The translations under genes were made by a program, and so were the position numbers. This document shows positions 1-64,000 of a stretch of DNA of 64,000 bases, piece after piece. The DNA is from a bacterium. GTDB taxonomy: Bacteria > UBA8248 > JACPRG01 > G963555815. The notes beneath the pieces are model-generated. The model was not told where the DNA came from and searched no databases. It was given only the letters and a program-made list of their open reading frames with translations. The first letter of the stretch is position 1. Each line of letters opens with the position of its first letter. The stretch spans positions 3,872,001 to 3,936,000 of the forward strand of contig OZ244653.1 in assembly GCA_965218795.1 (NCBI GenBank). Direction: 5' to 3'.

Positions 1-510
1 TCCCGGTCGTACGCCCAAGGGGCGACCCGGGTCTAGAGAGGCGGAACCACGGGCGCGTACCCCAGCGCCAAGGCCAGTGGGCGTGTCTCGCTGCCCTCGT
101 ATGCGCGATCCATGACCAGGGACGGGTTGCCCGACCGCCGACCCAAGCGGTTCAGCAGCTTGCGCCCTTCCGACGCATCGAGGCGCTGTCCAGCGACACC
201 GCCTCGAGCTGGATGCGCACGATCCGTTCCCGTTGGAGCTGCTCGAAGACCCGGTCGAGCACCCCGTTCCTGGACCAGCGGTTCATGCGCGTGTAGATGG
301 TGTGCCAGTTACCGAACCGAGTCGGCAGCCCCCGCCACTTGCAGCCATGCTCGGCGACGTACAGGATGGCGTTGAGCACTTGCAGGTTCGACACGCTGAC
401 GTTGCCGCGCTGCACCGGCAGGGAGGGCGCAATGCGTTCGTACTGAGCTTGGGTGATCTCCATCCGCAAAGGATAACAGGATCTCAACCATTAGTGTTAA
501 CAGGCCCTAG
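1..510 (-). mobile_element. Degraded IS5-family element (IS427-like two-ORF type) with internal deletion; runs off the window start
   Basis: The ORF from ATG 463 encodes a typical IS5 orfA (LNAILYVAEHGCKWRGLP..FGNWHTIYTRMNRWS). It is joined to orfB remnants (EGRKLL..MDRAYEG..PVVPP..WAYDR) that carry a frameshift and stop. The end sequence GGCCTGTTAACACT abuts CTAG at 507-510. Confidence 0.8.
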
Positions 511-592
511 AATGGAACAGTCAGTGAAGGCGTATGATCGTATTCAACTCTTCCCGGGGGGTGACAGGAGTTATTTTCGAATGGGCGATGGG

Positions 593-1012
593 ATGTTTTT
601 TCAGAAGCAAAAGGGCTTTGTTGCGTCCCTTTTCAGTCTTCGATGGATCCTGATCTCGCTGGCCCTCGTTGGATTGACGGCCTGCGGGTTTGCGCGGACG
701 GCCGTCTTTCCTCCGGAACCATCGGATGTTCAGACGCTGAAAGACAAGGCGGCAGGGCGAGGATATCAGATCCTGGGCGTGATTCAGATCGATGGCCATA
801 ATTTCTCGACAAGAGGGGCCCTGCTGGCCCGCCTCCGTGAAAAGGCCCGTGAATTGGGAGCCGATGAAGTCCTCAACGCACGGGTGCTTTCGCTTCCCAG
901 AGGGAAGGGTTTCCTCAAATACCATATCCTGACGGCGGAAGGGATTGCCGTGCGCTGGGATCGGTTTTCCCGCCGGGATGAGACTGATCTGGTCCAGGAA
1001 CAGTTCGAATAG
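593..1012 (+). CDS. Small lipoprotein with YbjQ-like (heavy-metal-binding fold) domain
   Basis: Signal peptide with lipobox LTAC; motif LREKARELGADEVLN..AEGIAVR. Start codon uncertain. Confidence 0.6.
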   Translation: MFFQKQKGFVASLFSLRWILISLALVGLTACGFARTAVFPPEPSDVQTLKDKAAGRGYQILGVIQIDGHNFSTRGALLARLREKARELGADEVLNARVLSLPRGKGFLKYHILTAEGIAVRWDRFSRRDETDLVQEQFE

Positions 1013-1073
1013 AATCCCTGAGCGTGAAGAGCGGAGGGCGCTCTTCGGGTTCGGGACTCGAGCGGCGCCGTCT

Positions 1074-1898
1074 TCAGCCGGACCTCTCTGCAAGGGTAGA
1101 CAGCATCTCGGATTGTATCCTTCCGTTACTGGCTACGACCTCCCCACTGTAGACATAATCGTCTCCCCATGAAAAATCCGTCACACGGCCCCCTGCCTCC
1201 AGGACGAGCAGCGTTCCCGCTGCAACGTCCCAAGGACTGAGCTTCAATTCCCAATAGCCGTCCAGCCGGCCTGCGGCGACGTAGGCGAGGTCCAATGCCG
1301 CCGATCCTGCGCGCCGGATTCCCTGAACGCGAAGGGCGAATCGCTGAAAATGGTCGAGATTGTTGACGGGGCTTTCCCGCTTGTCGTAGGGAAAACCGGT
1401 GGCAATCAGCGAGCGGTCCAGTTCGGTCGTATCCGATACCCTGATGGTCTTTCCATTGAGCGACGAGCCCTGCTCCTTCTCGGCGAGGAAAAACTCCTCC
1501 CGGAGGGGATCGAAAATCGCTCCCAGTTTCATTCGGCCTCGTTGCTCGAACGCAATGCTCACGCAAAACATCGGAAACCCGTGCACATAATTGTTCGTTG
1601 CGTCCAGCGGATCAATGATCCACAAGTTCTCGGATTTCCTCGGTTCTTGCTCCCGTTCCTCGGTCAGGACGTCGTCATCCGGGAAGCTTTCGTTCAGCCG
1701 TTGGAGGATGAGGTCTTCAGAGGCGTGGTCCACTGCTGTCACGAGGTTGACAGCTCCCTTGTATTCGATCGATTGGGGCTTCCTGAAATTTTCGAGCAGT
1801 ATGCTGCCCGCCTCACGGGTAATTTCTTCCAGAATGCGGCGCCTTTCTTCCAACGATGATCTCCTTCCGGTTGAGTCGGGCGATGCGTGTTCGTGCAC
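1074..1898 (-). CDS. suhB: Inositol monophosphatase family protein (SuhB-like)
   Basis: Motifs WIIDPLDATNNYVHG, GSAALDLAYVAAGRLDGYWE and WDVAAG. Confidence 0.9.
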   Translation of the reverse strand: MHEHASPDSTGRRSSLEERRRILEEITREAGSILLENFRKPQSIEYKGAVNLVTAVDHASEDLILQRLNESFPDDDVLTEEREQEPRKSENLWIIDPLDATNNYVHGFPMFCVSIAFEQRGRMKLGAIFDPLREEFFLAEKEQGSSLNGKTIRVSDTTELDRSLIATGFPYDKRESPVNNLDHFQRFALRVQGIRRAGSAALDLAYVAAGRLDGYWELKLSPWDVAAGTLLVLEAGGRVTDFSWGDDYVYSGEVVASNGRIQSEMLSTLAERSG

Positions 1899-2028
1899 AG
1901 TGGATTCTCACCTGCAATCGGGGCAAACGACAACCCCGTTCCTGTACACTACAGTTCATGTGGATACGTGTTCTGTTGTGAGCGGACCAGGATTTGGGCT
2001 GAACCCCCCGGTTGCCGGTTGAGGGAAA

Positions 2029-3195
2029 GTGAATTTGAACCGCTCATTGATGTCAAGAAATTTAACTTTCCTGGTTCTCAGCAATTCGTTCCTGTTTCTT
2101 GCCTATCTGAGCTATCAGCTCCTGCCGCTGCACATCAAGGCGTTGGGCGGGGGGGAGTCGGACATCGGCAGGGTCATGGGTGTACCCAACCTGATGTCCG
2201 TTATTCTGACCCCCACCTTCGGCGTCCTTGTAGATCGTTTTGGCCGAAAACCAATCATCCTCCTCGGTCAAGGATTCGTCTTGGCTCCATGTCTGGGCTT
2301 CCTTGGAGCAGGGGATTCCTTCTTCCTTTTCGGGGTTTTCCGTGTCCTGCAAACTATCGGGATCGCGATGGCCTTCACTGCGGCGGGCGTGCTGGTGGCC
2401 GACACCACGCCTCCCGGCCGGCTGGCCCAAGCGCTGGGCCTGTATGGCCTCTCGGGTCTCGCCACACATGCCATCGCCCCGAGCGTGGGCGAGATCGTAA
2501 TTGACGCCGGAGGTTTTTCCGCACTGTTCGCACTCTCCATCGTCTATAGCGTGCTGGGTTTCGGGCTGGCCTCAAGGATCATCGACAAATCTCTGGAACA
2601 TGGAATTGCGCGAGGAGAGGGATCACTGTGGAAGCTATTCACCGCACCGGGATTCTCGCAAATTCTTCTCATCGGATTTGTGATGGGCGCGACCCTCGGC
2701 ACGGTGTCGACGTACATTCCCACTTACATTCGAAGCCGAGGGATTCAATGGATCAGCCTCTTTTATATCACTTACGCCCTGACGGCCATCTTTGTCCGGA
2801 TTGCGCTGGGGAGGATGTCTGACCGAATTGGCCATGAACGGATGGTGACGCCCGCATTCGGGGGTCTGGCGATCGCGGTTGTCTTGCTGAGTCAGGCTCA
2901 AGCTCAATGGATGTTTGCGCTTTCGGGCATGTTCAATGGCGCTTCGCACGGATTTCTATATCCCGCAACGAACGCGATGGCGCTGAATCGGGCGGGCAGG
3001 GAAAACGCGGGCAGAGCCCAGTCGCTCTACGGCGCCTCATTCAGCGCAGGGATGACGGCGGGAGTTTTCCTCAACGGCTATTTGGCCGACTTTTTCGGCT
3101 ACAGTGTGATGTTTCTCGGGATGGGTGGATGGATACTCATTGCTCTGTCGGCCTTCTACGGACTGGAGCGCCGCAGGCCGCCGGTTCCATCGTGA
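2029..3195 (+). CDS. MFS transporter
   Basis: About 12 hydrophobic segments; motif A GVLVDRFGRK, repeated as GRMSDRIG. Confidence 0.9.
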   Translation: MNLNRSLMSRNLTFLVLSNSFLFLAYLSYQLLPLHIKALGGGESDIGRVMGVPNLMSVILTPTFGVLVDRFGRKPIILLGQGFVLAPCLGFLGAGDSFFLFGVFRVLQTIGIAMAFTAAGVLVADTTPPGRLAQALGLYGLSGLATHAIAPSVGEIVIDAGGFSALFALSIVYSVLGFGLASRIIDKSLEHGIARGEGSLWKLFTAPGFSQILLIGFVMGATLGTVSTYIPTYIRSRGIQWISLFYITYALTAIFVRIALGRMSDRIGHERMVTPAFGGLAIAVVLLSQAQAQWMFALSGMFNGASHGFLYPATNAMALNRAGRENAGRAQSLYGASFSAGMTAGVFLNGYLADFFGYSVMFLGMGGWILIALSAFYGLERRRPPVPS

Positions 3196-3264
3196 ATCAA
3201 TAATCGATGATCATCAATATCTTGTAATTTTTTCGAATTTTTCATCTATATATTGTATTTTTTC

Positions 3265-3294
3265 TTGACAACATGCCCAAAGAGCGATTAGGCT
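3265..3294 (+). promoter_or_regulatory. Sigma70-like promoter with AT-rich upstream element
   Basis: TTGACA (3265-3270), 18-nt spacer, TAGGCT (3289-3294). The predicted start (~3301) coincides with the first base of a long closing helix. Confidence 0.6.
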
Positions 3295-3300
3295 TCTTAT

Positions 3301-3595
3301 GGGCTTGGGCGCTTTTGGGGCTCGTGAGGTGTCACTGGTCTGGTGATAAGTTGGCAGGGGAGGCCTGAAGACATCACGGGTTTCTATGTTGCAAGGCGCC
3401 GGGAAGGAGGTGATGATTAGGGGAAGTCGGACCGCAGACTGACCGAAATCAAATTACGCTCCAACGGAAGACGTGGTGGCGGTTCAAGTGCAAGCCACGA
3501 GGACATGTAAAGAATTTGAGGCGTCGAGGATTTCGTAAGCCGGTCGAGCAGAAACTTCGGTCAGTAGTCGGCGACAGAAAGAAGCGCCCAAGCTC
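3301..3595 (+). ncRNA. Candidate structured ncRNA (~295 nt), family unknown
   Basis: 16-bp 5'/3' closing helix, several nested helices, an upstream promoter and no credible ORF. Confidence 0.6.
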
Positions 3596-3629
3596 AAAGT
3601 TTTTCTCCTGCAAAGCTCTCTGTTCTACA

Positions 3630-4271
3630 TCACCGTTTGGATTTCTTGTAGCCTCTCCGGATCGCCTCCCTCTCGGTCTTGAACTCGACGCGGAACCTGC
3701 TTTTTTTCATCAAGCCGTAATACCTCCCCCCCTCAACGTGAAACTTGCGGGTTTTCGAATTGCCGATGATCGGCGGGTTAAGGCTGCGGCTCCGGGCCCT
3801 CCCCATGGAAATCCCCGCCCATAGACCTTTGCGTTGGGTTCTGGCCGTCCGCTCCAGGCGACGAAACAAATTCGCGTACTTCAGGTTGGGGGGATAGGGC
3901 GATGCGCGCGCGTAACCCTCAGAGATCAGCATGGCGTTCACCAGCCGTCCGTCGGCCAGGAATACGTATACCTGAAGCCGGCCGTATCGGTCCCATCTCT
4001 GCCGGCCGAACCGGATCCGAACCCTCTTGCCCTGAATCAGGTTCTTGAGAAATCTGCTCGCATCTTCTCCATAATACTCGACGGGTTTCCGGGGGTGACG
4101 GGTTTCAGGCGTATCGACCCCGATCAAACGCAGATGAACCTCAAATGTATCGCCGTCAATGACCCGCTGCACGCGGATATCCTGGGCTTGCGCCATGGTG
4201 CTTCGGGTCAAGCCGTAGGATCCTGACAAGATGAAAAATCCGAGAATCATTGTCGTAACGGTGACGGACAT
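3630..4271 (-). CDS. Secreted thermonuclease (SNase-like) with C-terminal Ada-like accessory domain
   Basis: RVIDGDT, LRLIGVDTPE, DRYGRL, VNAMLISEGYA, KGLW; C-terminal IIGNSKTRKFH..F.TEREA..GY; N-terminal signal. Confidence 0.9.
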   Translation of the reverse strand: MSVTVTTMILGFFILSGSYGLTRSTMAQAQDIRVQRVIDGDTFEVHLRLIGVDTPETRHPRKPVEYYGEDASRFLKNLIQGKRVRIRFGRQRWDRYGRLQVYVFLADGRLVNAMLISEGYARASPYPPNLKYANLFRRLERTARTQRKGLWAGISMGRARSRSLNPPIIGNSKTRKFHVEGGRYYGLMKKSRFRVEFKTEREAIRRGYKKSKR

Positions 4272-4557
4272 CGAAGATACTCTTTCGTAATAAATTTCTT
4301 ATACTTTCGTTTTAGATTAGTCTAATTATGTTCCTGCAGCAATCCTGAATATCGCAGCAGTCCACAAGTGTGTGGATTCAGCGTTTGATTGCGGGCGAGT
4401 AGAACGTATTTCGAGTTCAGTCTTCTCCATTGATGAGGCGTTATTGGAGCAATATGTATAATTGATGCCTCGATAAGGCTTGAAGTACCTCCGGTTATTC
4501 CATTGCTCGAAAGGTTGAAAGCTCTTGAACGCTCGATAGGAGCGCATCACGGTACCG

Positions 4558-6312
4558 ATGAAAACCGCTGATTCTCAAAAAGGTTCGATGTGGGAGCTCG
4601 CAGGCTGCTTCCGTAAGTATCGGGGCCGTCTGGTCTGCGGATTTCTGCTCCTCATGGGGGCGAACGCCATGGGGATCAGCATCCCCTGGCTGATCAAGGA
4701 TGCGATCGAAGGGCTTCGGGCCGGCCTGGACCTGGGGGTCATCCGGTGGTTCGCCCTGGCCATCGTCATCGCGGCTGTCATCCAGGGGGTTGTACGGATT
4801 GCCTCCAGGCATTTGTTCCTCGGCGTGAGCCGGGGGATCGAATTTGACATTCGGACGAAGCTGTTTCGGCGTCTTCAGTCGCTGTCTCTGACATTTTTTC
4901 AGAAGACCACCACCGGTGACATCATGTCGCGGGCCACGAATGACCTCAATGCCGTTCGAATGGTGCTGGGCCCCGGTGTCACCCACGGCTTGAATTCAAT
5001 CATCGTGTATCTTTTCGCGGTCTCCGCGATGATGGCGATCAGCTTCAAGCTGACTTTTCTGGCCGTCATTCTCTTCCCGATCTGGATCATCGGAATGCGC
5101 CGTTTCTTCATTCGGATGAACGAAGTGTCCCGACGTTCACAGGAGGCCTTGTCGGACATCAGCACGCAGGTTCACGAGAACCTGAGCGGGATGATGGTCG
5201 TCAAGCTGTTCGTCCAGGAAGGCAATGAAAAGGAGCGGTTCGCCCGCCTGAACGACGCCTATATCGGATGGACCGCTCACTACGCGAGGCTTCGAGCGTT
5301 TATCTTCAGCCTCATGACGGCGTTGGGGGGGATGGGCGTGCTGATCATCCTCTACGTTGGCGGGCGGGGGGTCATCACGGGTCAAATCACGCTGGGGGCG
5401 TTCGTGGCGTTCGCCAGCTACTTGGCCATGCTCCTCTGGCCGACTATCGCCTTGGGTTGGATCATCGGTCTCTTTCAGCAGGGCAAGGCATCTTGGGAGC
5501 GTGTGAGCTGGCTGTTGAATCAACAGCCGGAGAGCCGGGAAGAAAGCGCTCACCCCTCCATCATCCGCGGAGAGATCCAAGTCGAGAATCTTTCGTTCGC
5601 CTATGACGGCGGGCCGGACGTGCTCAACGGCCTCAGCTTCCGCATCGCTCCGGGCGAGAAGGTCGCATTGGTGGGAGGGATTGGCTCAGGCAAGTCGACG
5701 CTGATCCGACTGCTCACTGGATTGTTACCAGCCCCCAGGGGGGTCATCTTCTTTGACGGGTCGGACGTGAACGACTATTCGCATGATGCCATCCGCCGGT
5801 CGATCGCCCTCGTTCCCCAGGAGCCTTTTCTCTTCTCCCGGACGGTGTATGACAATGTGGCCTTCGGGGGCGAGTCCCCGGATTTTCCGGCGATTCGCGC
5901 CGCAACCGACGCTGCGCATTTCACCGCGGAGGTGGAGCAGTTTCCCGAAGGCTTTCAAGCGGTTCTCGGAGAGCGCGGGCTGACCCTTTCCACCGGCCAG
6001 CGCCAGCGAACCACCATCGCCCGGGGGATTGTGGATAAGCACCGTGTCCTGATCCTGGACGACGTACTCTCGAGCCTGGATGCAGGAACCGGCAGGGGAA
6101 TCCTGGAAGACATTCGGGAATGGGGAGAAGACCTCACCCTCCTGTTCATCTCCCACAACCTGGCGGCCGCCCGGCAGGCGGACCGAATTCTGGTCATCGA
6201 CCAAGGGCGGATCGTCGAGGAAGGCGCCCACGATGACCTGCTTCAGCAAGACGGCCGCTACGCACGAATGCACGAGCACCAGCGGCTGATGGCCGAATTG
6301 GAGACGCTCTGA
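4558..6312 (+). CDS. ABC exporter, fused permease/ATPase (degenerate-site half of a heterodimer)
   Basis: TMD plus Walker A GGIGSGKST, signature LSTGQRQR and Walker B ILDD (no catalytic Glu). Confidence 0.9.
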   Translation: MKTADSQKGSMWELAGCFRKYRGRLVCGFLLLMGANAMGISIPWLIKDAIEGLRAGLDLGVIRWFALAIVIAAVIQGVVRIASRHLFLGVSRGIEFDIRTKLFRRLQSLSLTFFQKTTTGDIMSRATNDLNAVRMVLGPGVTHGLNSIIVYLFAVSAMMAISFKLTFLAVILFPIWIIGMRRFFIRMNEVSRRSQEALSDISTQVHENLSGMMVVKLFVQEGNEKERFARLNDAYIGWTAHYARLRAFIFSLMTALGGMGVLIILYVGGRGVITGQITLGAFVAFASYLAMLLWPTIALGWIIGLFQQGKASWERVSWLLNQQPESREESAHPSIIRGEIQVENLSFAYDGGPDVLNGLSFRIAPGEKVALVGGIGSGKSTLIRLLTGLLPAPRGVIFFDGSDVNDYSHDAIRRSIALVPQEPFLFSRTVYDNVAFGGESPDFPAIRAATDAAHFTAEVEQFPEGFQAVLGERGLTLSTGQRQRTTIARGIVDKHRVLILDDVLSSLDAGTGRGILEDIREWGEDLTLLFISHNLAAARQADRILVIDQGRIVEEGAHDDLLQQDGRYARMHEHQRLMAELETL

Positions 6313-8240
6313 TGCCCCATGTCTCCGGAGCGGTCTATGAAGAAAAGAACCCGGGGCGCGCCTATGATGGCCGGCTTCTGAGGCGGTTGGTCAAGAGGTA
6401 TGTGAGGCATCTTTGGAAGCTCCTCCTGGGCACGCTCGTTTGCCTTCCGGCTGCGGCTGCCCTGGAGCTCGTCCAGCCCTATCTCATGAAGGTGGTCGTC
6501 GATGAACACCTCACCAACGGACGGTTGGAGGGCCTCCTTCCTTTGTGCGCGCTCTTCTTCAGTGCCGTGATCGGGCTGACCCTGGTCCGTTTCGCCCAGA
6601 CGTACTGGATCATGATGCTGGGCCAGCGGGTGACGTACCGGATGCGCGAAGAGGTGTTCGCGCGGGTTCAGGATTTTCCCCAGTCGTACTTTGACCGCAC
6701 TCCGGTCGGGCGGTTGCTGACCCGGATGACGTCCGATGTCGAGGTGATTCAGGAGATGTTTTCGTCGGGAATTGTGACCGTCGTGGGGGACGTTTTTCTC
6801 CTGGCCGGAATCATGGGCGCAATGCTGTGGCTGAACGTCAAACTCGCCCTGCTGACCTTCATGGCCATTCCGGTCTTGTTGGGGGTCACGTTCTGGGTGC
6901 GCCCCCGCATTCGCGAAGCCTTCCGCCGGGTTCGAGCCAAGCTTTCCGAAATCAACTCCTTTTTGGCGGAACATCTGAGCGGGATGACCGTTGTGCAGCT
7001 GTTCAGGAAGGAGGAGGCGTCGAACCGGCTCTTCGACGGGCTGGCGGATGAATACCGCGAACAGGCCCATCACGCCATTCTCTATGATGTGAGCCTCTAT
7101 GCCGTGGTCGAGGCGACCGGCGCCGTCGTGGTCGCCGGCCTGATTTGGTATGGCGGGGGGGAGATCCTGGAAGGGGCGCTTACCTTCGGCGTGCTGGTCG
7201 CCTTCCTGGGCTATATCCAGAAATTCTTTTCTCCCCTCATGGACCTGTCCTCCAAGTACACCATCATGCAGTCGGCGATGGCGGCGTTGGAGCGTATATT
7301 CAACCTCCTCGATGAACCGGTCGAGCCGGTGCTGGGGGGGAATACCGGCGCCGATGCGATTCCAGAGGGCAGCGCGTCTGCCGTGTCAGTGTTGCCCAAG
7401 GAGCCGGCGCCGGAGGGGAAGGGGCCCGCCATCTCCTTCGAGGACGTGTCCTTTTCGTATGACGGGAATCAGCCGGTTCTGGAAGGTGTCTCGTTTCGAG
7501 CCGATCCCGGAGAGACCGTCGCACTCGTGGGAGCCACCGGAGCGGGGAAAAGCACCTGCCTGAAACTGCTCTGCCGCTTGTATGAACTCGAGCAGGGCCG
7601 GATTACCCTGGACGGCGAGGACCTCCGGGAGATTCCCTCCCGGCGGCTCCGTTCCAGAATCGGAATGGTCATGCAAGACGTCTTTCTCTTCACGGGGGAT
7701 ATCGACCGGAACATCCGGCTGGGAGACGGGTTCATCGAAGAGGAAAGCGTCCGAAAAGTGGCCGACGAGCTCGGCCTGTGGAAAATCGTCCGCAAATTCC
7801 CGGATGGATTTGAATCGAGCGTTCGGGAGCGAGGGAGCAACCTTTCGGCCGGAGAGCGTCAGTTGCTTTCGCTGGCGAGGGCTGTGGTTCGAAGACCCGA
7901 GATCCTGCTCGTCGACGAGGCCACCTCAAACCTGGATCCCTCCACGGAGTACGAGATTCAGCGGGTGTTGAGCTCGGTGTATGGAAGGACGACGACACTG
8001 GTGGTCGCCCACCGACTCTCGACCGTCCAGCGGGCGAATCGCATCGTAGTTCTTCACAAACGTCAGGTCCGGGAAGTCGGGACGCATTCCGAATTGCTTG
8101 CGCAGGGGGGGATTTACGCCCGGCTTTACGAGCTTCAGTACCGTCGGCAGGAGATTGGCCCCCCATCCGATGGCGAACCTTCAGGAGATAGCCGGCCATT
8201 GCCTCATCTGGATGCCCGGCCGGAAGGCATCGGACCATAA
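6312..8240 (+). CDS. ABC exporter, fused permease/ATPase (consensus half of a heterodimer)
   Basis: GATGAGKS, LSAGERQ, LVDEATS, VAHRLST; TGATG overlap with the upstream gene. Confidence 0.9.
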   Translation: MPHVSGAVYEEKNPGRAYDGRLLRRLVKRYVRHLWKLLLGTLVCLPAAAALELVQPYLMKVVVDEHLTNGRLEGLLPLCALFFSAVIGLTLVRFAQTYWIMMLGQRVTYRMREEVFARVQDFPQSYFDRTPVGRLLTRMTSDVEVIQEMFSSGIVTVVGDVFLLAGIMGAMLWLNVKLALLTFMAIPVLLGVTFWVRPRIREAFRRVRAKLSEINSFLAEHLSGMTVVQLFRKEEASNRLFDGLADEYREQAHHAILYDVSLYAVVEATGAVVVAGLIWYGGGEILEGALTFGVLVAFLGYIQKFFSPLMDLSSKYTIMQSAMAALERIFNLLDEPVEPVLGGNTGADAIPEGSASAVSVLPKEPAPEGKGPAISFEDVSFSYDGNQPVLEGVSFRADPGETVALVGATGAGKSTCLKLLCRLYELEQGRITLDGEDLREIPSRRLRSRIGMVMQDVFLFTGDIDRNIRLGDGFIEEESVRKVADELGLWKIVRKFPDGFESSVRERGSNLSAGERQLLSLARAVVRRPEILLVDEATSNLDPSTEYEIQRVLSSVYGRTTTLVVAHRLSTVQRANRIVVLHKRQVREVGTHSELLAQGGIYARLYELQYRRQEIGPPSDGEPSGDSRPLPHLDARPEGIGP

Positions 8241-8447
8241 ATCCACTGTTTATTCTGAACCTCCCGTAGCTTCGGCAATCCTCGAATTTTGTGGATCTCG
8301 TGCCACCGATAGGCATTCCCTGTCGATTCGGAAGCGGGAAAATCCCACGGGACTTGTCAGTGAAAGAGGCGAGGTTTTCCACATCTTGTGGATACAATGT
8401 CCATAAATAACAAGATATTGACGTAACCATTTCATTTCGTGGAGTTT

Positions 8448-9209
8448 ATGCAAAAAGTCCAGCGAAAGAAAAGGCCGGGCGGGAGTCAAAATCCAAGAGT
8501 CAGGCTTCGCCGTGTCTTACAGGCGATGGCGAAGCTCTACGGAGCCCCCGTTTGGGGGGGCTCGGATTCGGAAGGCGGCGCGGACGTCCTGAGTGCTCTG
8601 ATCATGACGATGCTTTCACAGGCCACGACGGACACAAACCGTGACTTGGCGTATCGCCGCCTTCGGGAGAGGTTTTCCACCTGGGAGGAAGTCCTCCGTG
8701 CGGATGTGGCAGCGGTGGAAGAGGCCATCCGGCCGGGTGGGCTGAGCCGGCAGAAGAGCGTCCGGATCCAAGGGCTTCTCGCCTGGCTGAAGGAGACCCG
8801 GGGTGAACTGACGGCCGACTTCCTGTGCGACCTCTCGCTTGAGGAGGCCATCGAGGAATTGGGCCACCTTCGAGGGATAGGGATCAAGACGCTGAGCGTC
8901 GTATTGATGTTCACCTGCGGCCGGGATGTTTTTCCCGTGGACACCCATGTCCACCGGGTCAGCCGCCGCCTGGGATTCATCAGCGAGAAGTGCTCTGCGG
9001 AGAAGGCGCATGGCGAGATGAGCGGGATCTTGCGGCCTGGAGAGAGCTACCCGGCCCACATCAATTTCTGGAAGTTCGGAAAATTCATCTGCAAGTCCCG
9101 GCGGCCCCGTTGCGGAGAATGCCCTCTCGTGCGGGATTGCGTCTATCCCGACAAAAACCTGTCAACCGCCGAATTCGTTCCGTCTGAACAATTGGAAGAA
9201 TCAAATTGA
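8448..9209 (+). CDS. nth: Endonuclease III / HhH-GPD DNA glycosylase with 4Fe-4S motif
   Basis: LSQAT, HhH LRGIGIKT, PVDTHVHRVSRRLG, C-x6-C-x2-C-x5-C. Confidence 0.85.
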   Translation: MQKVQRKKRPGGSQNPRVRLRRVLQAMAKLYGAPVWGGSDSEGGADVLSALIMTMLSQATTDTNRDLAYRRLRERFSTWEEVLRADVAAVEEAIRPGGLSRQKSVRIQGLLAWLKETRGELTADFLCDLSLEEAIEELGHLRGIGIKTLSVVLMFTCGRDVFPVDTHVHRVSRRLGFISEKCSAEKAHGEMSGILRPGESYPAHINFWKFGKFICKSRRPRCGECPLVRDCVYPDKNLSTAEFVPSEQLEESN

Positions 9210-9699
9210 TGTTCAGAAGGGTGCACGAAACGATGTCGGTTTCGCTTGACCCCTGAACTGACTTCCTCCCTGGCAGCGTAACCTCGAACGAAAAATTTAC
9301 CGCCCTCGGAATTCCTGAGCAACGTCCGGGAAGGGCGATCTTTCATTGTCTCCAAAAGCGTCAACCTGTTCGGTCATTCCGCAATGGTTGCCCGATTCAT
9401 CAAGGATGCTATCCAAGCCCAGTCCTTCGGGCATTCGCATGCCGTTCCCCTGCAGATGCGCATCGGTGAGCCTCTGGACCGTCTCATTGCGATGCTGACG
9501 GGAGGATACTTCGCGGGAAAACCCAAGCGGCGGCACCTCGCCGAGGCCGTCGTGGTCTCACGGGCCTTTCTCGTGAGCGCATTGATCCTGGCGCCGCAGA
9601 TGCATCACCATTCCCTGCTGGCGATTTCCAGACAGCCAATTCGGCGACGTCGCAAGCGATCTTTTCATCATCGAGAAAAATTGACTTCGGGACGATTGG

Positions 9700-10200
9700 T
9701 CTGAGGGGGTCCTCCGTGAAACGAATACTTCTGGTGACGAACACCCTCGGCAATTGGGGGGAAACGAACGGCGTCGAATATAGGGCGATGGGCCCTTCAA
9801 GCAGAAAATGACACGCAGGATCCCCGGGCGCGATTCACGGGAAAACTGACGGGCCTTGCCTTATTGCGCGCCTTCGCCGATGCGGACTTTTTCGTATTCC
9901 CCTCTGAAACCGATACGTTCGGAAACGTGGTCCTGCAAGCGATGATCTCGGGGCTTCCGGTCGTTGTGACAGACAAGATGGCGCCCAAGGAGCAGGTCAG
10001 TCACGGAATTGACGGTGTCGTCGCGTCGAACGCCAGCGAATTCGGATCCGCGGTTGATCGGTTGGCAAGGGAGGAAGGGCTGCGGCTGAGGATGGGCAAA
10101 GCGGCCCGTGCCCACGCCGTACAGCAGAGCTGGGGCAAGGTGTTCGACCGTCTTTTAAAACATGATGAACTGGCCGCAGAATTGCACCAAGCCAAGACGC
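9700..10200 (+). pseudogene. GT4 glycosyltransferase remnant
   Basis: RFTGKL..ADFFVFPSETDTFGNVVLQAMISGLPVVV is the GT4 C-terminal domain. The IGDGP motif upstream lies in another frame and there is no intact N-terminus. Boundaries approximate. Confidence 0.7.
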
Positions 10201-10432
10201 CGGTCGTCAGGCGGCTGGCCGTCTTCCGCTTCCACTCCCTGCGCGCTTTCGGCCTGACGCCCTCTGATGGATCATCGCCGCCGGCCGGATTTGACTCGAT
10301 TCACGAAAATCAGGGATCATCCATCTCCGTAACATTTCCTTTCAAAACCCCGGCGTCCCGTCAGATGCTCCTAGCGCCGGGACCTCCGCCCAAGGTCCCG
10401 GCTGATTGAGGCGGAGGCCGTACAGTCAGGCC

Positions 10433-12691
10433 TCAGAGGGATTTCAGGATCTTTTCAGCGGTCAGCGGCAGGTCTTTCAGCCGGACCCCGACGGCGTGAT
10501 AAATGGCGTTCGCGGTCGCCGCGGCCGTCGGATTGATCGGGGCCTCGGAACACCCTTTCGCCCCATAGGGGCCGATCGGGTCATGGGACTCGATCAGGAA
10601 AGAGTGAACGGCTGGCGCGAACTCGGCGTTCGGCAAAGAGTAGTCGGCCAGGCTTCCGTTCATCGGCTGACCCCCGGCGTATATCAGGCCCTCGGTGACG
10701 GAATATCCCACCCCCTGGATCACCGCGCCGTGGACCTGCCCGTCCGCAGTGAGGGGATTGAGGACGAATCCCACGTCGTCCGCCGCCCAGATGCTCAGAA
10801 CCTCGATCTGCCCGGTCCGGGTGTCGACCTCCACCTCGACGGCCTGGGCGGTGAACTCGTAACCCGGGGCGAAGTTCCCGTAGAGATCTTTGTCCAGCAC
10901 GAAGTCGTTGGGCGCATCGTAAACACCGTGACCGACAATGGGCCGGCCGTTCCTGCGGATGAGGTTGGACTGGACGGCATCCGCGACGGAGATCTTCCGG
11001 TCCGGAGCGTTCTTCACGGACACCATTCCCTCCTTCAATTGGAGATCCTCCGGCCGGACCTCGAGTTGCTCCGCCGCCGCGGCCAGAATCTGGTTGCGGG
11101 CGTCCTCCGCGGCCATGCGCGCGGCATTGCCGCCGATCATCGTGAGACGGCTTGCATAGGCCCCGAATCCGTAGGGGCTGGTGTCCGTGTCGGCGGAGGA
11201 AACGGCGACCTCCCGTGTTGAGACGCCCAGTTCCTCGGCCACGATCTGGGCGAGCACGGTCTTGGATCCCTGTCCGATGTCTCCTTCGCTGCAGACCAGG
11301 CCCACTCCCCCGTCCTCGTTCACCTTCACGTCCATGCAAGCGCCGTCCCAGTCGCCGTAGACCCGGGCCCCGCTCGTATGGATGGCGCATGCGATCCCGA
11401 TGCCCCGCCGCCGATCGCCGGTTTCCCTCCGCGCGCGTTTTTTCTCCCAGCCGCATGCCTCCATCACCTGCCGGATGCAGCGATCCATTTCACAGGACTC
11501 GATCCTCCACCCATGGACGGTCGTGTCGCCCTTCTGGGTGGAATTCTTCAGGCGAAGATCGGCCGGGTCCATGTCGATGGCCTCGGCCAATGCGTCCAGG
11601 TGCTGTTCCATGGCGAAGCCCATCTGCGGGTTTCCGTAACCGCGGAACGCCCCCTTTGGAGTGGTGTGCGTATAGACCAGGAGACCCTCGGTGTGGATAT
11701 TCGCCTGCCGGTAATGGTTATCCATCCGCATGGAGCCCGCGCTGAGGATCCCAAGGCATTTCCCGACGTAGCACCCCGTGTCCGCGATCATCCGGCACTC
11801 CTTCGCCTGGATCTCCCCGGATTTCCTGATTCCCATCTTGAGCTGAATCGTCATGGGAACCCGCGGCCGGCCGGCCTGAAATTCCTCCAGGCGCGTATTC
11901 AGGAGCCGGACGGGAGCGCCGGCTTCCCCGGCGAGCAGGGCCGCGATCATGGCGAGCGGCTCATCCACGTATTTCCCGCCGAAACCGCCGCCCACGGCGG
12001 ACTGGATGACCCTTACGTTGGAGATCGGGACGCCGATGGCCTTGGCGATTTTCTTTCGCGCGTAGAAGATGGCCTGGCAGGGCGTCCAGACGGTCAGCCG
12101 TCCATCCGCACCCCACTGGGCGAGGGCGCCGACGGGTTCCATGTAGGCCTGGGAGACCACGGAAGTCCGGTACGTATCTTCCAAGACCACGTCCGCATCC
12201 CGGAATCCCGCCTCCGCGTCCCCCCGGTTGAACTCAATCCGTGCGGCCAGGTTTCCGTCTTCATGGACCTTGGGAGCGTCAGGCTCCAGGGCCAGGTCCA
12301 TGTCGAGGGTCGCCGGGAGGGGCTCGTACTCCACGTCGATCAGCTCCAGGGCGTCCAGGGCCGTCGCCTCATCCACGGCGGCCACCGCCGCCACCTCATG
12401 ACCGGTATACAGGACCCGATCGACCGCCAGCGTTGTCTGGTCGTCGATGACGGACCCCCACGGGGCGGAGGGCGCATCCGCGCCGGTCAGGACGGCCTTG
12501 ACGCCCTGAAGCCTTTTCGCGCGGGATGTGTCGATGCGGGCGATTCGCGCGTGGGGGAGGGGGCTTCTGAGCACCTTGGCGTGGAGCATACGGGGCAGCG
12601 TCATGTCGGCGACGTAGTTCTGGCTGCCCGTTACCTTGAAAGGCGCGTCAAGCATCGGTGTCGGTTTGCCAATGACGGAATATTCAGGCAT
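10433..12691 (-). CDS. Xanthine dehydrogenase family molybdopterin-binding subunit
   Basis: VLRSPLPHARI, GGGFGGK, AFRGYGNPQ, GQVHGAVIQG, GAKGCSE. Confidence 0.92.
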   Translation of the reverse strand: MPEYSVIGKPTPMLDAPFKVTGSQNYVADMTLPRMLHAKVLRSPLPHARIARIDTSRAKRLQGVKAVLTGADAPSAPWGSVIDDQTTLAVDRVLYTGHEVAAVAAVDEATALDALELIDVEYEPLPATLDMDLALEPDAPKVHEDGNLAARIEFNRGDAEAGFRDADVVLEDTYRTSVVSQAYMEPVGALAQWGADGRLTVWTPCQAIFYARKKIAKAIGVPISNVRVIQSAVGGGFGGKYVDEPLAMIAALLAGEAGAPVRLLNTRLEEFQAGRPRVPMTIQLKMGIRKSGEIQAKECRMIADTGCYVGKCLGILSAGSMRMDNHYRQANIHTEGLLVYTHTTPKGAFRGYGNPQMGFAMEQHLDALAEAIDMDPADLRLKNSTQKGDTTVHGWRIESCEMDRCIRQVMEACGWEKKRARRETGDRRRGIGIACAIHTSGARVYGDWDGACMDVKVNEDGGVGLVCSEGDIGQGSKTVLAQIVAEELGVSTREVAVSSADTDTSPYGFGAYASRLTMIGGNAARMAAEDARNQILAAAAEQLEVRPEDLQLKEGMVSVKNAPDRKISVADAVQSNLIRRNGRPIVGHGVYDAPNDFVLDKDLYGNFAPGYEFTAQAVEVEVDTRTGQIEVLSIWAADDVGFVLNPLTADGQVHGAVIQGVGYSVTEGLIYAGGQPMNGSLADYSLPNAEFAPAVHSFLIESHDPIGPYGAKGCSEAPINPTAAATANAIYHAVGVRLKDLPLTAEKILKSL

Positions 12692-12759
12692 GGATTTTTC
12701 CACCCTATTTCCAAGTGGCGTTGAGGCTCACTGTCCGGTATGGATCGGACGGTGAGCGG

Positions 12760-13845
12760 CTAATTGATACGCTCCTCCGTCTTCCGGTCGAAGAGGTGGA
12801 GATGTTCCGGAGCGAAAGCGAGGCAAGCCCGCTCCCCCGGCTTCCGCTGCGTCCCAGGCGGAGATAGCGCGCGGACGACCTCGCCGCCAACCTGGTAATA
12901 GAGTATGGTCTCCGCACCCAGCGGCTCCAAAAGAGACAGCTCGGCGGGAATCCCTTCGGCCGAAGGCGGCTCGATCCGCAGGTGTTCGGCGCGAATGCCC
13001 ATCAGCAGCTCGGGATCTTTCAAGCGTCCGTTCAATGAATCCTGAACTCCAGGTACGTTCACCTGGAACCCCGGCCCCTCCAGGCGCGCCAAAGGACCCT
13101 CCGTCTTCAAAGTGCAGGGCAGAAAATTCATCCCGGGGCTGCCCATGAATTCCCCGACATAGCGGGTCTTGGGACGATGATAGACCGCTTGCGGCGGCCC
13201 GACCTGGTGAATGACGCCTTCGTGGATCACGGCCAGCCGATCGCCCATGGAGAGGGCCTCCGTATGGTCGTGCGTGGTGTACACGAACGTTTCCCGGAGG
13301 TCCATCTGCAATCTCTTGAGCTCGGAGCGCATGTTCAACCGGATGAGAGCGTCCAGGTTGGCCAGGGGTTCGTCCAGCAGAAAGAGATCCGGCCTTCGGA
13401 CCATCGCCCGGGCCAGAGCCACCCGCTGGCGTTCCCCGCCGCTGTAGGTCGCCGGTTTTCGGCCCAGCAAGGGGAGAATCCGCAGGGTATCCGCCACATC
13501 CTCAACCCGTCTCCTGATCTCGGATTCGCGCAGTTTCGCCTTCCGTAAAGGGGAAGCGATGTTCTCGTAGCCCGTCCGGTTCGGATAGAGCGCGAGGTTC
13601 TCGAACACCATGGCGACGTTGCGATCGCGGGGATGGACGCGAAACATCGAACGGCCGTCGTAGGCGACTTCACCGGCGTCGGCTTCGGTCAGACCCGCAA
13701 TGATCCGGAGAAGCGTCGTTTTCCCCGCGCCGGGAGGGCCGACGAGGCAGAAGAACTCCCCTTGGGGGATCTTCAATGAGATGTCCCGGAGCGCCTGGGT
13801 TGTACCGAAGCGTTTCGAAATTCCATTGACTTCGAGACTCGCCAT
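12760..13845 (-). CDS. CUT1 (MalK-like) ABC ATP-binding protein
   Basis: GPPGAGKTT, YSGGERQRVALARA, LLDEPL and a C-terminal TOBE-like region. Confidence 0.9.
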   Translation of the reverse strand: MASLEVNGISKRFGTTQALRDISLKIPQGEFFCLVGPPGAGKTTLLRIIAGLTEADAGEVAYDGRSMFRVHPRDRNVAMVFENLALYPNRTGYENIASPLRKAKLRESEIRRRVEDVADTLRILPLLGRKPATYSGGERQRVALARAMVRRPDLFLLDEPLANLDALIRLNMRSELKRLQMDLRETFVYTTHDHTEALSMGDRLAVIHEGVIHQVGPPQAVYHRPKTRYVGEFMGSPGMNFLPCTLKTEGPLARLEGPGFQVNVPGVQDSLNGRLKDPELLMGIRAEHLRIEPPSAEGIPAELSLLEPLGAETILYYQVGGEVVRALSPPGTQRKPGERACLAFAPEHLHLFDRKTEERIN

Positions 13846-13870
13846 GAAGAGGGGTTCTCCCGAATCGAGC

Positions 13871-14968
13871 CTAAAGTTCTTCGGCCAACGAGTTTCCGGT
13901 CTCCGCATCAAAAAATCGAAGCGCGTCCCGGTTGAACCGGAGGCCGATATTCTGTCCGCTCGCGAAATCCGCCTGCTCCGGGCCTTGTGCGCGCAGAACG
14001 TCCCCGCCGATCTGAACGCTCAAGAGAGTTCGCCGGCCCAGCTTTTCCGCGAGGACGACCTGGCCGGGGATTCCTTCTTTCGCGCCGCCGTTTCCAATCG
14101 GTTCGATTTGCTCCGGCCGGATCCCGAGGATGATTTTCCGGGATTCACGATTTGCGCGTCCTGATCCGGCGCCATCGATCGGACAACGAAACCCGGGACT
14201 GTCAAACCAGAAATCCCCACCTTCGGATCGGATCGTCCCTTCGACGAAATTCATCGGCGGGTTCCCGATGAACCCGGCAACGAAAAGGTTGGCCGGCCGA
14301 TGATACACCTCGTCGGGCGGTCCGACCTGCTGGAGGACGCCGAGATTCATAATGGCGATGTTGTCCGCCAACGACATGGCTTCCAATTGGTCATGGGTCA
14401 CGTAAATGACGGTTTGCCGCAAGTCTTTCTGGAGCCGTTTGAGCTCGGCCCGCATGGTGTCTCGGACCGAAGCATCCAAATTGCTCAGAGGTTCATCCAG
14501 TATGAGAAGGGCCGGCCGGGTGATGAGCGTCCGGGCCAGGGCCACGCGCTGCATATCGCTCAGGGAAAGACGACCGGCCTTGGCGTTCAGCAGATGGGAC
14601 AGGTGGAGGAGTTCCGCCAACCGGTCGACTTCCTTCCGGAGATCCTCCCGGGAGGATCCCTGAATCTCCAATCCGAAGGCGATGTTCCGGTAGACGGTCA
14701 TGTGGAGAAAGAGCGCATAGCTCTGAAAGACGAGGCCGACGTTCCGTGCACGGGGGGGAAGATGGTTCACGGCGACGTTGCCGAACCGTATCGTTCCGGA
14801 CGTGGGATTTTCGAGACCCGCAAGACAATGAAGGGTCGTCGTCTTTCCGCACCCCGAGGGGCCCAGAAGGCACAGGCATTCGCCTTCCTCCACCGTGAGG
14901 GTCAAATCGACAACGGCCTTCACCTCCCCAAAAAATTTGTGCAGTCCCTCCACGGCCACTCTGGTCAT
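13871..14968 (-). CDS. CUT1 (MalK-like) ABC ATP-binding protein
   Basis: GPSGCGKTT, degenerate signature LSLSDMQR, YVTHDQ. Confidence 0.9.
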   Translation of the reverse strand: MTRVAVEGLHKFFGEVKAVVDLTLTVEEGECLCLLGPSGCGKTTTLHCLAGLENPTSGTIRFGNVAVNHLPPRARNVGLVFQSYALFLHMTVYRNIAFGLEIQGSSREDLRKEVDRLAELLHLSHLLNAKAGRLSLSDMQRVALARTLITRPALLILDEPLSNLDASVRDTMRAELKRLQKDLRQTVIYVTHDQLEAMSLADNIAIMNLGVLQQVGPPDEVYHRPANLFVAGFIGNPPMNFVEGTIRSEGGDFWFDSPGFRCPIDGAGSGRANRESRKIILGIRPEQIEPIGNGGAKEGIPGQVVLAEKLGRRTLLSVQIGGDVLRAQGPEQADFASGQNIGLRFNRDALRFFDAETGNSLAEEL

Positions 14969-14978
14969 CGCCGAGCCC

Positions 14979-15836
14979 CTAGCCCCCCTTCACCGCGCCG
15001 AACGTGATGCCGCGGACGAAGTGTTTCTGGATCAGATAGCCGATAATCACGACCGGAATGGTGGCGACGACCGACAGCGCCGAGACCGGCCCCAGCATGA
15101 GACCCATGTTGGAGAAGTATTTCTGCAGCTGGACGGGTACCGTGAACGCTTTGGAGTGCGTGAAGATGAGCGCGAAGAGAAACTCTCCCCAGTTCAGAAT
15201 CAGCACGAACAACGCGGAGGCCAACAGGGGTCCCCGGACGAGGGGGAGGATGATTTTGAACAGGATCTCCCACTCCGCGTAGCCCTCCAGGATGGCCGCT
15301 TCTTCCAATTCCAGCGGAATTTCATCGATGAAACCCTTCATCATCCAGACGACGTAGGAGAGGGTCACCCCCGCGTACATGATGATCAGTCCAATGTGCT
15401 GATCGACCAAACCGAGGCTCGAGTACATCAACAGCAACGGGACGGCGACGGCAATGGGCGGAAGCATCCGTGTTTGAAGAATGAAGATGAACAACTGGGT
15501 CCCCCCCGTTCGGTATCGGGAGATGCTGTAAGCTGCGAGGAAGCCCGCAAAGGCCGCGATCACGGTGGAGAGGACGGCCACGATCAAGCTGTTCACGAAG
15601 GGAAGGATCGCCGGCGTTGAGAAACCGCCCATCCGGGCGATGGAATCGACCGGCTTCACCAGCACCCGGTAGTTGTCGAACGTCATCGTTTTGGAAATCC
15701 AGACCGGCGGCTTCATGAACCACTCATGGGGCGGTTTCACCGAGGAGGAGACGAGCCAAAACACCGGGAACAGGACCGCCGCCATGATGAGCAAGACCAG
15801 AACGTAATCGATGATCCGACCCAGCGTCGCCCGCAT
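14979..15836 (-). CDS. Carbohydrate-type ABC permease (MalG-like)
   Basis: EAA loop IPLELEEAAILEG; six TM segments; C-terminal GAVKG. Confidence 0.9.
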   Translation of the reverse strand: MRATLGRIIDYVLVLLIMAAVLFPVFWLVSSSVKPPHEWFMKPPVWISKTMTFDNYRVLVKPVDSIARMGGFSTPAILPFVNSLIVAVLSTVIAAFAGFLAAYSISRYRTGGTQLFIFILQTRMLPPIAVAVPLLLMYSSLGLVDQHIGLIIMYAGVTLSYVVWMMKGFIDEIPLELEEAAILEGYAEWEILFKIILPLVRGPLLASALFVLILNWGEFLFALIFTHSKAFTVPVQLQKYFSNMGLMLGPVSALSVVATIPVVIIGYLIQKHFVRGITFGAVKGG

Positions 15837-15843
15837 GATTCCG

Positions 15844-16797
15844 CTACTCCTGGCCGGCCGGTTGAAGGAGGGGCCGGGCCACGAAGATCACCACCAGCGT
15901 AATGGCAATCATGATCATGATGGCGCCCGCGCCGATGTACGCCAGGCGGCCAAAGGAGAACCCCTGGAGGTACATGTAGATGGAGATCGTCTCGGTCGCC
16001 GTTCCGGGGCCGCCCCCGGTCATGATGAAGGGGACGTCGAACAGCTTGAAGACCTCGAGGCTCCGAATGACGAGGGTCAGATAAACCACGGGTTTCAGCA
16101 TGGGGAGGGTGATCCGGCGGAACACCTGCCACTCCGTGGCGCCCAGTACGCGGGCGGCCTTCAAGGGCTCCTCCGGTAGGGTCAGCAATCCGGAATAGAG
16201 GATGATGAACATGAACGGTGTCCATTGCCAGACGTCCGCCAGGATGACGGCCGCCAATGCCGTGGACGGATTTTTCAGCCAATCGATGGCGAAGTCCGTT
16301 CCGGTCAGGTACCGCAGGATGTCGTTGATCGGTCCGTCACGATAGAAAAGCGTGAAAAAGTTGTACCCGACCACCGCCGGCAGGATCATCATCGGAATGA
16401 GAAGAAGCGAGACGTAGAGCTTCCGTCCCCAGAGGTCCCAACGCGAGGCGAAGAAAACGGCGAAGGCCAAGCCCAGGAGGAACTCCAAAGGAACCGCGAC
16501 GACCGTGATGAGAAGCGTCCGGCCGACCGAGGCCAGAAACCGATCGTCCCGAAGAATTTCGATGTAGTTCTCCAGACCGACGAACTCTCCGTTCCACCAA
16601 TCGCCCATCAAGGGCGTCCAGGAGGTCATGCTCAGATAGAGCAGGAGAACGCCCGGGACGATCAGAAGAAAGCAGAGGATGGCCTCCATGGGGAGAATCA
16701 GGAGGACCTTCCACGGGCAGAGACGCACCAATCCCCGCCACAGGCCTCCTTCCTTTCCTCCCCGTTCCCCGTGGAGACCGATTCGGGCTACTTCCAT
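15844..16797 (-). CDS. Carbohydrate-type ABC permease (MalF-like)
   Basis: FVGLENY, DVWQWTPF, AARVLGA, TGGGPGTATET. Confidence 0.9.
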   Translation of the reverse strand: MEVARIGLHGERGGKEGGLWRGLVRLCPWKVLLILPMEAILCFLLIVPGVLLLYLSMTSWTPLMGDWWNGEFVGLENYIEILRDDRFLASVGRTLLITVVAVPLEFLLGLAFAVFFASRWDLWGRKLYVSLLLIPMMILPAVVGYNFFTLFYRDGPINDILRYLTGTDFAIDWLKNPSTALAAVILADVWQWTPFMFIILYSGLLTLPEEPLKAARVLGATEWQVFRRITLPMLKPVVYLTLVIRSLEVFKLFDVPFIMTGGGPGTATETISIYMYLQGFSFGRLAYIGAGAIMIMIAITLVVIFVARPLLQPAGQE

Positions 16798-18227
16798 AGG
16801 TCTCGGATGACCTTGGGAAACTGGTTTTGGATGACGGCCCATTGCTCTCGGGCGTGTTTCTTCCCGTACCGCTTGATGGTCTTGGCCCAGTTCTTCGCCG
16901 CCTCGTCCAGCGCTTCCTTGGCGGTCAGTTTGCCAACCGCGGAAGAGTTCAGCGAGATCGACAGGGAGTTCATCAGCTCGTTGAATCCCCGAAGCAGAAG
17001 GGGCGGCGCCGAGACGGGAATGGCCTCCCGGATGACTTCCAGTTCCCCGTCGGGATATTTCTTGGCGATCGGCTTATGTTTGAAGTGACAGCTTCGAAAC
17101 GGATCGAAGGCCCCCGGCTGGGTAATTCCTTCCAGGCTCATCTTGGGACTGTTCACATACTGAAGGAAGAGATAGGCCAGCTCCGGGTTTTTCGAGTGGC
17201 GCGAAACGATGGCGCCGTATCCGCTGACGAACGCCGAGGTCTGGACCCGCTTCCCGTTGACGACGGTGGCCGGGGGAAGCGCCGCGACGATCTTTCCCTT
17301 CGTCTTGCTGTTGGGGAACAGTGTGAACGCCCCCAATGACGGCCAGGCCATCGCGGAGTAGGCTCTCCCCCCGGGGAATTGCGAGTAGAGCACGCTCCAG
17401 TCGCCGGTGATCGTAATCGTGTCCATATTCTTGTTGAGGGCGTTCATCTCCTCAACGACCGAGACGCCGATGGCCGAATTGAACGTTGGATTCATGTCGG
17501 CATCGAAGACCTTCCCGCCTTTCTGATAGAAGCGGATGAAGAATTCGTTGGACATCTGATTCTTGTTCCGGAACAGCCAAGCCCCCCGCAGGTTCGGGGG
17601 CCGATCGAAGAAGGCGACCTGATCCCCGTATTCCTTCCACGTTTTCGGAACGTCCAGGTCATACCCGTATTTCTTTTTGAACGCGGCCTTCTCTTTCGGG
17701 TCGGTCAGCAGATCTTTTCGGAGGAAGAGCAGCCAGATATCTCCATCCGTCATCCACCCGTAATATTTCCCCCGGACGTTGCCGTACAGGTGAAGAGGCC
17801 AGAGGACGCCGCAGTCCCCCCCGGGTCCCCATTCCGGATCGTGCTTTTTCATCCATCCGTTCAGCTCGGCCGCCAAACCCGCGGATGCAAAATCGGCGAT
17901 AAAGTCCGTGAGGCTGGTAATGATGTCCCACGTTCCGCTCTTGGCCACGGCCTCCTGCATGCCCTTGATGTACGTATCGGGAAAGTTGAGTTCTACGAAC
18001 TTGACGGGGATTCCCGTTTCCTTTTCCCAGGCCTTGGCGGCGGGAGCCCATTGGGCCTTGGTGGCCGTCAGCTGCATGATGGTCAGCGTTGTCCCCGCCG
18101 GGGCCTTCTTGGCAAGGGCCTTGGCGGCTTTCACCGCGCGATCGGCCGCCCCCGCGAAGGCGAACGAGGCCGTGAACATGATCGCCCACGCGACCGCGAC
18201 GACACCGGCAATCCCTGATCGCTTCAT
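16788..18227 (-). CDS. CUT1 extracellular solute-binding protein
   Basis: Signal peptide, WEKETGIPV, RKDLL..FKKKYGYDL.VPKTW; first gene of the ABC operon, with an AGGAG RBS. Confidence 0.88.
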   Translation of the reverse strand: MKRSGIAGVVAVAWAIMFTASFAFAGAADRAVKAAKALAKKAPAGTTLTIMQLTATKAQWAPAAKAWEKETGIPVKFVELNFPDTYIKGMQEAVAKSGTWDIITSLTDFIADFASAGLAAELNGWMKKHDPEWGPGGDCGVLWPLHLYGNVRGKYYGWMTDGDIWLLFLRKDLLTDPKEKAAFKKKYGYDLDVPKTWKEYGDQVAFFDRPPNLRGAWLFRNKNQMSNEFFIRFYQKGGKVFDADMNPTFNSAIGVSVVEEMNALNKNMDTITITGDWSVLYSQFPGGRAYSAMAWPSLGAFTLFPNSKTKGKIVAALPPATVVNGKRVQTSAFVSGYGAIVSRHSKNPELAYLFLQYVNSPKMSLEGITQPGAFDPFRSCHFKHKPIAKKYPDGELEVIREAIPVSAPPLLLRGFNELMNSLSISLNSSAVGKLTAKEALDEAAKNWAKTIKRYGKKHAREQWAVIQNQFPKVIRDLWK

Positions 18228-18675
18228 GGTGTTTTCTCCTCCTGCCGCCTCTCGCAACAAAGAGCGGCGAAAGGGCTGGGGCTCGCCCCGCCCGGGGCAT
18301 TCGCACCGGAACGGGGGCCTTCAACAGCGGAAGTCCGCTCAGGCCCACTCTCCTGAATGGATTGGAATTTTTTCTGAGTGTAACAGGGAACCGGAAAATC
18401 GTCAATTGCAGGGGATTCGAGGGGCCCATCGGGATGGGGGATGCCGCCGGAGGGACCGAGGGGAATCCTTCTGCTGCGATGGGGAGTCTTCCGCCTGGAT
18501 GGAGCTGATTTGGAGCGGTTCCGAGGCGCCGCGCAATATGGGAATGATAGGCTTGACGAGCCAGGGGTATCATTCTCACGGAGATTCCCGTGGGCCCGTA
18601 TCTCGCCTCGAGATCGTCAGGCGCCGCGCAAGTCGATTTCTCCATCGAGATGGATTCCCGCTCAGGTCGGGGAGT

Positions 18676-18926
18676 GGATTCCTGCTTGCGCAGGAATGAC
18701 AAATGGCAAACGAGGCCCGCGCCCAACAGCCTGTCATTGCCGCGGGGCTTGTCCCCGAAGGCTTGGGTCGGGGGCGGGAATGGCAACCAGAACCATGCCG
18801 ATCCCCCAGCGAGCCCGCCCCCCGATAGGCGCACTCGGGGGTCATTCCCGCGGAAGCATGTCCTCGAATGCTTCACTCGGGGGCGGGAATCCAGAAAAAC
18901 ATGTCCCCGAGTGCGCCTATCGGGGA
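18676..18926. repeat. Cluster of REP/dRS3-like palindromes (GGATTCC-N-GGAATGAC) with shared spacer modules
   Basis: TGGATTCCTGCTTGCGCAGGAATGAC at 18676; 21-bp inverted repeat at 18820-18840 / 18906-18926. Related units occur near 34905, 45514, 60362 and 60534. Confidence 0.75.
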
Positions 18927-19188
18927 AGACCTGGCTCGTCAAGCGTATTATTTCCCGCAATATCGCGTTCCCGGCGGTCCTGTATTCCGTTGTAACCTGG
19001 ACGGGCGTACCCGCTCGGTCTGTCCGGCTCATGGGATGGCCCTTCGGGTCTCCAGGGAGCCGGGTCGCGCCGTTCGCAGTCAATGCCCCATGCCGGCGTC
19101 CTGATGATTCTCTGCTCGATGACCGGTCTTTGGACCCTTTCGCGGCCGATCATCAAAGCGGGTTGAGGGCGGCAAAGGAGGCTCCTGG

Positions 19189-19217
19189 TGGAATGGCTTG
19201 AATCCGCCCGGTATAAT
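19189..19217 (+). promoter_or_regulatory. Putative sigma70 promoter for the cocE-MBL genes
   Basis: TGGAAT-N17-TATAAT about 100 nt upstream of ATG 19321. Confidence 0.45.
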
Positions 19218-19320
19218 GCGTCCATTCTCATATCCCGTATTGCCGCTCGAGCCTCTCCGGTCATTGGGTGGGGGGCGGCCTTCCCGCGTGATCGCGGATT
19301 GGATGTCTCGAGGAGATGAA

Positions 19321-21099
19321 ATGAGCCGACAGAAGAGCGAAGTCAGAGACGGAATGCGCATCGATTGGGATGTCCCGATCGAAATGGACGACGGCCTCGT
19401 CGTGCGCGCCGATGTCTATCGGCCGAACGAGAAGGGCCGCTATCCGGTCATCCTGAGCTACGGGCCGTACGCCAAAGGGCTCGCCTTCCAGGAGGGCTAC
19501 AAAGACCAGTGGGATCGGATGGCGGAGCAGCACCCGGACGTGGCGGCGGGCTCGACGAACAAGTACCAGTCCTGGGAGGTCGTCGATCCCGAGAAGTGGG
19601 TTCCGGACGGTTACGTCTGCGTCCGGGTCGATTCGCGGGGGGCCGGCCGCTCGCCGGGATTCATCCAGCACTTCTCCCCCCGGGAGACCAAAGACTTCTA
19701 CGACTGCATCGAGTGGTCCGGAATCCAGCCCTGGAGCAATGGGCGGGTGGGATTGAACGGCATCTCCTATTACGGGATGAACCAGTGGGCGGTGGCCTCG
19801 CTTCAGCCGCCGCACCTGACGGCCATGTGCGTATGGGAAGGCGCCGCCGACTGGTATCGCGACAGCACCCATCATGGGGGGATCCTGTCCACGTTTTGGG
19901 ACAACTGGTACGACATGCAGGTCAAAACGGTGCAGTACGGCCTCGGGGAACGGGGTCCGCGAAGCCGCGTCACGGGCGACTTGGTGTGCGGCCCGGAGAC
20001 CCTTTCGGAGAAGCAGCTCGCCAAAAATCGCGCCGACTTCGGCAATGAGGTCCTGTCGCATCCCATGGACGACGACTACCACAAAGCGCGGTCGCCGGTC
20101 TGGTCGAAGATCATCACACCCTTGCTGACCGCGGGGAACTGGGGGGGGCAGGGGCTGCACCCGCGCGGGAACATCGAAGGGTTCGTCCGTGTCGCCTCGA
20201 AGGAGAAGTGGCTGGAAGTCCACGGGCTGGAGCACTGGACGCATTTCTACACCGACTACGGCGTGAATCTCCAAAAGCGGTTTTTCGACTTCTACCTGAA
20301 AGAGAAGAAGAACGGCTGGAAGCGGAAACAGCCGCGCGTTCAGCTTCAGGTGCGCCACATCGACAAGTTCGTCGAGCGCAAGGAAGAGGAGTGGCCCCTG
20401 AAGCGGACGAGGTGGACGAAGTTCTACCTGAACCCGGCCGACTCGAGCCTGAGCGCGAAGCAGGTGTCGGCCCGGAGGAAAATGACGTATGACGCGCTCG
20501 GGGACGGGCTCACCTTTCTGTCGCCCCCGCTTCTGAAGGAGACCGAGATCACGGGCCCCTCGGCCGCCAGGTTATGGGTCTCCTCCTCGTCGCGGGACGC
20601 GGATTTGTTCCTTGTCCTGCGGGTATTCTCGCCGAACATGGAAGAGGTGGTTTTTCAGGGAGCCCTCGACCCGCATACCCCCATCGCCCAGGGCTGGCTC
20701 CGGGCCTCGCACCGCAAGCTCCACAAGGCGATCAGCAGGGCCTACCGGCCGTATCACGCGCACGACGAGAAACAGCCGCTGAAGCCGGGACAGGCGGTTC
20801 AGCTGGACATCGAGATCTGGCCGACTTGCATCGTCGTTCCGTCCGGCTACCGGATCGCCCTGACCGTTCGCGGGAAGGACTACGAGTATCCCGGCGGCCC
20901 GGGGCAGGGTCTTGCGACGATGAAGAACGTGTTCCGGGGATGCGGGCCGTTCCTCCACGACGATCCTCGTGACCGGCCGAAGAGCGTCTTCGGCGGGAAA
21001 AACTCCCTCCACTTCGGTCCCAACCGGCAGCCGTACGTTCTGTTGCCGATCATCCCGCCGAAACAGGGGAGGGCCGGGGCCCGAAGCGTCCGGGCGTAA
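19321..21099 (+). CDS. CocE/NonD family serine hydrolase
   Basis: MDDG..RADVYRP, DSRGAGRSPG, nucleophile elbow GISYYG, PepX_C-like C-terminus. Confidence 0.9.
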   Translation: MSRQKSEVRDGMRIDWDVPIEMDDGLVVRADVYRPNEKGRYPVILSYGPYAKGLAFQEGYKDQWDRMAEQHPDVAAGSTNKYQSWEVVDPEKWVPDGYVCVRVDSRGAGRSPGFIQHFSPRETKDFYDCIEWSGIQPWSNGRVGLNGISYYGMNQWAVASLQPPHLTAMCVWEGAADWYRDSTHHGGILSTFWDNWYDMQVKTVQYGLGERGPRSRVTGDLVCGPETLSEKQLAKNRADFGNEVLSHPMDDDYHKARSPVWSKIITPLLTAGNWGGQGLHPRGNIEGFVRVASKEKWLEVHGLEHWTHFYTDYGVNLQKRFFDFYLKEKKNGWKRKQPRVQLQVRHIDKFVERKEEEWPLKRTRWTKFYLNPADSSLSAKQVSARRKMTYDALGDGLTFLSPPLLKETEITGPSAARLWVSSSSRDADLFLVLRVFSPNMEEVVFQGALDPHTPIAQGWLRASHRKLHKAISRAYRPYHAHDEKQPLKPGQAVQLDIEIWPTCIVVPSGYRIALTVRGKDYEYPGGPGQGLATMKNVFRGCGPFLHDDPRDRPKSVFGGKNSLHFGPNRQPYVLLPIIPPKQGRAGARSVRA

Positions 21100-21176
21100 A
21101 TCTTCATTCATCGGCATCCGGCCGGAGGACGCAAGAGGGGCCGGATCCCCGGGATGGCGGCGGACAGGTCTTCCAT

Positions 21177-22073
21177 ATGCCTCGATTACGCCCGGTCTCG
21201 GCCTGGGATACCGGCCTCGTCGATGTGGGCGGGGGATGTTTCGCGTATATCCAGTCGGGGGGGTTGAACGTATCCAACGCCGGGCTGATCACGGGCTCGG
21301 ATTCCTGCATGGCCGTGGACGCGCTCTATGTCCGGTCCATGACCCGGGCGTTTCAGCGCGCCATCCGTCGGGTCACCCGAAAACCCCTGCGCCGGATCGT
21401 CTGCTCCCATCACCATGCCGATCACACCCTCGGCCTTGCCTGGTTTCCGCCCGGTTCGGACGTCATCGCTCACAAGCTCATGCGCGCGGAGATGCTGCGC
21501 GCGGGATTGGATCTGGCGCATTACCGGGAGGTGAATCCGGAGTACGCCGCTGAGCTTCGGGGTCTTGAGCAGCGTCTTCCGGATACGACGTTCGAGGGTT
21601 CCATGACGATTGACCTGGGCGGCCGCAGCGTGGAGCTTCTGCATTTCGGACACGCCCACACCCGGAGCGACCTCCTGGTCCACGTACCGGATCAGCGTTT
21701 GCTTTATACCGGCGATGTGTGCTTCAACTTTGTGACGCCCGCCACCTTTGACGCGGACATCGGCAACTGGATACGGGTGGCCAGGCGCATCCTGACGATG
21801 AGGGTGCGGACCATCGTGCCGGGGCACGGTCCGGTGTGCGACAATCGGGCGCTGCGGGAGATGGTCGGCTATTTCGAGCGGGTCCGGCGGGAGGCGCGCA
21901 AGCGATTTCGAGCCGGGATGACCGCGCGGCGCGCCGCCGCGGATATCCGCTTGGGCGCCTATGAAAACTGGCTGAAGCCGGACCGGCTTCTCCAGACCGT
22001 CATGAAGCTCTATCAGGAGTTCCGGGGCCGTCCCGGGCGGGGGTTATCGCTTCGGGCCGCGCGGGGGGGCTAG
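21177..22073 (+). CDS. Metallo-beta-lactamase fold hydrolase (cyclase-like)
   Basis: SHHHADHTLG, GHAHT, TGD, VPGHG. Confidence 0.9.
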   Translation: MPRLRPVSAWDTGLVDVGGGCFAYIQSGGLNVSNAGLITGSDSCMAVDALYVRSMTRAFQRAIRRVTRKPLRRIVCSHHHADHTLGLAWFPPGSDVIAHKLMRAEMLRAGLDLAHYREVNPEYAAELRGLEQRLPDTTFEGSMTIDLGGRSVELLHFGHAHTRSDLLVHVPDQRLLYTGDVCFNFVTPATFDADIGNWIRVARRILTMRVRTIVPGHGPVCDNRALREMVGYFERVRREARKRFRAGMTARRAAADIRLGAYENWLKPDRLLQTVMKLYQEFRGRPGRGLSLRAARGG

Positions 22074-22299
22074 CGGGAATGCATGCAGCCGCGGAATAGA
22101 AGGGGCCTTATCCGGTGAGTCGTTCCGCGCAGAGTTGCCGGCGGGCTGCCGCATGGACGCAGGACAGCCGGCTTCCGTCGGAAACCGGCATCAATTCCGG
22201 GACGGCATTGGAGGGGGAGCCGTTTCCCGGCGGCGGCTCCAGCGCGCCCCTGCTTCCCTGAAGCCGGACCCGCTCTCCGCGGTCGCCGCTTCTCCTCCC

Positions 22300-22381
22300 C
22301 CGTCCCCCTCCCCACGGGAGGGGGCTCAAAGGTCCTCTCCCTTTCTTTTCCCTCTCCCTTTGGGAGAGGGTTGGGTGAGGG
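22300..22381. repeat. Second REP-like palindrome family (CCCTCTCCC-N-GGGAGAGGG)
   Basis: CCCTCTCCCTTTGGGAGAGGGTTGGGTGAGG at ~22350-22380; a related hairpin lies at ~29375-29412. Confidence 0.55.
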
Positions 22382-22437
22382 CAACCTGGGCGTCCGCGGC
22401 GTCGATCAGGTGATCGGCTGCGGTTCGAGGAACCGAC

Positions 22438-25400
22438 GTGCCCGGCCAGTTATTCACTCATTATTTTCTCGCCGACGGCATAAAGGACACGGACGAGTGG
22501 CGGGAGTCCGCCGGCCGGCCGGAGGCGTTCGCCGCGTTCAGGGACGGTGTTCTTTCCCGTTACGAGGCCCTCCGCGGGTTTCGCGACCCCAACGAAGCCG
22601 TTACCGAGCAGGAGCTGATCCGTCCGGTTCTGGAGCTCCTTGGATGGGCCGACTACCTGCCCCAGCAGGGCGCGGCGCGGAACGAGGACATCCCCGATCA
22701 CCTCCTGTTCCCCGACGCCGGCTCCAAGGAACGCGCCGCCGCGAAACGGAACGCCAGCGATCGCTATCCGGATGCATCGGTGGTCGAGGAGAGCAAGCGG
22801 TTCGGTCTGCCTTTGGACTCCCGCGACAAGAAGGACGAGGCTCCGGCCGGTACGCCCCACGGCCAGATCCTCAGGTATCTGGGGACGGCCGAGACCGTTT
22901 CGGACGGGCGGATTCGATGGGGGATCCTGACCAACGGCCGCGCGTGGCGTCTCTATGACCACCGCGCCCGGCCCCGCGCCGCCGGCTATTTCGAGGCCGA
23001 CCTGGCGGACATCCTCCAGCCCGGCGGGGAAGACGCCCTGCGCGCGTTCCACCTGCTCTTCCGCCGCGAGTCCTTCGCGCCCCGGCAGGGCGCCGCGGCC
23101 ACCTTCCTGGAAGCCGCGATCGCCGAGGGCCGGCGCTACGAGGAGCAGGTCGCGCAGGACCTTTCGGGCGTGGTCTTCGAGCGCGTCTTCCCGCGCCTCG
23201 TGCAGGCCCTTGCGGACGCAACGGAGGAAAGCCTGCCGAAAATCCGGGAAGCCGCCCTGATTTTCCTGTATCGACTGCTCTTCGCGCTCTACGCCGAGGA
23301 CCGGGGCCTGCTGCCCGTCAACGATTCGCGTTACGACGACTACGGCCTGCGGAAGCGGGTGCGGGACGACGTTGCCCGCAGGATGGCGGATCAGGACGTC
23401 TTTTCGACTCACGCCTCCAGCTACTACGACCACCTGATGACGCTCTTCAGGCTCATCGACAAGGGCGACGATTCCATCGGCCTGCCGCCCTACAACGGCG
23501 GCCTGTTCGCGCCCGAAACCGCTGCGCTGCTGGAGAAGGTCCGCCTGGCCGACGCGGAGATCGCCCCAATCGTCTACGACCTGAGCCACAGCAGGGGCCC
23601 GCGCGGGGAGCGCCGCTTCGTCAACTACCGCGACATGTCCGTCCAGCAGCTCGGCTCGATCTACGAGCGCCTCCTGGAGCGCGAGCCGGTCCGCCATGAC
23701 GACGGCGCAATCACCATCCGTCCCAATTCCTCCGCCCGCAGGGACAGCGGCAGCTTCTACACCTCCCAGGAGCTGGTCGACCTCATCGTCGAGCGGACCC
23801 TCAAGCCCTTGGCGGAGGAGCGTCTCGCGGCGTTCGAAGCCGGGGCCGCCGCGCTCAAGAGCGACCGCCGGCCAAAGGCCGAGCGAAAAGCCGAGCTTCT
23901 CGAGCTGGACCCGGCCGAGGCGGTCTTGAACCTGAAGGTCCTGGACCCGGCCATGGGAAGCGGCCACTTCCTGGTCACGGCCGTGGACTTCCTGTCCGAC
24001 TACGTCGCCGATCTGATCGAGTACGTCCCCGCGGTCCCGGATTGGCTCGACGGCGGCTACGCTTCGCCGCTGGTGGAGCGCGCGGCCTCCATTCGCAGAG
24101 ACATCCTCCGGCGGGCCGAGGCGTCGGGCTGGGCGGTGGACGAAGCCCAGCTGACCGACCAGGCCGTCATCCGCCGGATGGTGCTCAAGCGGTGCATCTA
24201 CGGGGTGGACAAGAACCCGCTGACCGTCGAGCTGGCCAAGGTGTCGCTGTGGCTCCACAGCTTCACCGTGGGCGCGCCGCTCTCGTTCCTGGACCATCAC
24301 CTGCGCTGCGGCGACGCTCTGGTCGGCCTCCGGGTGCCGGAGGCGTTGGGCGACTTGCGGCGGCTGGCTGAACTGTTTCTCGGCAGCGCCATCGCCGGGG
24401 CGGAGGCCGCGGCCCAGGGCATGCAGCGCATCGAGGAGATGTCCGACGCCGACGTGGCCGAGGTGCGGGAGTCCGCCGCGCTGTTCCGGGGCGTCGAGGA
24501 CACGACCGCGGACCTGCGCGGCCTGCTCGACTTCCTGTGCGGGCTTCGCTGGCTCGCCGCGGGGATGAACCGGAGAGACCGCGCCGCCTTCGAGACCCCC
24601 CTGCTCGATACCATCGACCGGCAGCCCGAGAGCGCGTACAAACTCCTGGTAAAAGGCCCGGACGCCGTCGGTCCCGAACACCTTGGTGAACAGGACGCCT
24701 CCCGGCGGCGGTTCAAAGAGTTGTGGGATGACGCCAAGTCCATTGCCGACCGCGAGGGCTTCCTGCACTGGGAGGCCGCCTTCCCGGGGGTGTGGCGCGG
24801 GTGGCAGAACGTTCGTCCGGAAGGCGGCTTCGACGCCGTGATCGGCAACCCGCCCTGGGACCGGATCAAGCTTCAGGAGGTGGAGTGGTTCGAGACCCGC
24901 GCTCCCGAGCTCGCCCGCGCACCGACCGCGGCCGCGCGGACCGCCGGCATTCAGCGACTGCGAGACCGGGGAGCGCCCCTGGCCGCCGAGTTCGACGCGG
25001 CCAAGGAGCGGGCGGACAAGCTCGGCCAATTGATTCGCGCGTCCGGCCACTATCCCCTGCTGGGGGGAGGCGACATCAACCTGTATTCGCTGTTCGTGGA
25101 GCGGGCCATGGGCCTGATCAGGCCCGACGGCTTCGTGGGCCTGCTCACGCCGTCCGGCATCTACGCCGACCTGACCGCGGCCCGGTTTTTCAAGTCCGTC
25201 TCCACGGGCGGGCGCGTCGCCGGCCTGTTCGATTTCGAGAACAGGCGTCTTGAAACCGGCCTGCCGCCCTTTTTCCCTGACGTGGATTCAAGGTTCAAGT
25301 TCTGCGCCCTCATCTTCGGCGGCGAGAAAAGGACGTTCGACCGGACCCAGTGCGCCTTCTTCCTCCACGATACCGGCGCCATCAATGACCCGGAGCGCTG

Positions 25401-26181
25401 CTTCCCTCTGTCTCCCGCAGACTTCGCCCGCGTGAACCCGAACACCGGCACCGCTCCGATTTTCCGCGCGCGGCGGGACGCGGAGATCACTCGCCGCATC
25501 TATGAGCGGCATCCGGTGCTGGTGGATCGATCCAGCGGCGAGGAGCGCCGGGCTTGGCCGGTGAAGTACGTGCGCATGTTCGATATGACCAACGACTCCC
25601 ACCTGTTCCGTACCGCGGAGCAGCTCGAAGCCGAGGGCTTCTACTCCGTCGAGGGCAACCGCTGGAAGAAGGGCGAAGAGCTGTACCTGCCGTTATATCA
25701 GGGGCGGATGATCTGGCACTTCGATCATCGAGCCAGCTCTGTAAGGGTCAATCCCGATAACGTGCACAATCCATACCTGAGCGAGGCGGTCACAGAGGCG
25801 CAACATGCGGACCCTGATTTCCTTCCCCAAACGCAGTATTGGGTGCCAGCCCAAGATGTGGAGGAGGCTTTGCCCCAAAGTCGCGGGTACGCGTTGGGGT
25901 TTCGCGATATTACCAATCCTACGAACATGAGAACCATGGTCGCCTCAATAGTTCCTTGGGCCGGTTATGGAAACACAGTCCCTCTACTTGTTGGAGCCGA
26001 TGGCATGGCCGCCACCTGTCTCGTTGCGAATCTGAATGCAATGTGTGTGGACTTCGTTGCTAGACAGAAGGCTCAAGGCACACATCTGAACTGGTACATT
26101 GTCGAACAACAAGTTGCATTGACGATCAGAGGTTCGAGAGGGGTTCTCCAAGCCGGAGAGCCGGGTAGTGTCCTAATTTGA
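22438..26181 (+). CDS. Type IIG (Eco57I-like) fused restriction-modification enzyme, apparently C-terminally truncated
   Basis: Nuclease PD..EESK; MTase motif I VLDPAMGSGHF and motif IV GNPPW. Family-like sequence stops at HLNWYIVEQ (~26109), followed by 23 unrelated residues. Confidence 0.88.
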   Translation: MPGQLFTHYFLADGIKDTDEWRESAGRPEAFAAFRDGVLSRYEALRGFRDPNEAVTEQELIRPVLELLGWADYLPQQGAARNEDIPDHLLFPDAGSKERAAAKRNASDRYPDASVVEESKRFGLPLDSRDKKDEAPAGTPHGQILRYLGTAETVSDGRIRWGILTNGRAWRLYDHRARPRAAGYFEADLADILQPGGEDALRAFHLLFRRESFAPRQGAAATFLEAAIAEGRRYEEQVAQDLSGVVFERVFPRLVQALADATEESLPKIREAALIFLYRLLFALYAEDRGLLPVNDSRYDDYGLRKRVRDDVARRMADQDVFSTHASSYYDHLMTLFRLIDKGDDSIGLPPYNGGLFAPETAALLEKVRLADAEIAPIVYDLSHSRGPRGERRFVNYRDMSVQQLGSIYERLLEREPVRHDDGAITIRPNSSARRDSGSFYTSQELVDLIVERTLKPLAEERLAAFEAGAAALKSDRRPKAERKAELLELDPAEAVLNLKVLDPAMGSGHFLVTAVDFLSDYVADLIEYVPAVPDWLDGGYASPLVERAASIRRDILRRAEASGWAVDEAQLTDQAVIRRMVLKRCIYGVDKNPLTVELAKVSLWLHSFTVGAPLSFLDHHLRCGDALVGLRVPEALGDLRRLAELFLGSAIAGAEAAAQGMQRIEEMSDADVAEVRESAALFRGVEDTTADLRGLLDFLCGLRWLAAGMNRRDRAAFETPLLDTIDRQPESAYKLLVKGPDAVGPEHLGEQDASRRRFKELWDDAKSIADREGFLHWEAAFPGVWRGWQNVRPEGGFDAVIGNPPWDRIKLQEVEWFETRAPELARAPTAAARTAGIQRLRDRGAPLAAEFDAAKERADKLGQLIRASGHYPLLGGGDINLYSLFVERAMGLIRPDGFVGLLTPSGIYADLTAARFFKSVSTGGRVAGLFDFENRRLETGLPPFFPDVDSRFKFCALIFGGEKRTFDRTQCAFFLHDTGAINDPERCFPLSPADFARVNPNTGTAPIFRARRDAEITRRIYERHPVLVDRSSGEERRAWPVKYVRMFDMTNDSHLFRTAEQLEAEGFYSVEGNRWKKGEELYLPLYQGRMIWHFDHRASSVRVNPDNVHNPYLSEAVTEAQHADPDFLPQTQYWVPAQDVEEALPQSRGYALGFRDITNPTNMRTMVASIVPWAGYGNTVPLLVGADGMAATCLVANLNAMCVDFVARQKAQGTHLNWYIVEQQVALTIRGSRGVLQAGEPGSVLI

Positions 26182-26387
26182 AAGAACCAGCCCAGGTTGG
26201 ACCTTACGTTGGATGGGTAATACATTCACCTTTCGGACTCCCTTGATTTCCCGATTGCAAGGATAGTACCGAAGGGTGTAACTTATGACTTAGTGGGACT
26301 ATCGTTTCGGTTCCTCGAATCGGGCGGTGAACTTGGGAACCCTGAGACTTGGCTGAGTGGAAGGGTTTCCATCTTTAAGATTTCGGG

Positions 26388-26458
26388 TGGTGGAGGTGGG
26401 GGGAATCGAACCCCCGGGGCGAGCCTTCCAAACTGCGACCCCGCAACCTGCCACCCCC
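26388..26458 (-). ncRNA. tRNA/tmRNA-TLD-like small RNA lacking a D-stem; candidate C4/CI-type antisense RNA
   Basis: Acceptor stem GGGGGTG/CACCTCC with G3-U70 and ACCA end; T-arm GGGGG-TTCGATT-CCCCC; 9-nt D-replacement loop; long bulged middle arm with loop TTTGGAA. Confidence 0.72.
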
Positions 26459-26501
26459 CTTTATGGACCCCGGAGGCGTTCCCGCTTCCGGGGTTCTTTT
26501 T

Positions 26502-26530
26502 AATTTACGGCCCCGGGAACATCCTGTCAA
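26502..26530 (-). promoter_or_regulatory. Sigma70 promoter driving the tRNA-like RNA
   Basis: Minus strand TTGACA-N17-TAAATT, followed by a leader hairpin (~26466-26496) and then the tRNA-like unit. Confidence 0.7.
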
Positions 26531-26531
26531 T

Positions 26532-26601
26532 ATTTATCTCGTAATTTATCTCGGATAAAACTGAATTATGTCTTGATTATATCAACACTCCGGTATATAT
26601 T
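26532..26601 (+). promoter_or_regulatory. Operator-like repeats and divergent promoter
   Basis: ATTTATCTCG twice (26532-26541, 26544-26553); palindrome TTTATC-TCG-GATAAA (26545-26559); TTGATT-N17-TATATT (26573-26601). Confidence 0.5.
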
Positions 26602-26644
26602 TATTGGAGCTACAGCAGGAATCCAGGCAACAAAAGAGGAGAAC

Positions 26645-27445
26645 ATGACAATGACCGATGAAACCTCAATAGATAACGCCAAAGCAGAGACCACCAAGGG
26701 AAAGCGGGACAGGAGCCCTTCCTATCCGTTTATCTCGCTCAAGGAAGCCCTTGAGAAGGCAAAGAAATTTGCAGGCCAATATAAACGTCATCAAGCCAGA
26801 GTTTCAAATGCTGTGCGCGTTTGGGGCTATTCACCCAAGAGTAGTGGAGGGATTCAAACGATAGCGGCTCTGAAAGCTTTTGGCCTTCTAAAAGTCCAAG
26901 GCAGTGGGGATGACCGCAAGGTTGAACTAACGGCACTTGCATGGCGGATTCTTGAGGCAAATCAGGAATCCACACGGAGAGAGGCAATTTCGGAATCGGC
27001 TCTAAAACCCTCAGTTATCTCAGAATATCGAGGAAAGTGGGGGGCGGAACGACCGCCGGATGCCGAATGCCTAGACCACCTGATTTTTGAGAGGGATTTC
27101 AACAAAGACTCAGCAAGGCGTTTCCTGAAGATATATGATGACACCATTTCCTACGGAAATTTGACTGAATCTGATATATATACACTGGGTGAAGATCAAA
27201 ATAATGGTGGTGAATCTGGTACAGACGATAAACCGCAAACCGTGAAAGAGAGACAGTGGCGAAAGGAATTTGTATGGCCCCTTTCAGATGGAACAACTGC
27301 TGAATTGGTAATTGACGGTGTCCGTCCGGGAATGGATGAGATCGAGATTCTGAAAGCGAACTTTGATGTTGCCAAGAAGGTTCTGGAAAAAATCGCCAAG
27401 CACCCACCAGAAGGTGGGTCGGACGCCGAGGCTCCCCAAGAATGA
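26645..27445 (+). CDS. Hypothetical protein, possible winged-helix DNA-binding N-domain
   Basis: GAGGAG RBS; RSPSYPFISLKEAL..WGYSPKSSGG..IAALKAFGLL pattern; lower GC than the flanks. Confidence 0.65.
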   Translation: MTMTDETSIDNAKAETTKGKRDRSPSYPFISLKEALEKAKKFAGQYKRHQARVSNAVRVWGYSPKSSGGIQTIAALKAFGLLKVQGSGDDRKVELTALAWRILEANQESTRREAISESALKPSVISEYRGKWGAERPPDAECLDHLIFERDFNKDSARRFLKIYDDTISYGNLTESDIYTLGEDQNNGGESGTDDKPQTVKERQWRKEFVWPLSDGTTAELVIDGVRPGMDEIEILKANFDVAKKVLEKIAKHPPEGGSDAEAPQE

Positions 27446-27768
27446 CCGCCGATGTTCTTGTCCGGATGGCCCACGCCCGTCTTATGGGTTTAAAGGAAAG
27501 CCTTGATCAAAGAAAGGCTGCCAATCCCACGACGCTCGCAACCAAGGAATTTATTGATGACTACCATGACATCCTTAAGGATCTTGAAAGTCTCGAAAGT
27601 CCCAAAGTTGAATTGAAAAGATTCAGAATTCCCGACTCTGCGACTCAATCCTATGAGGATTCCATGTGGTGTGACATCGATTTTATGACTTCCAAACTTG
27701 GCGGTTTACTTAACCTATTCACGGTATCCCAGGATAAAACCAAGATCGGTTTCCTCGACCGAGCCTAA
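27442..27768 (+). CDS. Hypothetical protein (108 aa)
   Basis: ATGA overlap with the upstream gene; low GC; ends in KIGF. Confidence 0.6.
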   Translation: MTADVLVRMAHARLMGLKESLDQRKAANPTTLATKEFIDDYHDILKDLESLESPKVELKRFRIPDSATQSYEDSMWCDIDFMTSKLGGLLNLFTVSQDKTKIGFLDRA

Positions 27769-28134
27769 TCGCATAGAAACCGAATTAGAACACTACCGAG
27801 CGCCTTGGATTCGCTCGTCCCCATCGGAACAAAGCAGGCCGCGGACTCGCGATCCTGGCGGGTCCCGACGAGGGCGGGAAGTCCGCCCCCGGCGAATCGC
27901 CGCGCGCGTTCTCAGAACCCGCGGGGCGATTCGAGCGTCAACGAGCGTGAGAGAAACCCCAGGGATTTGTCGATTACCCTGCAAAACAACATGCCAAACA
28001 GTCACCGGATCAACCTTTCACCTTTTCCTTGTCGGATATATAATGAATTGAACATCAATGGGATATGAGCGTTTTTCCATGTCGGATTCTTTGTCAGATA
28101 GATCGTCATGTAATTCGCCGAACAGGGAGCGGAA

Positions 28135-29328
28135 ATGGACTGGAAACGATTCGATTTTGCATACCGTCTGGACAGGTCGGACCACGGGGACGCCTTGCTC
28201 TCCATCGAAACCTCCAAAGGAGTGGCTTTGAATCTGGTCCTTCCTCCCGACTGGAAGGAAAGCCTGGATAAACTCAACCGGATCCGCGCCGTTCATGGCA
28301 CCACGGCCCTGGAAGGAAATCCCCTCTCCGAGGCCGAAGTGTCGCAACAAATGGACATTCAAGAGCAATCCGCAGAACCTTCATATGCCGCTAGGCCCAG
28401 CAGAGAGCAGATTCAGATCAGGAACGCCGGGGCCGCGCAGGCATGGGTCCAAAAACGATTCAAGCCCGGAAGCGACCCCTTCGCGCTTTCCGATATTTTG
28501 CGCATGCACCGAATGATTACGGAGGACGCGGACATAACCGACAATACACCCGGAAAGCCGAGGGCCTTCGGGGTTCAGGTAGGAAGCCCGGAACTGGGGG
28601 GCGTTCACAGAGGCGCGCCGCATGAGCGGTTGCCCGAGCTCATGGGAAAATACATCGAATTTCTGCGATCGGGGAAAATGGCTTCCGAACACCCCGTAAT
28701 CCGGGCATTATTGGCTCATTTTTTCCTGGTGACCATTCACCCGTTCGGCGATGGGAATGGAAGAACGTCCCGGTTGGTGGAAGCCGGAATACTGTTTCAG
28801 GGAGGGTACAACATACACGGGTTTTATGGGTTGTCCAATTATTTCTACCGCCATGACCTCCAATACAAGACCTTGCTTCAGAAATGCCGGGGAAAACAGC
28901 CTTTTGACGTTACGCCGTTCATTGATTTCGGGTTACAGGGATTCGTGGAAGAATTAAAGGGGATCAACAACTTCATCAAGACAAAGCTGAACCGGGTCGT
29001 CTATCGGTCGATGCTGGTCCGCGCTCGCAACCAGAAGGTAGGAGAGCGCCGCCGCCTCGTCAATGAAAGGGAATATAATCTGCTTGATTTTTTGATCTCG
29101 GAAACAGAGCCGCTCGATCCGTTTTCCGAACAGCCCTCAAGGAAAATCACCCTCTCCGAACTGCTGGAAGCGTCATATATCCGGGAGGCCTATAAAAATG
29201 TCACCACGAGAACGTTCGTAAGAGAGTTGTTAAGGCTCTCGGAGTTCGGTTTCATCAAATTTTCAGCGGACGCGGGAACGGAAGATCTGGTTATCGAAAT
29301 GGACTTTGACGCCATAGGCAAATACTGA
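28135..29328 (+). CDS. Fic family protein
   Basis: Canonical HPFGDGNGRTSR; N-terminal GTTALEGN inhibitory-like motif. Confidence 0.92.
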   Translation: MDWKRFDFAYRLDRSDHGDALLSIETSKGVALNLVLPPDWKESLDKLNRIRAVHGTTALEGNPLSEAEVSQQMDIQEQSAEPSYAARPSREQIQIRNAGAAQAWVQKRFKPGSDPFALSDILRMHRMITEDADITDNTPGKPRAFGVQVGSPELGGVHRGAPHERLPELMGKYIEFLRSGKMASEHPVIRALLAHFFLVTIHPFGDGNGRTSRLVEAGILFQGGYNIHGFYGLSNYFYRHDLQYKTLLQKCRGKQPFDVTPFIDFGLQGFVEELKGINNFIKTKLNRVVYRSMLVRARNQKVGERRRLVNEREYNLLDFLISETEPLDPFSEQPSRKITLSELLEASYIREAYKNVTTRTFVRELLRLSEFGFIKFSADAGTEDLVIEMDFDAIGKY

Positions 29329-29581
29329 TTCGACCGCGCTCCGTCTGCCTGCTGCGCAATCCTGCGCCATTATCCCCCCTCTCCCGCGGCCCCTGACGCG
29401 GGGAGAAAGGGTTTGCCCCGCCCGCGCGACGCGGGGTTTTCGCAGAATCCGTTCTCTTGCGCTCAGTGCGTCCACCGCCTTTTCCGCCATGAGGAAGAGG
29501 CGCTTCCCGCCGCTTTGTGAATTGAGTCGGTTTTGACAGAACGGAGAGAATCCTATACAAAATAAGGCTTTGGAGGTTCCC

Positions 29582-30784
29582 ATGAACAGATTGGTTTCAA
29601 AATGGGTTTTCCGGAGACTCCGTGCGTTTTTGGCGGCGCTCCCCGTTTTTCTCCTGCTCTGCTCTCAGGCAAACGCTGAACCGCCGGACGGCTCGGCGGA
29701 CAAGTTCTATGTCAGGGCGGGCGGCGGCGTTTTTTTTCTGGACCTTCCAGAGTCGAGCCCGTTTATCAGGACAAACGGCGCCGAAGAGGCCGTCGCTTTC
29801 CTCGAGCACTACGACGCGTCCTATCGGGCCGGGCCGCTGGTCAGTCTTGCGGTCGGCGGCGAATACAAAGCCTTCGGGCGCAGTCTTTTCACCGAGGCGA
29901 GCGGTTTCCACACTTCCCACAGCTCCAGGCATGTCAACGTACACAGCTCGCCCACCGAACCCTGGACGGACGTAGAGACGACTTATATGGACACGTACTG
30001 CCAAGGGATATCACCAGAAGAATGTTCCTTTACACCGGCCAGAGAGCAGGGGTTAGTGCGTTTGGTAGAAACCGATCCGCACGTCAGATCTGTTGGTTGG
30101 ATTGGAGCGATAGATGGAAAGGCGTTGGATTTCGGCACGCCCAATTTCGCCTGGGGCGATCCCATACGCATCACGACGGAAAGGGACGTGAAATTCTGGG
30201 GCGGCGATTTTGTTACCGGAATTTCCTTCGGCCTGGAAGGGCAGCGCAAAGTCTCTCTTTTTATCGGTCCAAGCTTCAAGAGGCTGCGTCAGGCGTTCGA
30301 TATTTTCGCCTATGAGTCCAACAGGGACCCGAACGTCAACCATATGACGCTGAAAGAGGAGCTGAAAGCCTCGTATTACGGCGGCGTTGTCGGCATCCGC
30401 CTTGACGTTCCGTTCAAAGAGCGCTGGAAGCTCACGATAGACGGCGAATTGGGGGGATATTACCTTGATTCCGAATATGAGGGACGCCAGAGAACTTTCC
30501 TGTCGTCGTTGGATTCGACTCTGGATGTGTCCACCGATTCGAAATTCAATGATTCAAACGCCGCCGTGTCATTCAGTTTTCAACCGTCGCTGAGCGTCAC
30601 GTTCCTTGAAAGCCTGACATTTCAGGCAGGGGCCGGAATTGAATATCTGTCTCGTGCTCCGGTTATACGCTACGCGAGCCTGGGAGAAAGTTTTCAATCC
30701 GGAGTTCGCCACGCTCCGGTGCGTATAGAGTATTCGAGAGCGTTCGGAGTTCTCAGCACATTTTCCATCACCTATGAGTTTTGA
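29582..30784 (+). CDS. Hypothetical outer-membrane beta-barrel protein
   Basis: Signal peptide (ANA), alternating beta-strand pattern, C-terminal SITYEF. Confidence 0.65.
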   Translation: MNRLVSKWVFRRLRAFLAALPVFLLLCSQANAEPPDGSADKFYVRAGGGVFFLDLPESSPFIRTNGAEEAVAFLEHYDASYRAGPLVSLAVGGEYKAFGRSLFTEASGFHTSHSSRHVNVHSSPTEPWTDVETTYMDTYCQGISPEECSFTPAREQGLVRLVETDPHVRSVGWIGAIDGKALDFGTPNFAWGDPIRITTERDVKFWGGDFVTGISFGLEGQRKVSLFIGPSFKRLRQAFDIFAYESNRDPNVNHMTLKEELKASYYGGVVGIRLDVPFKERWKLTIDGELGGYYLDSEYEGRQRTFLSSLDSTLDVSTDSKFNDSNAAVSFSFQPSLSVTFLESLTFQAGAGIEYLSRAPVIRYASLGESFQSGVRHAPVRIEYSRAFGVLSTFSITYEF

Positions 30785-31229
30785 CAGGGGTTCCCGCCGA
30801 ATCCTCTCCTGAATAAGGCGCCAGGGGCGCCCCTCGTGGGCGCTGGGCCGGGTTGCAGCCGCGCCCTCCCTGCTCGGAGGCGCGGGGACGTGCCTCATGG
30901 CGCCCCGGAACCTCCTCGCGCGCGGATGTCTTCGGCCTCTCCTTCGGTATAGGCTCCGGTAACGGCGCCGCTGTCTTCCGGCAGTTCACTGCTTTCCGGC
31001 TTGTCGATTGCGGTCTCAGCATCTCTCGCCATCTCCCTGCTTCTCCATCGGACAAGCCTTCGACGAGGGAGTCCGCATCTGCCTGGCTTATACCTCCGCC
31101 GCAAATCACTCCCGACAGCTCGCTTTCTTTGCCTGTCCGATTCCTGATGCGTTCCGTAAAAGTCATCAAGAGATCGCTACTTCCGTCCCCTTGCAGGCGT
31201 GTCCCGTCAAGAGCCGCCCCTTGCAGATG

Positions 31230-31453
31230 CGGTCCGGACCCATCATCTCATCGCGTTCCGGCAGGCTTGGAAACGGTTCGAGGAAGCCATCCCCGGACCG
31301 GTGAGATTGGGTTCCACAGCAGGAACTGCGTACGGTGCTGAACGGGATGACCAAGCCATGCAGGGCATGATACTCGGCGATGTCCCGGATTTCGGATGGG
31401 CCATGGAACAGCTTCATCGCGCCGAAGCCGCGATCAACGGAATCCAGCCTTAA
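31230..31453 (+). pseudogene. C-terminal remnant of an AbiEii-like nucleotidyltransferase toxin
   Basis: LIAFRQAWKRFEEAIPG..AMQGMILGDVPDF..LHRAEAAIN resembles AbiEii C-termini; no N-terminus is present. Confidence 0.5.
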
Positions 31454-31505
31454 AAGAAACCCTCAAATCCGACATGGCATGGGTATCGTTCAGGGGCGTA
31501 CCAGC

Positions 31506-31606
31506 TTGACTCATCCATTCTTCGAACAGCCTGTGCTCAATTCGCCTTACGAGCGCCCGAGCCGGCACTGGGAACTGGACGAGAGGGGGCATCCGGCCCA
31601 AAGGCT
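31506..31606 (+). pseudogene. N-terminal remnant of a type III restriction (Res) subunit
   Basis: THPFFEQPVLNSPYERPSRHWELDERGHP is a characteristic Res N-terminus; similarity ends after ~33 codons. Confidence 0.65.
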
Positions 31607-31785
31607 CACGTCCGGGTCTCCGGGTCAGCAGGTTTTTCTCGGGAGATACCTACCGGAGCGAGCCGGATGGCGGAAGGGTCGGCAGGCATCATCCACGGGT
31701 CATCCATCGCAGGACTGGCCAGCGAAGCCAATCTTGCCTTTTGACCTGTTTGCGGCCTATATTCAGTCCGCAAAGGAGGTGACTC

Positions 31786-32061
31786 ATGAAACTGTCCAGC
31801 CGGATCAAGCCGATCAGTTACCTCAAGGCCCACGCCGCTGAGATCGTGCGCACGCTTGGGGACCGGCGGGAACCCTTGATCATCACCCAGAACGGCGAAG
31901 CCAAGGTGGTCATGCAGGATATCGACAGCTACGAGCAGACGCAGGAGACCGTTGCGCTGCTCAAGATCCTCGCGCTGGGCAGCCGCCGGATCGAAGCGGG
32001 TCAGGTGCAACCCGCCGCCGATGTCATCGCGCGGCTTCGGGAGCGGCGACGGGCTCGTTGA
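31786..32061 (+). CDS. Phd/YefM family antitoxin
   Basis: IKPISYLKAHAAE..PLIITQNGEAKVV; AGGAGG RBS. Confidence 0.9.
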   Translation: MKLSSRIKPISYLKAHAAEIVRTLGDRREPLIITQNGEAKVVMQDIDSYEQTQETVALLKILALGSRRIEAGQVQPAADVIARLRERRRAR

Positions 32062-32387
32062 TGTCCTTCCCGGTTCAGTTGACCGATGACGCGGCGCGCG
32101 ACCTGGAGGAGATCTGCGATTACATCGATCGGCGCGATGCGCCGGGCCGGACGGAGCGCGTGCTGGAGCAGATCGAAAAGGCGTTCCGCAGCCTGTCCGA
32201 GTATCCCCAACGCGGGAACTGCCCGATGGAATTGCTGGACATCGGGATTCGGGAGTACCGAGAGATCCTCTTCAAGCCCTACCGCATCATCTACCGGGTG
32301 ATGGAAAACAACGTCTATGTGCTCGTGATCGCCGATGGACGGCGTGACATGCAGACGTTGCTGCAGCGGCGCTTGCTGCAGGCGTAA
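32061..32387 (+). CDS. RelE/ParE family toxin
   Basis: AARDLEEICDYI..YPQRG..YREI..PYRIIYRV; overlaps the antitoxin stop. Confidence 0.9.
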   Translation: MSFPVQLTDDAARDLEEICDYIDRRDAPGRTERVLEQIEKAFRSLSEYPQRGNCPMELLDIGIREYREILFKPYRIIYRVMENNVYVLVIADGRRDMQTLLQRRLLQA

Positions 32388-32829
32388 GCTCCGCTCCGCG
32401 CCTGTCCCAAACCGCGGATCTTCTATAGCCAATCGGTCAGAAAGCGACAGGGACCCCGCTCACCGGCTCCCGCCGCGCTTTCGACTACCTGCAAGATCTG
32501 GGTCGGCCTGAAGCGTCACCGGGGCCTCTCGGTGGACGCCGTGGAGAGCCGGTTCCTGGCCGCCAGCGAGCGCCTTGCTACCAAATGAATACGCAGAAGG
32601 TGTACGCTTGTGTCTTGCACAGGGATTTGGACAACTGTTCGGTGAACATGTGCAGATAAAGCAGTCTAGGCCGATTCGACTTGAACCGAAGATGGGGGGC
32701 GGAATGAAAAAAGAAGCGTCTCGGATAAGCCTGTATCGGCTTGACTACGCGAACTATTTACCAATTCCTTTTGGGCTGAAAGGCCTCGCCGTATTTCTAA
32801 AGGCTGTATTCCGGTGTCATCAGGTAATC

Positions 32830-34395
32830 GTGAAGGTTCGTAAGAGGTGGACTTTACGAAAGGTACTAGCTGAACTCCTTGTTGCTGGAAGCATTGTTGG
32901 ACTCACTGCGTGCGCGAATCTCAATACGATTGACCGAGCCACGCAGCTGCCAGGTGCAAAAAGCAGCACTGGGAAAGCCGTCCATCTGGACATCCAGCAG
33001 CGTCTTCTGATTGTTAATCATTTAGGCAAGTATTGCGCGGAGCCGAGCCCCGACGCACTTGCCGCTTTTGCCGCCGAAGTCGGTGTTAGTGCAGGCCAAC
33101 CAGACCACCAAGCTCTCAGTGCCATCATCGGCGGACAGAGCTCAACGGCAGGTGTGGGCCTTCGCACGCAGTCCATAACCTTGATGCGCGACGCGTTATT
33201 CCGCATGTGTGAGGCATATGTGAACGACGCTCTGGGTCCCGCCCAAGTCGCAGCGCTGTTGCAGCGCAGCCAAGATCTCACGGCAGTAATCCTCGCGGTC
33301 GAGCAGCTCACAGGCGCTGTTGTGGCTAATCAGACATCGCTGACCGGCTCAACGACTGCCGACGCGTCGGCGACTGCGCTCGCGACAGCAAATCTACTTG
33401 AGCAAGCTTTGGCCGCCGAGGATAGGCGGCAACAAGAGCTCGAACAGGCCCAAGCTGAACTGATAACCGCCGAGGCCGAGCGTGATGCGGCGGCTCAAGC
33501 ATTGAGCGAGGCTGGTAGTGACCAGCTGCCCGGTAGCTCCACCGAACAGGACAACAAAGAGGATACGAACACCAAAGTGGCATCTAAGAAGGCGGAGAGC
33601 AAACGTGCCAGCCTCGCATTCATGAATGCGGAACAGCGCGTCGCGCTTCGGAAAAAATGGCTGGAACATGCCCGGCGCACCCGCGAAAAAATCGAGAGTA
33701 ATCAGGATGCCGCCATAGCCGATTTGTCCGTCTCAATCAGCAGCGACGCCCAGTTCAGCAATCCCGCCCAGCGAGTTCAGCTTGACAAGGCCGTGTCAGA
33801 GCAAGTCGTGAAATCAGTCGAAAAGATGGTCACGAAAGTTCTCGAAAAAGACTACACGGTCGAATCCTGTATGGCGATTATTTCCACTGTATCCAGCAAC
33901 AAATCGGTTAATGAAACAGTTCATCTCGAGAAAACAAAGGACCTCTGCTTACAGCTTATGCAGAAAAAGGTGGAAGAACGTACTAAAGCTATCACGTACG
34001 GATACGACGATTTATCCACCGTTATTGATGTGTGGCTAAAGAAGAACGAAGGCAACAGAGAGCTTCTGCGTACTTGGCTCAGGGAAAACGGCTATGATAT
34101 CCGTGTCTCTGCTCTTTTGATTGGAAAGCACAGAGAGTTACGCAAAAAAGTCATCGAACACTTCAAGATTGCGGCTATCACATCCCCGGACAAACCCGCC
34201 GACAAGCCGGATGAAGAGCCTGCTGACAATTCAAATGACCTTATCGACGCGTGGTTAAAGGAAGGCGAAAACAACAGGGAGCTTTTGCGTACTTGGCTCG
34301 AGAAAAATGGCCATGATATCCGTGTCTCCGCTCTTTTGGTTGGAAAGCACGGAGGGTTACGCAAAAAGATCATCGAACACTTCAAGATTCCATGA
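32830..34395 (+). CDS. Hypothetical lipoprotein with coiled coil and duplicated ~50-aa C-terminal domain
   Basis: Lipobox LTAC; YCAEPSPDA..RTQSITLMRDALFRMCEAYVN; C-terminal tandem repeat. Start uncertain (the ORF opens at 32575). Confidence 0.7.
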   Translation: MKVRKRWTLRKVLAELLVAGSIVGLTACANLNTIDRATQLPGAKSSTGKAVHLDIQQRLLIVNHLGKYCAEPSPDALAAFAAEVGVSAGQPDHQALSAIIGGQSSTAGVGLRTQSITLMRDALFRMCEAYVNDALGPAQVAALLQRSQDLTAVILAVEQLTGAVVANQTSLTGSTTADASATALATANLLEQALAAEDRRQQELEQAQAELITAEAERDAAAQALSEAGSDQLPGSSTEQDNKEDTNTKVASKKAESKRASLAFMNAEQRVALRKKWLEHARRTREKIESNQDAAIADLSVSISSDAQFSNPAQRVQLDKAVSEQVVKSVEKMVTKVLEKDYTVESCMAIISTVSSNKSVNETVHLEKTKDLCLQLMQKKVEERTKAITYGYDDLSTVIDVWLKKNEGNRELLRTWLRENGYDIRVSALLIGKHRELRKKVIEHFKIAAITSPDKPADKPDEEPADNSNDLIDAWLKEGENNRELLRTWLEKNGHDIRVSALLVGKHGGLRKKIIEHFKIP

Positions 34396-34415
34396 TTACA
34401 TTAGGAGACAAAGAC

Positions 34416-34559
34416 ATGAGCTCAACGAGCGAACACACGGTGGAAGCAAGAGACGTTGAAAATACCGTGAGAATCATGCGAGAGGATGGGGCTACAAAAA
34501 TCGTAATTACGAAGAACTCTGACAGTACGTTCGACGTGACCGCCACATTTCCGGATTAA
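34416..34559 (+). CDS. Small protein (47 aa), absent from the ORF track
   Basis: AGGAG RBS; MSSTSEHTVEARDVENTVRIMREDGATKIVITKNSDSTFDVTATFPD; 20 nt after the lipoprotein stop. Confidence 0.6.
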   Translation: MSSTSEHTVEARDVENTVRIMREDGATKIVITKNSDSTFDVTATFPD

Positions 34560-34904
34560 GCACATACAATCTAGCGCGGAAAGTGGGCGGTGCCGGTCGG
34601 CGAGTCGGAAACGTCGAGTACTGGCCTATAGGCTAGCTAGAAGCCACGGTGCTTACTAGCATTCGGTCGATTTGATGAAGTCTACGCGGATGGGGGCACT
34701 CAGTTCCGAATGCAGCGAATGTCGTAGGTCCGCATGTTGGCGCGACCGACTCTCGCGGTCGAGCGCCGGCGGTCAGACTGTCAGGTGATTACCGTCTCAA
34801 TACATGAACGGAGCGCATGTGGAAGGCGAGGCCGAAGTCCTTGGCCAGCCGGTTGAGGGCGATGTAAAGGTCACGCGCCAGGCCGTCCCCTTTCCCCGCC
34901 TGCG

Positions 34905-35070
34905 ATTCCTGCTTGCGCAGGAATGACAACCAGAACCATGCCGATCCCCCAGCGATCCCGCCCCCTACGGTTTCAGGCGGGGGTCATTCCCGCGGGGACA
35001 AGCTCCGCAGGAATGACAAACGAGGCTCGCGCACAACAGCCTGTTATTCCTGCGCAAGCAGGGATCCACA
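34905..35070. repeat. REP/dRS3-like mosaic cluster
   Basis: ATTCCTGCTTGCGCAGGAATGAC, with spacers shared with 18705-18812. Confidence 0.7.
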
Positions 35071-35203
35071 ACACTCGGGAACAGGCCCCGCCCTGTCCGT
35101 TCTTCTCTCGCGCCTGCCAGCGGACAAAAACGGACGTCACTCCTCCAGCGAAGGGCGGGCGACGTCCGCTTGTCAATGCTACGAAACCGATGCTCCCGTT
35201 CGC

Positions 35204-36289
35204 TTACTCCTTGTACTCGAAGACAGGGGCCTTCCGCGGACCGCGTTTGGGGAGCTTGATTCCGGGCAGATAGGCGTTCGTGTAGAGATCGGACGGCTTG
35301 GGCTTGTCCTTCATCTTGAGGGGCTTGGCCAGAAAATCGATGGTTTGCTGCCACTTTTCATCCGTCATCCCGCCCAGGCCCTTGGCCCGGCCGCTTTTCG
35401 TGTACCACAGGTCGCCCGTCACATCCCAGACCTCCCGGTTCGGGGCCTTGCTGCAGGTCGGGCATTTCTTCATCAGGTACTCGATGGCTTCGTCCGGGTG
35501 CGCGAGGGCGTAGGCGATGCCGCGAATGGAGGCCTTGAGAAACTTCCGCACTTCCTCGCCCCGCGCCTCGAGGGTCTTGTCCAACGCCGCGACGCCGGCG
35601 CCGTAGATATTCAAGCCCTCGTTGATAAGAGGGACGAAATGGATCTCTTTGCCGCGCTGCTTCGCTTTTCTGGAAAGGATGCCGTACTGCGTGACGAAGC
35701 CGGTCGAGGCCAGATACGAGCCCGCCAGCATCCCGGCGTCCCGTGCGGCGGGCGTGGTGTTCACGAACTTGACTTTGCTCAGATCGTATCCCTTGATGCC
35801 GAACAGGAGCTTGATGCTGGGCCAGATGGCGTCATTCTCGGGCGCCCCGATGCTCTTCCCTTCCAAATCCTTGAGCGAGTTGATCCCCCGGTCCTTGGTG
35901 GTCCAGATGGTCAGGGGCGGGATGTCGTGATTCATGAAGACCATCTTGGATTTGACCCCTTTTTTCAGGGCGATGAGCTGGGAGATCGGCGGAATGGCGC
36001 CTCCCAGGGTATATGAACCGGCAGCGACCTTGGTCATGGTGTCTCCGCCGCCGAATCCACGGATGATCTTGACGTTGCTGAGCTCCTCCTCCTGGTAGAA
36101 TCCCTTGTCCTGGGCGGTCAGCCACCCCAAATCCCGCCCGTAGAACACCCAGCCGATGCTGAACACGAAGTCCTTCTTCTGGGCCTGGGCCACCGGCGCC
36201 CACAGCCCGGCGACCAGGGTCAAGGCCAGGAGTCCGGCCACGCAAAGGAAGAACCCCCGGCGAATGATTGAGACTTTTGGAGCGCGCAT
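35204..36289 (-). CDS. NMT1/THI5-like ABC substrate-binding protein (orphan)
   Basis: Signal peptide (AQA), AQDKGFY.EE, GINSLKDLEGKSIG, DLYTNAYLP. Confidence 0.8.
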   Translation of the reverse strand: MRAPKVSIIRRGFFLCVAGLLALTLVAGLWAPVAQAQKKDFVFSIGWVFYGRDLGWLTAQDKGFYQEEELSNVKIIRGFGGGDTMTKVAAGSYTLGGAIPPISQLIALKKGVKSKMVFMNHDIPPLTIWTTKDRGINSLKDLEGKSIGAPENDAIWPSIKLLFGIKGYDLSKVKFVNTTPAARDAGMLAGSYLASTGFVTQYGILSRKAKQRGKEIHFVPLINEGLNIYGAGVAALDKTLEARGEEVRKFLKASIRGIAYALAHPDEAIEYLMKKCPTCSKAPNREVWDVTGDLWYTKSGRAKGLGGMTDEKWQQTIDFLAKPLKMKDKPKPSDLYTNAYLPGIKLPKRGPRKAPVFEYKE

Positions 36290-36541
36290 TTTTCCCCTCC
36301 TGGCTCTGGCGGATACGTTCACGAATTCTCTTGTGCCCCAAGCATTGGGACCAGTCCGATCCCCAAGCCCGATTCATGATCCCCGGAGTGCCGGAACCAC
36401 GCTCGAACGCCCACGGTCCCAACGGATCTTTCGAACTCCGGATGGACATGAAACCGACCTGCTGCGCGGCCCGGGTATTGGTCGATCATTTTCACGGCAA
36501 CGCAGCGGCGATCCAACGGAAAAGGCGGGGCCGCCGGTCCC

Positions 36542-37510
36542 CTAGAAGTGGTACTTCAGGCTCACGCTGACCCCGAACATTTCGATGTCGTCTGTCTTGA
36601 GCCCACCCGACACCGGCTCGCTCAAGTCTCTGCGCAGATTGGGCGGGTGACTGCGCAGCAGATCCGCGACGGAGTCACTCTCGCTGAAGGAATCGAAATT
36701 GACCCAGCGCCCCTTGACCCCCAGGGTGATCGATTCGGTGAGCGCGTAGTCCAACCCGAACAGTACCTGGTAGCCGAACAACGTGTTGGAAAACTCGGTT
36801 TCCTGACTGCTGGTGCTTCCGGCAAGGTTCCGGCGAATCTCGTCCTCGTTAGGCAACCCGGCGCCCGTTGCAATCGCGTTGGGGTCGGGGTTCCGTGCCC
36901 ACAGAAAGCCGTAGTCCATGTCGGTAAAACCTACGCCAACGCCAAACCCGACGTAGGGCGTGAACCGGCTGCTGTTCAGGAAGTCGAAGTATAGGTTCCC
37001 GAACAGATTGTGCGAGGTGATGCTGCCTACGCGGTCCACGGCCGTTACAATTTCCTGGCTCAGCTTGTCGCCGCTGGCCCCGCCGGCGTCGAGAACGTCG
37101 GAGTTCTGGTTGTATTCGGTGTTGCGGTAGAAATATTCCAGTTCGAGGCGAAACCGGCCCCACACACGGTCCGGAAATTTATCCCGTAGTCGATAGCCCA
37201 GCGCCGCTCCGGTCAGGATACCCTGGGCACTGTCAAACTCGTTCTCCCAGTCGTCGCCCCGACCGCGATGCGGACCCGTACAGTTGTAGTTCTCGTACCC
37301 CGCAGTTTGCGTGACCGTCGCGAACAACGGATTGATGAACTCGTCACACACGCTGGCCCGGTCGTTGGACGTGCCGGTTATATCCAGGTCCGGGGCGAAG
37401 TTGGCTCCCAACTCGATGCTCAGGTAAAACCCCGAACCCGCCTGCGCCAGGCTTGGCGCAAAAGCCCATGTTGCGATGACGCAAATCAAAAATGAAATAA
37501 AACGTTTCAT
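36542..37510 (-). CDS. Outer-membrane beta-barrel protein (OmpA/opacity-like fold)
   Basis: Signal peptide, FRLELEYFYR, NLYFDF..FTPYVGFGVG, C-terminal SLKYHF. Confidence 0.8.
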   Translation of the reverse strand: MKRFISFLICVIATWAFAPSLAQAGSGFYLSIELGANFAPDLDITGTSNDRASVCDEFINPLFATVTQTAGYENYNCTGPHRGRGDDWENEFDSAQGILTGAALGYRLRDKFPDRVWGRFRLELEYFYRNTEYNQNSDVLDAGGASGDKLSQEIVTAVDRVGSITSHNLFGNLYFDFLNSSRFTPYVGFGVGVGFTDMDYGFLWARNPDPNAIATGAGLPNEDEIRRNLAGSTSSQETEFSNTLFGYQVLFGLDYALTESITLGVKGRWVNFDSFSESDSVADLLRSHPPNLRRDLSEPVSGGLKTDDIEMFGVSVSLKYHF

Positions 37511-37710
37511 GCGCTTCCCCTACAGTGCTGACAGCATAGAACAGGAACGAAAGAACATCTATACAAACAAGGCGGACTTGAGTCAACGGACGTCGTCGCT
37601 TCGGCGTTTCTGGAAGACGGAATGAGCGCCAGTCTCCTCATTCAATCGTAAGATGCGTCTGACAGAAGCGGGCATGTGCGCCCGCGGTCGAGCCGCACGG
37701 GAGGCGGTTC

Positions 37711-38842
37711 TCAAAAGAACCTCACGGTCACAAAAGCGAGGATCCCGGGAATGACGAAGAACGCCGAGAGGATGTACGCAATCGCCAGGCCCTTTCGCTT
37801 GCTCCCGAGATCGGCGAGCCACTGAGCGCCCATGAGCGGCAGTCCGCGCAGCCAGGGCAGTCCGTAGATCACCACAACGCCCAACAGATTGTAGAGAAAA
37901 TGCGCCAGCGCGATCTGAAGGGCTGCGGTCTGGTTGACGCCGGTGACTACGGTCGCCGCCAGAATCGCGGTGATCGTGGTTCCGATGTTGGCGCCCAGCG
38001 TGAAGGGATACACTTCGTGAAGTCTGAACCCGCCGCTTCCGGCCAGGGGGACCATCAGGCTGGTGGTGGTCGAAGACGACTGCACCAGCACCGTCGCCAC
38101 GGTGCCGGAGAAAATGGCCGAGAGCGGTCCCCGTGCGATGGCGGCATGCATGATCTGGCTCGCTCTTCCGACCATGACTGCCTTGAGCGAGGTTGCAAGG
38201 CGCGCGATCGCGAGCAGGATGATGACCATGCCGATAACGATCAGCGCGACCCCGGCCCAGAGATCGGGCAACGGAGACACCGTGACGGGAAAGAGCCCGC
38301 TCACCGGCTCGACGACGCTGTCCAGGAAATCCAATCCCTTGGCGTCGAGGGAGCCCAAAGCCTCGACGGCGCCCACGAGGGCGCTGCTGAGCTTATCGAG
38401 CAATCCGAACGCGACCTCCAGGGGCAAGAAGATGATGATGCTCAAGAGATTGAACCAATCGTGCACGACCGCCGCCGCGAACGCTCTCCTGCAACTCGTG
38501 AGAGACACCGACATGACCGAAGCTGACCAAAGTGTTGGTGATCGTGGTGCCTAAGTTCGCGCCCATCACCATGGGAATCGCGACCGATACCGGCAAACCG
38601 CCGGCCACCATCCCAACGATGATGGACGTGACGGTACTTGATGACTGGACGAGCGCTGTCGCCATGATACCGAGCAGGACACCGACGAACGGGTTCTTGG
38701 CGAAGGCGAACAACTCTTGGGCGCCGGACCGGCCTCCCGACGCCTGGCTGAAACCGCTGCCCATGACATCGATGGCGACGAGGAGCACATAGACGACCCC
38801 GACCACGACACACCAGTGAGTGAGCTTGTTGGATGAAGTCAT
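37711..38842 (-). pseudogene. Na+/phosphate cotransporter (NptA-like) split by a 1-nt frameshift
   Basis: Two QSSS repeats (ALVQSSSTVTS, VLVQSSSTTTS) and GANLGTT/GANIGTT lie in different frames. Removing one base at ~38492 restores HEFRRAFAAA. Confidence 0.85.
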
Positions 38843-38961
38843 CGATCATTCCCAGGTTCCGCTGGTCGGGCGCTTGTCAACGGTTGATGGATTGAGTATG
38901 GCATTAGTAGAATAATGGTTCAGTGTGACCGTTCATAACCGTGGGCCGAGAGGAGGTGGCC

Positions 38962-39615
38962 ATGCTGAGATTCCCGGAAGAGCTCATGCTGTTCCTCCTC
39001 AAAAATGACGAAGGGGAGTTCGCCTACGTGCTCGATTTGTCGCTCAAGTGCGCGCTTGCGGGCGCGGTCCTGATGGACTTGGCGCTCGAGCACCGGATCG
39101 ATACCGATCTGCACCAGCTGGTCGTCATCGATCCGACGCCCCTTCAGGACGATCTTCTTGACCCGACGCTTGCCCGTATCGTGGAGGCGACGGAGACACG
39201 CGACACCCGCTACTGGATCGAGCAAACCATCGAACATGCCGACGAAATCCGCGAATGCGCGCTTTCCCGCCTCGTCGAACGCGGCATTCTGCGTCGGGAG
39301 GATAACCGGTTTTTTGGGGGGCTGTTCCGGAAACGGCGCTACCCGATCATCGACGACCGGGCCGCCTGGGAGGTGAAGTTGCGGATCATGGGCGTGCTGT
39401 TCAGCGATGAAATTCCGGATCCGCGCGACATCGTCATCATCTGCCTGACGGACGCCTGCGGCGTTCTTAAAGATCTGCTTTCCACCCGGGAACTGAAGCG
39501 CGCGACCGGGCGCATTAAACAGGTGCGCAAAATGGACCTGATCGGCCGGGAGGTCTCGAATGCGATATGGGAGATCGACTCGTCCCTTGTTCCGGCGATG
39601 CAACGGATATTCTAG
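38962..39615 (+). CDS. GPP34 / GOLPH3-VPS74 family protein
   Basis: MLRFPEELMLFLL..ALAGAVLMDLALEHRID..LVERGIL..RRYP; GGAGG RBS. Confidence 0.8.
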   Translation: MLRFPEELMLFLLKNDEGEFAYVLDLSLKCALAGAVLMDLALEHRIDTDLHQLVVIDPTPLQDDLLDPTLARIVEATETRDTRYWIEQTIEHADEIRECALSRLVERGILRREDNRFFGGLFRKRRYPIIDDRAAWEVKLRIMGVLFSDEIPDPRDIVIICLTDACGVLKDLLSTRELKRATGRIKQVRKMDLIGREVSNAIWEIDSSLVPAMQRIF

Positions 39616-39779
39616 GCTCCCGGGCCCAAGGAGAATTTCCGGAGCGATCACGCCCGTTCGTCGAGGAGGATACGCGGGGCCGGGAATTGGCCCACGATGC
39701 CGACCCGTCGCCCCTTCCCCGGCATTGCGCGGACACGCGTGGCTGAGAGCACCGTCCTTCAGCCATCGCGCGCGCCTTC

Positions 39780-39860
39780 TGTGGGAGAAGACCTTGACGC
39801 TTGGCTGTACCGCTACAACACCGAACGACCCCATGCCGGGATATCGAAACCAGGGCCGGA
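39780..39860 (+). pseudogene. Transposase integrase-core C-terminal scrap
   Basis: DLDAWLYRYNTERPHAG resembles the YN..RPH motif of IS481/IS3 transposases. Confidence 0.5.
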
Positions 39861-39994
39861 AGGCCCATTGAAACCATCGATCTATTCGTTAGCCAAGAAG
39901 GTTAAGAACCCCCTACTCCAAAAGGGGGCCTTCTGCTATGATCCGGCATATGGAAGACGCAGACAACACTCAGTAATCATTGGAGGTAAGAACC

Positions 39995-42637
<2,643 letters not shown>

Positions 42638-43201
42638 GCCGGGGATACGGCGTCCGCGTTGCGGACGTTCCCCCTGTCCCCGGGCCGCCGCCCGCCGTCC
42701 TAGAGGCCCATGGCAGCGAACTGCCGGTCGCGCGCGCTGGCCTGCCGCCGCAGGCGTGCGCACATCAGCATCCCCGTCACGCCGTGTTGCGATTCTGGGG
42801 ACACCCTCCTGAATGAATGACTTTCGGATGGGTGCGCCCCCTGCCGAAACCATGCAGGGGCATGGCTCTCGGTCATTCCTGCCCCCGATTAAGACATTCG
42901 AGGGCAGGCGCTGCAGCAGGAATCCAGAGCGTCCGTGCAGGGCAAGGATCGCACGGGTCGTGGCGCCAGGGTTCCCCATCCAGACGTAACTCAGCGGCGC
43001 AATCACAGGCAGGAAACATTTTGAGGAGAGGCAGCCGTGCGTGCGGTGCCGGATGGCCTCACGGCGCCCATGGATTGAAAAGGGTCGCTTGCAATACGCC
43101 TGAATCTAGTGGTTCGTTGGCGTGAGCGAGGTCCATCGCTCCTCACAGAATATCGTAATGCGTAACTTGACGAAGAACGGATGGTTTTGGTAACTTGTGT
43201 A

Positions 43202-43492
43202 ATGAAGATTCGAAATGTGGTTCACAAGGGGCTTCGCCGATTCATGGAGGACGATAACGCGGCCGCTCTCCAGCCTGCGGTTGTGCCGAAGCTGCGACGC
43301 ATCCTTTCTTTCCTTCAGGACATGGAGCGGGAGGAAGAACTGCGGACGGTTCCGAGTTGGGAGGCGCATCAGCTTGTCGGCGATCGCAAGGGCGTCTGGA
43401 GTCTGTCGGTCACGAAAAACTGGCGGATCACATTCCGGATCGACCAGGAGGAGATCGAGATCGTCGATCTGGACTACGAGGATTACCACTAG
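43202..43492 (+). CDS. higB: HigB-like toxin
   Basis: HKGLRRF..HQLVGDRKGVWSLSVTKNWRITF..LDYEDYH; toxin-first gene order. Confidence 0.9.
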   Translation: MKIRNVVHKGLRRFMEDDNAAALQPAVVPKLRRILSFLQDMEREEELRTVPSWEAHQLVGDRKGVWSLSVTKNWRITFRIDQEEIEIVDLDYEDYH

Positions 43493-43502
43493 AGAGGTGG
43501 CC

Positions 43503-43814
43503 ATGAGCGCGATACAGGGTATCCGGATGAAGAATCCTGCCCATCCGGGCGGGTTCGTGAAGAGCGAGATCATTGAGGCCCTGGGCTTGTCAGTGACCGA
43601 CGGGGCGAAGGTGTTGGGAGTCACACGCCCCGCGCTGTCCGCGCTGCTCAACGAGCGTGTGCATCTCTCGCCTGAAATGGCGCTCAGGATCGAGAAGGCG
43701 TTTGGCGTGTCCATGGATACGCTGATGAGGATGCAGAACAGTTACGACATTGCCGAGACCCGCAAGCGGGAAGGTGAATTCGAGCTTGTTCCGTACAGGG
43801 GACAGGTTGCTTGA
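43503..43814 (+). CDS. higA: HigA family antitoxin
   Basis: PAHPGGF..LGVTRPALSALLN..SPEMALRIEKAFG. Confidence 0.92.
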   Translation: MSAIQGIRMKNPAHPGGFVKSEIIEALGLSVTDGAKVLGVTRPALSALLNERVHLSPEMALRIEKAFGVSMDTLMRMQNSYDIAETRKREGEFELVPYRGQVA

Positions 43815-43921
43815 GCCGCTCTCCGCGCCGGGCTGCGGCTGCTCGAAGAGCGCGAAACCGAAGTGGGGATACTGGGGACACCCTACTGAATGAATGACTT
43901 TCGGATGGGTGCGCTCCTTGT

Positions 43922-44282
43922 CGAAACCATGCAGGGGCAGGTCCCGCGACGAAGACATTCGGGGGCAAGTTGCAGCAGGAATGCATGCGGCATAACCGGG
44001 GCTGCGAGGGAAGGACGCCTCCAGAGCCAGGGTTTCGCAAACAAGGGGCACGAAACAAACCCACAGCCGGAAAGACCGCTGAATCAGGGATCCACAGAGG
44101 GTTGGCCATTGTCGTCTTGCGCGAGTCCGTGCGCGGGTCCGAATCGACCTTGAGGGAAGTGTCGTATGTGTTATGATTCGGGGGAGTTTTCGCTGCGAAG
44201 GTGATTCCAGGCCCGTGGATGGACGGTTGGACACGAGGCGCAGGCATGGCGGGACCAACAACGGGAGACGCATCATGAAATG
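43922..44282 (+). repeat. ~355-bp direct repeat, copy 1 (promoter, leader and ATG of msrA)
   Basis: Near-identical to 45589-45939; both copies end in GGAGACGCATC-ATGAAATG. Confidence 0.9.
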
Positions 44283-44886
44283 GGCTATGCTGACGGTTGC
44301 CGCGACGCTTTCGCTCTTCGCTTACACCGCAAGCGCACAGCAACTCGAAAAGGCGATCTTCGCCGGCGGCTGCTTCTGGTGCGTCGAGTCGGATTTCGAC
44401 AAGGTGCCGGGCGTGGTCGCGACGGTCTCCGGCTATACCGGCGGCAAGACCGAAAACCCGTCCTACAGGCAGGTCACGGCCGGCGGCACAGGGCACTACG
44501 AGGCGGTCGAGATCACCTACGATCCGGCAAAGGTCAGCTACGAGGCGCTGCTTACCGCCTTCTGGCGCTCGGTCGACCCGACCGATGGCGGCGGGCAGTT
44601 CTGCGACCGCGGCCAGTCCTACCAGACCGCCGTCTTCGTCGCGAACGAGAAGCAGCGCGGCTTGGCCGAGGCCTCCAAGAACGCGGCGCAAAAGATGCTC
44701 GACCAACCGATCGTCACCCCGATCCTCGCCGCCGCGCCGTTCTACCCCGCCGAAGATTATCACCAGAACTATTATAAAAGGAACCCGCTCCGCTACCGCT
44801 ATTACCGCTGGGGTTGCGGCCGCAACCAGAAGGTCAAGGAGGTCTGGGGCAAGCATGCCTATCAAGGCATCCCCGGCCACGGCTGA
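44275..44886 (+). CDS. msrA: Peptide-methionine (S)-S-oxide reductase with signal peptide
   Basis: FAGGCFWC, GHYEAV, GQFCDRG..Y, FYPAEDYHQNYY. Confidence 0.95.
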   Translation: MKWAMLTVAATLSLFAYTASAQQLEKAIFAGGCFWCVESDFDKVPGVVATVSGYTGGKTENPSYRQVTAGGTGHYEAVEITYDPAKVSYEALLTAFWRSVDPTDGGGQFCDRGQSYQTAVFVANEKQRGLAEASKNAAQKMLDQPIVTPILAAAPFYPAEDYHQNYYKRNPLRYRYYRWGCGRNQKVKEVWGKHAYQGIPGHG

Positions 44887-45588
44887 GGCCGCGCCCCTTC
44901 ACCGTGCGCGCAACCCCGGCCGCGAACAGCATTCGCTTGCTGGATTCGGGAATGGGCGGGGTGCGGTCGGAAGGTTGCGGGCGAGATGACAGCCGCGTTC
45001 AAGAGGCGTCGCCGGACCCGATGACGGGCATCGGATCGGTCGCTACAGTGGGATCGGAGATGGCGGAGCCGCGTGGTCCGCTGTCCCAGGGCGTCCGCTC
45101 GCCGTCCTGGAGGCGCATGGAAGCGAACTGCCGCCGCGGGCGGGCGCATCAGCAGCATCCCCGTCACGCCGGAGGCAGGTGTTGGACGCGGTGAAGGACG
45201 GCGTTTGAGATCACGCGGGCCTGCAAGGGTTTTCGGTCCAAGGCCGGGAAGGCGAAAATGAACCCGGCTTCCATTCCAGACGTAAGGCGTCATCAACCAA
45301 AAATTTGACCTGTACGACGCAGGTATCTTCCCGAGCAAATGGCACCTTATTATCCGGTCATTCCTGCCCCCGATTAAGACATTCGAGGGCAGGCTGCAGC
45401 AGGAGGAATCCATGAGGGGGGTGGCGCCACGCTCAGCCCCGTAGGCAGAGCGGTTCGGTCATTCCTGCGCCCGCCCGGCCCAGGTGCGTGAAGGACGAAC
45501 GACTCGGGCAACACTGGATTCCCGCCTCCGCGGGAATGACAGAACGGGGGGTCTGCGTGACTTTGTTCCGTCACTCCTGCCCCCCTGC

Positions 45589-45939
45589 CGAAACCATTCA
45601 GGGGCAGGCCCCCCGACGAAGACATTCGGGGACAGGTTGCAGCAGGAATGCATGCGGCATAACCGAGGCTGCGAGGGAAGAACGACTTCAGAGCCAAGGT
45701 CTCGCAAATCAAGGGCACGAGACAAACCCAAAGCCGAAAGGACCGCTGAATCAGGGAGCCACAGAGGGTTGGCCATTGTCGTCTTGCGCGGGTCCGAATC
45801 GACCTTGAGGGAAATGTCGTATGTGTTATGATTCGGGGGAGTTTTCGCTGCGAAGGTGATTCCAGGCCCGTGGATGGACGGTTGGATCACGAGGCGCAGG
45901 CATGGCGGGACCAACAACGAGGAGACGCATCATGAAATG
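45589..45939 (+). repeat. ~350-bp direct repeat, copy 2 (promoter, leader and ATG of aapJ)
   Basis: Near-identical to 43922-44282; contains TTGAGG..TGTTATGAT, an extended -10 promoter. Confidence 0.9.
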
Positions 45940-46948
45940 CAAAACGATATTGGCCGTTGCGGCGCTCGTCGTAGCCTTTACGCTTCCGGCGTCAGCCGCC
46001 ACGCTGGATGACGTCAAGGCCAAGGGGCATGTCCAATGCGGCGTGAGTCAGGGCCTGCCGGGGTTTTCGAACCCCGACAAGGACGGTAACTGGATCGGGC
46101 TCGACGCCGATGTGTGTCGGGCCGTAGCCGCCGCGGTCTTCGGTGATGCGAACAAGGTGAAGTACAGCCCGCTGTCGGCGAAGGAGCGTTTCACCGCCTT
46201 GCAATCGGGCGAGATCGACATGCTGTCACGGAACACGACCTGGACGCTGACGCGTGACACCGCGCTCGGCCTGGATTTCGTGGGCGTCAACTTCTATGAC
46301 GGCCAGGGCTTCATGGTCCGAAAAGACATGGGGGTCAAGAGCGCCAAGCAGCTCGGAGGCGCCAGCGTTTGCACCGCCATCGGCACGACGACCGAGCTCA
46401 ACATGGCCGACTTCTTTCGCGCCAACAAGTTGAAGTACGAGCCGGTGACGTTCGAGAAAATGGACGAGGTGATAGCCGCCTACGACTCGGGCCGCTGCGA
46501 CGTGTTCACGACGGATCGTTCGGCCCTGGCGGCGCAGCGCGTGAAGCTGAAGAATCCCGCCGCGCACGTGATTCTTCCCGAGACGATCTCGAAGGAGCCT
46601 CTGGGACCCGTGGTCCGCCACGGCGACAACAAGTGGGCGGACATCGTCCGCTGGTCCCTCATCGTCATGATCGAGGCGGAGGAGGTGGGCGTCACGTCCA
46701 AGAACGTCGATGACATGCGCAAGACGGCGGCCAACCCGGTGGTGAAGCGGCTTCTCGGCACGGAAGGCGATATGGGCAAGAACCTGGGCCTTTCCAACGA
46801 CTGGTCCTACCACATCATCAAACAGGTGGGGAATTACAGCGAGTCCTACGAGCGCCACGTCGGCCCCAAGACCGCGATCGGCCTGGCGCGCGGTGTGAAC
46901 GAGCTTTGGATCAATGGCGGATTGATGTATCCGATGCCTGTCCGCTAG
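45932..46948 (+). CDS. aapJ: General L-amino acid ABC substrate-binding protein
   Basis: CGVSQGLPGFS, ERFTALQSGEIDMLSRNTTWTLTRD, ISKEPLGP. Confidence 0.9.
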   Translation: MKCKTILAVAALVVAFTLPASAATLDDVKAKGHVQCGVSQGLPGFSNPDKDGNWIGLDADVCRAVAAAVFGDANKVKYSPLSAKERFTALQSGEIDMLSRNTTWTLTRDTALGLDFVGVNFYDGQGFMVRKDMGVKSAKQLGGASVCTAIGTTTELNMADFFRANKLKYEPVTFEKMDEVIAAYDSGRCDVFTTDRSALAAQRVKLKNPAAHVILPETISKEPLGPVVRHGDNKWADIVRWSLIVMIEAEEVGVTSKNVDDMRKTAANPVVKRLLGTEGDMGKNLGLSNDWSYHIIKQVGNYSESYERHVGPKTAIGLARGVNELWINGGLMYPMPVR

Positions 46949-47041
46949 GACGGCACGGGCGCAGTCAAGCAGGGCATGTCCGGTTTGCGCCGGGCGTGCC
47001 CTGTTTCGTTTCGCAGGTGGAGTGGAGCCAGGCAGGGGGTC

Positions 47042-48232
47042 ATGACCGCTCGCAACGAAGCCGCCGCCGCGCCGGCGCGCACGTCGTTCTGGAACAACCC
47101 GCGGGTCCGTGCCCTGATCTTTCAGGCCCTCGTGATCGGCGGGATCATCGGATTCGGGGCCTACATCCTCAACAATACGCTCGCCAACATGGAAAGCCGG
47201 GGCATTGCCTCCGGCTTCGATTTCCTGACGAGGACGGCCGGTTTCGACATCGGCATGAAGCTTATCGAATACAACGAGGCGTCCTCTTACGGCCGCGCGT
47301 TCGTCGTGGCGCTTTTGAATACGCTGCTGGTGTCGGCCATCGGCATCGTTCTCGCCACGACTCTCGGGTTCGTCATCGGAATCGCGCGCCTCTCGAGCAA
47401 CTGGATCGTCGCGAAGCTGGCCGAGGTCTACATCGAGATCTTTCGCAACATCCCGTTGCTGCTGCAGATTTTCTTCTGGTATTTCGCGGTGCTGCGGACC
47501 CTGCCGTCGCCGAGCCGAAGCGTCGAATTCGCCGGCCTGTTCTTCCTCAACATCCGCGGGCTGTCCGCGCCCAGGCCGATCTTCGAGTCCGGCTTCTCCG
47601 CCATTCCGATCTGCTTCCTCGTCGGGGTGGTTGCGGTCGTTTTTATCGCCCGTTGGGCGAAACGTCGGCGCGAAGCAACGGGCCGGCAGTTTCATACCAT
47701 CGCTGTGTCGCTCGGCATTCTGATCGGGTTGCCCCTGCTTGCGGGGTGGGTGACGGACCTCCCCTTGTCATGGGACTATCCGGTCCTGGAGGGCTTTAAT
47801 TTCCGGGGCGGCCTGACGCTCATCCCCGAACTGGTCTCCATGGTGGTCGCCCTGACCGTCTACACGGCTTCCTTTATTGCCGAAGTCGTGCGCTCGGGCA
47901 TCCAGGCGGTCAGCCACGGACAAAAAGAGGCGGCCCGTTCCCTCGGCATGCGTCCCGGACACGCCCTGCGTCTCGTCGTCATCCCGCAGGCGTTGCAGCT
48001 CATCATACCGCCCCTCACCAGCCAATACCTGAACCTGACCAAGAACTCGTCGCTGGCCGCGGCGATCGCCTATCCCGATCTGGTTCTGGTATTCGCCGGC
48101 ACGGCGCTGATGCAGTCGGGGCAAGCCGTGGAGATCATCGCCATCACCATGGCCGTGTACCTCACGATCAGTCTGGTCATTTCGGCGATCATGAATTGGT
48201 ACAACAAGAAAACAGCGTTGGTGGAGCGTTAG
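47042..48232 (+). CDS. aapQ: Amino acid ABC permease
   Basis: FRNIPLLLQIFFWY, AEVVRSGIQAV, SQYLNLTKNSSL. Confidence 0.9.
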   Translation: MTARNEAAAAPARTSFWNNPRVRALIFQALVIGGIIGFGAYILNNTLANMESRGIASGFDFLTRTAGFDIGMKLIEYNEASSYGRAFVVALLNTLLVSAIGIVLATTLGFVIGIARLSSNWIVAKLAEVYIEIFRNIPLLLQIFFWYFAVLRTLPSPSRSVEFAGLFFLNIRGLSAPRPIFESGFSAIPICFLVGVVAVVFIARWAKRRREATGRQFHTIAVSLGILIGLPLLAGWVTDLPLSWDYPVLEGFNFRGGLTLIPELVSMVVALTVYTASFIAEVVRSGIQAVSHGQKEAARSLGMRPGHALRLVVIPQALQLIIPPLTSQYLNLTKNSSLAAAIAYPDLVLVFAGTALMQSGQAVEIIAITMAVYLTISLVISAIMNWYNKKTALVER

Positions 48233-48235
48233 GCC

Positions 48236-49339
48236 ATGGCGGACGCAAAGACGACGTTCGTGCGGAGTCTCGATCTGCTGCCGCCCGTATCCACGGTGGG
48301 CGTGGTGGGGTGGTTGCGCCGGAACCTGTTCTCGACCTGGTACAACAGCGTCCTCACCGTCCTGTCCCTGTGGCTCGTCTGGGAAGCGGTGCCGCCCGTC
48401 ATCGCGTGGGCGCTGGTCAACGCGGACTGGACGGGCGCCACCCGTGACGCCTGCTCGCGCGAGGGGGCGTGCTGGGTGTTCATCAAGGAGTGGTTCGGCC
48501 AGTTGATATACGGCCGCTATCCGATCGATGAGCGCTGGCGCCTCAACCTCGGAGCCCTCATGCTCATCGTATGCGCGGGGACCCTGTTCTTCCCGCGGTT
48601 CCGGTACAAACCGTGGATGGCCGCGTTCCTGCTGGCCGGCTATCCGGTGATTGCGTTTTTCCTGTTCTCGGGCGACGCCTTCGGGCTGGAGTGGGTGGAG
48701 ACGCCCCTGTGGGGCGGCCTGTTCCTGACGCTGGTCATCGCAATCGTCGGATGCGTGCTGGCGCTGCCGATCGGCCTTTTGCTCGCCCTGGGCCGGCGCT
48801 CGGACATGCCGGTCGTGCGGGCCGTTTCCGTCGCCTTCATCGAGCTGTGGCGCGGCGTGCCCCTCATCACCGTCCTGTTCATGTCGTCGGTCATGTTCCC
48901 CTTGTTCTTGCCGGAGGGCCTGACGATCGATAAGCTGTTGCGCGCGTTGATCGCCGTGATGCTGTTCCAGGCGGCGTATCTTGCCGAGGTGATCCGCGGC
49001 GGACTGCAAGCCATTCCGAGGGGACAGTACGAGAGCGCCCAGTCGCTGGGCCTGCAGTACTGGAAGATAATGGTCCTCGTCATTCTTCCCCAGGCCCTCA
49101 AGCTGGTGATCCCGGGGATCGTGAACTCGTTCATCGCTTTGCTGAAGGACACGACCCTTGTGATGATCATCGGATTGTTCGACTTCTTCGGCATGATCCA
49201 GGCCGTCGGCACCAACCCCGACTGGCTGGGATTCGCGGTCGAGGGATACTTCTTCGCCGCTTTCGTTTTCTGGGTCCTCTGCTTCGGCATGTCACGCTAC
49301 AGTCAGCGCCTGGAGCGAAAGCTGCACACGGGTCACTGA
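48236..49339 (+). CDS. aapM: Amino acid ABC permease
   Basis: WGGLFLTL, RGVPLITVLFM, AEVIRGGLQAIPRGQYE. Confidence 0.9.
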   Translation: MADAKTTFVRSLDLLPPVSTVGVVGWLRRNLFSTWYNSVLTVLSLWLVWEAVPPVIAWALVNADWTGATRDACSREGACWVFIKEWFGQLIYGRYPIDERWRLNLGALMLIVCAGTLFFPRFRYKPWMAAFLLAGYPVIAFFLFSGDAFGLEWVETPLWGGLFLTLVIAIVGCVLALPIGLLLALGRRSDMPVVRAVSVAFIELWRGVPLITVLFMSSVMFPLFLPEGLTIDKLLRALIAVMLFQAAYLAEVIRGGLQAIPRGQYESAQSLGLQYWKIMVLVILPQALKLVIPGIVNSFIALLKDTTLVMIIGLFDFFGMIQAVGTNPDWLGFAVEGYFFAAFVFWVLCFGMSRYSQRLERKLHTGH

Positions 49340-49375
49340 GCGGACCGGCTCATCAACCCAAGGGGGGTCGCGGTC

Positions 49376-50152
49376 ATGAGTCATGCGCAGGCGGACACCG
49401 GCCAGGACGTGGACAACGACGCCGCCATTCAGATGATCGGCGTCCACAAATGGTTCGGCCAGTTCCACGCCCTCAAGGACATCCATCTTTCCGTCGCTTT
49501 CAAGGAGAAGATCGTCGTCTGCGGGCCTTCCGGCTCCGGCAAGTCGACCTTGATCCGATGCATCAACCGCCTCGAAGAGCATCAGCGCGGCCGAATCATC
49601 GTCGAAGGGACCGAGATGACGAACAACCTGAAAAATATCGAAGAGATTCGCCGCGAGGTCGGCATGGTGTTCCAACACTTCAACCTTTTCCCCCATCTCA
49701 CTGTTCTGGACAACCTCACGCTGGCGCCCATGTGGGTCCGCAAAATATCCAGGGCGGAGGCGGAGGAGACCGCCATGAAGTTTCTCACCCGGGTGAAGAT
49801 CCCCGAACAGGCGGCGAAGTTCCCCGGGCAGCTTTCGGGCGGTCAGCAGCAGCGTGTGGCGATCGCCCGGGAGCTCTGCATGAATCCCAAGATCATGCTG
49901 TTCGACGAGCCGACGTCGGCGCTCGATCCGGAGATGATCAAGGAAGTGGTGGACGTCATGGTGGACTTGGCGGAGGAAGGCATGACCATGCTCGTGGTGA
50001 CGCATGAAATGGGGTTTGCGAACCGGGTGGCCGACCGCGTCGTGTTCATGGACGAAGGAGAAATCGTCGAGCAGGCCGACCCCAAGACGTTTTTCAACAA
50101 TCCGCAGAACGAGCGGACCCAAATGTTCCTGAGCCAGATCCTGTCCCACTGA
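49376..50152 (+). CDS. aapP: Amino acid ABC ATP-binding protein
   Basis: [33 protein letters not shown]. Confidence 0.92.
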
Positions 50153-50421
50153 GGCCGGCGCGGACGACCGGAGTCGAACGGGCTCCATCCGGTCAGTCGG
50201 CCCGCCTTTCGGATGAAGGTTCATCAAGCAAAATCCGCCGAGTCCGCTCAAGGGTTATCGTCCCCATGAAAACGGGAAGCCGCCCGGCGCGGCTTGTCGC
50301 TTCGAACCGGATGAGGTTTTGAAGGGCGCTCGCCCGGAAATCGTCCGCCATCTTTCCGGTATCGATAACCTGTTGAATAAAAATCAGTTACATAAAAGTA
50401 AGTTGAGCAAAAGGGAGAGCC

Positions 50422-50636
50422 ATGAAACTGCGCGACTATCCCGAAACCGACAGCCTGTATATCGAGCTCAAATCCGGGCCAGGTGTCGAGACGCGCGAAG
50501 TTGCGGGCGGGCTCAATGTCGACTCGACGCCGATGGAGAGGTTGTGGGCTTCGACATCGACCATGCTTCCAAGCGCCTCGACCTTTCCACGCTGGAGACG
50601 GAAGCGCTGCCCGTGCGCGCCTGCAAGGTCGGCTGA
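50422..50636 (+). pseudogene. DUF2283-like small protein, frameshifted
   Basis: MKLRDYPETDSLYIELK..GLNVD continues in another frame as DADGEVVGFDIDHAS; the shift is near 50524. Confidence 0.7.
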
Positions 50637-50744
50637 TCGGTGGCCGAAAATGTCCTCTCTGGGTTCTCCCGCCCTCCGTTTTACAAGTCGCCTTGTTGAA
50701 ACAGCCCGTTCAGGTCCGGACCCCCGAAAGTTGAACGAAAACCA

Positions 50745-50850
50745 TCCGGATTGGTTCGAAGGTCGAAGGCCGTAGTCTTCACGGCCTTCTGCTCGTCACC
50801 GGTCAGTTTGGCGAGGCTGTCGATGAAGGTGTCGGCGATGCGGAAGTCCG
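50745..50850 (-). pseudogene. N-terminal remnant of an R-M-associated UvrD-type helicase
   Basis: DFRIADTFIDSLAKLTGDEQKAVKTTAFDL; the start codon position reads ACG and the sequence is truncated. Confidence 0.6.
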
Positions 50851-50857
50851 TTAGGCG

Positions 50858-52054
50858 CTAGACGGACAATAGCCACTCATCGCCGGGCATGATACGCAGC
50901 ATGAATTCGTCGAACATCGGGACAGTGAACGCGGTGTCGCCGTGACTTGGACTCCAAATCATGCCTTTGTGGATCAGTTGATTGCGAGTGGGAGCCAGAG
51001 AGCTTACTTGGCGGTTCAATTGATTGGCAATATCACCAGAACGATGAGGCCCCGCGCCGAGTTGGGCCATCGCCCGCAGATATCTTTTCTCTGTGTGGGT
51101 CAGCCTGTCGAACCTGACCATAAAGAAACTCTGATCGAGGCCGGCGATGGCCTGCCGGGTGGCGACTTCAACACTGGAAACCGTGATGGGAGAACGCTCG
51201 GCAACATCCCATACATGCTTGCCCCATTCCTGTAGAAAGTAGGGATAGCATCGGGTTTGGGAAACGATGCCATCGAGAGCGAGAGGTTCTATCTCCACTC
51301 CTTCGTCTCTTGCGGGCTTGGCGATTGCGAGTTTGGCATCTTCAGACGACAGCGGTCCGATTTCAGGAAACTCAAAAAGTCGTTCGGCGTAAGATTTCGC
51401 TTTCCCCATGCGACCTCGTACCTGGGGTAGACCGGCCCCCAACATGACCACGGGGAGGCGCCGCTGAGATGTCCGGTGCAATGCGGTGATCAGGGCCGCC
51501 AGCTGATCCTCTTTCACATATTGAAGTTCGTCAACGAAAAGTGCCACACAGGTCGCATCCGCCTTGGCTGCAGCGCCGACGACTTCGAATAATTCCTGCA
51601 AGTCGATTTCCAAGTCACCGTTGTCTGCCAACCCCGGCTCAGGCTCGAAATCCAAACCGACCTCTATGTCCTGATACTTCACTTTCAGGGCTCCAACAAA
51701 CCCCGCGAGCCCTCTTAGAGCCCTTTGCGCCAGTTCCTTTGCCGCCTGCTTATGCGAAAGTTTCAACAAAGCAGTACGCAGTCGAGGTGCTAGAATGGAG
51801 GGAAGGGATCGGTTTTCAGGCGCTTCTATTCGTAGTGCGTAGATGCCGCTAGCCTCGGCTTTTTCCCGAATGAGGTCCAACAGCACGGTTTTGCCGACGC
51901 CCCGCAAGCCAACCATTATCATGCTCTTGGTGGGGCGCCCTATTTTGGTCCGCTCCAATGCGATTCGTGCGGATTCACGGATCTCGTCTCGGCCGGCTAG
52001 CTCGGGTGGCTGGGTGCCCGCTCCAGGCGCATATGGGTTGCGTATCGGGTCCAT
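50858..52054 (-). CDS. AAA-family P-loop ATPase with C-terminal winged helix
   Basis: NPYAPGAG..LAGRD, Walker A GLRGVGKT, Walker B FVDELQ, YPYFLQEWG. Confidence 0.88.
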   Translation of the reverse strand: MDPIRNPYAPGAGTQPPELAGRDEIRESARIALERTKIGRPTKSMIMVGLRGVGKTVLLDLIREKAEASGIYALRIEAPENRSLPSILAPRLRTALLKLSHKQAAKELAQRALRGLAGFVGALKVKYQDIEVGLDFEPEPGLADNGDLEIDLQELFEVVGAAAKADATCVALFVDELQYVKEDQLAALITALHRTSQRRLPVVMLGAGLPQVRGRMGKAKSYAERLFEFPEIGPLSSEDAKLAIAKPARDEGVEIEPLALDGIVSQTRCYPYFLQEWGKHVWDVAERSPITVSSVEVATRQAIAGLDQSFFMVRFDRLTHTEKRYLRAMAQLGAGPHRSGDIANQLNRQVSSLAPTRNQLIHKGMIWSPSHGDTAFTVPMFDEFMLRIMPGDEWLLSV

Positions 52055-52066
52055 AGAATTAGTTTT

Positions 52067-52799
52067 GGGTCATGCCTAGCTAAGAGTCGATCTTTACTCC
52101 ATAATGCTATGTATGACAATGAAAAACAAGTATGCGAGGCGTTCAAGGATTTCCGAGGCCAAAGTCCGTGAAGCCGTTCGGTATTTCGCCGCAGCTCTCA
52201 CCGCTGTCCAGGCGGCCGAGTTGAGCGGATTGAACCGGAACACGGTGAACCGTCTATACCGCGCTCTGCGGGAACGCATCCTGCTAGCTTGTGAGGCGCA
52301 ACGCCCTGTGTTCGGTGTGGTCGAGGTAGACGAAAGTCTCTTCGGCGCTCGCCGCGTGAAGGGCAGGCGCGGGCGTGGAGCCTATGGCAAAACGACCGTC
52401 TTTGGTATCTTCGAACGTGAGGGACAGGTCTATACGGAGATCGTCTCGGATTGCTCAAAGCCCACACTGCAAGGGATCATCCGCGGCAAGGTGGACCTGA
52501 ACACCGTCGTCAACACGGACAACTGGCGTGGCTACAACGGCTTGGTCGAGCTCGGATACGGCCACTTCCGGGTCGACCATTGCTTTGATGAGTTCACTTG
52601 CGGTGCCGTCCACATCAACGGCATCGAAGGCTTCTGGGGACTGGCCAAGGTTCGGCTGGCAAAATTCAAGGGCCTGCCCAAACACACCTTCCACCTCCAT
52701 CTCAAAGAAACCGAGTGGCGCTACAATTATCGCCATTCCAACAAATACAAAACCCTGTTAACCTACCTGCGAGAAAATCACATCAGCTAGGCATGACCC
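52067..52799 (+). mobile_element. IS1595-family insertion sequence
   Basis: Perfect 15-bp TIR GGGTCATGCCTAGCT (52067-52081 / 52785-52799); flanks TTAGTTTT and TTAGTTTA form an 8-bp TSD with one mismatch. Confidence 0.92.
52104..52790 (+). CDS. IS1595-family transposase
   Basis: VEVDESLFG..RGRGAYGKT, TDNWRGY, HINGIEGFW, LHLKETEWRYN. Confidence 0.92.
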   Translation: MLCMTMKNKYARRSRISEAKVREAVRYFAAALTAVQAAELSGLNRNTVNRLYRALRERILLACEAQRPVFGVVEVDESLFGARRVKGRRGRGAYGKTTVFGIFEREGQVYTEIVSDCSKPTLQGIIRGKVDLNTVVNTDNWRGYNGLVELGYGHFRVDHCFDEFTCGAVHINGIEGFWGLAKVRLAKFKGLPKHTFHLHLKETEWRYNYRHSNKYKTLLTYLRENHIS

Positions 52800-52883
52800 T
52801 TAGTTTATACTAAAATTCGCCATCTTATAATTTTATTGTAAAATAGCTAATTTCACTATAATTGAAAAGTCTCGGCGGCGCTG

Positions 52884-52972
52884 AACCCGAAACACCTTCA
52901 TCACCTCATTCCCCAGGTGGTTGATCTCTTTCACGGCGACCCGGCCGGATTGCGGTTTGTCGAACGGGCGGA
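52884..52972 (-). pseudogene. C-terminal remnant of a type III R-M methyltransferase (Mod)
   Basis: Translates RPFDKPQSGRVAVKEINHLGNEVMKVFRV, recalled as a typical Mod C-terminus. Confidence 0.6.
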
Positions 52973-53470
52973 CGGTATTTTTCAACCCAATGTGAAAATC
53001 TCCGATCCGGAAATTTCAGCGGAGGGCGAGCAGAGCTTGTTACCCCCGCGAAACATGCCCCCGAAGGTCTGAATCGGGGGGCGGGGGTCCACTGCGAAGT
53101 TGCACACAGGCCCCCGGCCCCTCTCCCGCCGGCCGGCACGGTGGCTCTCCAAGTAGCGCAGGACGCGAAGTTGCATACAGACCTCCAGTCCCTCTCTCGA
53201 TGCGCCCCTTTGTCCGGCCTGCCCCCATTTGGACTTGTTTACCCCATCATTCCTTTCCATATTTGTCACAACAACCGAGGGGCTCGAACATGGCGGACAA
53301 CGATCCACCCGGACCAAGCGGTTGAAAGAGATGAAGCGTGAGCAGCCTGGACGTGGGTAGGGGTTCGGTCGAGGAGTCGGGGATGATTTTGAAGAGTATG
53401 CCGCGTTTCTGGAACTCGACGTTACCCGAGAAGAAAGCAAGTGCCTGCACCCGTCGGGCTAGGCGTCGGC

Positions 53471-56311
53471 ATGACTGATACACCCGAGCAGAGAGCACGG
53501 TCCGACATCGATGCAAGCCTGAAGGCGGCCGGCTGGTCCGTGCAGAGCCGCGATGCGCTCGATCTCGCCGCCGGCCGCGGCATTGCGGTGCGCGAATTTC
53601 CGATGAAACCGGGTTTCGGCTTCGCCGACTACCTCCTTTACGTTGACCGCAGGGCCGTGGGCGCCATCGAAGCCAAGCCCGGGGGCACGCTTTCCGGCGT
53701 GGAGGAGCAGTCGGCGAAGTATGCGGCCGGTTTGCCGGACAACCTGCCCGCTCACCACCGTCCGCTGTCGTTCCTGTTCGAATCCAACGGCTCGGTGACC
53801 TATTTCACCAACGGGCTCGACCCGGTTCCGCGCAGTCGGCGGGTGTTCAATTTTTCCAGGCCCGAGACGCTGGCGGAGTGGGCTGCCCAACCGGCGCAAC
53901 TGCGCGCCAGGCTGAAGGAACTGCCGCGGCTGGATGAAACGGGCCTCTGGAACGTACAGACACGCGCCATTCGAAATCTGGAAGCGTCCTTCGCCAACGA
54001 CAATCCGCGCGCACTGGTCCAGATGGCGACGGGCTCCGGCAAGACCTTCACCGCCGTCAACGTCGCCTACCGCCTGCTGAAACACGCGGGAGCGAAACGC
54101 ATCTTGTTCCTGGTGGACCGAAGCAACCTCGGCAGGCAAACCTGGGATGAGTTCGCCAATTTCGAGCCGCCCGACGACCCGCGCAAGTTCCCCGATCTCT
54201 ATACCGTACGGCGGCTCGACACGAACGCCGTCAACCCCGCGGCCAAGGTGGTCATCACCACCATCCAGCGCCTCTACTCGATGCTCAAGGGCGAGGCCGA
54301 GTTCGATGCCGGCAACGAAGAGGGCTCGGGCTTCGATTCCGCGAAGCCGTGGCAGGGGGGGGCGCCGGATGTGGTGTACAACGATCATATCCCACCCGAA
54401 TTCTTCGATTTCATCATCGTCGATGAGTGCCACCGCTCCATCTACGACCTTTGGAGCCAGGTGCTGCTCTATTTCGATTCCTTCCTGATCGGCCTCACCG
54501 CGACCCCTGCCGGCAAAACGATCGGCTTCTTCAACCAGAACCTCGTCATGCAGTACGGCCACGACGAAGCAGTGGTCGATGGCGTGAACGTGGACTTCGA
54601 CGTCTATCGCGTACGAACGAAGGTCACCGAACAGGGGGCGACCATCGAGGCCGACGACACCGGGGTCTTTGTGGACAAACGCGACAAGCTGACGCGCGCG
54701 GAGCGGCTGGAGCTGCTCACCCGGGACCTTACCTACACCGCCAACCAGCTCGATCGCGATGTCGTGTCGGAAAGCCAGATCCGCACCGTCCTTCAGCAGT
54801 TTCGCGACAAGGTTCTGCCGGACGCGTTTCCCGGTCGCGGCGAAGCACCGAAAACTCTGATTTTCGCCAAGGACGACTCCCACGCGGACGATATCGTCCG
54901 CATCGCGCGAGAGGTGTTCGCCGAAGGCAACGATTTCTGCCAGAAGATCACCTATCGCACCGGCTTCACGAAAATCACGAAGACCGTCACGGACGACGAC
55001 GGAACCGAGACCGAGGCCGTCGAATGGAAACGGACCTCCAGTCTCGCTCCGGACGAGATCCTCGCCAATTTCCGCAACGGTTATTTCCCCCGTATTGCCG
55101 TCACCGTGGACATGATCTCCACCGGAACCGACGTGAAGCCGATCGAGTGCGTGTTCTTCATGCGCAACGTGAGATCCGCCGGCTTTTTCGAACAGATGAA
55201 AGGGCGCGGCGTCCGCGTCATGTCGCCCGACAAGCTGCGCGCCGTGACCCCCAGCGCCAAGGTGAAGGACCGGTTCATCATTGTGGACGCGGTCGGGGTG
55301 TGCGAGCAGGACAAGACCGACTCGCAGACGCTCAATCGCCAGCCCTCGAAGACCCTGCAGCAGGTGCTCGAATACGTCGCCCAGGGCGGTACCGACCCCG
55401 AGGCGCTGACCACGCTGGCCGGTCGGCTTGCCCGGCTGCAGCGGGAATTCACCCCAGCCCAGCTTGCCGAACTCGAAGACCTCGCAGGCGGGAAGTCGTT
55501 CCCGGACCTTGCGCACGGCCTTCTGAGCGCGTGCGACGCCGATGCCCGGATTGAAGCCGCGAAACAGGGGTTCGATACCGAGCGCCCGACCGAAGATCAA
55601 GTTCGGCAGTCGGCCGTCAGCCTCACCGAATCCGCCGTCACGCCGTTCCTGAAGGCGGCCCTCCGCCGCCGGATCCTGGAAATCCGACAGCGGAACGAGC
55701 AGACAATCGACCGCCATACCCTTGACGACGTACTCTATTCGGGTTTCGACGCCTCGGCCGTAGACAAGGCGCGGAGCAGGATACGCGACTTCCGTACCTG
55801 GATCGCCGAGCACAGGGATGAGCTCACCGCTCTGCAGATGCTGTATGCGGGTACGCGGCCGCTGAAACTCTCCCTCGGAGACCTTCGCCGGCTGAAGGAC
55901 GCGCTCGCTCTCCCGCCGATAGCGGCGACGCCCGCTCAGCTGTGGCGCGCCTTCGAGGCCGTGGAGCCTCGGACGGTCAACGGAAGCGGCGGTGACCAGC
56001 TGACGGATTTGGTGAACCTCGTTCGGCATGCACTGCTCCCGACTTCCACGCTCGTGCCGTATCGGAGCGAGGTGCGCGGACGGTATGAGGCCTGGCTCCG
56101 GGAGCGCGGAGCGGATACGGCCTTTTCGCCGGAGCAGCGGGAGTGGCTGGACCGCATGGCCGAGCACATCGCCACCAGCCTCGCCATCGAACCGGCGGAT
56201 TTCGAGACCGGCTGGTTCGGACAGCAGGGGAGCCTGGGCAGGGCGCACGCGTTGTTCGGCAATCAACTGCAACTGCTGATGGCGGAGCTCAATGAGAGGC
56301 TGGCAGCGTGA
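53471..56311 (+). CDS. hsdR: Type I restriction endonuclease subunit R (EcoEI-like)
   Basis: ADYLL..IEAK nuclease; MATGSGKT, DECHRS, GLTATP, QMKGRG helicase motifs. Confidence 0.93.
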   Translation: MTDTPEQRARSDIDASLKAAGWSVQSRDALDLAAGRGIAVREFPMKPGFGFADYLLYVDRRAVGAIEAKPGGTLSGVEEQSAKYAAGLPDNLPAHHRPLSFLFESNGSVTYFTNGLDPVPRSRRVFNFSRPETLAEWAAQPAQLRARLKELPRLDETGLWNVQTRAIRNLEASFANDNPRALVQMATGSGKTFTAVNVAYRLLKHAGAKRILFLVDRSNLGRQTWDEFANFEPPDDPRKFPDLYTVRRLDTNAVNPAAKVVITTIQRLYSMLKGEAEFDAGNEEGSGFDSAKPWQGGAPDVVYNDHIPPEFFDFIIVDECHRSIYDLWSQVLLYFDSFLIGLTATPAGKTIGFFNQNLVMQYGHDEAVVDGVNVDFDVYRVRTKVTEQGATIEADDTGVFVDKRDKLTRAERLELLTRDLTYTANQLDRDVVSESQIRTVLQQFRDKVLPDAFPGRGEAPKTLIFAKDDSHADDIVRIAREVFAEGNDFCQKITYRTGFTKITKTVTDDDGTETEAVEWKRTSSLAPDEILANFRNGYFPRIAVTVDMISTGTDVKPIECVFFMRNVRSAGFFEQMKGRGVRVMSPDKLRAVTPSAKVKDRFIIVDAVGVCEQDKTDSQTLNRQPSKTLQQVLEYVAQGGTDPEALTTLAGRLARLQREFTPAQLAELEDLAGGKSFPDLAHGLLSACDADARIEAAKQGFDTERPTEDQVRQSAVSLTESAVTPFLKAALRRRILEIRQRNEQTIDRHTLDDVLYSGFDASAVDKARSRIRDFRTWIAEHRDELTALQMLYAGTRPLKLSLGDLRRLKDALALPPIAATPAQLWRAFEAVEPRTVNGSGGDQLTDLVNLVRHALLPTSTLVPYRSEVRGRYEAWLRERGADTAFSPEQREWLDRMAEHIATSLAIEPADFETGWFGQQGSLGRAHALFGNQLQLLMAELNERLAA

Positions 56312-57855
56312 GTCAAGCGAACGAACAGCGATTGCCGCTCGGGTGGACCACGGCGCAACTTTCCGATGTCGCTATGGTCGTGATGGGGCAATCACCCCCA
56401 TCTTCAACCTACAACAAAAGCGGTACTGGGCTACCCTTTTTGCAAGGAAAGGCTGACTTCGGTGCAATCTATCCGCGCGTAAGGGTGTGGTGCGTTCGGC
56501 CAAACAAGATCGCGGATGCCGACGATATTCTCTTGTCCGTTCGTGCGCCTGTCGGGCCTACAAACCTTGCACCGGTTCAGTGTTGCATCGGGCGTGGCCT
56601 TGCAGCCGTCCGGCCTGAAGCGGGGCTGACATTGAAATACCTGCTGCATGCCTTCCGTCGCTTTGCCGATGATCTGGATGCCAAGGGAACCGGAACAACC
56701 TTCAAAGCCGTATCTGGAAAAGTTGTCAGGGAATTCTCCATTCCCATTCCACCCCAAGCCGAGCAAAACCGCATCGCTAATGCCCTCGACGAACTGTTCT
56801 CCGACCTCGATGCGGGCGTTGCGGCTCTGGAGAGGGTACGGCACAAGCTGAAGCTCTATCGAGCCTCGGTTCTCAAGGCTGCGGTGGAAGGCGCGCTCAC
56901 CGCGGACTGGCGCGAAGAACACCCGGACGCCGAACCCGCCGGCGAACTGCTGAAGCGCATCCTCGTGGAACGCCGCCGCTGGGAGGAGGATCAGCTCCGC
57001 AAGTTCGCGGAAAAAGGCAAAACCCCGCCCAGGAACTGGAAGGCGAAGTACAAGGAGCCGTTCGCGCCCGAAACCGCCGACCTGCCGCAACTGCCGGAGG
57101 GATGGTGCTGGGCGACTTTCGCCGCGCTCGCTGATCAGAGACTAGGTAAAATGCTTGATAAATCGAAAAACTCTGGGCCTCTTAGACCCTATTTGCGCAA
57201 TCTAAATACTCGATGGTTCGGCTTCGATTTGAATGACTTGGCTGAAATGCATATACGCGACGAAGAATTTCCTAATGTCTCGGTGCGCTTCGGCGATTTA
57301 GTCGTTTGTGAAGGAGGTGAGCCGGGGCGGTGCGCCGTGTGGAGTCGCGAAAACGAGACAATTGCCATTCAGAAGGCTCTACATCGAGTGCGCCCAAGCC
57401 TCGGAGTATCTAGCCATTATCTATCGTTTGTTTTAGCCGCGGACGCACATAGCGGACGGTTGCAAAAAGCATTTACGGGAACAGGCATCAATCATCTGAC
57501 GGGTGAATCTCTTGGTTCCTACTCCGTTCCTCTTCCCTCAAGCCGGGAGCAACAACAAATTGTCGAAGCGGTCGAGGAACAGCTTGCCATCATTGATCAT
57601 CTCGAAGCCGACCTCGACGCGAAGCTGAAGACCGCCCAGGGCCTGCGGCAGGGAATTCTTCGCCACGCATTCACCGGAAAGCTCGTGCCGCAGGACCCGA
57701 GCGACGAGCCGGCCTCGGAATTGCTGAAACGCATCGCCGCCGAGCGCGAAGCCCGTGCGCGGGAAGCCGCCGCAAAGCGAGCGGGGAGGAACGCCACCGG
57801 CGGTCAAACGAGCCGGAGGCATCGCGCCAGGCTTCGCAAGGAGAAGGTCGATTGA
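56308..57855 (+). CDS. hsdS: Type I R-M specificity subunit
   Basis: LPLGW / LPEGW, IPIPPQAEQNRI and VPLPSSREQQQIV conserved regions around two low-GC TRDs. Confidence 0.93.
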   Translation: MSQANEQRLPLGWTTAQLSDVAMVVMGQSPPSSTYNKSGTGLPFLQGKADFGAIYPRVRVWCVRPNKIADADDILLSVRAPVGPTNLAPVQCCIGRGLAAVRPEAGLTLKYLLHAFRRFADDLDAKGTGTTFKAVSGKVVREFSIPIPPQAEQNRIANALDELFSDLDAGVAALERVRHKLKLYRASVLKAAVEGALTADWREEHPDAEPAGELLKRILVERRRWEEDQLRKFAEKGKTPPRNWKAKYKEPFAPETADLPQLPEGWCWATFAALADQRLGKMLDKSKNSGPLRPYLRNLNTRWFGFDLNDLAEMHIRDEEFPNVSVRFGDLVVCEGGEPGRCAVWSRENETIAIQKALHRVRPSLGVSSHYLSFVLAADAHSGRLQKAFTGTGINHLTGESLGSYSVPLPSSREQQQIVEAVEEQLAIIDHLEADLDAKLKTAQGLRQGILRHAFTGKLVPQDPSDEPASELLKRIAAEREARAREAAAKRAGRNATGGQTSRRHRARLRKEKVD

Positions 57856-58715
57856 TTGCCGAGAACAAGCAATACGAGGTAGCACTGTCCTTCGCCGGCG
57901 AGGAGCGTGCATATGTCGAGAAGGTGGCGAGAGCGCTTCAGAGCCGAGGAATCGCTGTATTCTACGACGACTTCGAGCAGGTCGGGATCTGGGGAAAAGA
58001 TCTCGTCGAAGAATTGCAGGAAGTATTCGAGCATGGGGCTTCTCTCGCCGTGATGTTCATATCAAAGGAGTACGTCGAAAAGGCTTGGCCGCGACACGAA
58101 AAGCGATCGATCCTGAGTCGCGCAGTCCAGGAGAAATCCGGGTATTTTCTGCCAGTACGCTTTGACGACGCACCTGTTCCCGGCTTGCCGGATTCAATCA
58201 AGTACGAACGAGCCGAGGATCACACGCCACAGGAACTTGCGTCCATGATCGCCGAGAAGCTCGGGATCAAGCCTTTTGCTGGCAAGGCTTCGGACGTGCC
58301 GCCCCCGCGAATGACCTCTCCGACCGACGAGGTAGTGTTCGATTACAGTAGTCATAACGGCCGCTACCTCATCGGTCGCGGACAGCTGGTATTTGAAACG
58401 CGTTGGAGTAAGACGAGCGACACGAGCATCCATGTTCTTAACGATCCTCCCTCGATCAACGGCGTTGCGCTGGCCAGAGGTTGCACATCCATCGCGCAAG
58501 TTGTGAATGCTGAGTCGCTTGATTACACATCACGCGCCCGGACTCCCAAACGCGGGGAGATCGTCGTATTTCGGAACGTGAACGGCTTTTACGCCGCAGT
58601 GCACGTGCTTGATATCAAGGATGACAGCCGAAGTGACGACCGGGACGAACTCCGATTCCGATACGCCGTTCAGTCAAATGGATCCGACGGCTTCGCCGAG
58701 TTCAAGGATGTGTGA
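57852..58715 (+). CDS. TIR domain protein with uncharacterised beta-rich C-terminal domain
   Basis: YEVALSFAGEER..VFYD..WGKDL..FISKEY..WPRHE..LPVRFD; the start overlaps the hsdS stop. Confidence 0.88.
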   Translation: MIAENKQYEVALSFAGEERAYVEKVARALQSRGIAVFYDDFEQVGIWGKDLVEELQEVFEHGASLAVMFISKEYVEKAWPRHEKRSILSRAVQEKSGYFLPVRFDDAPVPGLPDSIKYERAEDHTPQELASMIAEKLGIKPFAGKASDVPPPRMTSPTDEVVFDYSSHNGRYLIGRGQLVFETRWSKTSDTSIHVLNDPPSINGVALARGCTSIAQVVNAESLDYTSRARTPKRGEIVVFRNVNGFYAAVHVLDIKDDSRSDDRDELRFRYAVQSNGSDGFAEFKDV

Positions 58716-58775
58716 GGTTCCGACCCTTATTCCCAATCGCTCCTGGTTATCCCCGAACTCGGACGAGATGAACTG

Positions 58776-60275
58776 ATGGACGCATCGCAGATCGGCAAGC
58801 GGGCGTGGAGCTATGCGGGCGTTTTGCGCGACGCGGGACTCTCATGCTTCGAATACGTGGAGCAGTTGACCCTGCTGCTGTTCCTCAAGATGGCGGATCA
58901 GCTGACAGAGCCTCCCTACGAACGAGAGCCCATCGTGCCGCCGGAACTTGGCTGGAAGGCTCTCCTGCCGCTTGACGGGGCAGCGTTGGAAGACCAGTAC
59001 CGCGCCAGCCTCGAAAAGCTCGGGTTCGAGCCCGGTATGCTCGGCGTCGTCTTCAAGGGGGCGCGCTGCGAGATCCACAATCCGGCGCTGTTGAAACAGC
59101 TCATCGTCAACCTCCTCGACCAGGTGGACTGGCTCTCGCTACCCGTGGACGTGAAGGGCACCATCTATGAGGAGCTCCTGGCCCGCTCGGCGCAGGAGTC
59201 CGCACGCGGCGCGGGCCAGTATTTCACCCCTCGACCGGTGATCCAGGCGATGTGCGAGGTCACGCAGCCGACGCCGGACGACCGCATCAGCGATCCGGCT
59301 GCGGGCACCGGCGGTTTTCTCTGCAACGCCTATCAGTACGTGCTCGACCGCTGCGGCGAAGACCTCGACAGCGACGAAAAGCGCGCGTTGCAGGAGGAGC
59401 TTGTCGAGGGCATGGAGCTTTCGCCCAAGGTCGGCCGCATGTGCGCGATGAACGTCTATCTGCACAACATCGGCGGCGACAGGGTGGTCGTCCATTCCGG
59501 ACACGACAGCCTCTCCGCGCCCTGGAATCGCGAATACTCGATGGTCCTTACCAATCCCCCGTTCGGCAAGAAGCAGAGCCTCCTGTTCGTCAATGAGGAG
59601 GGAGAGACCGAGAAGGATGACCAGATCATCGTGCGCGAGGATTTCTGGACCTCGACCGGCAACAAGCAGCTCAACTTCGTCCAGCACATCTATACGCTTT
59701 TGAAGATCGACGGCCGCGCGGCGGTCGTGGTGCCGGACAACGTACTGTTCGAAGGGGGCGCGGGCGAAAAGGTCCGCCGCAACCTGCTGGAGAAATGCCG
59801 CGTCCACACCCTGCTGCGGCTGCCGACGGGTATCTGGTACTCGCCGGGCGTCAAGGCCAACCTGATCTTCTTCGAAAAGAAAGAGGGTCGAGCCGAAGCG
59901 TGGACCGACAGGCTTTGGGTCTACGATCTGCGCACCAACATGCACTTCACGCTCAAGCAGAAGCCGATCCGTCGCGGGGACTTCGACGAGTTCGTCGAGT
60001 GCTACAGACCCGGCCGGATGCACGAACGCGAGGCTACGTGGAGCGAGGACAATCCCGAGGGCCGCTGGCGGTCTTATGACTACGACGACCTGCTGAAGCG
60101 CGACAAGCTGAACCTCGACCTCTTCTGGATCAGGGACAAGAGCCTGACCGACACGGACTCGCTGCCCCCGCCGGACATCATCGCCGCGGAGATCGCCGAC
60201 GATCTCGAAGCCGCGCTGGAACAATTCACCAAGATCGCAGCGCGCCTCGGGCAGAGGGGCGCCACGAACGGGTGA
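58776..60275 (+). CDS. hsdM: Type I R-M methyltransferase subunit
   Basis: YVEQLTLLLFLKM, GQYFTPR, DPAAGTGGF, TNPPFG. Confidence 0.95.
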   Translation: MDASQIGKRAWSYAGVLRDAGLSCFEYVEQLTLLLFLKMADQLTEPPYEREPIVPPELGWKALLPLDGAALEDQYRASLEKLGFEPGMLGVVFKGARCEIHNPALLKQLIVNLLDQVDWLSLPVDVKGTIYEELLARSAQESARGAGQYFTPRPVIQAMCEVTQPTPDDRISDPAAGTGGFLCNAYQYVLDRCGEDLDSDEKRALQEELVEGMELSPKVGRMCAMNVYLHNIGGDRVVVHSGHDSLSAPWNREYSMVLTNPPFGKKQSLLFVNEEGETEKDDQIIVREDFWTSTGNKQLNFVQHIYTLLKIDGRAAVVVPDNVLFEGGAGEKVRRNLLEKCRVHTLLRLPTGIWYSPGVKANLIFFEKKEGRAEAWTDRLWVYDLRTNMHFTLKQKPIRRGDFDEFVECYRPGRMHEREATWSEDNPEGRWRSYDYDDLLKRDKLNLDLFWIRDKSLTDTDSLPPPDIIAAEIADDLEAALEQFTKIAARLGQRGATNG

Positions 60276-60335
60276 TTTGAAGCCTCCCATGACACCCTCC
60301 TTTCAGACCCAAAGAGCACGGAAAGAAGGTTGAGA

Positions 60336-60600
60336 TGACAAACGAGGCCTGGTCCTGAAACCTGGATTCCCGCTTGCGCGGGAATGACAAAGCCGGGGGC
60401 ATGGCCTACGCTGTATGCGAGCCGGGGACCTGGAAGGGAAGAACGAGCAGGGGCGAGGTTCCGGGATGCCCGCATCGAGATTCACGGAGTATCAAGCGGA
60501 GATTCAGGGCTCGTCGCCGGACTGTCATTTCCCTGGATTCCCGCTTACGCGGGAATGACGGGTGGGTGGGGTGCGTGACTCTATTCGGTCATTCCTGCAA
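60336..60600. repeat. REP/dRS3-like palindrome cluster
   Basis: CTGGATTCCCGCTTGCGCGGGAATGAC (~60362) and CTGGATTCCCGCTTACGCGGGAATGAC (~60534). Confidence 0.7.
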
Positions 60601-60880
60601 GCCTGCCCGGAGCGCTTCCGGCAGGGGGGCAGGCATCCAGGCGGCATAGGGGAGATTTCGAGGGAAAGAGACGGGTTGAGGGCCTGGTCCCCAATGGCTT
60701 GCGTCTAGGGAGGGGGAGCCCATGTGTCAAAGCAGGGGAAACCCCATCCCTTGAGTACGTTCGCTTCGCTCAGCACGGCCTCCGTCGCCATGCCCTGAGG
60801 ACGAGTATCGAATCAGAAAAAAGGGGTACCGCGTTTCATCCGCGTCAAAATAACCCGCGGTCCCATGTCATGTTGACACC

Positions 60881-60909
60881 TTGACACGATCCCGGCGACA
60901 GGGTAACTT
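60881..60909 (+). promoter_or_regulatory. Putative sigma70 promoter of the rsb-like operon
   Basis: TTGACA-N17-TAACTT. Confidence 0.5.
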
Positions 60910-61143
60910 GAAGCGTCCGTTCGTCAGAACGATAAAAGGCTGTTGCATGAGCAACCAGCCCTCATCTGCCGGCGCGACCCGAGAGCAGTGAGTGCGGATT
61001 TCGTTCACCCGAGACTACGAAGCCCCCCCTCCGCGCGGTCTCATCGGCCCGGCGGAAACGGAGCGTTCGACCCACAGGATGTCAACGTCCGTTTCGCGCG
61101 AATAGAAGCGGAATCTTACGCCGAGCCTCAGGTGTGTTTGAAC

Positions 61144-61584
61144 GTGAATGCGAAGCAGACCCGGCTTTCTCTCACTCTTGGGACCGATCTGCCATCCGCG
61201 CTTGCGGCACTGGCAGAGGCCGTGGCTCGCTTTGGAGAGGCCAACCATCTGCCGGAAGATCAGGTCCACCGTCTGAGCCTCGCCCTGGATGAATTGGTAA
61301 CCAACAGTATACGACACGGCTTGGTGGAGGCCACTCGGCCGGAACTCCGGGTGGAATTGCGTATGGAAGCCCACGAAGTGGTCGTGCAGTTGGAGGACAA
61401 CGGGGTTCCCTTCGACCCGTTCGAAGAAGCCCCCGAGCCGGACATCCACGCATCGATCGAGGATCGCGAAATCGGCGGTCTCGGGGTTTTTCTGACCAAG
61501 ACCTTGTTCCCGAATCGAAACTACACACATGCGAATGGCTTCAATCTTATTACGTTGCGCGACCCCACGATAGGAGAGAGATGA
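61144..61584 (+). CDS. RsbW-like anti-sigma factor / Ser kinase (HATPase)
   Basis: LALDELVTNSIRHG, LEDNGVPFDP, GGLGVFL; start approximate. Confidence 0.85.
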   Translation: MNAKQTRLSLTLGTDLPSALAALAEAVARFGEANHLPEDQVHRLSLALDELVTNSIRHGLVEATRPELRVELRMEAHEVVVQLEDNGVPFDPFEEAPEPDIHASIEDREIGGLGVFLTKTLFPNRNYTHANGFNLITLRDPTIGER

Positions 61585-61937
61585 TGGGAAGTGGAGACAT
61601 TCTGTATCTCGATACGGAGATGAGCGGCGATACCTCTGTCATGGTTCCCTCAGGCCGTATCGACGGCAGCACCGCAAGCATGTTCCAGGAAGCGCTCCTC
61701 AAGCTGGTCGATGAGGGCGCCGGCCCGATCGTCGTCGACTTCGAGAAACTCGACTACATCAGCAGCGCGGGACTCCGGGCCCTGCTCCTGGTGGCCAAGC
61801 GGCTCCAGGCCGGCAGCAGAAAGCTCGCGCTTTGCGCCATGCGCGACCACATCTTCGAAGTGTTCAAGATCAGCGGCTTCAACGAGATCCTGGCGATTCA
61901 CTCGACCCGGCAGGATGCTATTGATGATATCCCCTGA
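61581..61937 (+). CDS. STAS anti-sigma factor antagonist (RsbV-like)
   Basis: GRIDG..VDFEKLDYISSAGLRALL..EVFKISGF. Confidence 0.9.
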   Translation: MMGSGDILYLDTEMSGDTSVMVPSGRIDGSTASMFQEALLKLVDEGAGPIVVDFEKLDYISSAGLRALLLVAKRLQAGSRKLALCAMRDHIFEVFKISGFNEILAIHSTRQDAIDDIP

Positions 61938-61950
61938 TACACAACAAGGC

Positions 61951-63180
61951 ATGGATGTAGATGATGTACAACAGGTTGTAGACGGGCATTCTCCATCGAG
62001 TGATGCGCCCATCAAGATCCTGGTCGTTGACGACGAGGAAGACCTCGAAGCCCTCGTATTGCAGAAGTTTCGCCGGCAGATCCGCAAGGGAGAGCTTGCC
62101 TTCAGTTTCGCGCACAACGGCAAGGAGGCGATCGCGAGGCTCGATGAGGATCCCGAGATCGCCATGGTTCTCTCGGACATCAACATGCCGGTCATGGACG
62201 GTCTCGCCCTGCTCAAGCAGCTCAGCGAGACGAAACCCGACGTCCGAGCGGTGATCGTGTCGGCGTACGGCGACATGGACAACATCCGCACCGCGATGAA
62301 TCGGGGGGCGTTCGACTTCGTCACCAAGCCCGTCGACTTCGGCGACCTGCAAATTACCATCGACAAGACGCTGAAACATCTCAAGCTCATGAAAGAAGCC
62401 CTGGCTTCGCGGGATCAATTGGTCGCCCTGAGCAGCGAGCTCGACATCGCCCGCCAGATGCAGGCCGCCGTACTGCCCGGCCGCTATTCTTCGACCGACC
62501 TTTACGAGTTCAGCGCCGTCATGGTCCCGGCGAAAGAGGTGGGCGGCGACTTCTATGATCTCGTCCCTTTGGACGAGAAAAGAATCGGCGTTGCGATCGG
62601 AGATGTGTCGGGAAAGGGCATTCCCGCCGCTCTGTTCATGATGGCCACCCGCACACTGCTTCGGAGCCGCGCCATGGGCGGCGACCCGCCCCGCCAATGC
62701 CTGCACAAAGTCAACGAATTGCTCTGCGAAGACAACGAGATGTGCATGTTCGTAACCCTTTTCTACGCCGTTCTCGACGTGGAGAACGGCGTTCTCCACT
62801 ACTGCAATGGAGGCCACAACCTGCCGCGGATCGTGCGCAGGGATGGGCGGGTCGAGGTTCTGCACGCGACGCGGAATGTTGCGCTCGGCGTGGTTCCCGG
62901 GTACGAGTTCCACGACGGCGAAATCGAACTTCAGGCTGACGATACGCTGTTCTTGTACACGGATGGCGTCAATGAAGCCGAGGGACCGAGCGCGGTCGAA
63001 TTCGGGGAGACGCGGCTCGACGAATTGCTGGCCCGCGTTGATGGAGGCGGGGCCGAGGGTATCACGTCACGGGTCCTCGACTCGGTGCAGGAGTTTACCC
63101 GGGGAATTCCGCAGTCAGATGACATTACCTGCGTGGCGCTGACGCGGCGCGGCAATTCGCACGGGGCCGTGGAGGCTTGA
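61951..63180 (+). CDS. Receiver-PP2C (SpoIIE/RsbU-like) phosphatase
   Basis: ILVVDDE..SDINMP..FVTKP; VGGDFYD, GDVSGKG, YTDGVNEA, DDIT. Confidence 0.92.
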   Translation: MDVDDVQQVVDGHSPSSDAPIKILVVDDEEDLEALVLQKFRRQIRKGELAFSFAHNGKEAIARLDEDPEIAMVLSDINMPVMDGLALLKQLSETKPDVRAVIVSAYGDMDNIRTAMNRGAFDFVTKPVDFGDLQITIDKTLKHLKLMKEALASRDQLVALSSELDIARQMQAAVLPGRYSSTDLYEFSAVMVPAKEVGGDFYDLVPLDEKRIGVAIGDVSGKGIPAALFMMATRTLLRSRAMGGDPPRQCLHKVNELLCEDNEMCMFVTLFYAVLDVENGVLHYCNGGHNLPRIVRRDGRVEVLHATRNVALGVVPGYEFHDGEIELQADDTLFLYTDGVNEAEGPSAVEFGETRLDELLARVDGGGAEGITSRVLDSVQEFTRGIPQSDDITCVALTRRGNSHGAVEA

Positions 63181-63181
63181 A

Positions 63182-64000
63182 TTGAGAGCGCTTGCGTTGC
63201 TTGTTGCCGTGCCGTTGCTTTTGGCGGTGACCGCCGGCGACGCCGTTTCGGAAGCCGAAGAGCCGGAGGCGCAACCAGGCCTGTCCGTGACCCCTGAAAC
63301 GCCGGGCGTCGGTCCATCGGCAGTGCGCTTTGGTCAATCGTGTGCGCTCAGCGGCCCTGCGAAGGCGCTGGGAGAAGGGATGCGCCTGGGGATCCTGGCG
63401 GCATTCGACGAGGTGAATCGCGCCGGCGGCGTACACGGCCGCCGACTGCGCCTGACCACGCTCGATGACCGCTACGAACCCGAGGCGGCCATCGTGAACA
63501 CGCGCAGACTGATCGAACAGGAAAAGGTTTTCGGGCTGATCGGCGCGGTGGGCACTCCGACGTCGAAAGCGGCCGAGCCGATCGCGACCGAAGGGGGCGT
63601 CTTCTACCTCGGAGCCTTCACCGGGGCGGAGTTTCTGCGCGACGCGCTCCGACGCCCGATGGTGATCAACGTGCGCGCATCCTATTATCAAGAGACCGAA
63701 GAGATGGTCGCGCGCCTGACCGAGGATCTCGGCGTGAAGCGCGTCGGAATCCTTTACCAAGACGACTCGTACGGTCGCGCGGGGCTGGCGGGCACGCAAC
63801 AGGCGCTCGGCAGACGCGATATGAAGCTGGCAGCCGAGGCCACCTATCCGCGCAACACGGCGGCGGTGAAGACCGCCGTGCTCGACCTCAGACTCGGCCA
63901 GCCCGAGGCGATCATTATCGTGGGCGCTTACGCGCCCGTCGCGACCTTCATCCAGTGGTGTCGTTACCTTGGCTTCAATCCCATTTTCGTGAACATCTCG
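63182..64000 (+). CDS. Periplasmic binding protein (LivJ-like type 1), partial; runs off the window end
   Basis: TTG start after GGAGG; signal peptide; FGQSCALSGPA..AAFDEVNRAGGVHGRRL..DDRYEP..GAVGTPT. Confidence 0.85.
   Translation, partial: MRALALLVAVPLLLAVTAGDAVSEAEEPEAQPGLSVTPETPGVGPSAVRFGQSCALSGPAKALGEGMRLGILAAFDEVNRAGGVHGRRLRLTTLDDRYEPEAAIVNTRRLIEQEKVFGLIGAVGTPTSKAAEPIATEGGVFYLGAFTGAEFLRDALRRPMVINVRASYYQETEEMVARLTEDLGVKRVGILYQDDSYGRAGLAGTQQALGRRDMKLAAEATYPRNTAAVKTAVLDLRLGQPEAIIIVGAYAPVATFIQWCRYLGFNPIFVNIS

Follow-up and report, generated by a model that had tools for sequence, protein, structure and literature searches.

The locus at positions 3265 to 3630 of the window (the whole 64,000-nucleotide stretch of DNA that was analysed) raised the question of whether the space beside a thermonuclease gene encodes a structured RNA and, if it does, what such an RNA might do. 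A preliminary description had proposed an unannotated, independently transcribed structured non-coding RNA (ncRNA) at this site. That proposal was upheld: no Rfam family matched, covarying homologs were recovered, and the contigs assembled from RNA libraries were confined to the element. Positions 3301 to 3595 of the plus strand very probably encode a real, stand-alone structured ncRNA of a new, uncatalogued class.

Promoter, fold and expression of the RNA

The ncRNA gene was about 295 nt long, its ends being inferred from the closing helix P1 and the promoter, and the full-length model R2 scored 269.7 bits over 3301-3595. Full-length homologs ranged from 286 to 298 nt. A BLAST search with the element revealed a single copy in the source genome; the remaining matches were no longer than 21 nt (E≥0.2).

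The promoter TTGACA-N18-TAGGCT, as given in the preliminary description, was confirmed. On the plus strand of the source genome the -35 box TTGACA (3265-3270) and the -10 box TAGGCT (3289-3294) were separated by an 18-nt spacer and followed by 6 nt to G3301, and this promoter was kept in all nine homologs. The extended -35 sequence CTTGACA was invariant; the -10 box, found at an equal distance in every homolog (6-7 nt 5' of the first P1 base), took the forms TAGGCT, TAGACT, TACGCT, TAAGCT, TAAGGT and TAAAGT, with the family consensus TAnnnT. A further conserved element, TATTGTA (3251-3257, plus strand), was located 7-8 nt 5' of the -35 box in nine of nine homologs. The layout shared by the family was TAT(T/G)GTA, CTTGACA, 17-18 nt and TAnnnT. 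TAT(T/G)GTA with TTGACA at 5-10 nt occurred once in the 5.17-Mb genome, at the ncRNA promoter, and may represent an UP element or a regulator site. This promoter was missing from the output of a sigma-70 consensus scan, as TAGGCT agrees with TATAAT at just three of six positions; it was predicted from its conservation in the nine homologs.

The short reading frame noted previously (ATG ATT ... TGA, nine codons), directly 3' of a Shine-Dalgarno (SD)-like purine tract, was present in the source genome. In the alignment a start codon at this position was absent from all eight other homologs, and one-base indels were found even between same-genus copies of the RNA. This was the sole frame after the tract, and the RNA is not coding.

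The predicted fold of the plus strand (-116 kcal/mol) was more stable than that of shuffled sequences (-94.9 ± 4.7 kcal/mol, 200 shuffles; z = -4.53), none of which was as good, while the minus strand gave z = -2.65, with two of 200 shuffles as good. Covariation was assessed in two alignments. In a MAFFT alignment of six homologs, with 89 pairs and with slid partners and 500 shuffles as controls, 92.7% of cells were paired compared to 34-42% with slid partners, and changes on both sides were seen at 20 of the 89 pairs compared to 3-7; none of the 500 shuffles matched this. In a model-fitted alignment of 10 rows, one of them a paralog from genome G003, 31 pairs had changed on both sides compared to 7-11 with slid partners. 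Over the two alignments, both partners had thus changed at 20-31 base pairs, compared to 3-11 when partners were slid, and the consensus fold is multi-branched.

The RNA is closed by helix P1, whose 5' strand (3301-3313) pairs with 3583-3595. The closing helix 3301-3316/3580-3595 of the preliminary description was correct for the source genome, where it has 16 pairs, 13 of them conserved. P1 was 100% paired in six homologs, with five pairs changed on both sides, and 97.6% paired in the 10 rows. Within it lies the P2 hairpin domain (3317-3384), which comprises a stem of GGGGCTCGTGA (3317-3327) and TCACGGGTTTC (3374-3384) and an invariant apical region, GGUCUGGUGA ... UGGCAGGGGAGGCC. The stem was 97% paired in the six homologs, with two pairs changed on both sides (five in the 10-row alignment), and the apical 14-mer was invariant in eight of nine homologs. 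This stem had been described before and was retained; the inner helices that had been drawn with it, GTGTC/GACAT and CAGG/CCTG, are tentative. CAGG/CCTG breaks in the three most distant homologs, and an alternative apical helix, GGUCU (3337-3341)/AGGCC (3361-3365), pairs in nine of nine with one compensatory change. The candidates for the apex are a UCACU/GGUGA hairpin, the GGUCU/AGGCC helix, or both as a pseudoknot.

The second domain is enclosed by P3, in which the 5' strand UGUUGCAAGGC (3387-3397) has a long-range partner at 3567-3576. P3 was 96% paired in six homologs and had four pairs changed on both sides in the 10-row alignment; in three distant homologs CGUUACGAGGCC was paired with GGUCUUGUACG at the equivalent position. 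The 3' domain (3438-3565, plus strand) consists of stacked helices at 3438-3444/3559-3565, 3448-3452/3553-3557, 3456-3473/3534-3551 and 3483-3491/3521-3528, with four, four, two and two pairs, respectively, changed on both sides in the six homologs. In agreement with the earlier reading of this domain, ACTGACC (3438-3444) pairs with GGTCAGT (3559-3565). The invariant blocks of the RNA were GGUCUGGUGA, UGGCAGGGGAGGCC, GUUGCAAGGC and GGAGGUG, and a GGUUCAA/GGUUGAA sequence, T-loop-like by eye, was conserved in the six closer homologs.

The RNA assembled from sponge metatranscriptomes where the neighbouring genes did not. In each of four runs, from three studies, the only contig on positions 2601-4600 fell within 3310-3588. 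These contigs were 245-279 nt long, with a word depth of 6-82, and covered 3310-3585, 3310-3588, 3314-3572 and 3341-3584. None of the four runs gave a contig over the flanks (2601-3309 and 3589-4600), missing contigs being a weak hint only. The RNA is abundant and highly expressed, with the reservations that the contigs give no strand, ends or level and that an RNA library can carry DNA.

Distribution and comparison with known RNAs

Model R1, built on the 5' domain, matched seven of the seven genomes of family f1 and none of 44 other genomes of the phylum, and the full-length model R2 gave the same picture; in the 44 genomes both models returned only partial rows of 10.9-13.7 bits (E = 0.09-0.68). 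Two further homologs were found on metagenome contigs by a pattern scan, which returned six stretches, two of them true. A scan of one genome for each of 185,579 species gave 11 stretches, of which six were the known f1 genomes; the other five, from a Verrucomicrobia SAG, two Actinomadura and two Sphaerisporangium genomes, had no R1 match at the pattern site and were rejected. Pattern scans demand exact conserved blocks, and divergent relatives would be missed. The RNA was kept in the 2.1-Mb genomes G002 and G005.

A second copy, 69% identical, was found in G003 only. Its fold was no better than that of shuffled sequences (z = +0.94), it extends into a reading frame further downstream that opens with signal-peptide-like residues, as judged by eye, and a search of its locus against Rfam at E≤1 gave no match in the RNA. 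It was treated as a decayed or co-opted duplicate; it contributes one row to the model-fitted alignment, but no conclusion was based on it.

No Rfam 15 family matched the element, either in the whole window at gathering thresholds or at 3100-3750 with E≤10. The relaxed search of 3100-3750 returned just a chance XIST A-repeat row (E = 7), within the nuclease gene; the same search of six homolog loci gave none in the RNA and a chance-level CcsR1 row elsewhere in locus L042. The RNA is not one of the housekeeping RNAs, as the preliminary description had indicated, and genuine genes for these were located elsewhere in the source genome (G000). RNase P RNA (RF00010) had no match at 3100-3750 with E≤10 and a genuine gene at G000:3367213-3367588 (324.6 bits). 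Neither tmRNA (RF00023) nor SRP RNA (RF00169) matched in the element, their genuine genes lying at G000:4046707-4047067 (200.7 bits) and G000:3496875-3496974 (65.9 bits), respectively. For 6S RNA (RF00013) there was no match at E≤10, the fold of the element is multi-branched, and the genuine gene was found at G000:4826982-4827164 (87.6 bits). No account of such an RNA was among the papers listed by full-text literature searches.

The suggestion that the RNA might be a CsrA-binding decoy was not supported. At E≤0.01, PF02599 had no match in the genome, a single contig that is 98.9% complete, in a test whose control matched three of 14 known genomes, and the GGA motifs were not repeated in hairpin loops. 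By eye there were about seven GGA in 295 nt, which is near the composition expectation, and of these the conserved ones were confined to the purine tract and an ACGGRA site. A PF05731 (TROVE) search of the genome for Ro also gave no matches. Readings as a CsrA or Ro decoy therefore fail, because the genome lacks CsrA and Ro genes.

Several known RNAs nevertheless offer points of comparison. The new RNA resembles 6S RNA in being abundant and stand-alone, with its 5' and 3' ends in a long closing helix, and 6S RNA is itself a decoy that mimics the nucleic-acid ligand of a core machine; 6S RNA, however, forms a rod of some 185 nt whose central bubble imitates an open promoter, whereas the new RNA has a branched fold of about 295 nt. 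With the CsrA sponges of the CsrB/RsmZ type it shares an SD-like GGA sequence in a non-coding RNA and the logic of titration, but in those RNAs GGA hairpins are repeated many times and CsrA is required, whereas the new RNA has one or two conserved GGA sites. Bacterial Y RNAs, which work with Ro (Rsr), likewise have a terminal helix formed from both ends, in their case a protein platform, and a structured module beyond it; they differ in that the source genome has no TROVE/Ro gene and that no Rfam Y RNA matched. OLE, raiA, ROOL and GOLLD are lineage-restricted RNAs with complex conserved folds, often very abundant, that were found by comparative genomics before any function. The new RNA is similar in its restriction to a lineage and in its complex, highly conserved fold, and differs in size, in architecture, in its host lineage (a small phylum) and in having no Rfam 15 match.

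To our knowledge, abundant structured stand-alone bacterial RNAs are very few, and each of those characterised (6S, tmRNA, SRP RNA, RNase P, Y RNA and OLE) represents a distinct piece of core biology. The present RNA adds to them a new class that is well supported and comes from a lineage that has been little studied and is mostly uncultured. Whatever its function, models R1 and R2 together with the alignment provide an annotation marker for family f1, and the RNA is a clean candidate for structure determination.

The purine tract and a possible ribosomal target

Just inside P3 lies the purine tract GGGAAGGAGGUGAU (3401-3414, plus strand), a putative binding site for the 3' tail of 16S rRNA; its core, GGAGGUG, was invariant in nine of nine homologs, and its consensus was GRRRGGAGGUGR. 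The complementarity that had been noted was exact when compared to the source genome's own 16S rRNA: AAGGAGGTGAT (3404-3414) is the complement of the 3' end ...GGATCACCTCCTTTCT. The 16S tail of the source genome, GGAUCACCUCCUUUCU, was identical in four of the seven family genomes, those in which that end was assembled. In the source genome the tract and the tail form an 11-nt Watson-Crick match, or 14 nt with G-U pairs, and by eye in the alignment 13-15 consecutive pairs, G-U allowed, are possible in nine of nine homologs. The one tract position that faces a C of the tail is an invariant G; those that face U vary between A and G only. The alignment contained no start codon 5-12 nt downstream of the tract in any of the nine homologs. 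The tract thus has the sequence features of a putative anti-SD-binding RNA, namely long complementarity to the 16S tail without a usable start codon. The 11-mer AAGGAGGTGAT occurs 10 times in the genome, both strands counted. The source genome has long SD sequences, and its ribosomes therefore read such sequences.

Whether the tract is free to pair was less clear-cut. A helix scan yielded no conserved internal partner for it, giving promiscuous purine-pyrimidine options only, and the predicted partners differed between homologs. At alignment columns 84-87, where P2 ends on its 3' side, a run of pyrimidines is compatible with five different purine runs and is therefore uninformative. The variable purines of the tract fit these pyrimidines as well (columns 84-87/106-109; two both-side changes), so their A/G pattern could reflect an internal helix or switch. 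In partition function calculations the mean probability of the tract being unpaired was 0.26-0.67 across the nine homologs, and that of the core was 0.02 in the ensemble of the source genome.

Because an invariant stretch of the RNA complements the end of 16S RNA, the RNA may act on ribosomes. The mechanism that we prefer, tentatively and while regarding it as somewhat unlikely, is that the RNA binds the anti-SD tail of the 30S subunit, which would agree with the ribosome-binding decoy of the preliminary description. Transcription would proceed from the RNA's own conserved sigma-70-type promoter, and P1 (13-16 bp) would lock both ends of the transcript and hold the P2 hairpin domain and the second domain closed by the long-range P3. 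The purine tract would then serve as an SD mimic without a start codon, and its pairing with 13-15 nt of the 16S rRNA 3' tail would bring the RNA onto 30S subunits, or onto late pre-30S particles. In this docked state the RNA might keep the subunits away from mRNA, or it might deliver something to them or park it there, and the invariant P2 apex might make a further contact, either with the ribosome or with a protein. We infer both the action in trans and any consequence for translation.

A more specific version, that of a natural anti-SD decoy, is doubtful. Here an abundant stand-alone RNA would form a 13-15 bp duplex with the 16S tail and in this way capture 30S subunits or late pre-30S particles. 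If true, a lineage of slow-growing marine and sponge-associated bacteria would possess an RNA that acts as a throttle, or parking brake, when translation is initiated, a ribosomal counterpart of the action of 6S RNA on RNA polymerase. Should the tract engage the 16S tail, the RNA would represent the first decoy RNA dedicated to the mRNA-docking site of the ribosome and would offer a direct handle on the translation capacity of uncultured symbionts.

Besides the predicted accessibility and the alternative pairing of the tract, further considerations bear against binding of the anti-SD tail. The purine tract pairs promiscuously and the 16S sequence is invariant, which weighs against this mechanism; SD-like sequences are common, and one conserved copy may instead serve a protein or tertiary contact; and the mechanism leaves both the invariant P2 apex and the 3' domain of about 130 nt without an explanation.

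A precedent for an SD that does not initiate translation is provided by the STAB-SD of Bacillus thuringiensis cry3A and other Gram-positive mRNAs, which pairs with the 16S 3' end, holds the 30S subunit and, as a short element near the mRNA 5' end, blocks RNase J1 (PMC4113751). The new RNA is like this element in having an SD sequence without a translation start and in its predicted pairing with the 16S 3' end. Unlike the STAB-SD, its tract is embedded some 100 nt within a closed, structured ncRNA, the ends of which P1 already protects.

Alternative functions and the neighbouring nuclease

About as likely as binding of the anti-SD tail, and likewise short of probable, is that the RNA is a protein scaffold or decoy in which the P2 apex and purine tract would bind an RNA-binding protein or enzyme that is thereby sequestered, activated or localised. 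In other bacteria 6S, CsrB, CrcZ, Y RNA and OLE RNA sequester, activate or localise proteins. Several separate invariant blocks are hard to reconcile with one base-pairing site, and this reading is also consistent with the retention of the RNA in the two 2.1-Mb genomes, its abundance in RNA libraries and the closure of its termini by P1. However, it has no linked partner gene, the sole shared neighbour being a nuclease that is probably exported; both named candidate partners, CsrA and Ro/TROVE, are absent from the genome; and the true 6S gene lies elsewhere.

Improbable, by comparison, is a base-pairing regulator or sponge, one that would use its SD-like tract or its loops to bind C-rich small RNAs or mRNAs by base pairing and so titrate them or change their translation. 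The tract is an SD look-alike and the RNA is expressed on its own, and C-rich small RNAs that target SD sequences do occur in other bacteria, for example the CcsR family in Rfam. Nevertheless, base-pairing small RNAs are not typically 295 nt long, nor do they typically have some 89 conserved base pairs and several invariant blocks, and the source genome offered only the short BLAST matches (≤21 nt, E≥0.2) given above.

Equally small is the likelihood of a catalytic or self-assembling large RNA, either a ribozyme or a homo-oligomeric particle, with the SD-like tract as a tertiary element. Particles of this kind have been reported for raiA, OLE, ROOL and GOLLD. The multi-domain fold, long-range helices, possible apical pseudoknot and invariant junction nucleotides would suit this reading, as would the T-loop-like motif conserved in the six closer homologs. 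Against it, no Rfam ribozyme or large RNA matched at E≤10, and there was no evident substrate or processing site. A kissing dimer was also rejected, since the self-complementary sequences UUGCAA and GGCGCC were not conserved; UUGCAA belongs to P3 and was lost in three distant homologs.

The nuclease gene (3630-4271, minus strand; 213 aa; Pfam SNase, E = 4.7e-25) is a convergent SNase-family (thermonuclease) gene that was regarded as a neighbour rather than as an established part of the system. Its reading frame ends at 3630, 34 nt from the last base of the RNA, and its N-terminus carries, by eye, a hydrophobic, signal-like segment, from which the product is probably exported. The SNase gene adjoins the RNA in G003, G006, G002, G005 and L062 and is the only neighbour common to two different gene contexts. 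Genome G001, of the same genus, carries a full-length RNA that is 83% identical, and both SNase and MFS are absent from its locus. The functional connection with the nuclease that had been raised earlier is accordingly weak: the gene is a conserved neighbour in two contexts, but G001 keeps the RNA without it.

A cis action of the RNA on this gene, whether by antisense or transcription interference, as the 3' region of the nuclease mRNA or as a type III antitoxin-like RNA inhibitor, is very improbable: convergence at 34-68 nt in the source genome and G002, adjacency in the further four loci and the sharing of this one neighbour by both contexts are outweighed by G001, by RNA-library contigs that stop at 3585-3588, short of the nuclease gene, by the RNA's own conserved promoter, by the suggested export of the nuclease and by the lack of the tandem repeats of ToxI-type antitoxins. 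Two related candidates were tried and rejected, a cis-regulatory leader or riboswitch (the next gene is convergent, also in G002, and the contigs end at 3585-3588) and a ToxI-like type III toxin-antitoxin RNA (no tandem repeat by eye, convergent orientation, and an RNA without the nuclease in G001).

On the other side of the RNA, an MFS transporter gene (2029-3195, plus strand; Pfam MFS_1, E = 2.2e-53) was recorded as context only. It lies upstream in three closer relatives only (G004, G006 and L062) and was not detected in the short G003 locus; in G002 a gene for a CxxCxxCC-domain protein is found upstream of the RNA in place of MFS.

Identity and distribution of the RNA

The candidate RNA, a stretch of about 295 nt at 3301-3595 on the forward strand, is intergenic, with an MFS transporter gene (2029-3195, +) as its upstream neighbour and a convergent gene encoding an SNase-family nuclease (3630-4271, -) on the other side. 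Every feature listed in the preliminary description was found at its reported position in this region. The forward strand of 3301-3600 folded at -116 kcal/mol (z = -4.53); of 200 dinucleotide shuffles, which averaged -94.9 ± 4.7 kcal/mol, not one was as good. The fold of the reverse strand was much weaker (z = -2.65). The element occurred only once in the 5.17-Mb single-contig genome.

No known family was matched when the element was searched against Rfam 15, either at the gathering thresholds or at E≤10, and no match was obtained in the RNA at the homologous loci of other genomes. The genuine RNase P RNA, 6S RNA, SRP RNA and tmRNA genes were found elsewhere in the genome, each above cut-off, in agreement with the earlier view that the element was none of these. 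No gene encoding CsrA or a Ro/TROVE protein was present in the genome, and the CsrA-binding decoy, or sponge, that had been suggested was therefore discarded, as was the Y-RNA reading. A full-text literature search, judged at the level of the search results, found no prior description of such an RNA. Very probably it represents a new class of structured, abundant, stand-alone non-coding RNA.

Homologs were detected by BLASTN within the family: a full-length copy (83% identical) in a relative of the same genus and, in four other family genomes, copies conserved in their 5' and 3' parts. A covariance model built on the 5' domain matched all seven genomes of the family (59-131 bits) and none of the 44 genomes from the three other families of the phylum (51 phylum genomes searched in all). 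The outcome was the same with a full-length model on 41 genomes, where only partial rows were returned outside the family (10.9-13.7 bits, E = 0.09-0.68). An exact-pattern scan of one genome from each of 185,579 species gave 11 stretches, the real homologs among them being only the six known relatives; two of 6 stretches from a metagenome scan were further homologs. Measured between the outermost bases of the closing helix, all nine full-length homologs spanned 286-298 nt. Within the reach of these searches, the RNA is restricted to a single family of a small phylum, which is known mostly from metagenomes and has sponge-associated members.

Consensus structure, promoter and transcripts

RNAalifold, run separately on the six closer and the three distant homologs, yielded one common architecture. 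It comprised a closing helix, P1 (3301-3313 with 3583-3595); a long hairpin, P2 (stem 3317-3327 with 3374-3384), with an almost invariant apex; and a long-range helix, P3 (3387-3397 with 3567-3576), enclosing a purine tract and a stacked 3' domain (3438-3444/3559-3565, 3448-3452/3553-3557, 3456-3473/3534-3551 and 3483-3491/3521-3528). When six homologs were aligned with MAFFT, 92.7% of cells paired, compared to 34-42% for slid partners, and 20 of 89 pairs had changed on both sides (3-7 when slid; 0 of 500 shuffles reached this number). A model-fitted alignment of ten rows, which is biased towards the structure and includes a G003 paralog, gave 89.2% compared to 37-43%, and 31 both-side changes compared to 7-11. 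These counts support the consensus structure. Compensatory changes were clearest in P1, P3 and the helix at 3438/3565. The CAGG/CCTG inner helix proposed for the first domain did not hold in the three distant homologs. At the P2 apex, two candidate pairings, a UCACU/GGUGA hairpin (92% paired in the model-fitted alignment) and a GGUCU/AGGCC helix (paired in 9/9 homologs), both had compensating changes in G005, a genome of the family; together they would form a pseudoknot.

All nine homologs shared a promoter in which TAT(T/G)GTA precedes CTTGACA; TAnnnT follows after a spacer of 17-18 nt, and after another 6-7 nt comes the first G of P1. The combination of upstream element and TTGACA was unique to this site in the genome. 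Owing to the weak -10 box, the promoter was missed by a generic promoter and terminator scan, which also listed nothing terminator-like where the RNA ends; a short U-rich run followed P1. On the minus strand the TATTGTA (3251-3257) that precedes the -35 box reads TACAAT, and the scan included it as a -10 candidate of that strand (3279 to 3252). A divergent antisense start may exist there; since no gene lies downstream on that strand, the site was read as an upstream element belonging to the RNA promoter.

A second copy, 69% identical, was found only in G003 (L046:1491-1771, +; G003:C22:26347-26627). It had the same promoter elements, lacked the closing helix, folded no better than shuffles (z = +0.94) and continued into a downstream reading frame with, by eye, a signal-peptide-like start. 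It has the appearance of a duplicate that has decayed or been co-opted.

The sequencing runs containing the stretch included six RNA libraries. Sponge metatranscriptomes (four runs, three studies) were mapped onto 2601-4600, and each run gave exactly one contig (276, 279, 260 and 245 nt, at 3310-3585, 3310-3588, 3314-3572 and 3341-3584; word depth 6-82), with zero contig cover of the flanking genes. Two of these contigs came from a variant carrying 9 differences, which means that a close relative is also represented. Such contigs do not give strand, exact ends or level, and DNA may occur in RNA libraries; four whole contigs inside the predicted RNA, from three studies, are what would be expected of a discrete, abundant small RNA. 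As previously described, only a 9-codon frame follows the purine tract; it was present in this genome alone, and one-base indels separated even the two same-genus copies. On this sequence evidence the RNA is non-coding.

Possible roles of the RNA

The purine tract (3401-3414) resembles a Shine-Dalgarno (SD) sequence, and its GGAGGUG was invariant in 9/9 homologs. The 16S rRNA of the genome ends ...GGAUCACCUCCUUUCU, a tail identical in the four of seven family genomes with an assembled end. Every homolog offered 13-15 consecutive pairs with this tail, G-U allowed (14 in this genome, 11 of them Watson-Crick); the position opposite the C of the tail was an invariant G, and those opposite U varied only between A and G. 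This pattern fits intermolecular pairing without proving it, and the same purines are also compatible with a run of pyrimidines at the base of P2. Predicted accessibility of the tract was mixed. The organism uses long SDs; the 11-mer was present 10 times in the genome. STAB-SD (PMC4113751) provides a precedent for an SD that retains a 30S subunit without initiating translation. Binding of the anti-SD tail of 16S rRNA, or of the 30S subunit, by the invariant tract is the most specific reading with support, although we hold it only tentatively. A role as protein scaffold or decoy is about as probable, and equally tentative; base-pairing, ribozyme or assembly, and cis roles are less probable.

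The spacer immediately after the 16S tail CCUCCUUUCU was AAGGAG in all four family genomes examined (L066:3046-3068 is the 16S 3' end of this genome; alignment A8). In the 16S precursor the anti-SD could therefore lie in a CUCCUU/AAGGAG hairpin, a possibility of note since the RNA bears the same AAGGAGG.

A cis role on the convergent nuclease gene, the link raised in the preliminary description, is unlikely. The SNase gene was the only neighbour common to two different gene contexts of the family, but the same-genus relative retains the RNA with no SNase gene at the locus. Furthermore, the RNA has its own promoter, the RNA-library contigs stop short of the nuclease gene, and the nuclease N-terminus is, by eye, hydrophobic and signal-like.

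Beyond the nuclease gene lie two tandem ABC exporter genes (4558-8240, +), each fusing membrane and ATPase domains; synteny of the pair was kept in the closer relatives G001, G003 and G006, and the first gene was also on L062. On a metagenome contig of the distant group, a tRNA gene (L061:175-248, +; 70.3 bits) lay about 770 nt upstream of the RNA.

A tRNA-like gene elsewhere in the window

A 71-nt tRNA-like gene was identified at 26388-26458 (-) by both Rfam and ARAGORN, with a TTGACA box upstream near 26525-26530 (by eye). Rfam classed it as tmRNA (49.1 bits), with 22 nt where a 318-nt mRNA and pseudoknot body is expected, and ARAGORN as tRNA-Ser(GGA), yet a long variable arm is missing. A G3:U70 pair, an A discriminator and an encoded CCA were read from the sequence. 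Its 3' part shared 85% identity with the corresponding end of the genuine ssrA gene, 148 kb away, and the complete element was found in this genome only. It could be a tmRNA-derived mini-gene or the remnant of an integration event.

Follow-up and report, generated by a model that had tools for sequence, protein, structure and literature searches.

A minimal tRNA/tmRNA-like RNA gene within a transposase-less, inverted-repeat-bounded element

The minus strand of a bacterial chromosome carries a 71-nt unit that keeps the "top half" of a tRNA-Ala or tmRNA together with a tiny D-hairpin and one capped helix, and that has no mRNA-like domain. The question that this locus raises is what kind of RNA gene the unit represents, what carries it, and what its product might do. 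The sequence-only reading of the window, which is the entire 64,000-nt stretch of DNA that was analysed, described a promoter-driven mimic of tRNA or tmRNA that lacks a D-stem, encodes its CCA and bears the identity elements of alanine, and proposed that it serves as an antisense switch resembling the phage C4 and CI RNAs. The first part of this description is supported by the sequence while the second part is not. The features of the locus are as follows.

26164-26182, plus strand: left terminal inverted repeat (IR-L), GGTAGTGTCCTAATTTGAA, 14/15 complementary to 27783-27797
26183-26387, no strand assigned: spacer of 205 nt between IR-L and the RNA gene, holding the proposed antisense target (26193-26213) and an ATG at 26225
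26388-26458, minus strand: mini tRNA-like / tmRNA-TLD-like RNA gene with alanine identity, 71 nt
26465-26496, minus strand: 5' leader hairpin, from approximately the predicted transcription start to 6 nt before the mature 5' end
26502-26530, minus strand: sigma-70-type promoter, TTGACA-17-TAAATT
26532-26552, minus strand: two direct repeats GAGATAAAT, 12 nt apart and abutting the -35 element, a candidate operator
26645-27445, plus strand: P0001 (the "26645 protein"), 266 aa, an intact ORF and accessory gene of the transposon family
27442-27768, plus strand: P0002, a 108-aa ORF overlapping the P0001 stop, belonging to no family
27783-27797, plus strand: right terminal inverted repeat (IR-R), AATTAGAACACTACC, 15 nt, 93% complementary to 26164-26178

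The region is spanned by contigs from two sequencing runs. A contig of run X1 covers 25647-28500 with zero differences, and a contig of run X5, which spans 26113-28500, shows 31 differences, of which those listed all fall outside 26348-26609.

The 71-nt unit between tRNA and tmRNA

The acceptor stem GGGGGUG/CACCUCC has 7/7 pairs with G3·U70, A73 and an encoded ACCA, and the T-arm GGGGG-UUCGAUU-CCCCC has 5/5 pairs, all of them standard, closing the T-loop UUCGAUU. These elements were read in the sequence as originally described, and G3·U70 and A73 together form an alanine-identity acceptor. The two arms enclose a mini D-hairpin, GCAGGUUGC, and a bulged hairpin with the loop UUUGGAA. While the unit is D-stem-less overall, as had been claimed, its D region is able to form a mini-hairpin of 3 bp. 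A clean 10-bp central stem cannot be retained since the minimum-energy fold requires two bulges. The fold is that of a single bulged hairpin without a variable region or position-26 junction, and its energy is ordinary (z = -0.98, with 36/200 shuffles folding equally well). A D-arm, a 5-bp anticodon stem and the variable region of a canonical tRNA cloverleaf are absent.

The proposed kinship with tRNA and tmRNA was borne out by the detectors, and the kinship with C4 was not. Rfam assigns the unit to tmRNA (RF00023) with 49.1 bits against a cut-off of 47 (E = 2e-16), ARAGORN calls it tRNA-Ser(gga), and the Rfam C4 model gives no match. The tmRNA alignment extends over model positions 1-374, with 22 nt in place of 318 positions, and its margin is thin since ordinary tRNA-Ala genes reach 39-44 bits on the same model. 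The acceptor is identical to that of the host tRNA-Ala(UGC), and the 29-nt 3' end, composed of the T-arm, the acceptor 3' strand and CCA, is identical to host-family ssrA at 28/29 positions. From the Rfam E-value, the covariation among relatives that is described below, and a 5' strand identical to host tRNA-Ala/ssrA, it is clear that the unit is above chance.

Since the host genome holds a complete ssrA gene (200.7 bits) adjoining smpB at a distance of 148 kb, the 71-nt unit is an extra copy. It presents the 7-bp acceptor, G3·U70, A73, CCA and T-arm of the tmRNA tRNA-like domain (TLD). In contrast to the host ssrA, which has a tag frame, it contains neither the resume codon nor the tag frame of an mRNA-like domain. 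The pseudoknots (PK1-4) and the long helix 2 are absent as well, most of that helix being missing, and smpB is not adjacent. Upstream homology to the ssrA promoter was considered on account of a common 9-mer, GATGTTCCC, seen by eye, and was rejected as MAFFT and blastn-short support only the 29-nt 3' end. A simple attL/attR product was also rejected: the genome has 38 matches to the PF00589 integrase family, with zero inside the window, and the unit is far from ssrA. Nor can the unit be reduced to an att duplication of the 3' end of ssrA, a doubt raised at the outset, because the matching 5' strand is present.

The closest known relative of the 71-nt unit is the TLD-only (CDS-less) tmRNA of mycobacteriophage DS6A. 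Passages of PMC4131195 and PMC11915505 describe this RNA along with CDS-less forms of approximately 65 nt in Mallomonadaceae plastids and jakobid-type mitochondrial tmRNAs. According to these passages, the DS6A form is made of the tRNA-like domain only: it combines a G3·U70 acceptor with a T-arm and a capped helix, lacks a tag frame and pseudoknots, and resides on a mobile carrier in a cell with its own tmRNA. The 71-nt unit likewise falls in the range of ~60-80 nt, has no coding sequence, and belongs to a mobile element in a host with its own tmRNA. Compared by description and not by sequence, the two differ in their carriers, which here is a transposon remnant in a bacterial chromosome and not a phage or organelle, and in the D-loop and GAC connectors, which here are shrunk to the mini D-hairpin and absent, respectively. 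The irregular and allo-tRNAs (Mukai et al. 2017, PMC5389517) are more distant. As portrayed in parts of that paper, they are non-canonical, some have alanine identity, and they occur in mobile contexts or toxin-antitoxin loci, irregular tRNAs being linked to transposon-related genes. One 8/4 allo-tRNA(UAU)-like gene is located 1.2 kb from the mini tRNA-like gene in the related locus L174. Allo-tRNAs, however, combine an 8/4 or 9/3 acceptor branch with a long variable arm and a complete D-arm, whereas in the 71-nt unit the branch is 7/5, the variable arm is missing and the D-arm is almost gone.

The element that carries the unit

The unit lies inside a 1.63-kb element (26164-27797) bounded by inverted repeats. 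IR-L is identical at 18-19/19 positions to both ends of a related 2.7-kb transposon (L226), and its motif is also present at both ends of L202, L203 and L205; the window element shares its terminal repeats with other copies in the manner of an IS1/IS1595-like transposon. A type IIG restriction-methylase ORF, which ends in GSVLI, takes its last five codons and its TGA stop (26179-26181) from IR-L. The flanks, GAGAGCCG and GAGCGCCT, agree at 5/8 positions and present no clean target-site duplication. In full-length relatives the transposase gene is located on the spacer side, which corresponds to 26183-26387. A transposase remnant was sought in the spacer and none was found (best E 0.18, with 7-residue matches only), no DNA relative of the spacer was found, and no DDE transposase gene is present between 26164 and 27797. 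Without its transposase the window copy is therefore non-autonomous, a transposase-less, IR-bounded remnant inserted where the type IIG restriction gene ends.

The relatives indicate what the element may once have resembled. In L202, L205 and L246, terminal repeats of 25-35 nt enclose a DDE transposase and a P0001 homolog, L202 and L205 being colinear over 2365 bp only. The DDE transposase of the relatives matches PF03400 or PF12762, both IS1/IS1595-like. Within the host genome there are 5 degenerate transposase matches and 7 sites with the repeat motif, versus 1 in the control. The family resembles IS1/IS1595-family insertion sequences with passenger genes in its terminal inverted repeats and in the DDE transposase of the relatives, but the transposase is missing in the window copy, a conserved winged-helix-like accessory gene is added, and some members have a tRNA-like gene in the transposase leader. 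Literature searches on insertion sequences returned no description of an IS-borne tRNA-like leader; comparable RNAs may appear in the supplementary material of PMC5389517 and PMC11915505.

The accessory gene P0001 has 57 homologs, the closest of which, P0004-P0006, are 72-86% identical to it over the alignment (70-77% by BLASTP). In L202, L205, L226 and L246 the gene is located inside the IR-bounded element. P0001 matches no Pfam, NCBIfam or PHROG family. The predicted model (pLDDT = 83.4) gave weak fold matches, mostly to wHTH regulators and none at E <= 0.001, which suggests that P0001 is probably a winged-helix DNA-binding protein. SmpB-like folds occur in defence systems, as noted in part of PMC10542128. 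An SmpB-like identity for P0001 was rejected, as Pfam and NCBIfam report no SmpB and the fold search returned nothing at E <= 0.001. The same two databases identify no smpB-like gene near the 71-nt unit. P0002, SoFic and the other ORFs of the window have no homolog in any locus compared.

Both the promoter and the leader hairpin are present where the sequence-only reading had placed them. The -35 element is at 26530-26525 and the -10 element at 26507-26502, scoring 10/12 in a promoter scan that found 3 sites in 1 kb where 1.1 +/- 1.1 are expected. By eye, TTGAC(A/G) occurs at the matching place in 8/13 related leaders and TTGCG in two more. The hairpin at 26496-26465 reads on the plus strand as an intrinsic terminator with 14 pairs followed by a T-run, TTTTTAATTT, and a hairpin a few nucleotides upstream of the tRNA-like gene was also recognised by eye in L177, L203, L226 and L313. 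Repeated TCTGAT-type motifs, again by eye, occupy the place in relatives that corresponds to the GAGATAAAT repeats, which may be considered a candidate operator at which the divergent P0001, as a probable winged-helix protein, would bind.

tRNA-like genes in related loci and other phyla

In the relatives, a transposase gene and a P0001 homolog are sometimes separated by a tRNA or tRNA-like gene. A transposase homolog was found in 31/80 P0001 loci. Of 70 P0001 loci for which 350 nt or more of upstream sequence is available, 12 have a tRNA or tRNA-like gene in divergent orientation at a distance of 160-315 nt, a count in which the near-identical L225 and L226 are both included, and minis, as the small tRNA-like genes of the window type are called here, occur in only 2/70. 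Rows of the relaxed finder for L185, L194, L238, L246, L248 and L264 were dropped by eye because they did not resemble tRNA (aberrant lengths of 48-95 nt, without T-loop context), and L213, in which the tRNA-like gene of L211 was recognised by eye with no tool call, is uncounted in the 12/70. When loci were chosen by their transposase, with L297 left out, a tRNA-like gene was present in 2/29. The tRNA-like gene is an occasional, not an obligatory, part of this transposon family. Minis of matching architecture are found in L200 and L256, where they lie downstream of the promoter and ahead of the transposase start. The transposase of L177 and L312 is served by a promoter of its own, so co-transcription of mini and transposase is not general.

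Twenty further minis were identified in other phyla. A transposase homolog within 8 kb is lacking for 17/20 of them (16/19 without L168), and a P0001 homolog is beside none of the 20. With L168 excluded, a transposase homolog accompanies the mini in 3/7 non-CPR loci (L174, L177 and L182). L168, from genome G061, was left out of A6 and of model R1 and is present in the 20-mini survey, although none of the conclusions depends on it. The genome tally is 74/151, or 72/149 without G159 (the genome of L297) and G168, which contributed no loci. A full tmRNA is present in 10/10 mini host genomes tested. Closer to home, the unit is absent from all 51 genomes searched in its own phylum.

The minis are structurally conserved. 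Across 13 of them pairing is 100% in the acceptor and 98.5% in the T stem, five pairs of these two stems are changed on both sides, and the covariation score is 0.370, compared with 0.157 in shuffles (0/500 score as high) and no more than 0.206 in slid controls. G3·U70 and A73 are present in 7/7 minis whose detection left the acceptor free (the window, L200, L256, L312, L313, L315 and L316), and these seven have five different acceptor sequences. Under model R1 the 71-nt unit scores 74.5 bits, the top score of all sequences and well above the next-best match in its genome (46.5 bits); R1 was trained on G3·U70 sequences, and the four minis that it found are biased towards that pair. Beyond cellular genomes, 114 phage records match only the 3' 29-41 nt and none covers 80% of the RNA. 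Canonical TLD-only genes were recognised in viral contigs (L025, L030, L037, L045, L078, L090, L108, L113 and L116), having been picked by eye from 113 rows that include many ordinary phage tRNAs.

What the RNA may do

On balance, the 71-nt unit is likely to be a free-standing minimal tRNA-like RNA gene that travels as a passenger of an IS1/IS1595-like transposon family. The RNA is probably processed like a tRNA and charged with alanine. It would be transcribed from the element's own TTGACA-17-TAAATT promoter, probably under the control of the divergent P0001 protein acting through the repeats abutting the -35 element. The transcript would open with the hairpin, RNase P would cleave at G1, the 3' end would be trimmed to the encoded CCA, and AlaRS should be able to charge the product. 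Since the RNA lies between promoter and transposase ORF in L200 and L256, tRNA-processing enzymes would cut the transposase leader too. In trans, by analogy to the DS6A form, the RNA could compete with tmRNA for SmpB, EF-Tu or AlaRS; alternatively, the Ala-charged minihelix might be put to another use.

A wider proposal, offered tentatively and more doubtful than the passenger reading, is that IS1/IS1595-like transposons of several phyla encode their own class of minimal, alanine-charged tRNA/tmRNA mimics in the transposase leader, where a winged-helix regulator encoded by the transposon would control them. The class would be marked by invariant G3·U70 and A73, a mini D-hairpin and an anticodon-like loop of 7 nt. 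Such an RNA would be a working part of the element: in cis, the transposase transcript would be cut at it by tRNA-processing enzymes, and in trans it would tamper with ribosome rescue or decoding in the host.

A rather unlikely alternative is that the RNA is a dedicated DS6A-type TLD-only decoy that, when charged or bound, titrates SmpB (and EF-Tu or AlaRS) and thereby dampens or redirects trans-translation to the benefit of the mobile element or a defence island. The Rfam tmRNA score and the near identity of the T-arm and 3' end to host ssrA are consistent with this idea, as is GUU(U/C)GGAAGGC, an 11/12 match at the host-ssrA offset before the T-arm, and a D region that is colinear with GACAUGGAUUCGAC after four deletions. 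TLD-only genes do recur in viral contigs, and a passage of PMC4131195 reports that a TLD-like molecule strongly inhibits tmRNA. However, the tmRNA model gives tRNA-Ala genes almost the same score, and the neighbourhood offers no smpB-like gene. The loop UUUGGAA is also common to the L312 mini of another phylum, so the similarity to host ssrA may be a family trait or a coincidence. SmpB contacts tmRNA at the UUCGAC of the D-loop and at the GAC connectors that flank helix 2a. These motifs are deleted in the Rfam alignment of the 71-nt unit, which weakens the case for an SmpB decoy.

Since the element is degenerate and without transposase, the RNA could also be a decaying, functionless relic, a leftover tRNA-like passenger of a dead element. 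The complete loss of the transposase, the broken state of the other family copies in the genome, the bulged central helix with its ordinary fold energy, and the absence from the 51 genomes of the phylum all point in that direction. Decay is nonetheless unlikely given that the acceptor, T-arm, CCA, G3·U70, A73, promoter and leader hairpin are all intact, that the unit has the top score on the family model, and that the neighbouring P0001 is an intact ORF.

Much less probable still is a non-canonical decoding tRNA. Charged with alanine, it would use the 7-nt loop (UU-UGG-AA or UU-GGA-AG) as an anticodon and deliver alanine at Pro or Ser codons, with the long hairpin replacing stacked D and anticodon stems. 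The ARAGORN call agrees with a decoding role, and by eye most of the 21 aligned minis have a 7-nt loop in which a variable triplet is flanked by U on its 5' side and A on its 3' side. The L312 mini adjoins a type-II tRNA-like gene with the loop CUUGGAA, and irregular tRNAs with discordant identity and anticodon are known, as passages of PMC5389517 describe. Yet ARAGORN accepts only 3/21 minis, several have C at "37" or A at "33", and the window unit has two stem bulges and neither a variable region nor a position-26 junction. Its loop aligns with ssrA helix-2 sequence and not with an anticodon arm.

The antisense switch that the sequence-only reading had put forward, in which two loops pair with TCCAA-N9-CAACCTG and silence the downstream ORF of the same transcript, can be set aside as extremely improbable. 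The segments exist as it described them: TCCAA (26213-26209) and CAACCTG (26199-26193), 9 nt apart, follow the ATG at 26225-26223 in the correct antiparallel order. Among 2000 dinucleotide shuffles of the 288 nt downstream of the unit, however, 57% contain some ordered 7+5 match, placing the pairing within chance, and the best duplex energy is equalled in 18% of shuffles. Only a definition chosen post hoc, with both partners confined to predicted loops, is matched less often (176/5000 shuffles, 3.5%). In a search of 26100-26700 at E <= 10, Rfam reports neither C4 nor any other antisense family, no phage genes were found near the unit, and no relative was found that shares the downstream 200 nt. 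The putative target is 11-31 nt inside the left inverted repeat of the remnant. The ORF opened by ATG 26225 (50 aa, 26073-26225) runs through that repeat and continues antisense to the type IIG restriction gene; it therefore cannot be a conserved gene of the RNA's own unit. CAGGUUG, one of the two loop segments, is the conserved D-analogue of the mini family and is kept in relatives without this downstream sequence. The sole likeness to P1 C4 and P4 CI is that RNase P would release the RNA from a longer transcript; a family match, a supported target pairing and a phage immunity context are all missing here.

TLD-only tmRNAs have so far been reported as rarities from one phage and a few organelles. 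What is new here is a bacterial chromosomal example, with look-alikes that recur in viral contigs and in the genomes of several phyla, some of which hold a fixed slot in a transposon family. For annotation, a call of a ~70-nt "tRNA-Ser(gga)" or of a second "tmRNA" may represent such a passenger. If the RNAs are charged and active, mobile elements would carry small mimics able to engage AlaRS, EF-Tu, SmpB or RNase P, and transposition or defence islands would be linked to ribosome rescue. Should a transposon-encoded class of mimics prove true, it would constitute a new kind of IS-encoded RNA beside bridge RNAs, omega RNAs and the antisense RNA-OUT.

Anatomy of the RNA and its promoter region

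The 71-nt alanine-type tRNA/tmRNA-like unit, referred to here as the mini, is a real RNA in a setting that is only partly known. In minus-strand order, it is preceded by the following features.

Features of the mini and its promoter region
26552-26544 and 26540-26532, minus: two direct repeats GAGATAAAT, the first feature in this order
26530-26525 / 26507-26502, minus: promoter TTGACA, 17-nt spacer, TAAATT (promoter scan, 10/12)
26496-26465, minus: 14-pair hairpin, separated from the mini by six bases
26458-26388, minus: the 71-nt mini, with acceptor, T-arm and encoded CCA

The promoter, leader hairpin and 71-nt unit described in the sequence-only reading are all present, as are G3·U70 (within the acceptor GGGGGUG/CACCUCC), discriminator A73, the encoded CCA and a perfect T-arm (GGGGG-UUCGAUU-CCCCC). 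The absence of a D-stem proposed there holds for a full D-stem; the minimum-energy fold places a 3-bp mini D-hairpin and a twice-bulged hairpin alongside the acceptor and T-arm. This is not the fold of a canonical tRNA, and its energy is ordinary (z = -0.98). ARAGORN assigns the mini to tRNA-Ser(gga). Rfam bears out the suggested tmRNA resemblance with a tmRNA call above the cut-off (49.1 bits vs 47), in which 22 nt stand in place of 318 model positions, excluding a full tmRNA. By architecture, the mini belongs to the TLD-only tmRNAs, TLD being the tRNA-like domain of tmRNA.

Read on the plus strand, the leader hairpin is a terminator followed by a T-run in the promoter scan, and 26465-26506 forms a good intrinsic terminator. 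Transcripts of the neighboring restriction gene would cross the mini antisense and end there; convergent transcription out of this gene may affect the mini RNA.

A transposon remnant and its relatives

The divergent gene at 26645 encodes a 266-aa protein (P0001) that matched no known family and has 57 homologs. Collecting homologous loci through this protein, as had been proposed from sequence, provided 80 metagenome loci encoding P0001 relatives. In 31 of these loci, the P0001 homolog has a DDE transposase homolog of the IS1 or IS1595 type as its neighbor. Where the neighboring ORF was examined, the transposase lies divergently upstream, and nine of ten such ORFs match PF03400 or PF12762. Two of the loci, L202 and L205, are alike across exactly 2365 bp comprising transposase, intergenic leader and P0001, and each is flanked by 25-26-nt inverted repeats GGTCGTGTCTCAGTTTGAAA; the repeats of locus L246 are 35 nt long. 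In the window, GGTAGTGTCCTAATT at 26164 is complementary to 27783-27797 (14/15). Both ends of the L226 element have sequences identical to the 19 nt at 26164-26182, and L203 likewise carries the motif at each end. Since the window repeats are paired and match the ends of these relatives, the window contains a 1634-bp derivative of the element, ordered as left inverted repeat (IR-L), 205-nt spacer, mini, leader hairpin, promoter, P0001, a 108-aa ORF (P0002) and right inverted repeat (IR-R). It has lost the transposase, of which no remnant was found. The host genome has five degenerate transposase matches, seven repeat-motif sites vs one in a control, a single P0001 and a single mini. A further transposase ORF, of IS1595 type (ISXO2-like) and 228 aa long, lies apart from the remnant at 52104-52790 (plus); its identity to the L246-type transposase is 32%.

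Upstream sequence of at least 350 nt was available for 70 P0001 loci; in 12 of these, a tRNA or tRNA-like gene lies on the transposase strand, 160-315 nt upstream of P0001, some of the genes being ordinary-looking and others irregular. Loci L200 and L256 have minis of the window architecture (64.5 and 70.6 bits with R1, a model of the mini RNA family) downstream of a TTGACA promoter and ahead of the transposase start. When loci were sampled by transposase alone, an irregular upstream tRNA-like gene occurred in 2/29; thus, the RNA is an occasional passenger and not a fixed part.

The same slot upstream of the transposase at L294 and L300 holds irregular tRNA-like genes, called by ARAGORN as a 93-nt 'tRNA-Pyl(cta)', with an amber anticodon, and an 88-nt 'tRNA-Ala(ggc)'. 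Seven leaders (L200, L202, L205, L211, L213, L192 and L256) share a conserved element between promoter and slot, either an AGGAGG-ATG short frame of ~30 codons or a structured RNA, followed by a strong hairpin GGGCCGCT...AGCGGCCC and TAATCGGC; the window copy does not have this element. At L312 (~1579-1680, plus) and L177 (7431-7503, minus), the mini is followed, only a few bases on, by a second tRNA-like gene of irregular form, and beyond it lies a transposase with a TTGACA/TATAAT-like promoter of its own. The L312 second gene is type-II tRNA-like with a loop CUUGGAA, close to UUUGGAA of the mini.

The remnant lies at the extreme 3' end of a restriction gene, where IR-L supplies the last five codons and the stop; the insertion may have replaced the native C-terminus.

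Genes around the remnant
22438-26181, plus: type IIG restriction-methylase, 1247 aa (MmeI/Eco57I-like, DrmMI-like)
28135-29328, plus: SoFic-type Fic protein (PADLOC E = 1e-42)
53441-56311: type I R subunit

In a lower-GC stretch (0.50-0.58), the SoFic gene is followed by five ORFs at 29570-36016, none above any curated family cut-off. Together with the three genes listed, they look like a defence island.

Similar RNAs across phyla

A pattern scan of species-representative genomes, in which the acceptor sequence was fixed, yielded 20 units, each 70-73 nt long and bearing this acceptor, in Acidobacteriota, Ignavibacteria, Dehalococcoidia, Proteobacteria and candidate-phyla-radiation (CPR) groups. 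A full tmRNA is likewise encoded in each of the ten mini-host genomes examined. An R1 scan of 151 genomes of another class added four minis besides the known one at L174. Across 13 minis, pairing reaches 100% in the acceptor and 98.5% in the T stem; five pairs of these two stems have changed on both sides, and the covariation score is higher than in any of the 500 shuffles or the slid controls. The central helix is poorly aligned (58% paired). G3·U70 and A73 are present in 7/7 minis found without a fixed acceptor, with five different acceptor sequences, R1 itself being biased towards the G3·U70 pair. The loop UUUGGAA is common to the L312 mini and the window RNA. Within the phylum, such a unit is present in this genome alone among 51 searched, and none of the 51 contains DNA relatives of the mini flanks.

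The minis of three CPR loci (L165, L167, L178) lie between a leader and a trailer that are complementary to each other (GCCGCTGCGT ... CAGCGGC) and look like a processing stalk. At L174, an 86-nt gene (4464-4549, plus) located 1.2 kb from the mini resembles allo-tRNA(UAU): its acceptor has 8 bp and its T stem 4 bp, the variable arm is long, and the anticodon is UAU. Loci L169 and L171, whose genomes carry the labels of two distinct bacterial groups, have near-identical minis with identical flanks, which suggests recent transfer.

Canonical TLD-only genes with the GGNUUCGAC D-loop were numerous in viral contigs. Those at L025, L030, L037, L045, L078, L090, L108/L123, L113 and L116 span 62-82 nt and combine this tmRNA-type D-loop with a short capped helix, a GAC-like connector, T-arm and CCA. 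In IMG/VR contigs, TLD-only tmRNAs seem common, beyond mycobacteriophage DS6A, the one phage for which the literature consulted names them.

Origin and possible role of the RNA

The mini is not the cell's tmRNA but an extra copy, since a complete ssrA (200.7 bits) lies directly after smpB, 148 kb away. Its T-arm and 3' end are 28/29 identical to ssrA of the host and of the same bacterial family, and its acceptor is identical to that of host tRNA-Ala(UGC). An att scar is excluded by the matching 5' strand, which makes the mini more than a duplicated ssrA 3' end, and no tyrosine integrase was found within the window. Two relatives have 64-nt matches spanning the whole tmRNA model ~1 kb from their ssrA genes (G048:C3:1497245-1497308 and G035:C1:1377766-1377829); these could represent either additional minis or att-type fragments.

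The sequence-only reading had proposed a C4/CI-like antisense switch acting on the downstream ORF. The segments TCCAA-N9-CAACCTG are present at 26213-26193; however, the switch is rejected. When the 288 nt downstream were shuffled 2000 times, 57% of the shuffles contained some 7+5 match in the correct order, and 18% equalled the best duplex energy. Pairing confined to predicted loops on both sides was matched by 176/5000 shuffles, the loops having been picked after the fact. Rfam gave no C4 match at E <= 10, the 50-aa ORF from ATG 26225 crosses the transposon end into restriction-gene antisense, and CAGGUUG is a D-analogue conserved throughout the mini RNA family.

Anatomy, mobile context and structural conservation within the family are demonstrated for the mini. 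Its transcription would be driven by the element promoter under control of P0001, whose confident structure model (pLDDT = 83.4) has only weak fold matches, mostly to winged-helix regulators. RNase P would cleave at G1, trimming would bring the 3' end to CCA, and AlaRS would charge the product; where the element is intact, this processing would also cleave the leader of the transposase. Passages of PMC4131195 and PMC11915505 describe a DS6A-type TLD-only molecule as inhibiting tmRNA. By analogy, this precedent favors a trans role in which the mini might interfere with tmRNA-SmpB, against which counts the absence of tmRNA connector motifs in the Rfam alignment.

Irregular tRNAs near transposon-related genes are noted by Mukai et al. 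(PMC5389517), and no description of a tRNA-like gene in an IS1/IS1595-like transposon with an accessory gene was found in the insertion-sequence literature searched. Novelty lies in the carrier of the RNA, an IS1/IS1595-like transposon whose accessory gene is conserved, and in the distribution of such minis among different phyla.
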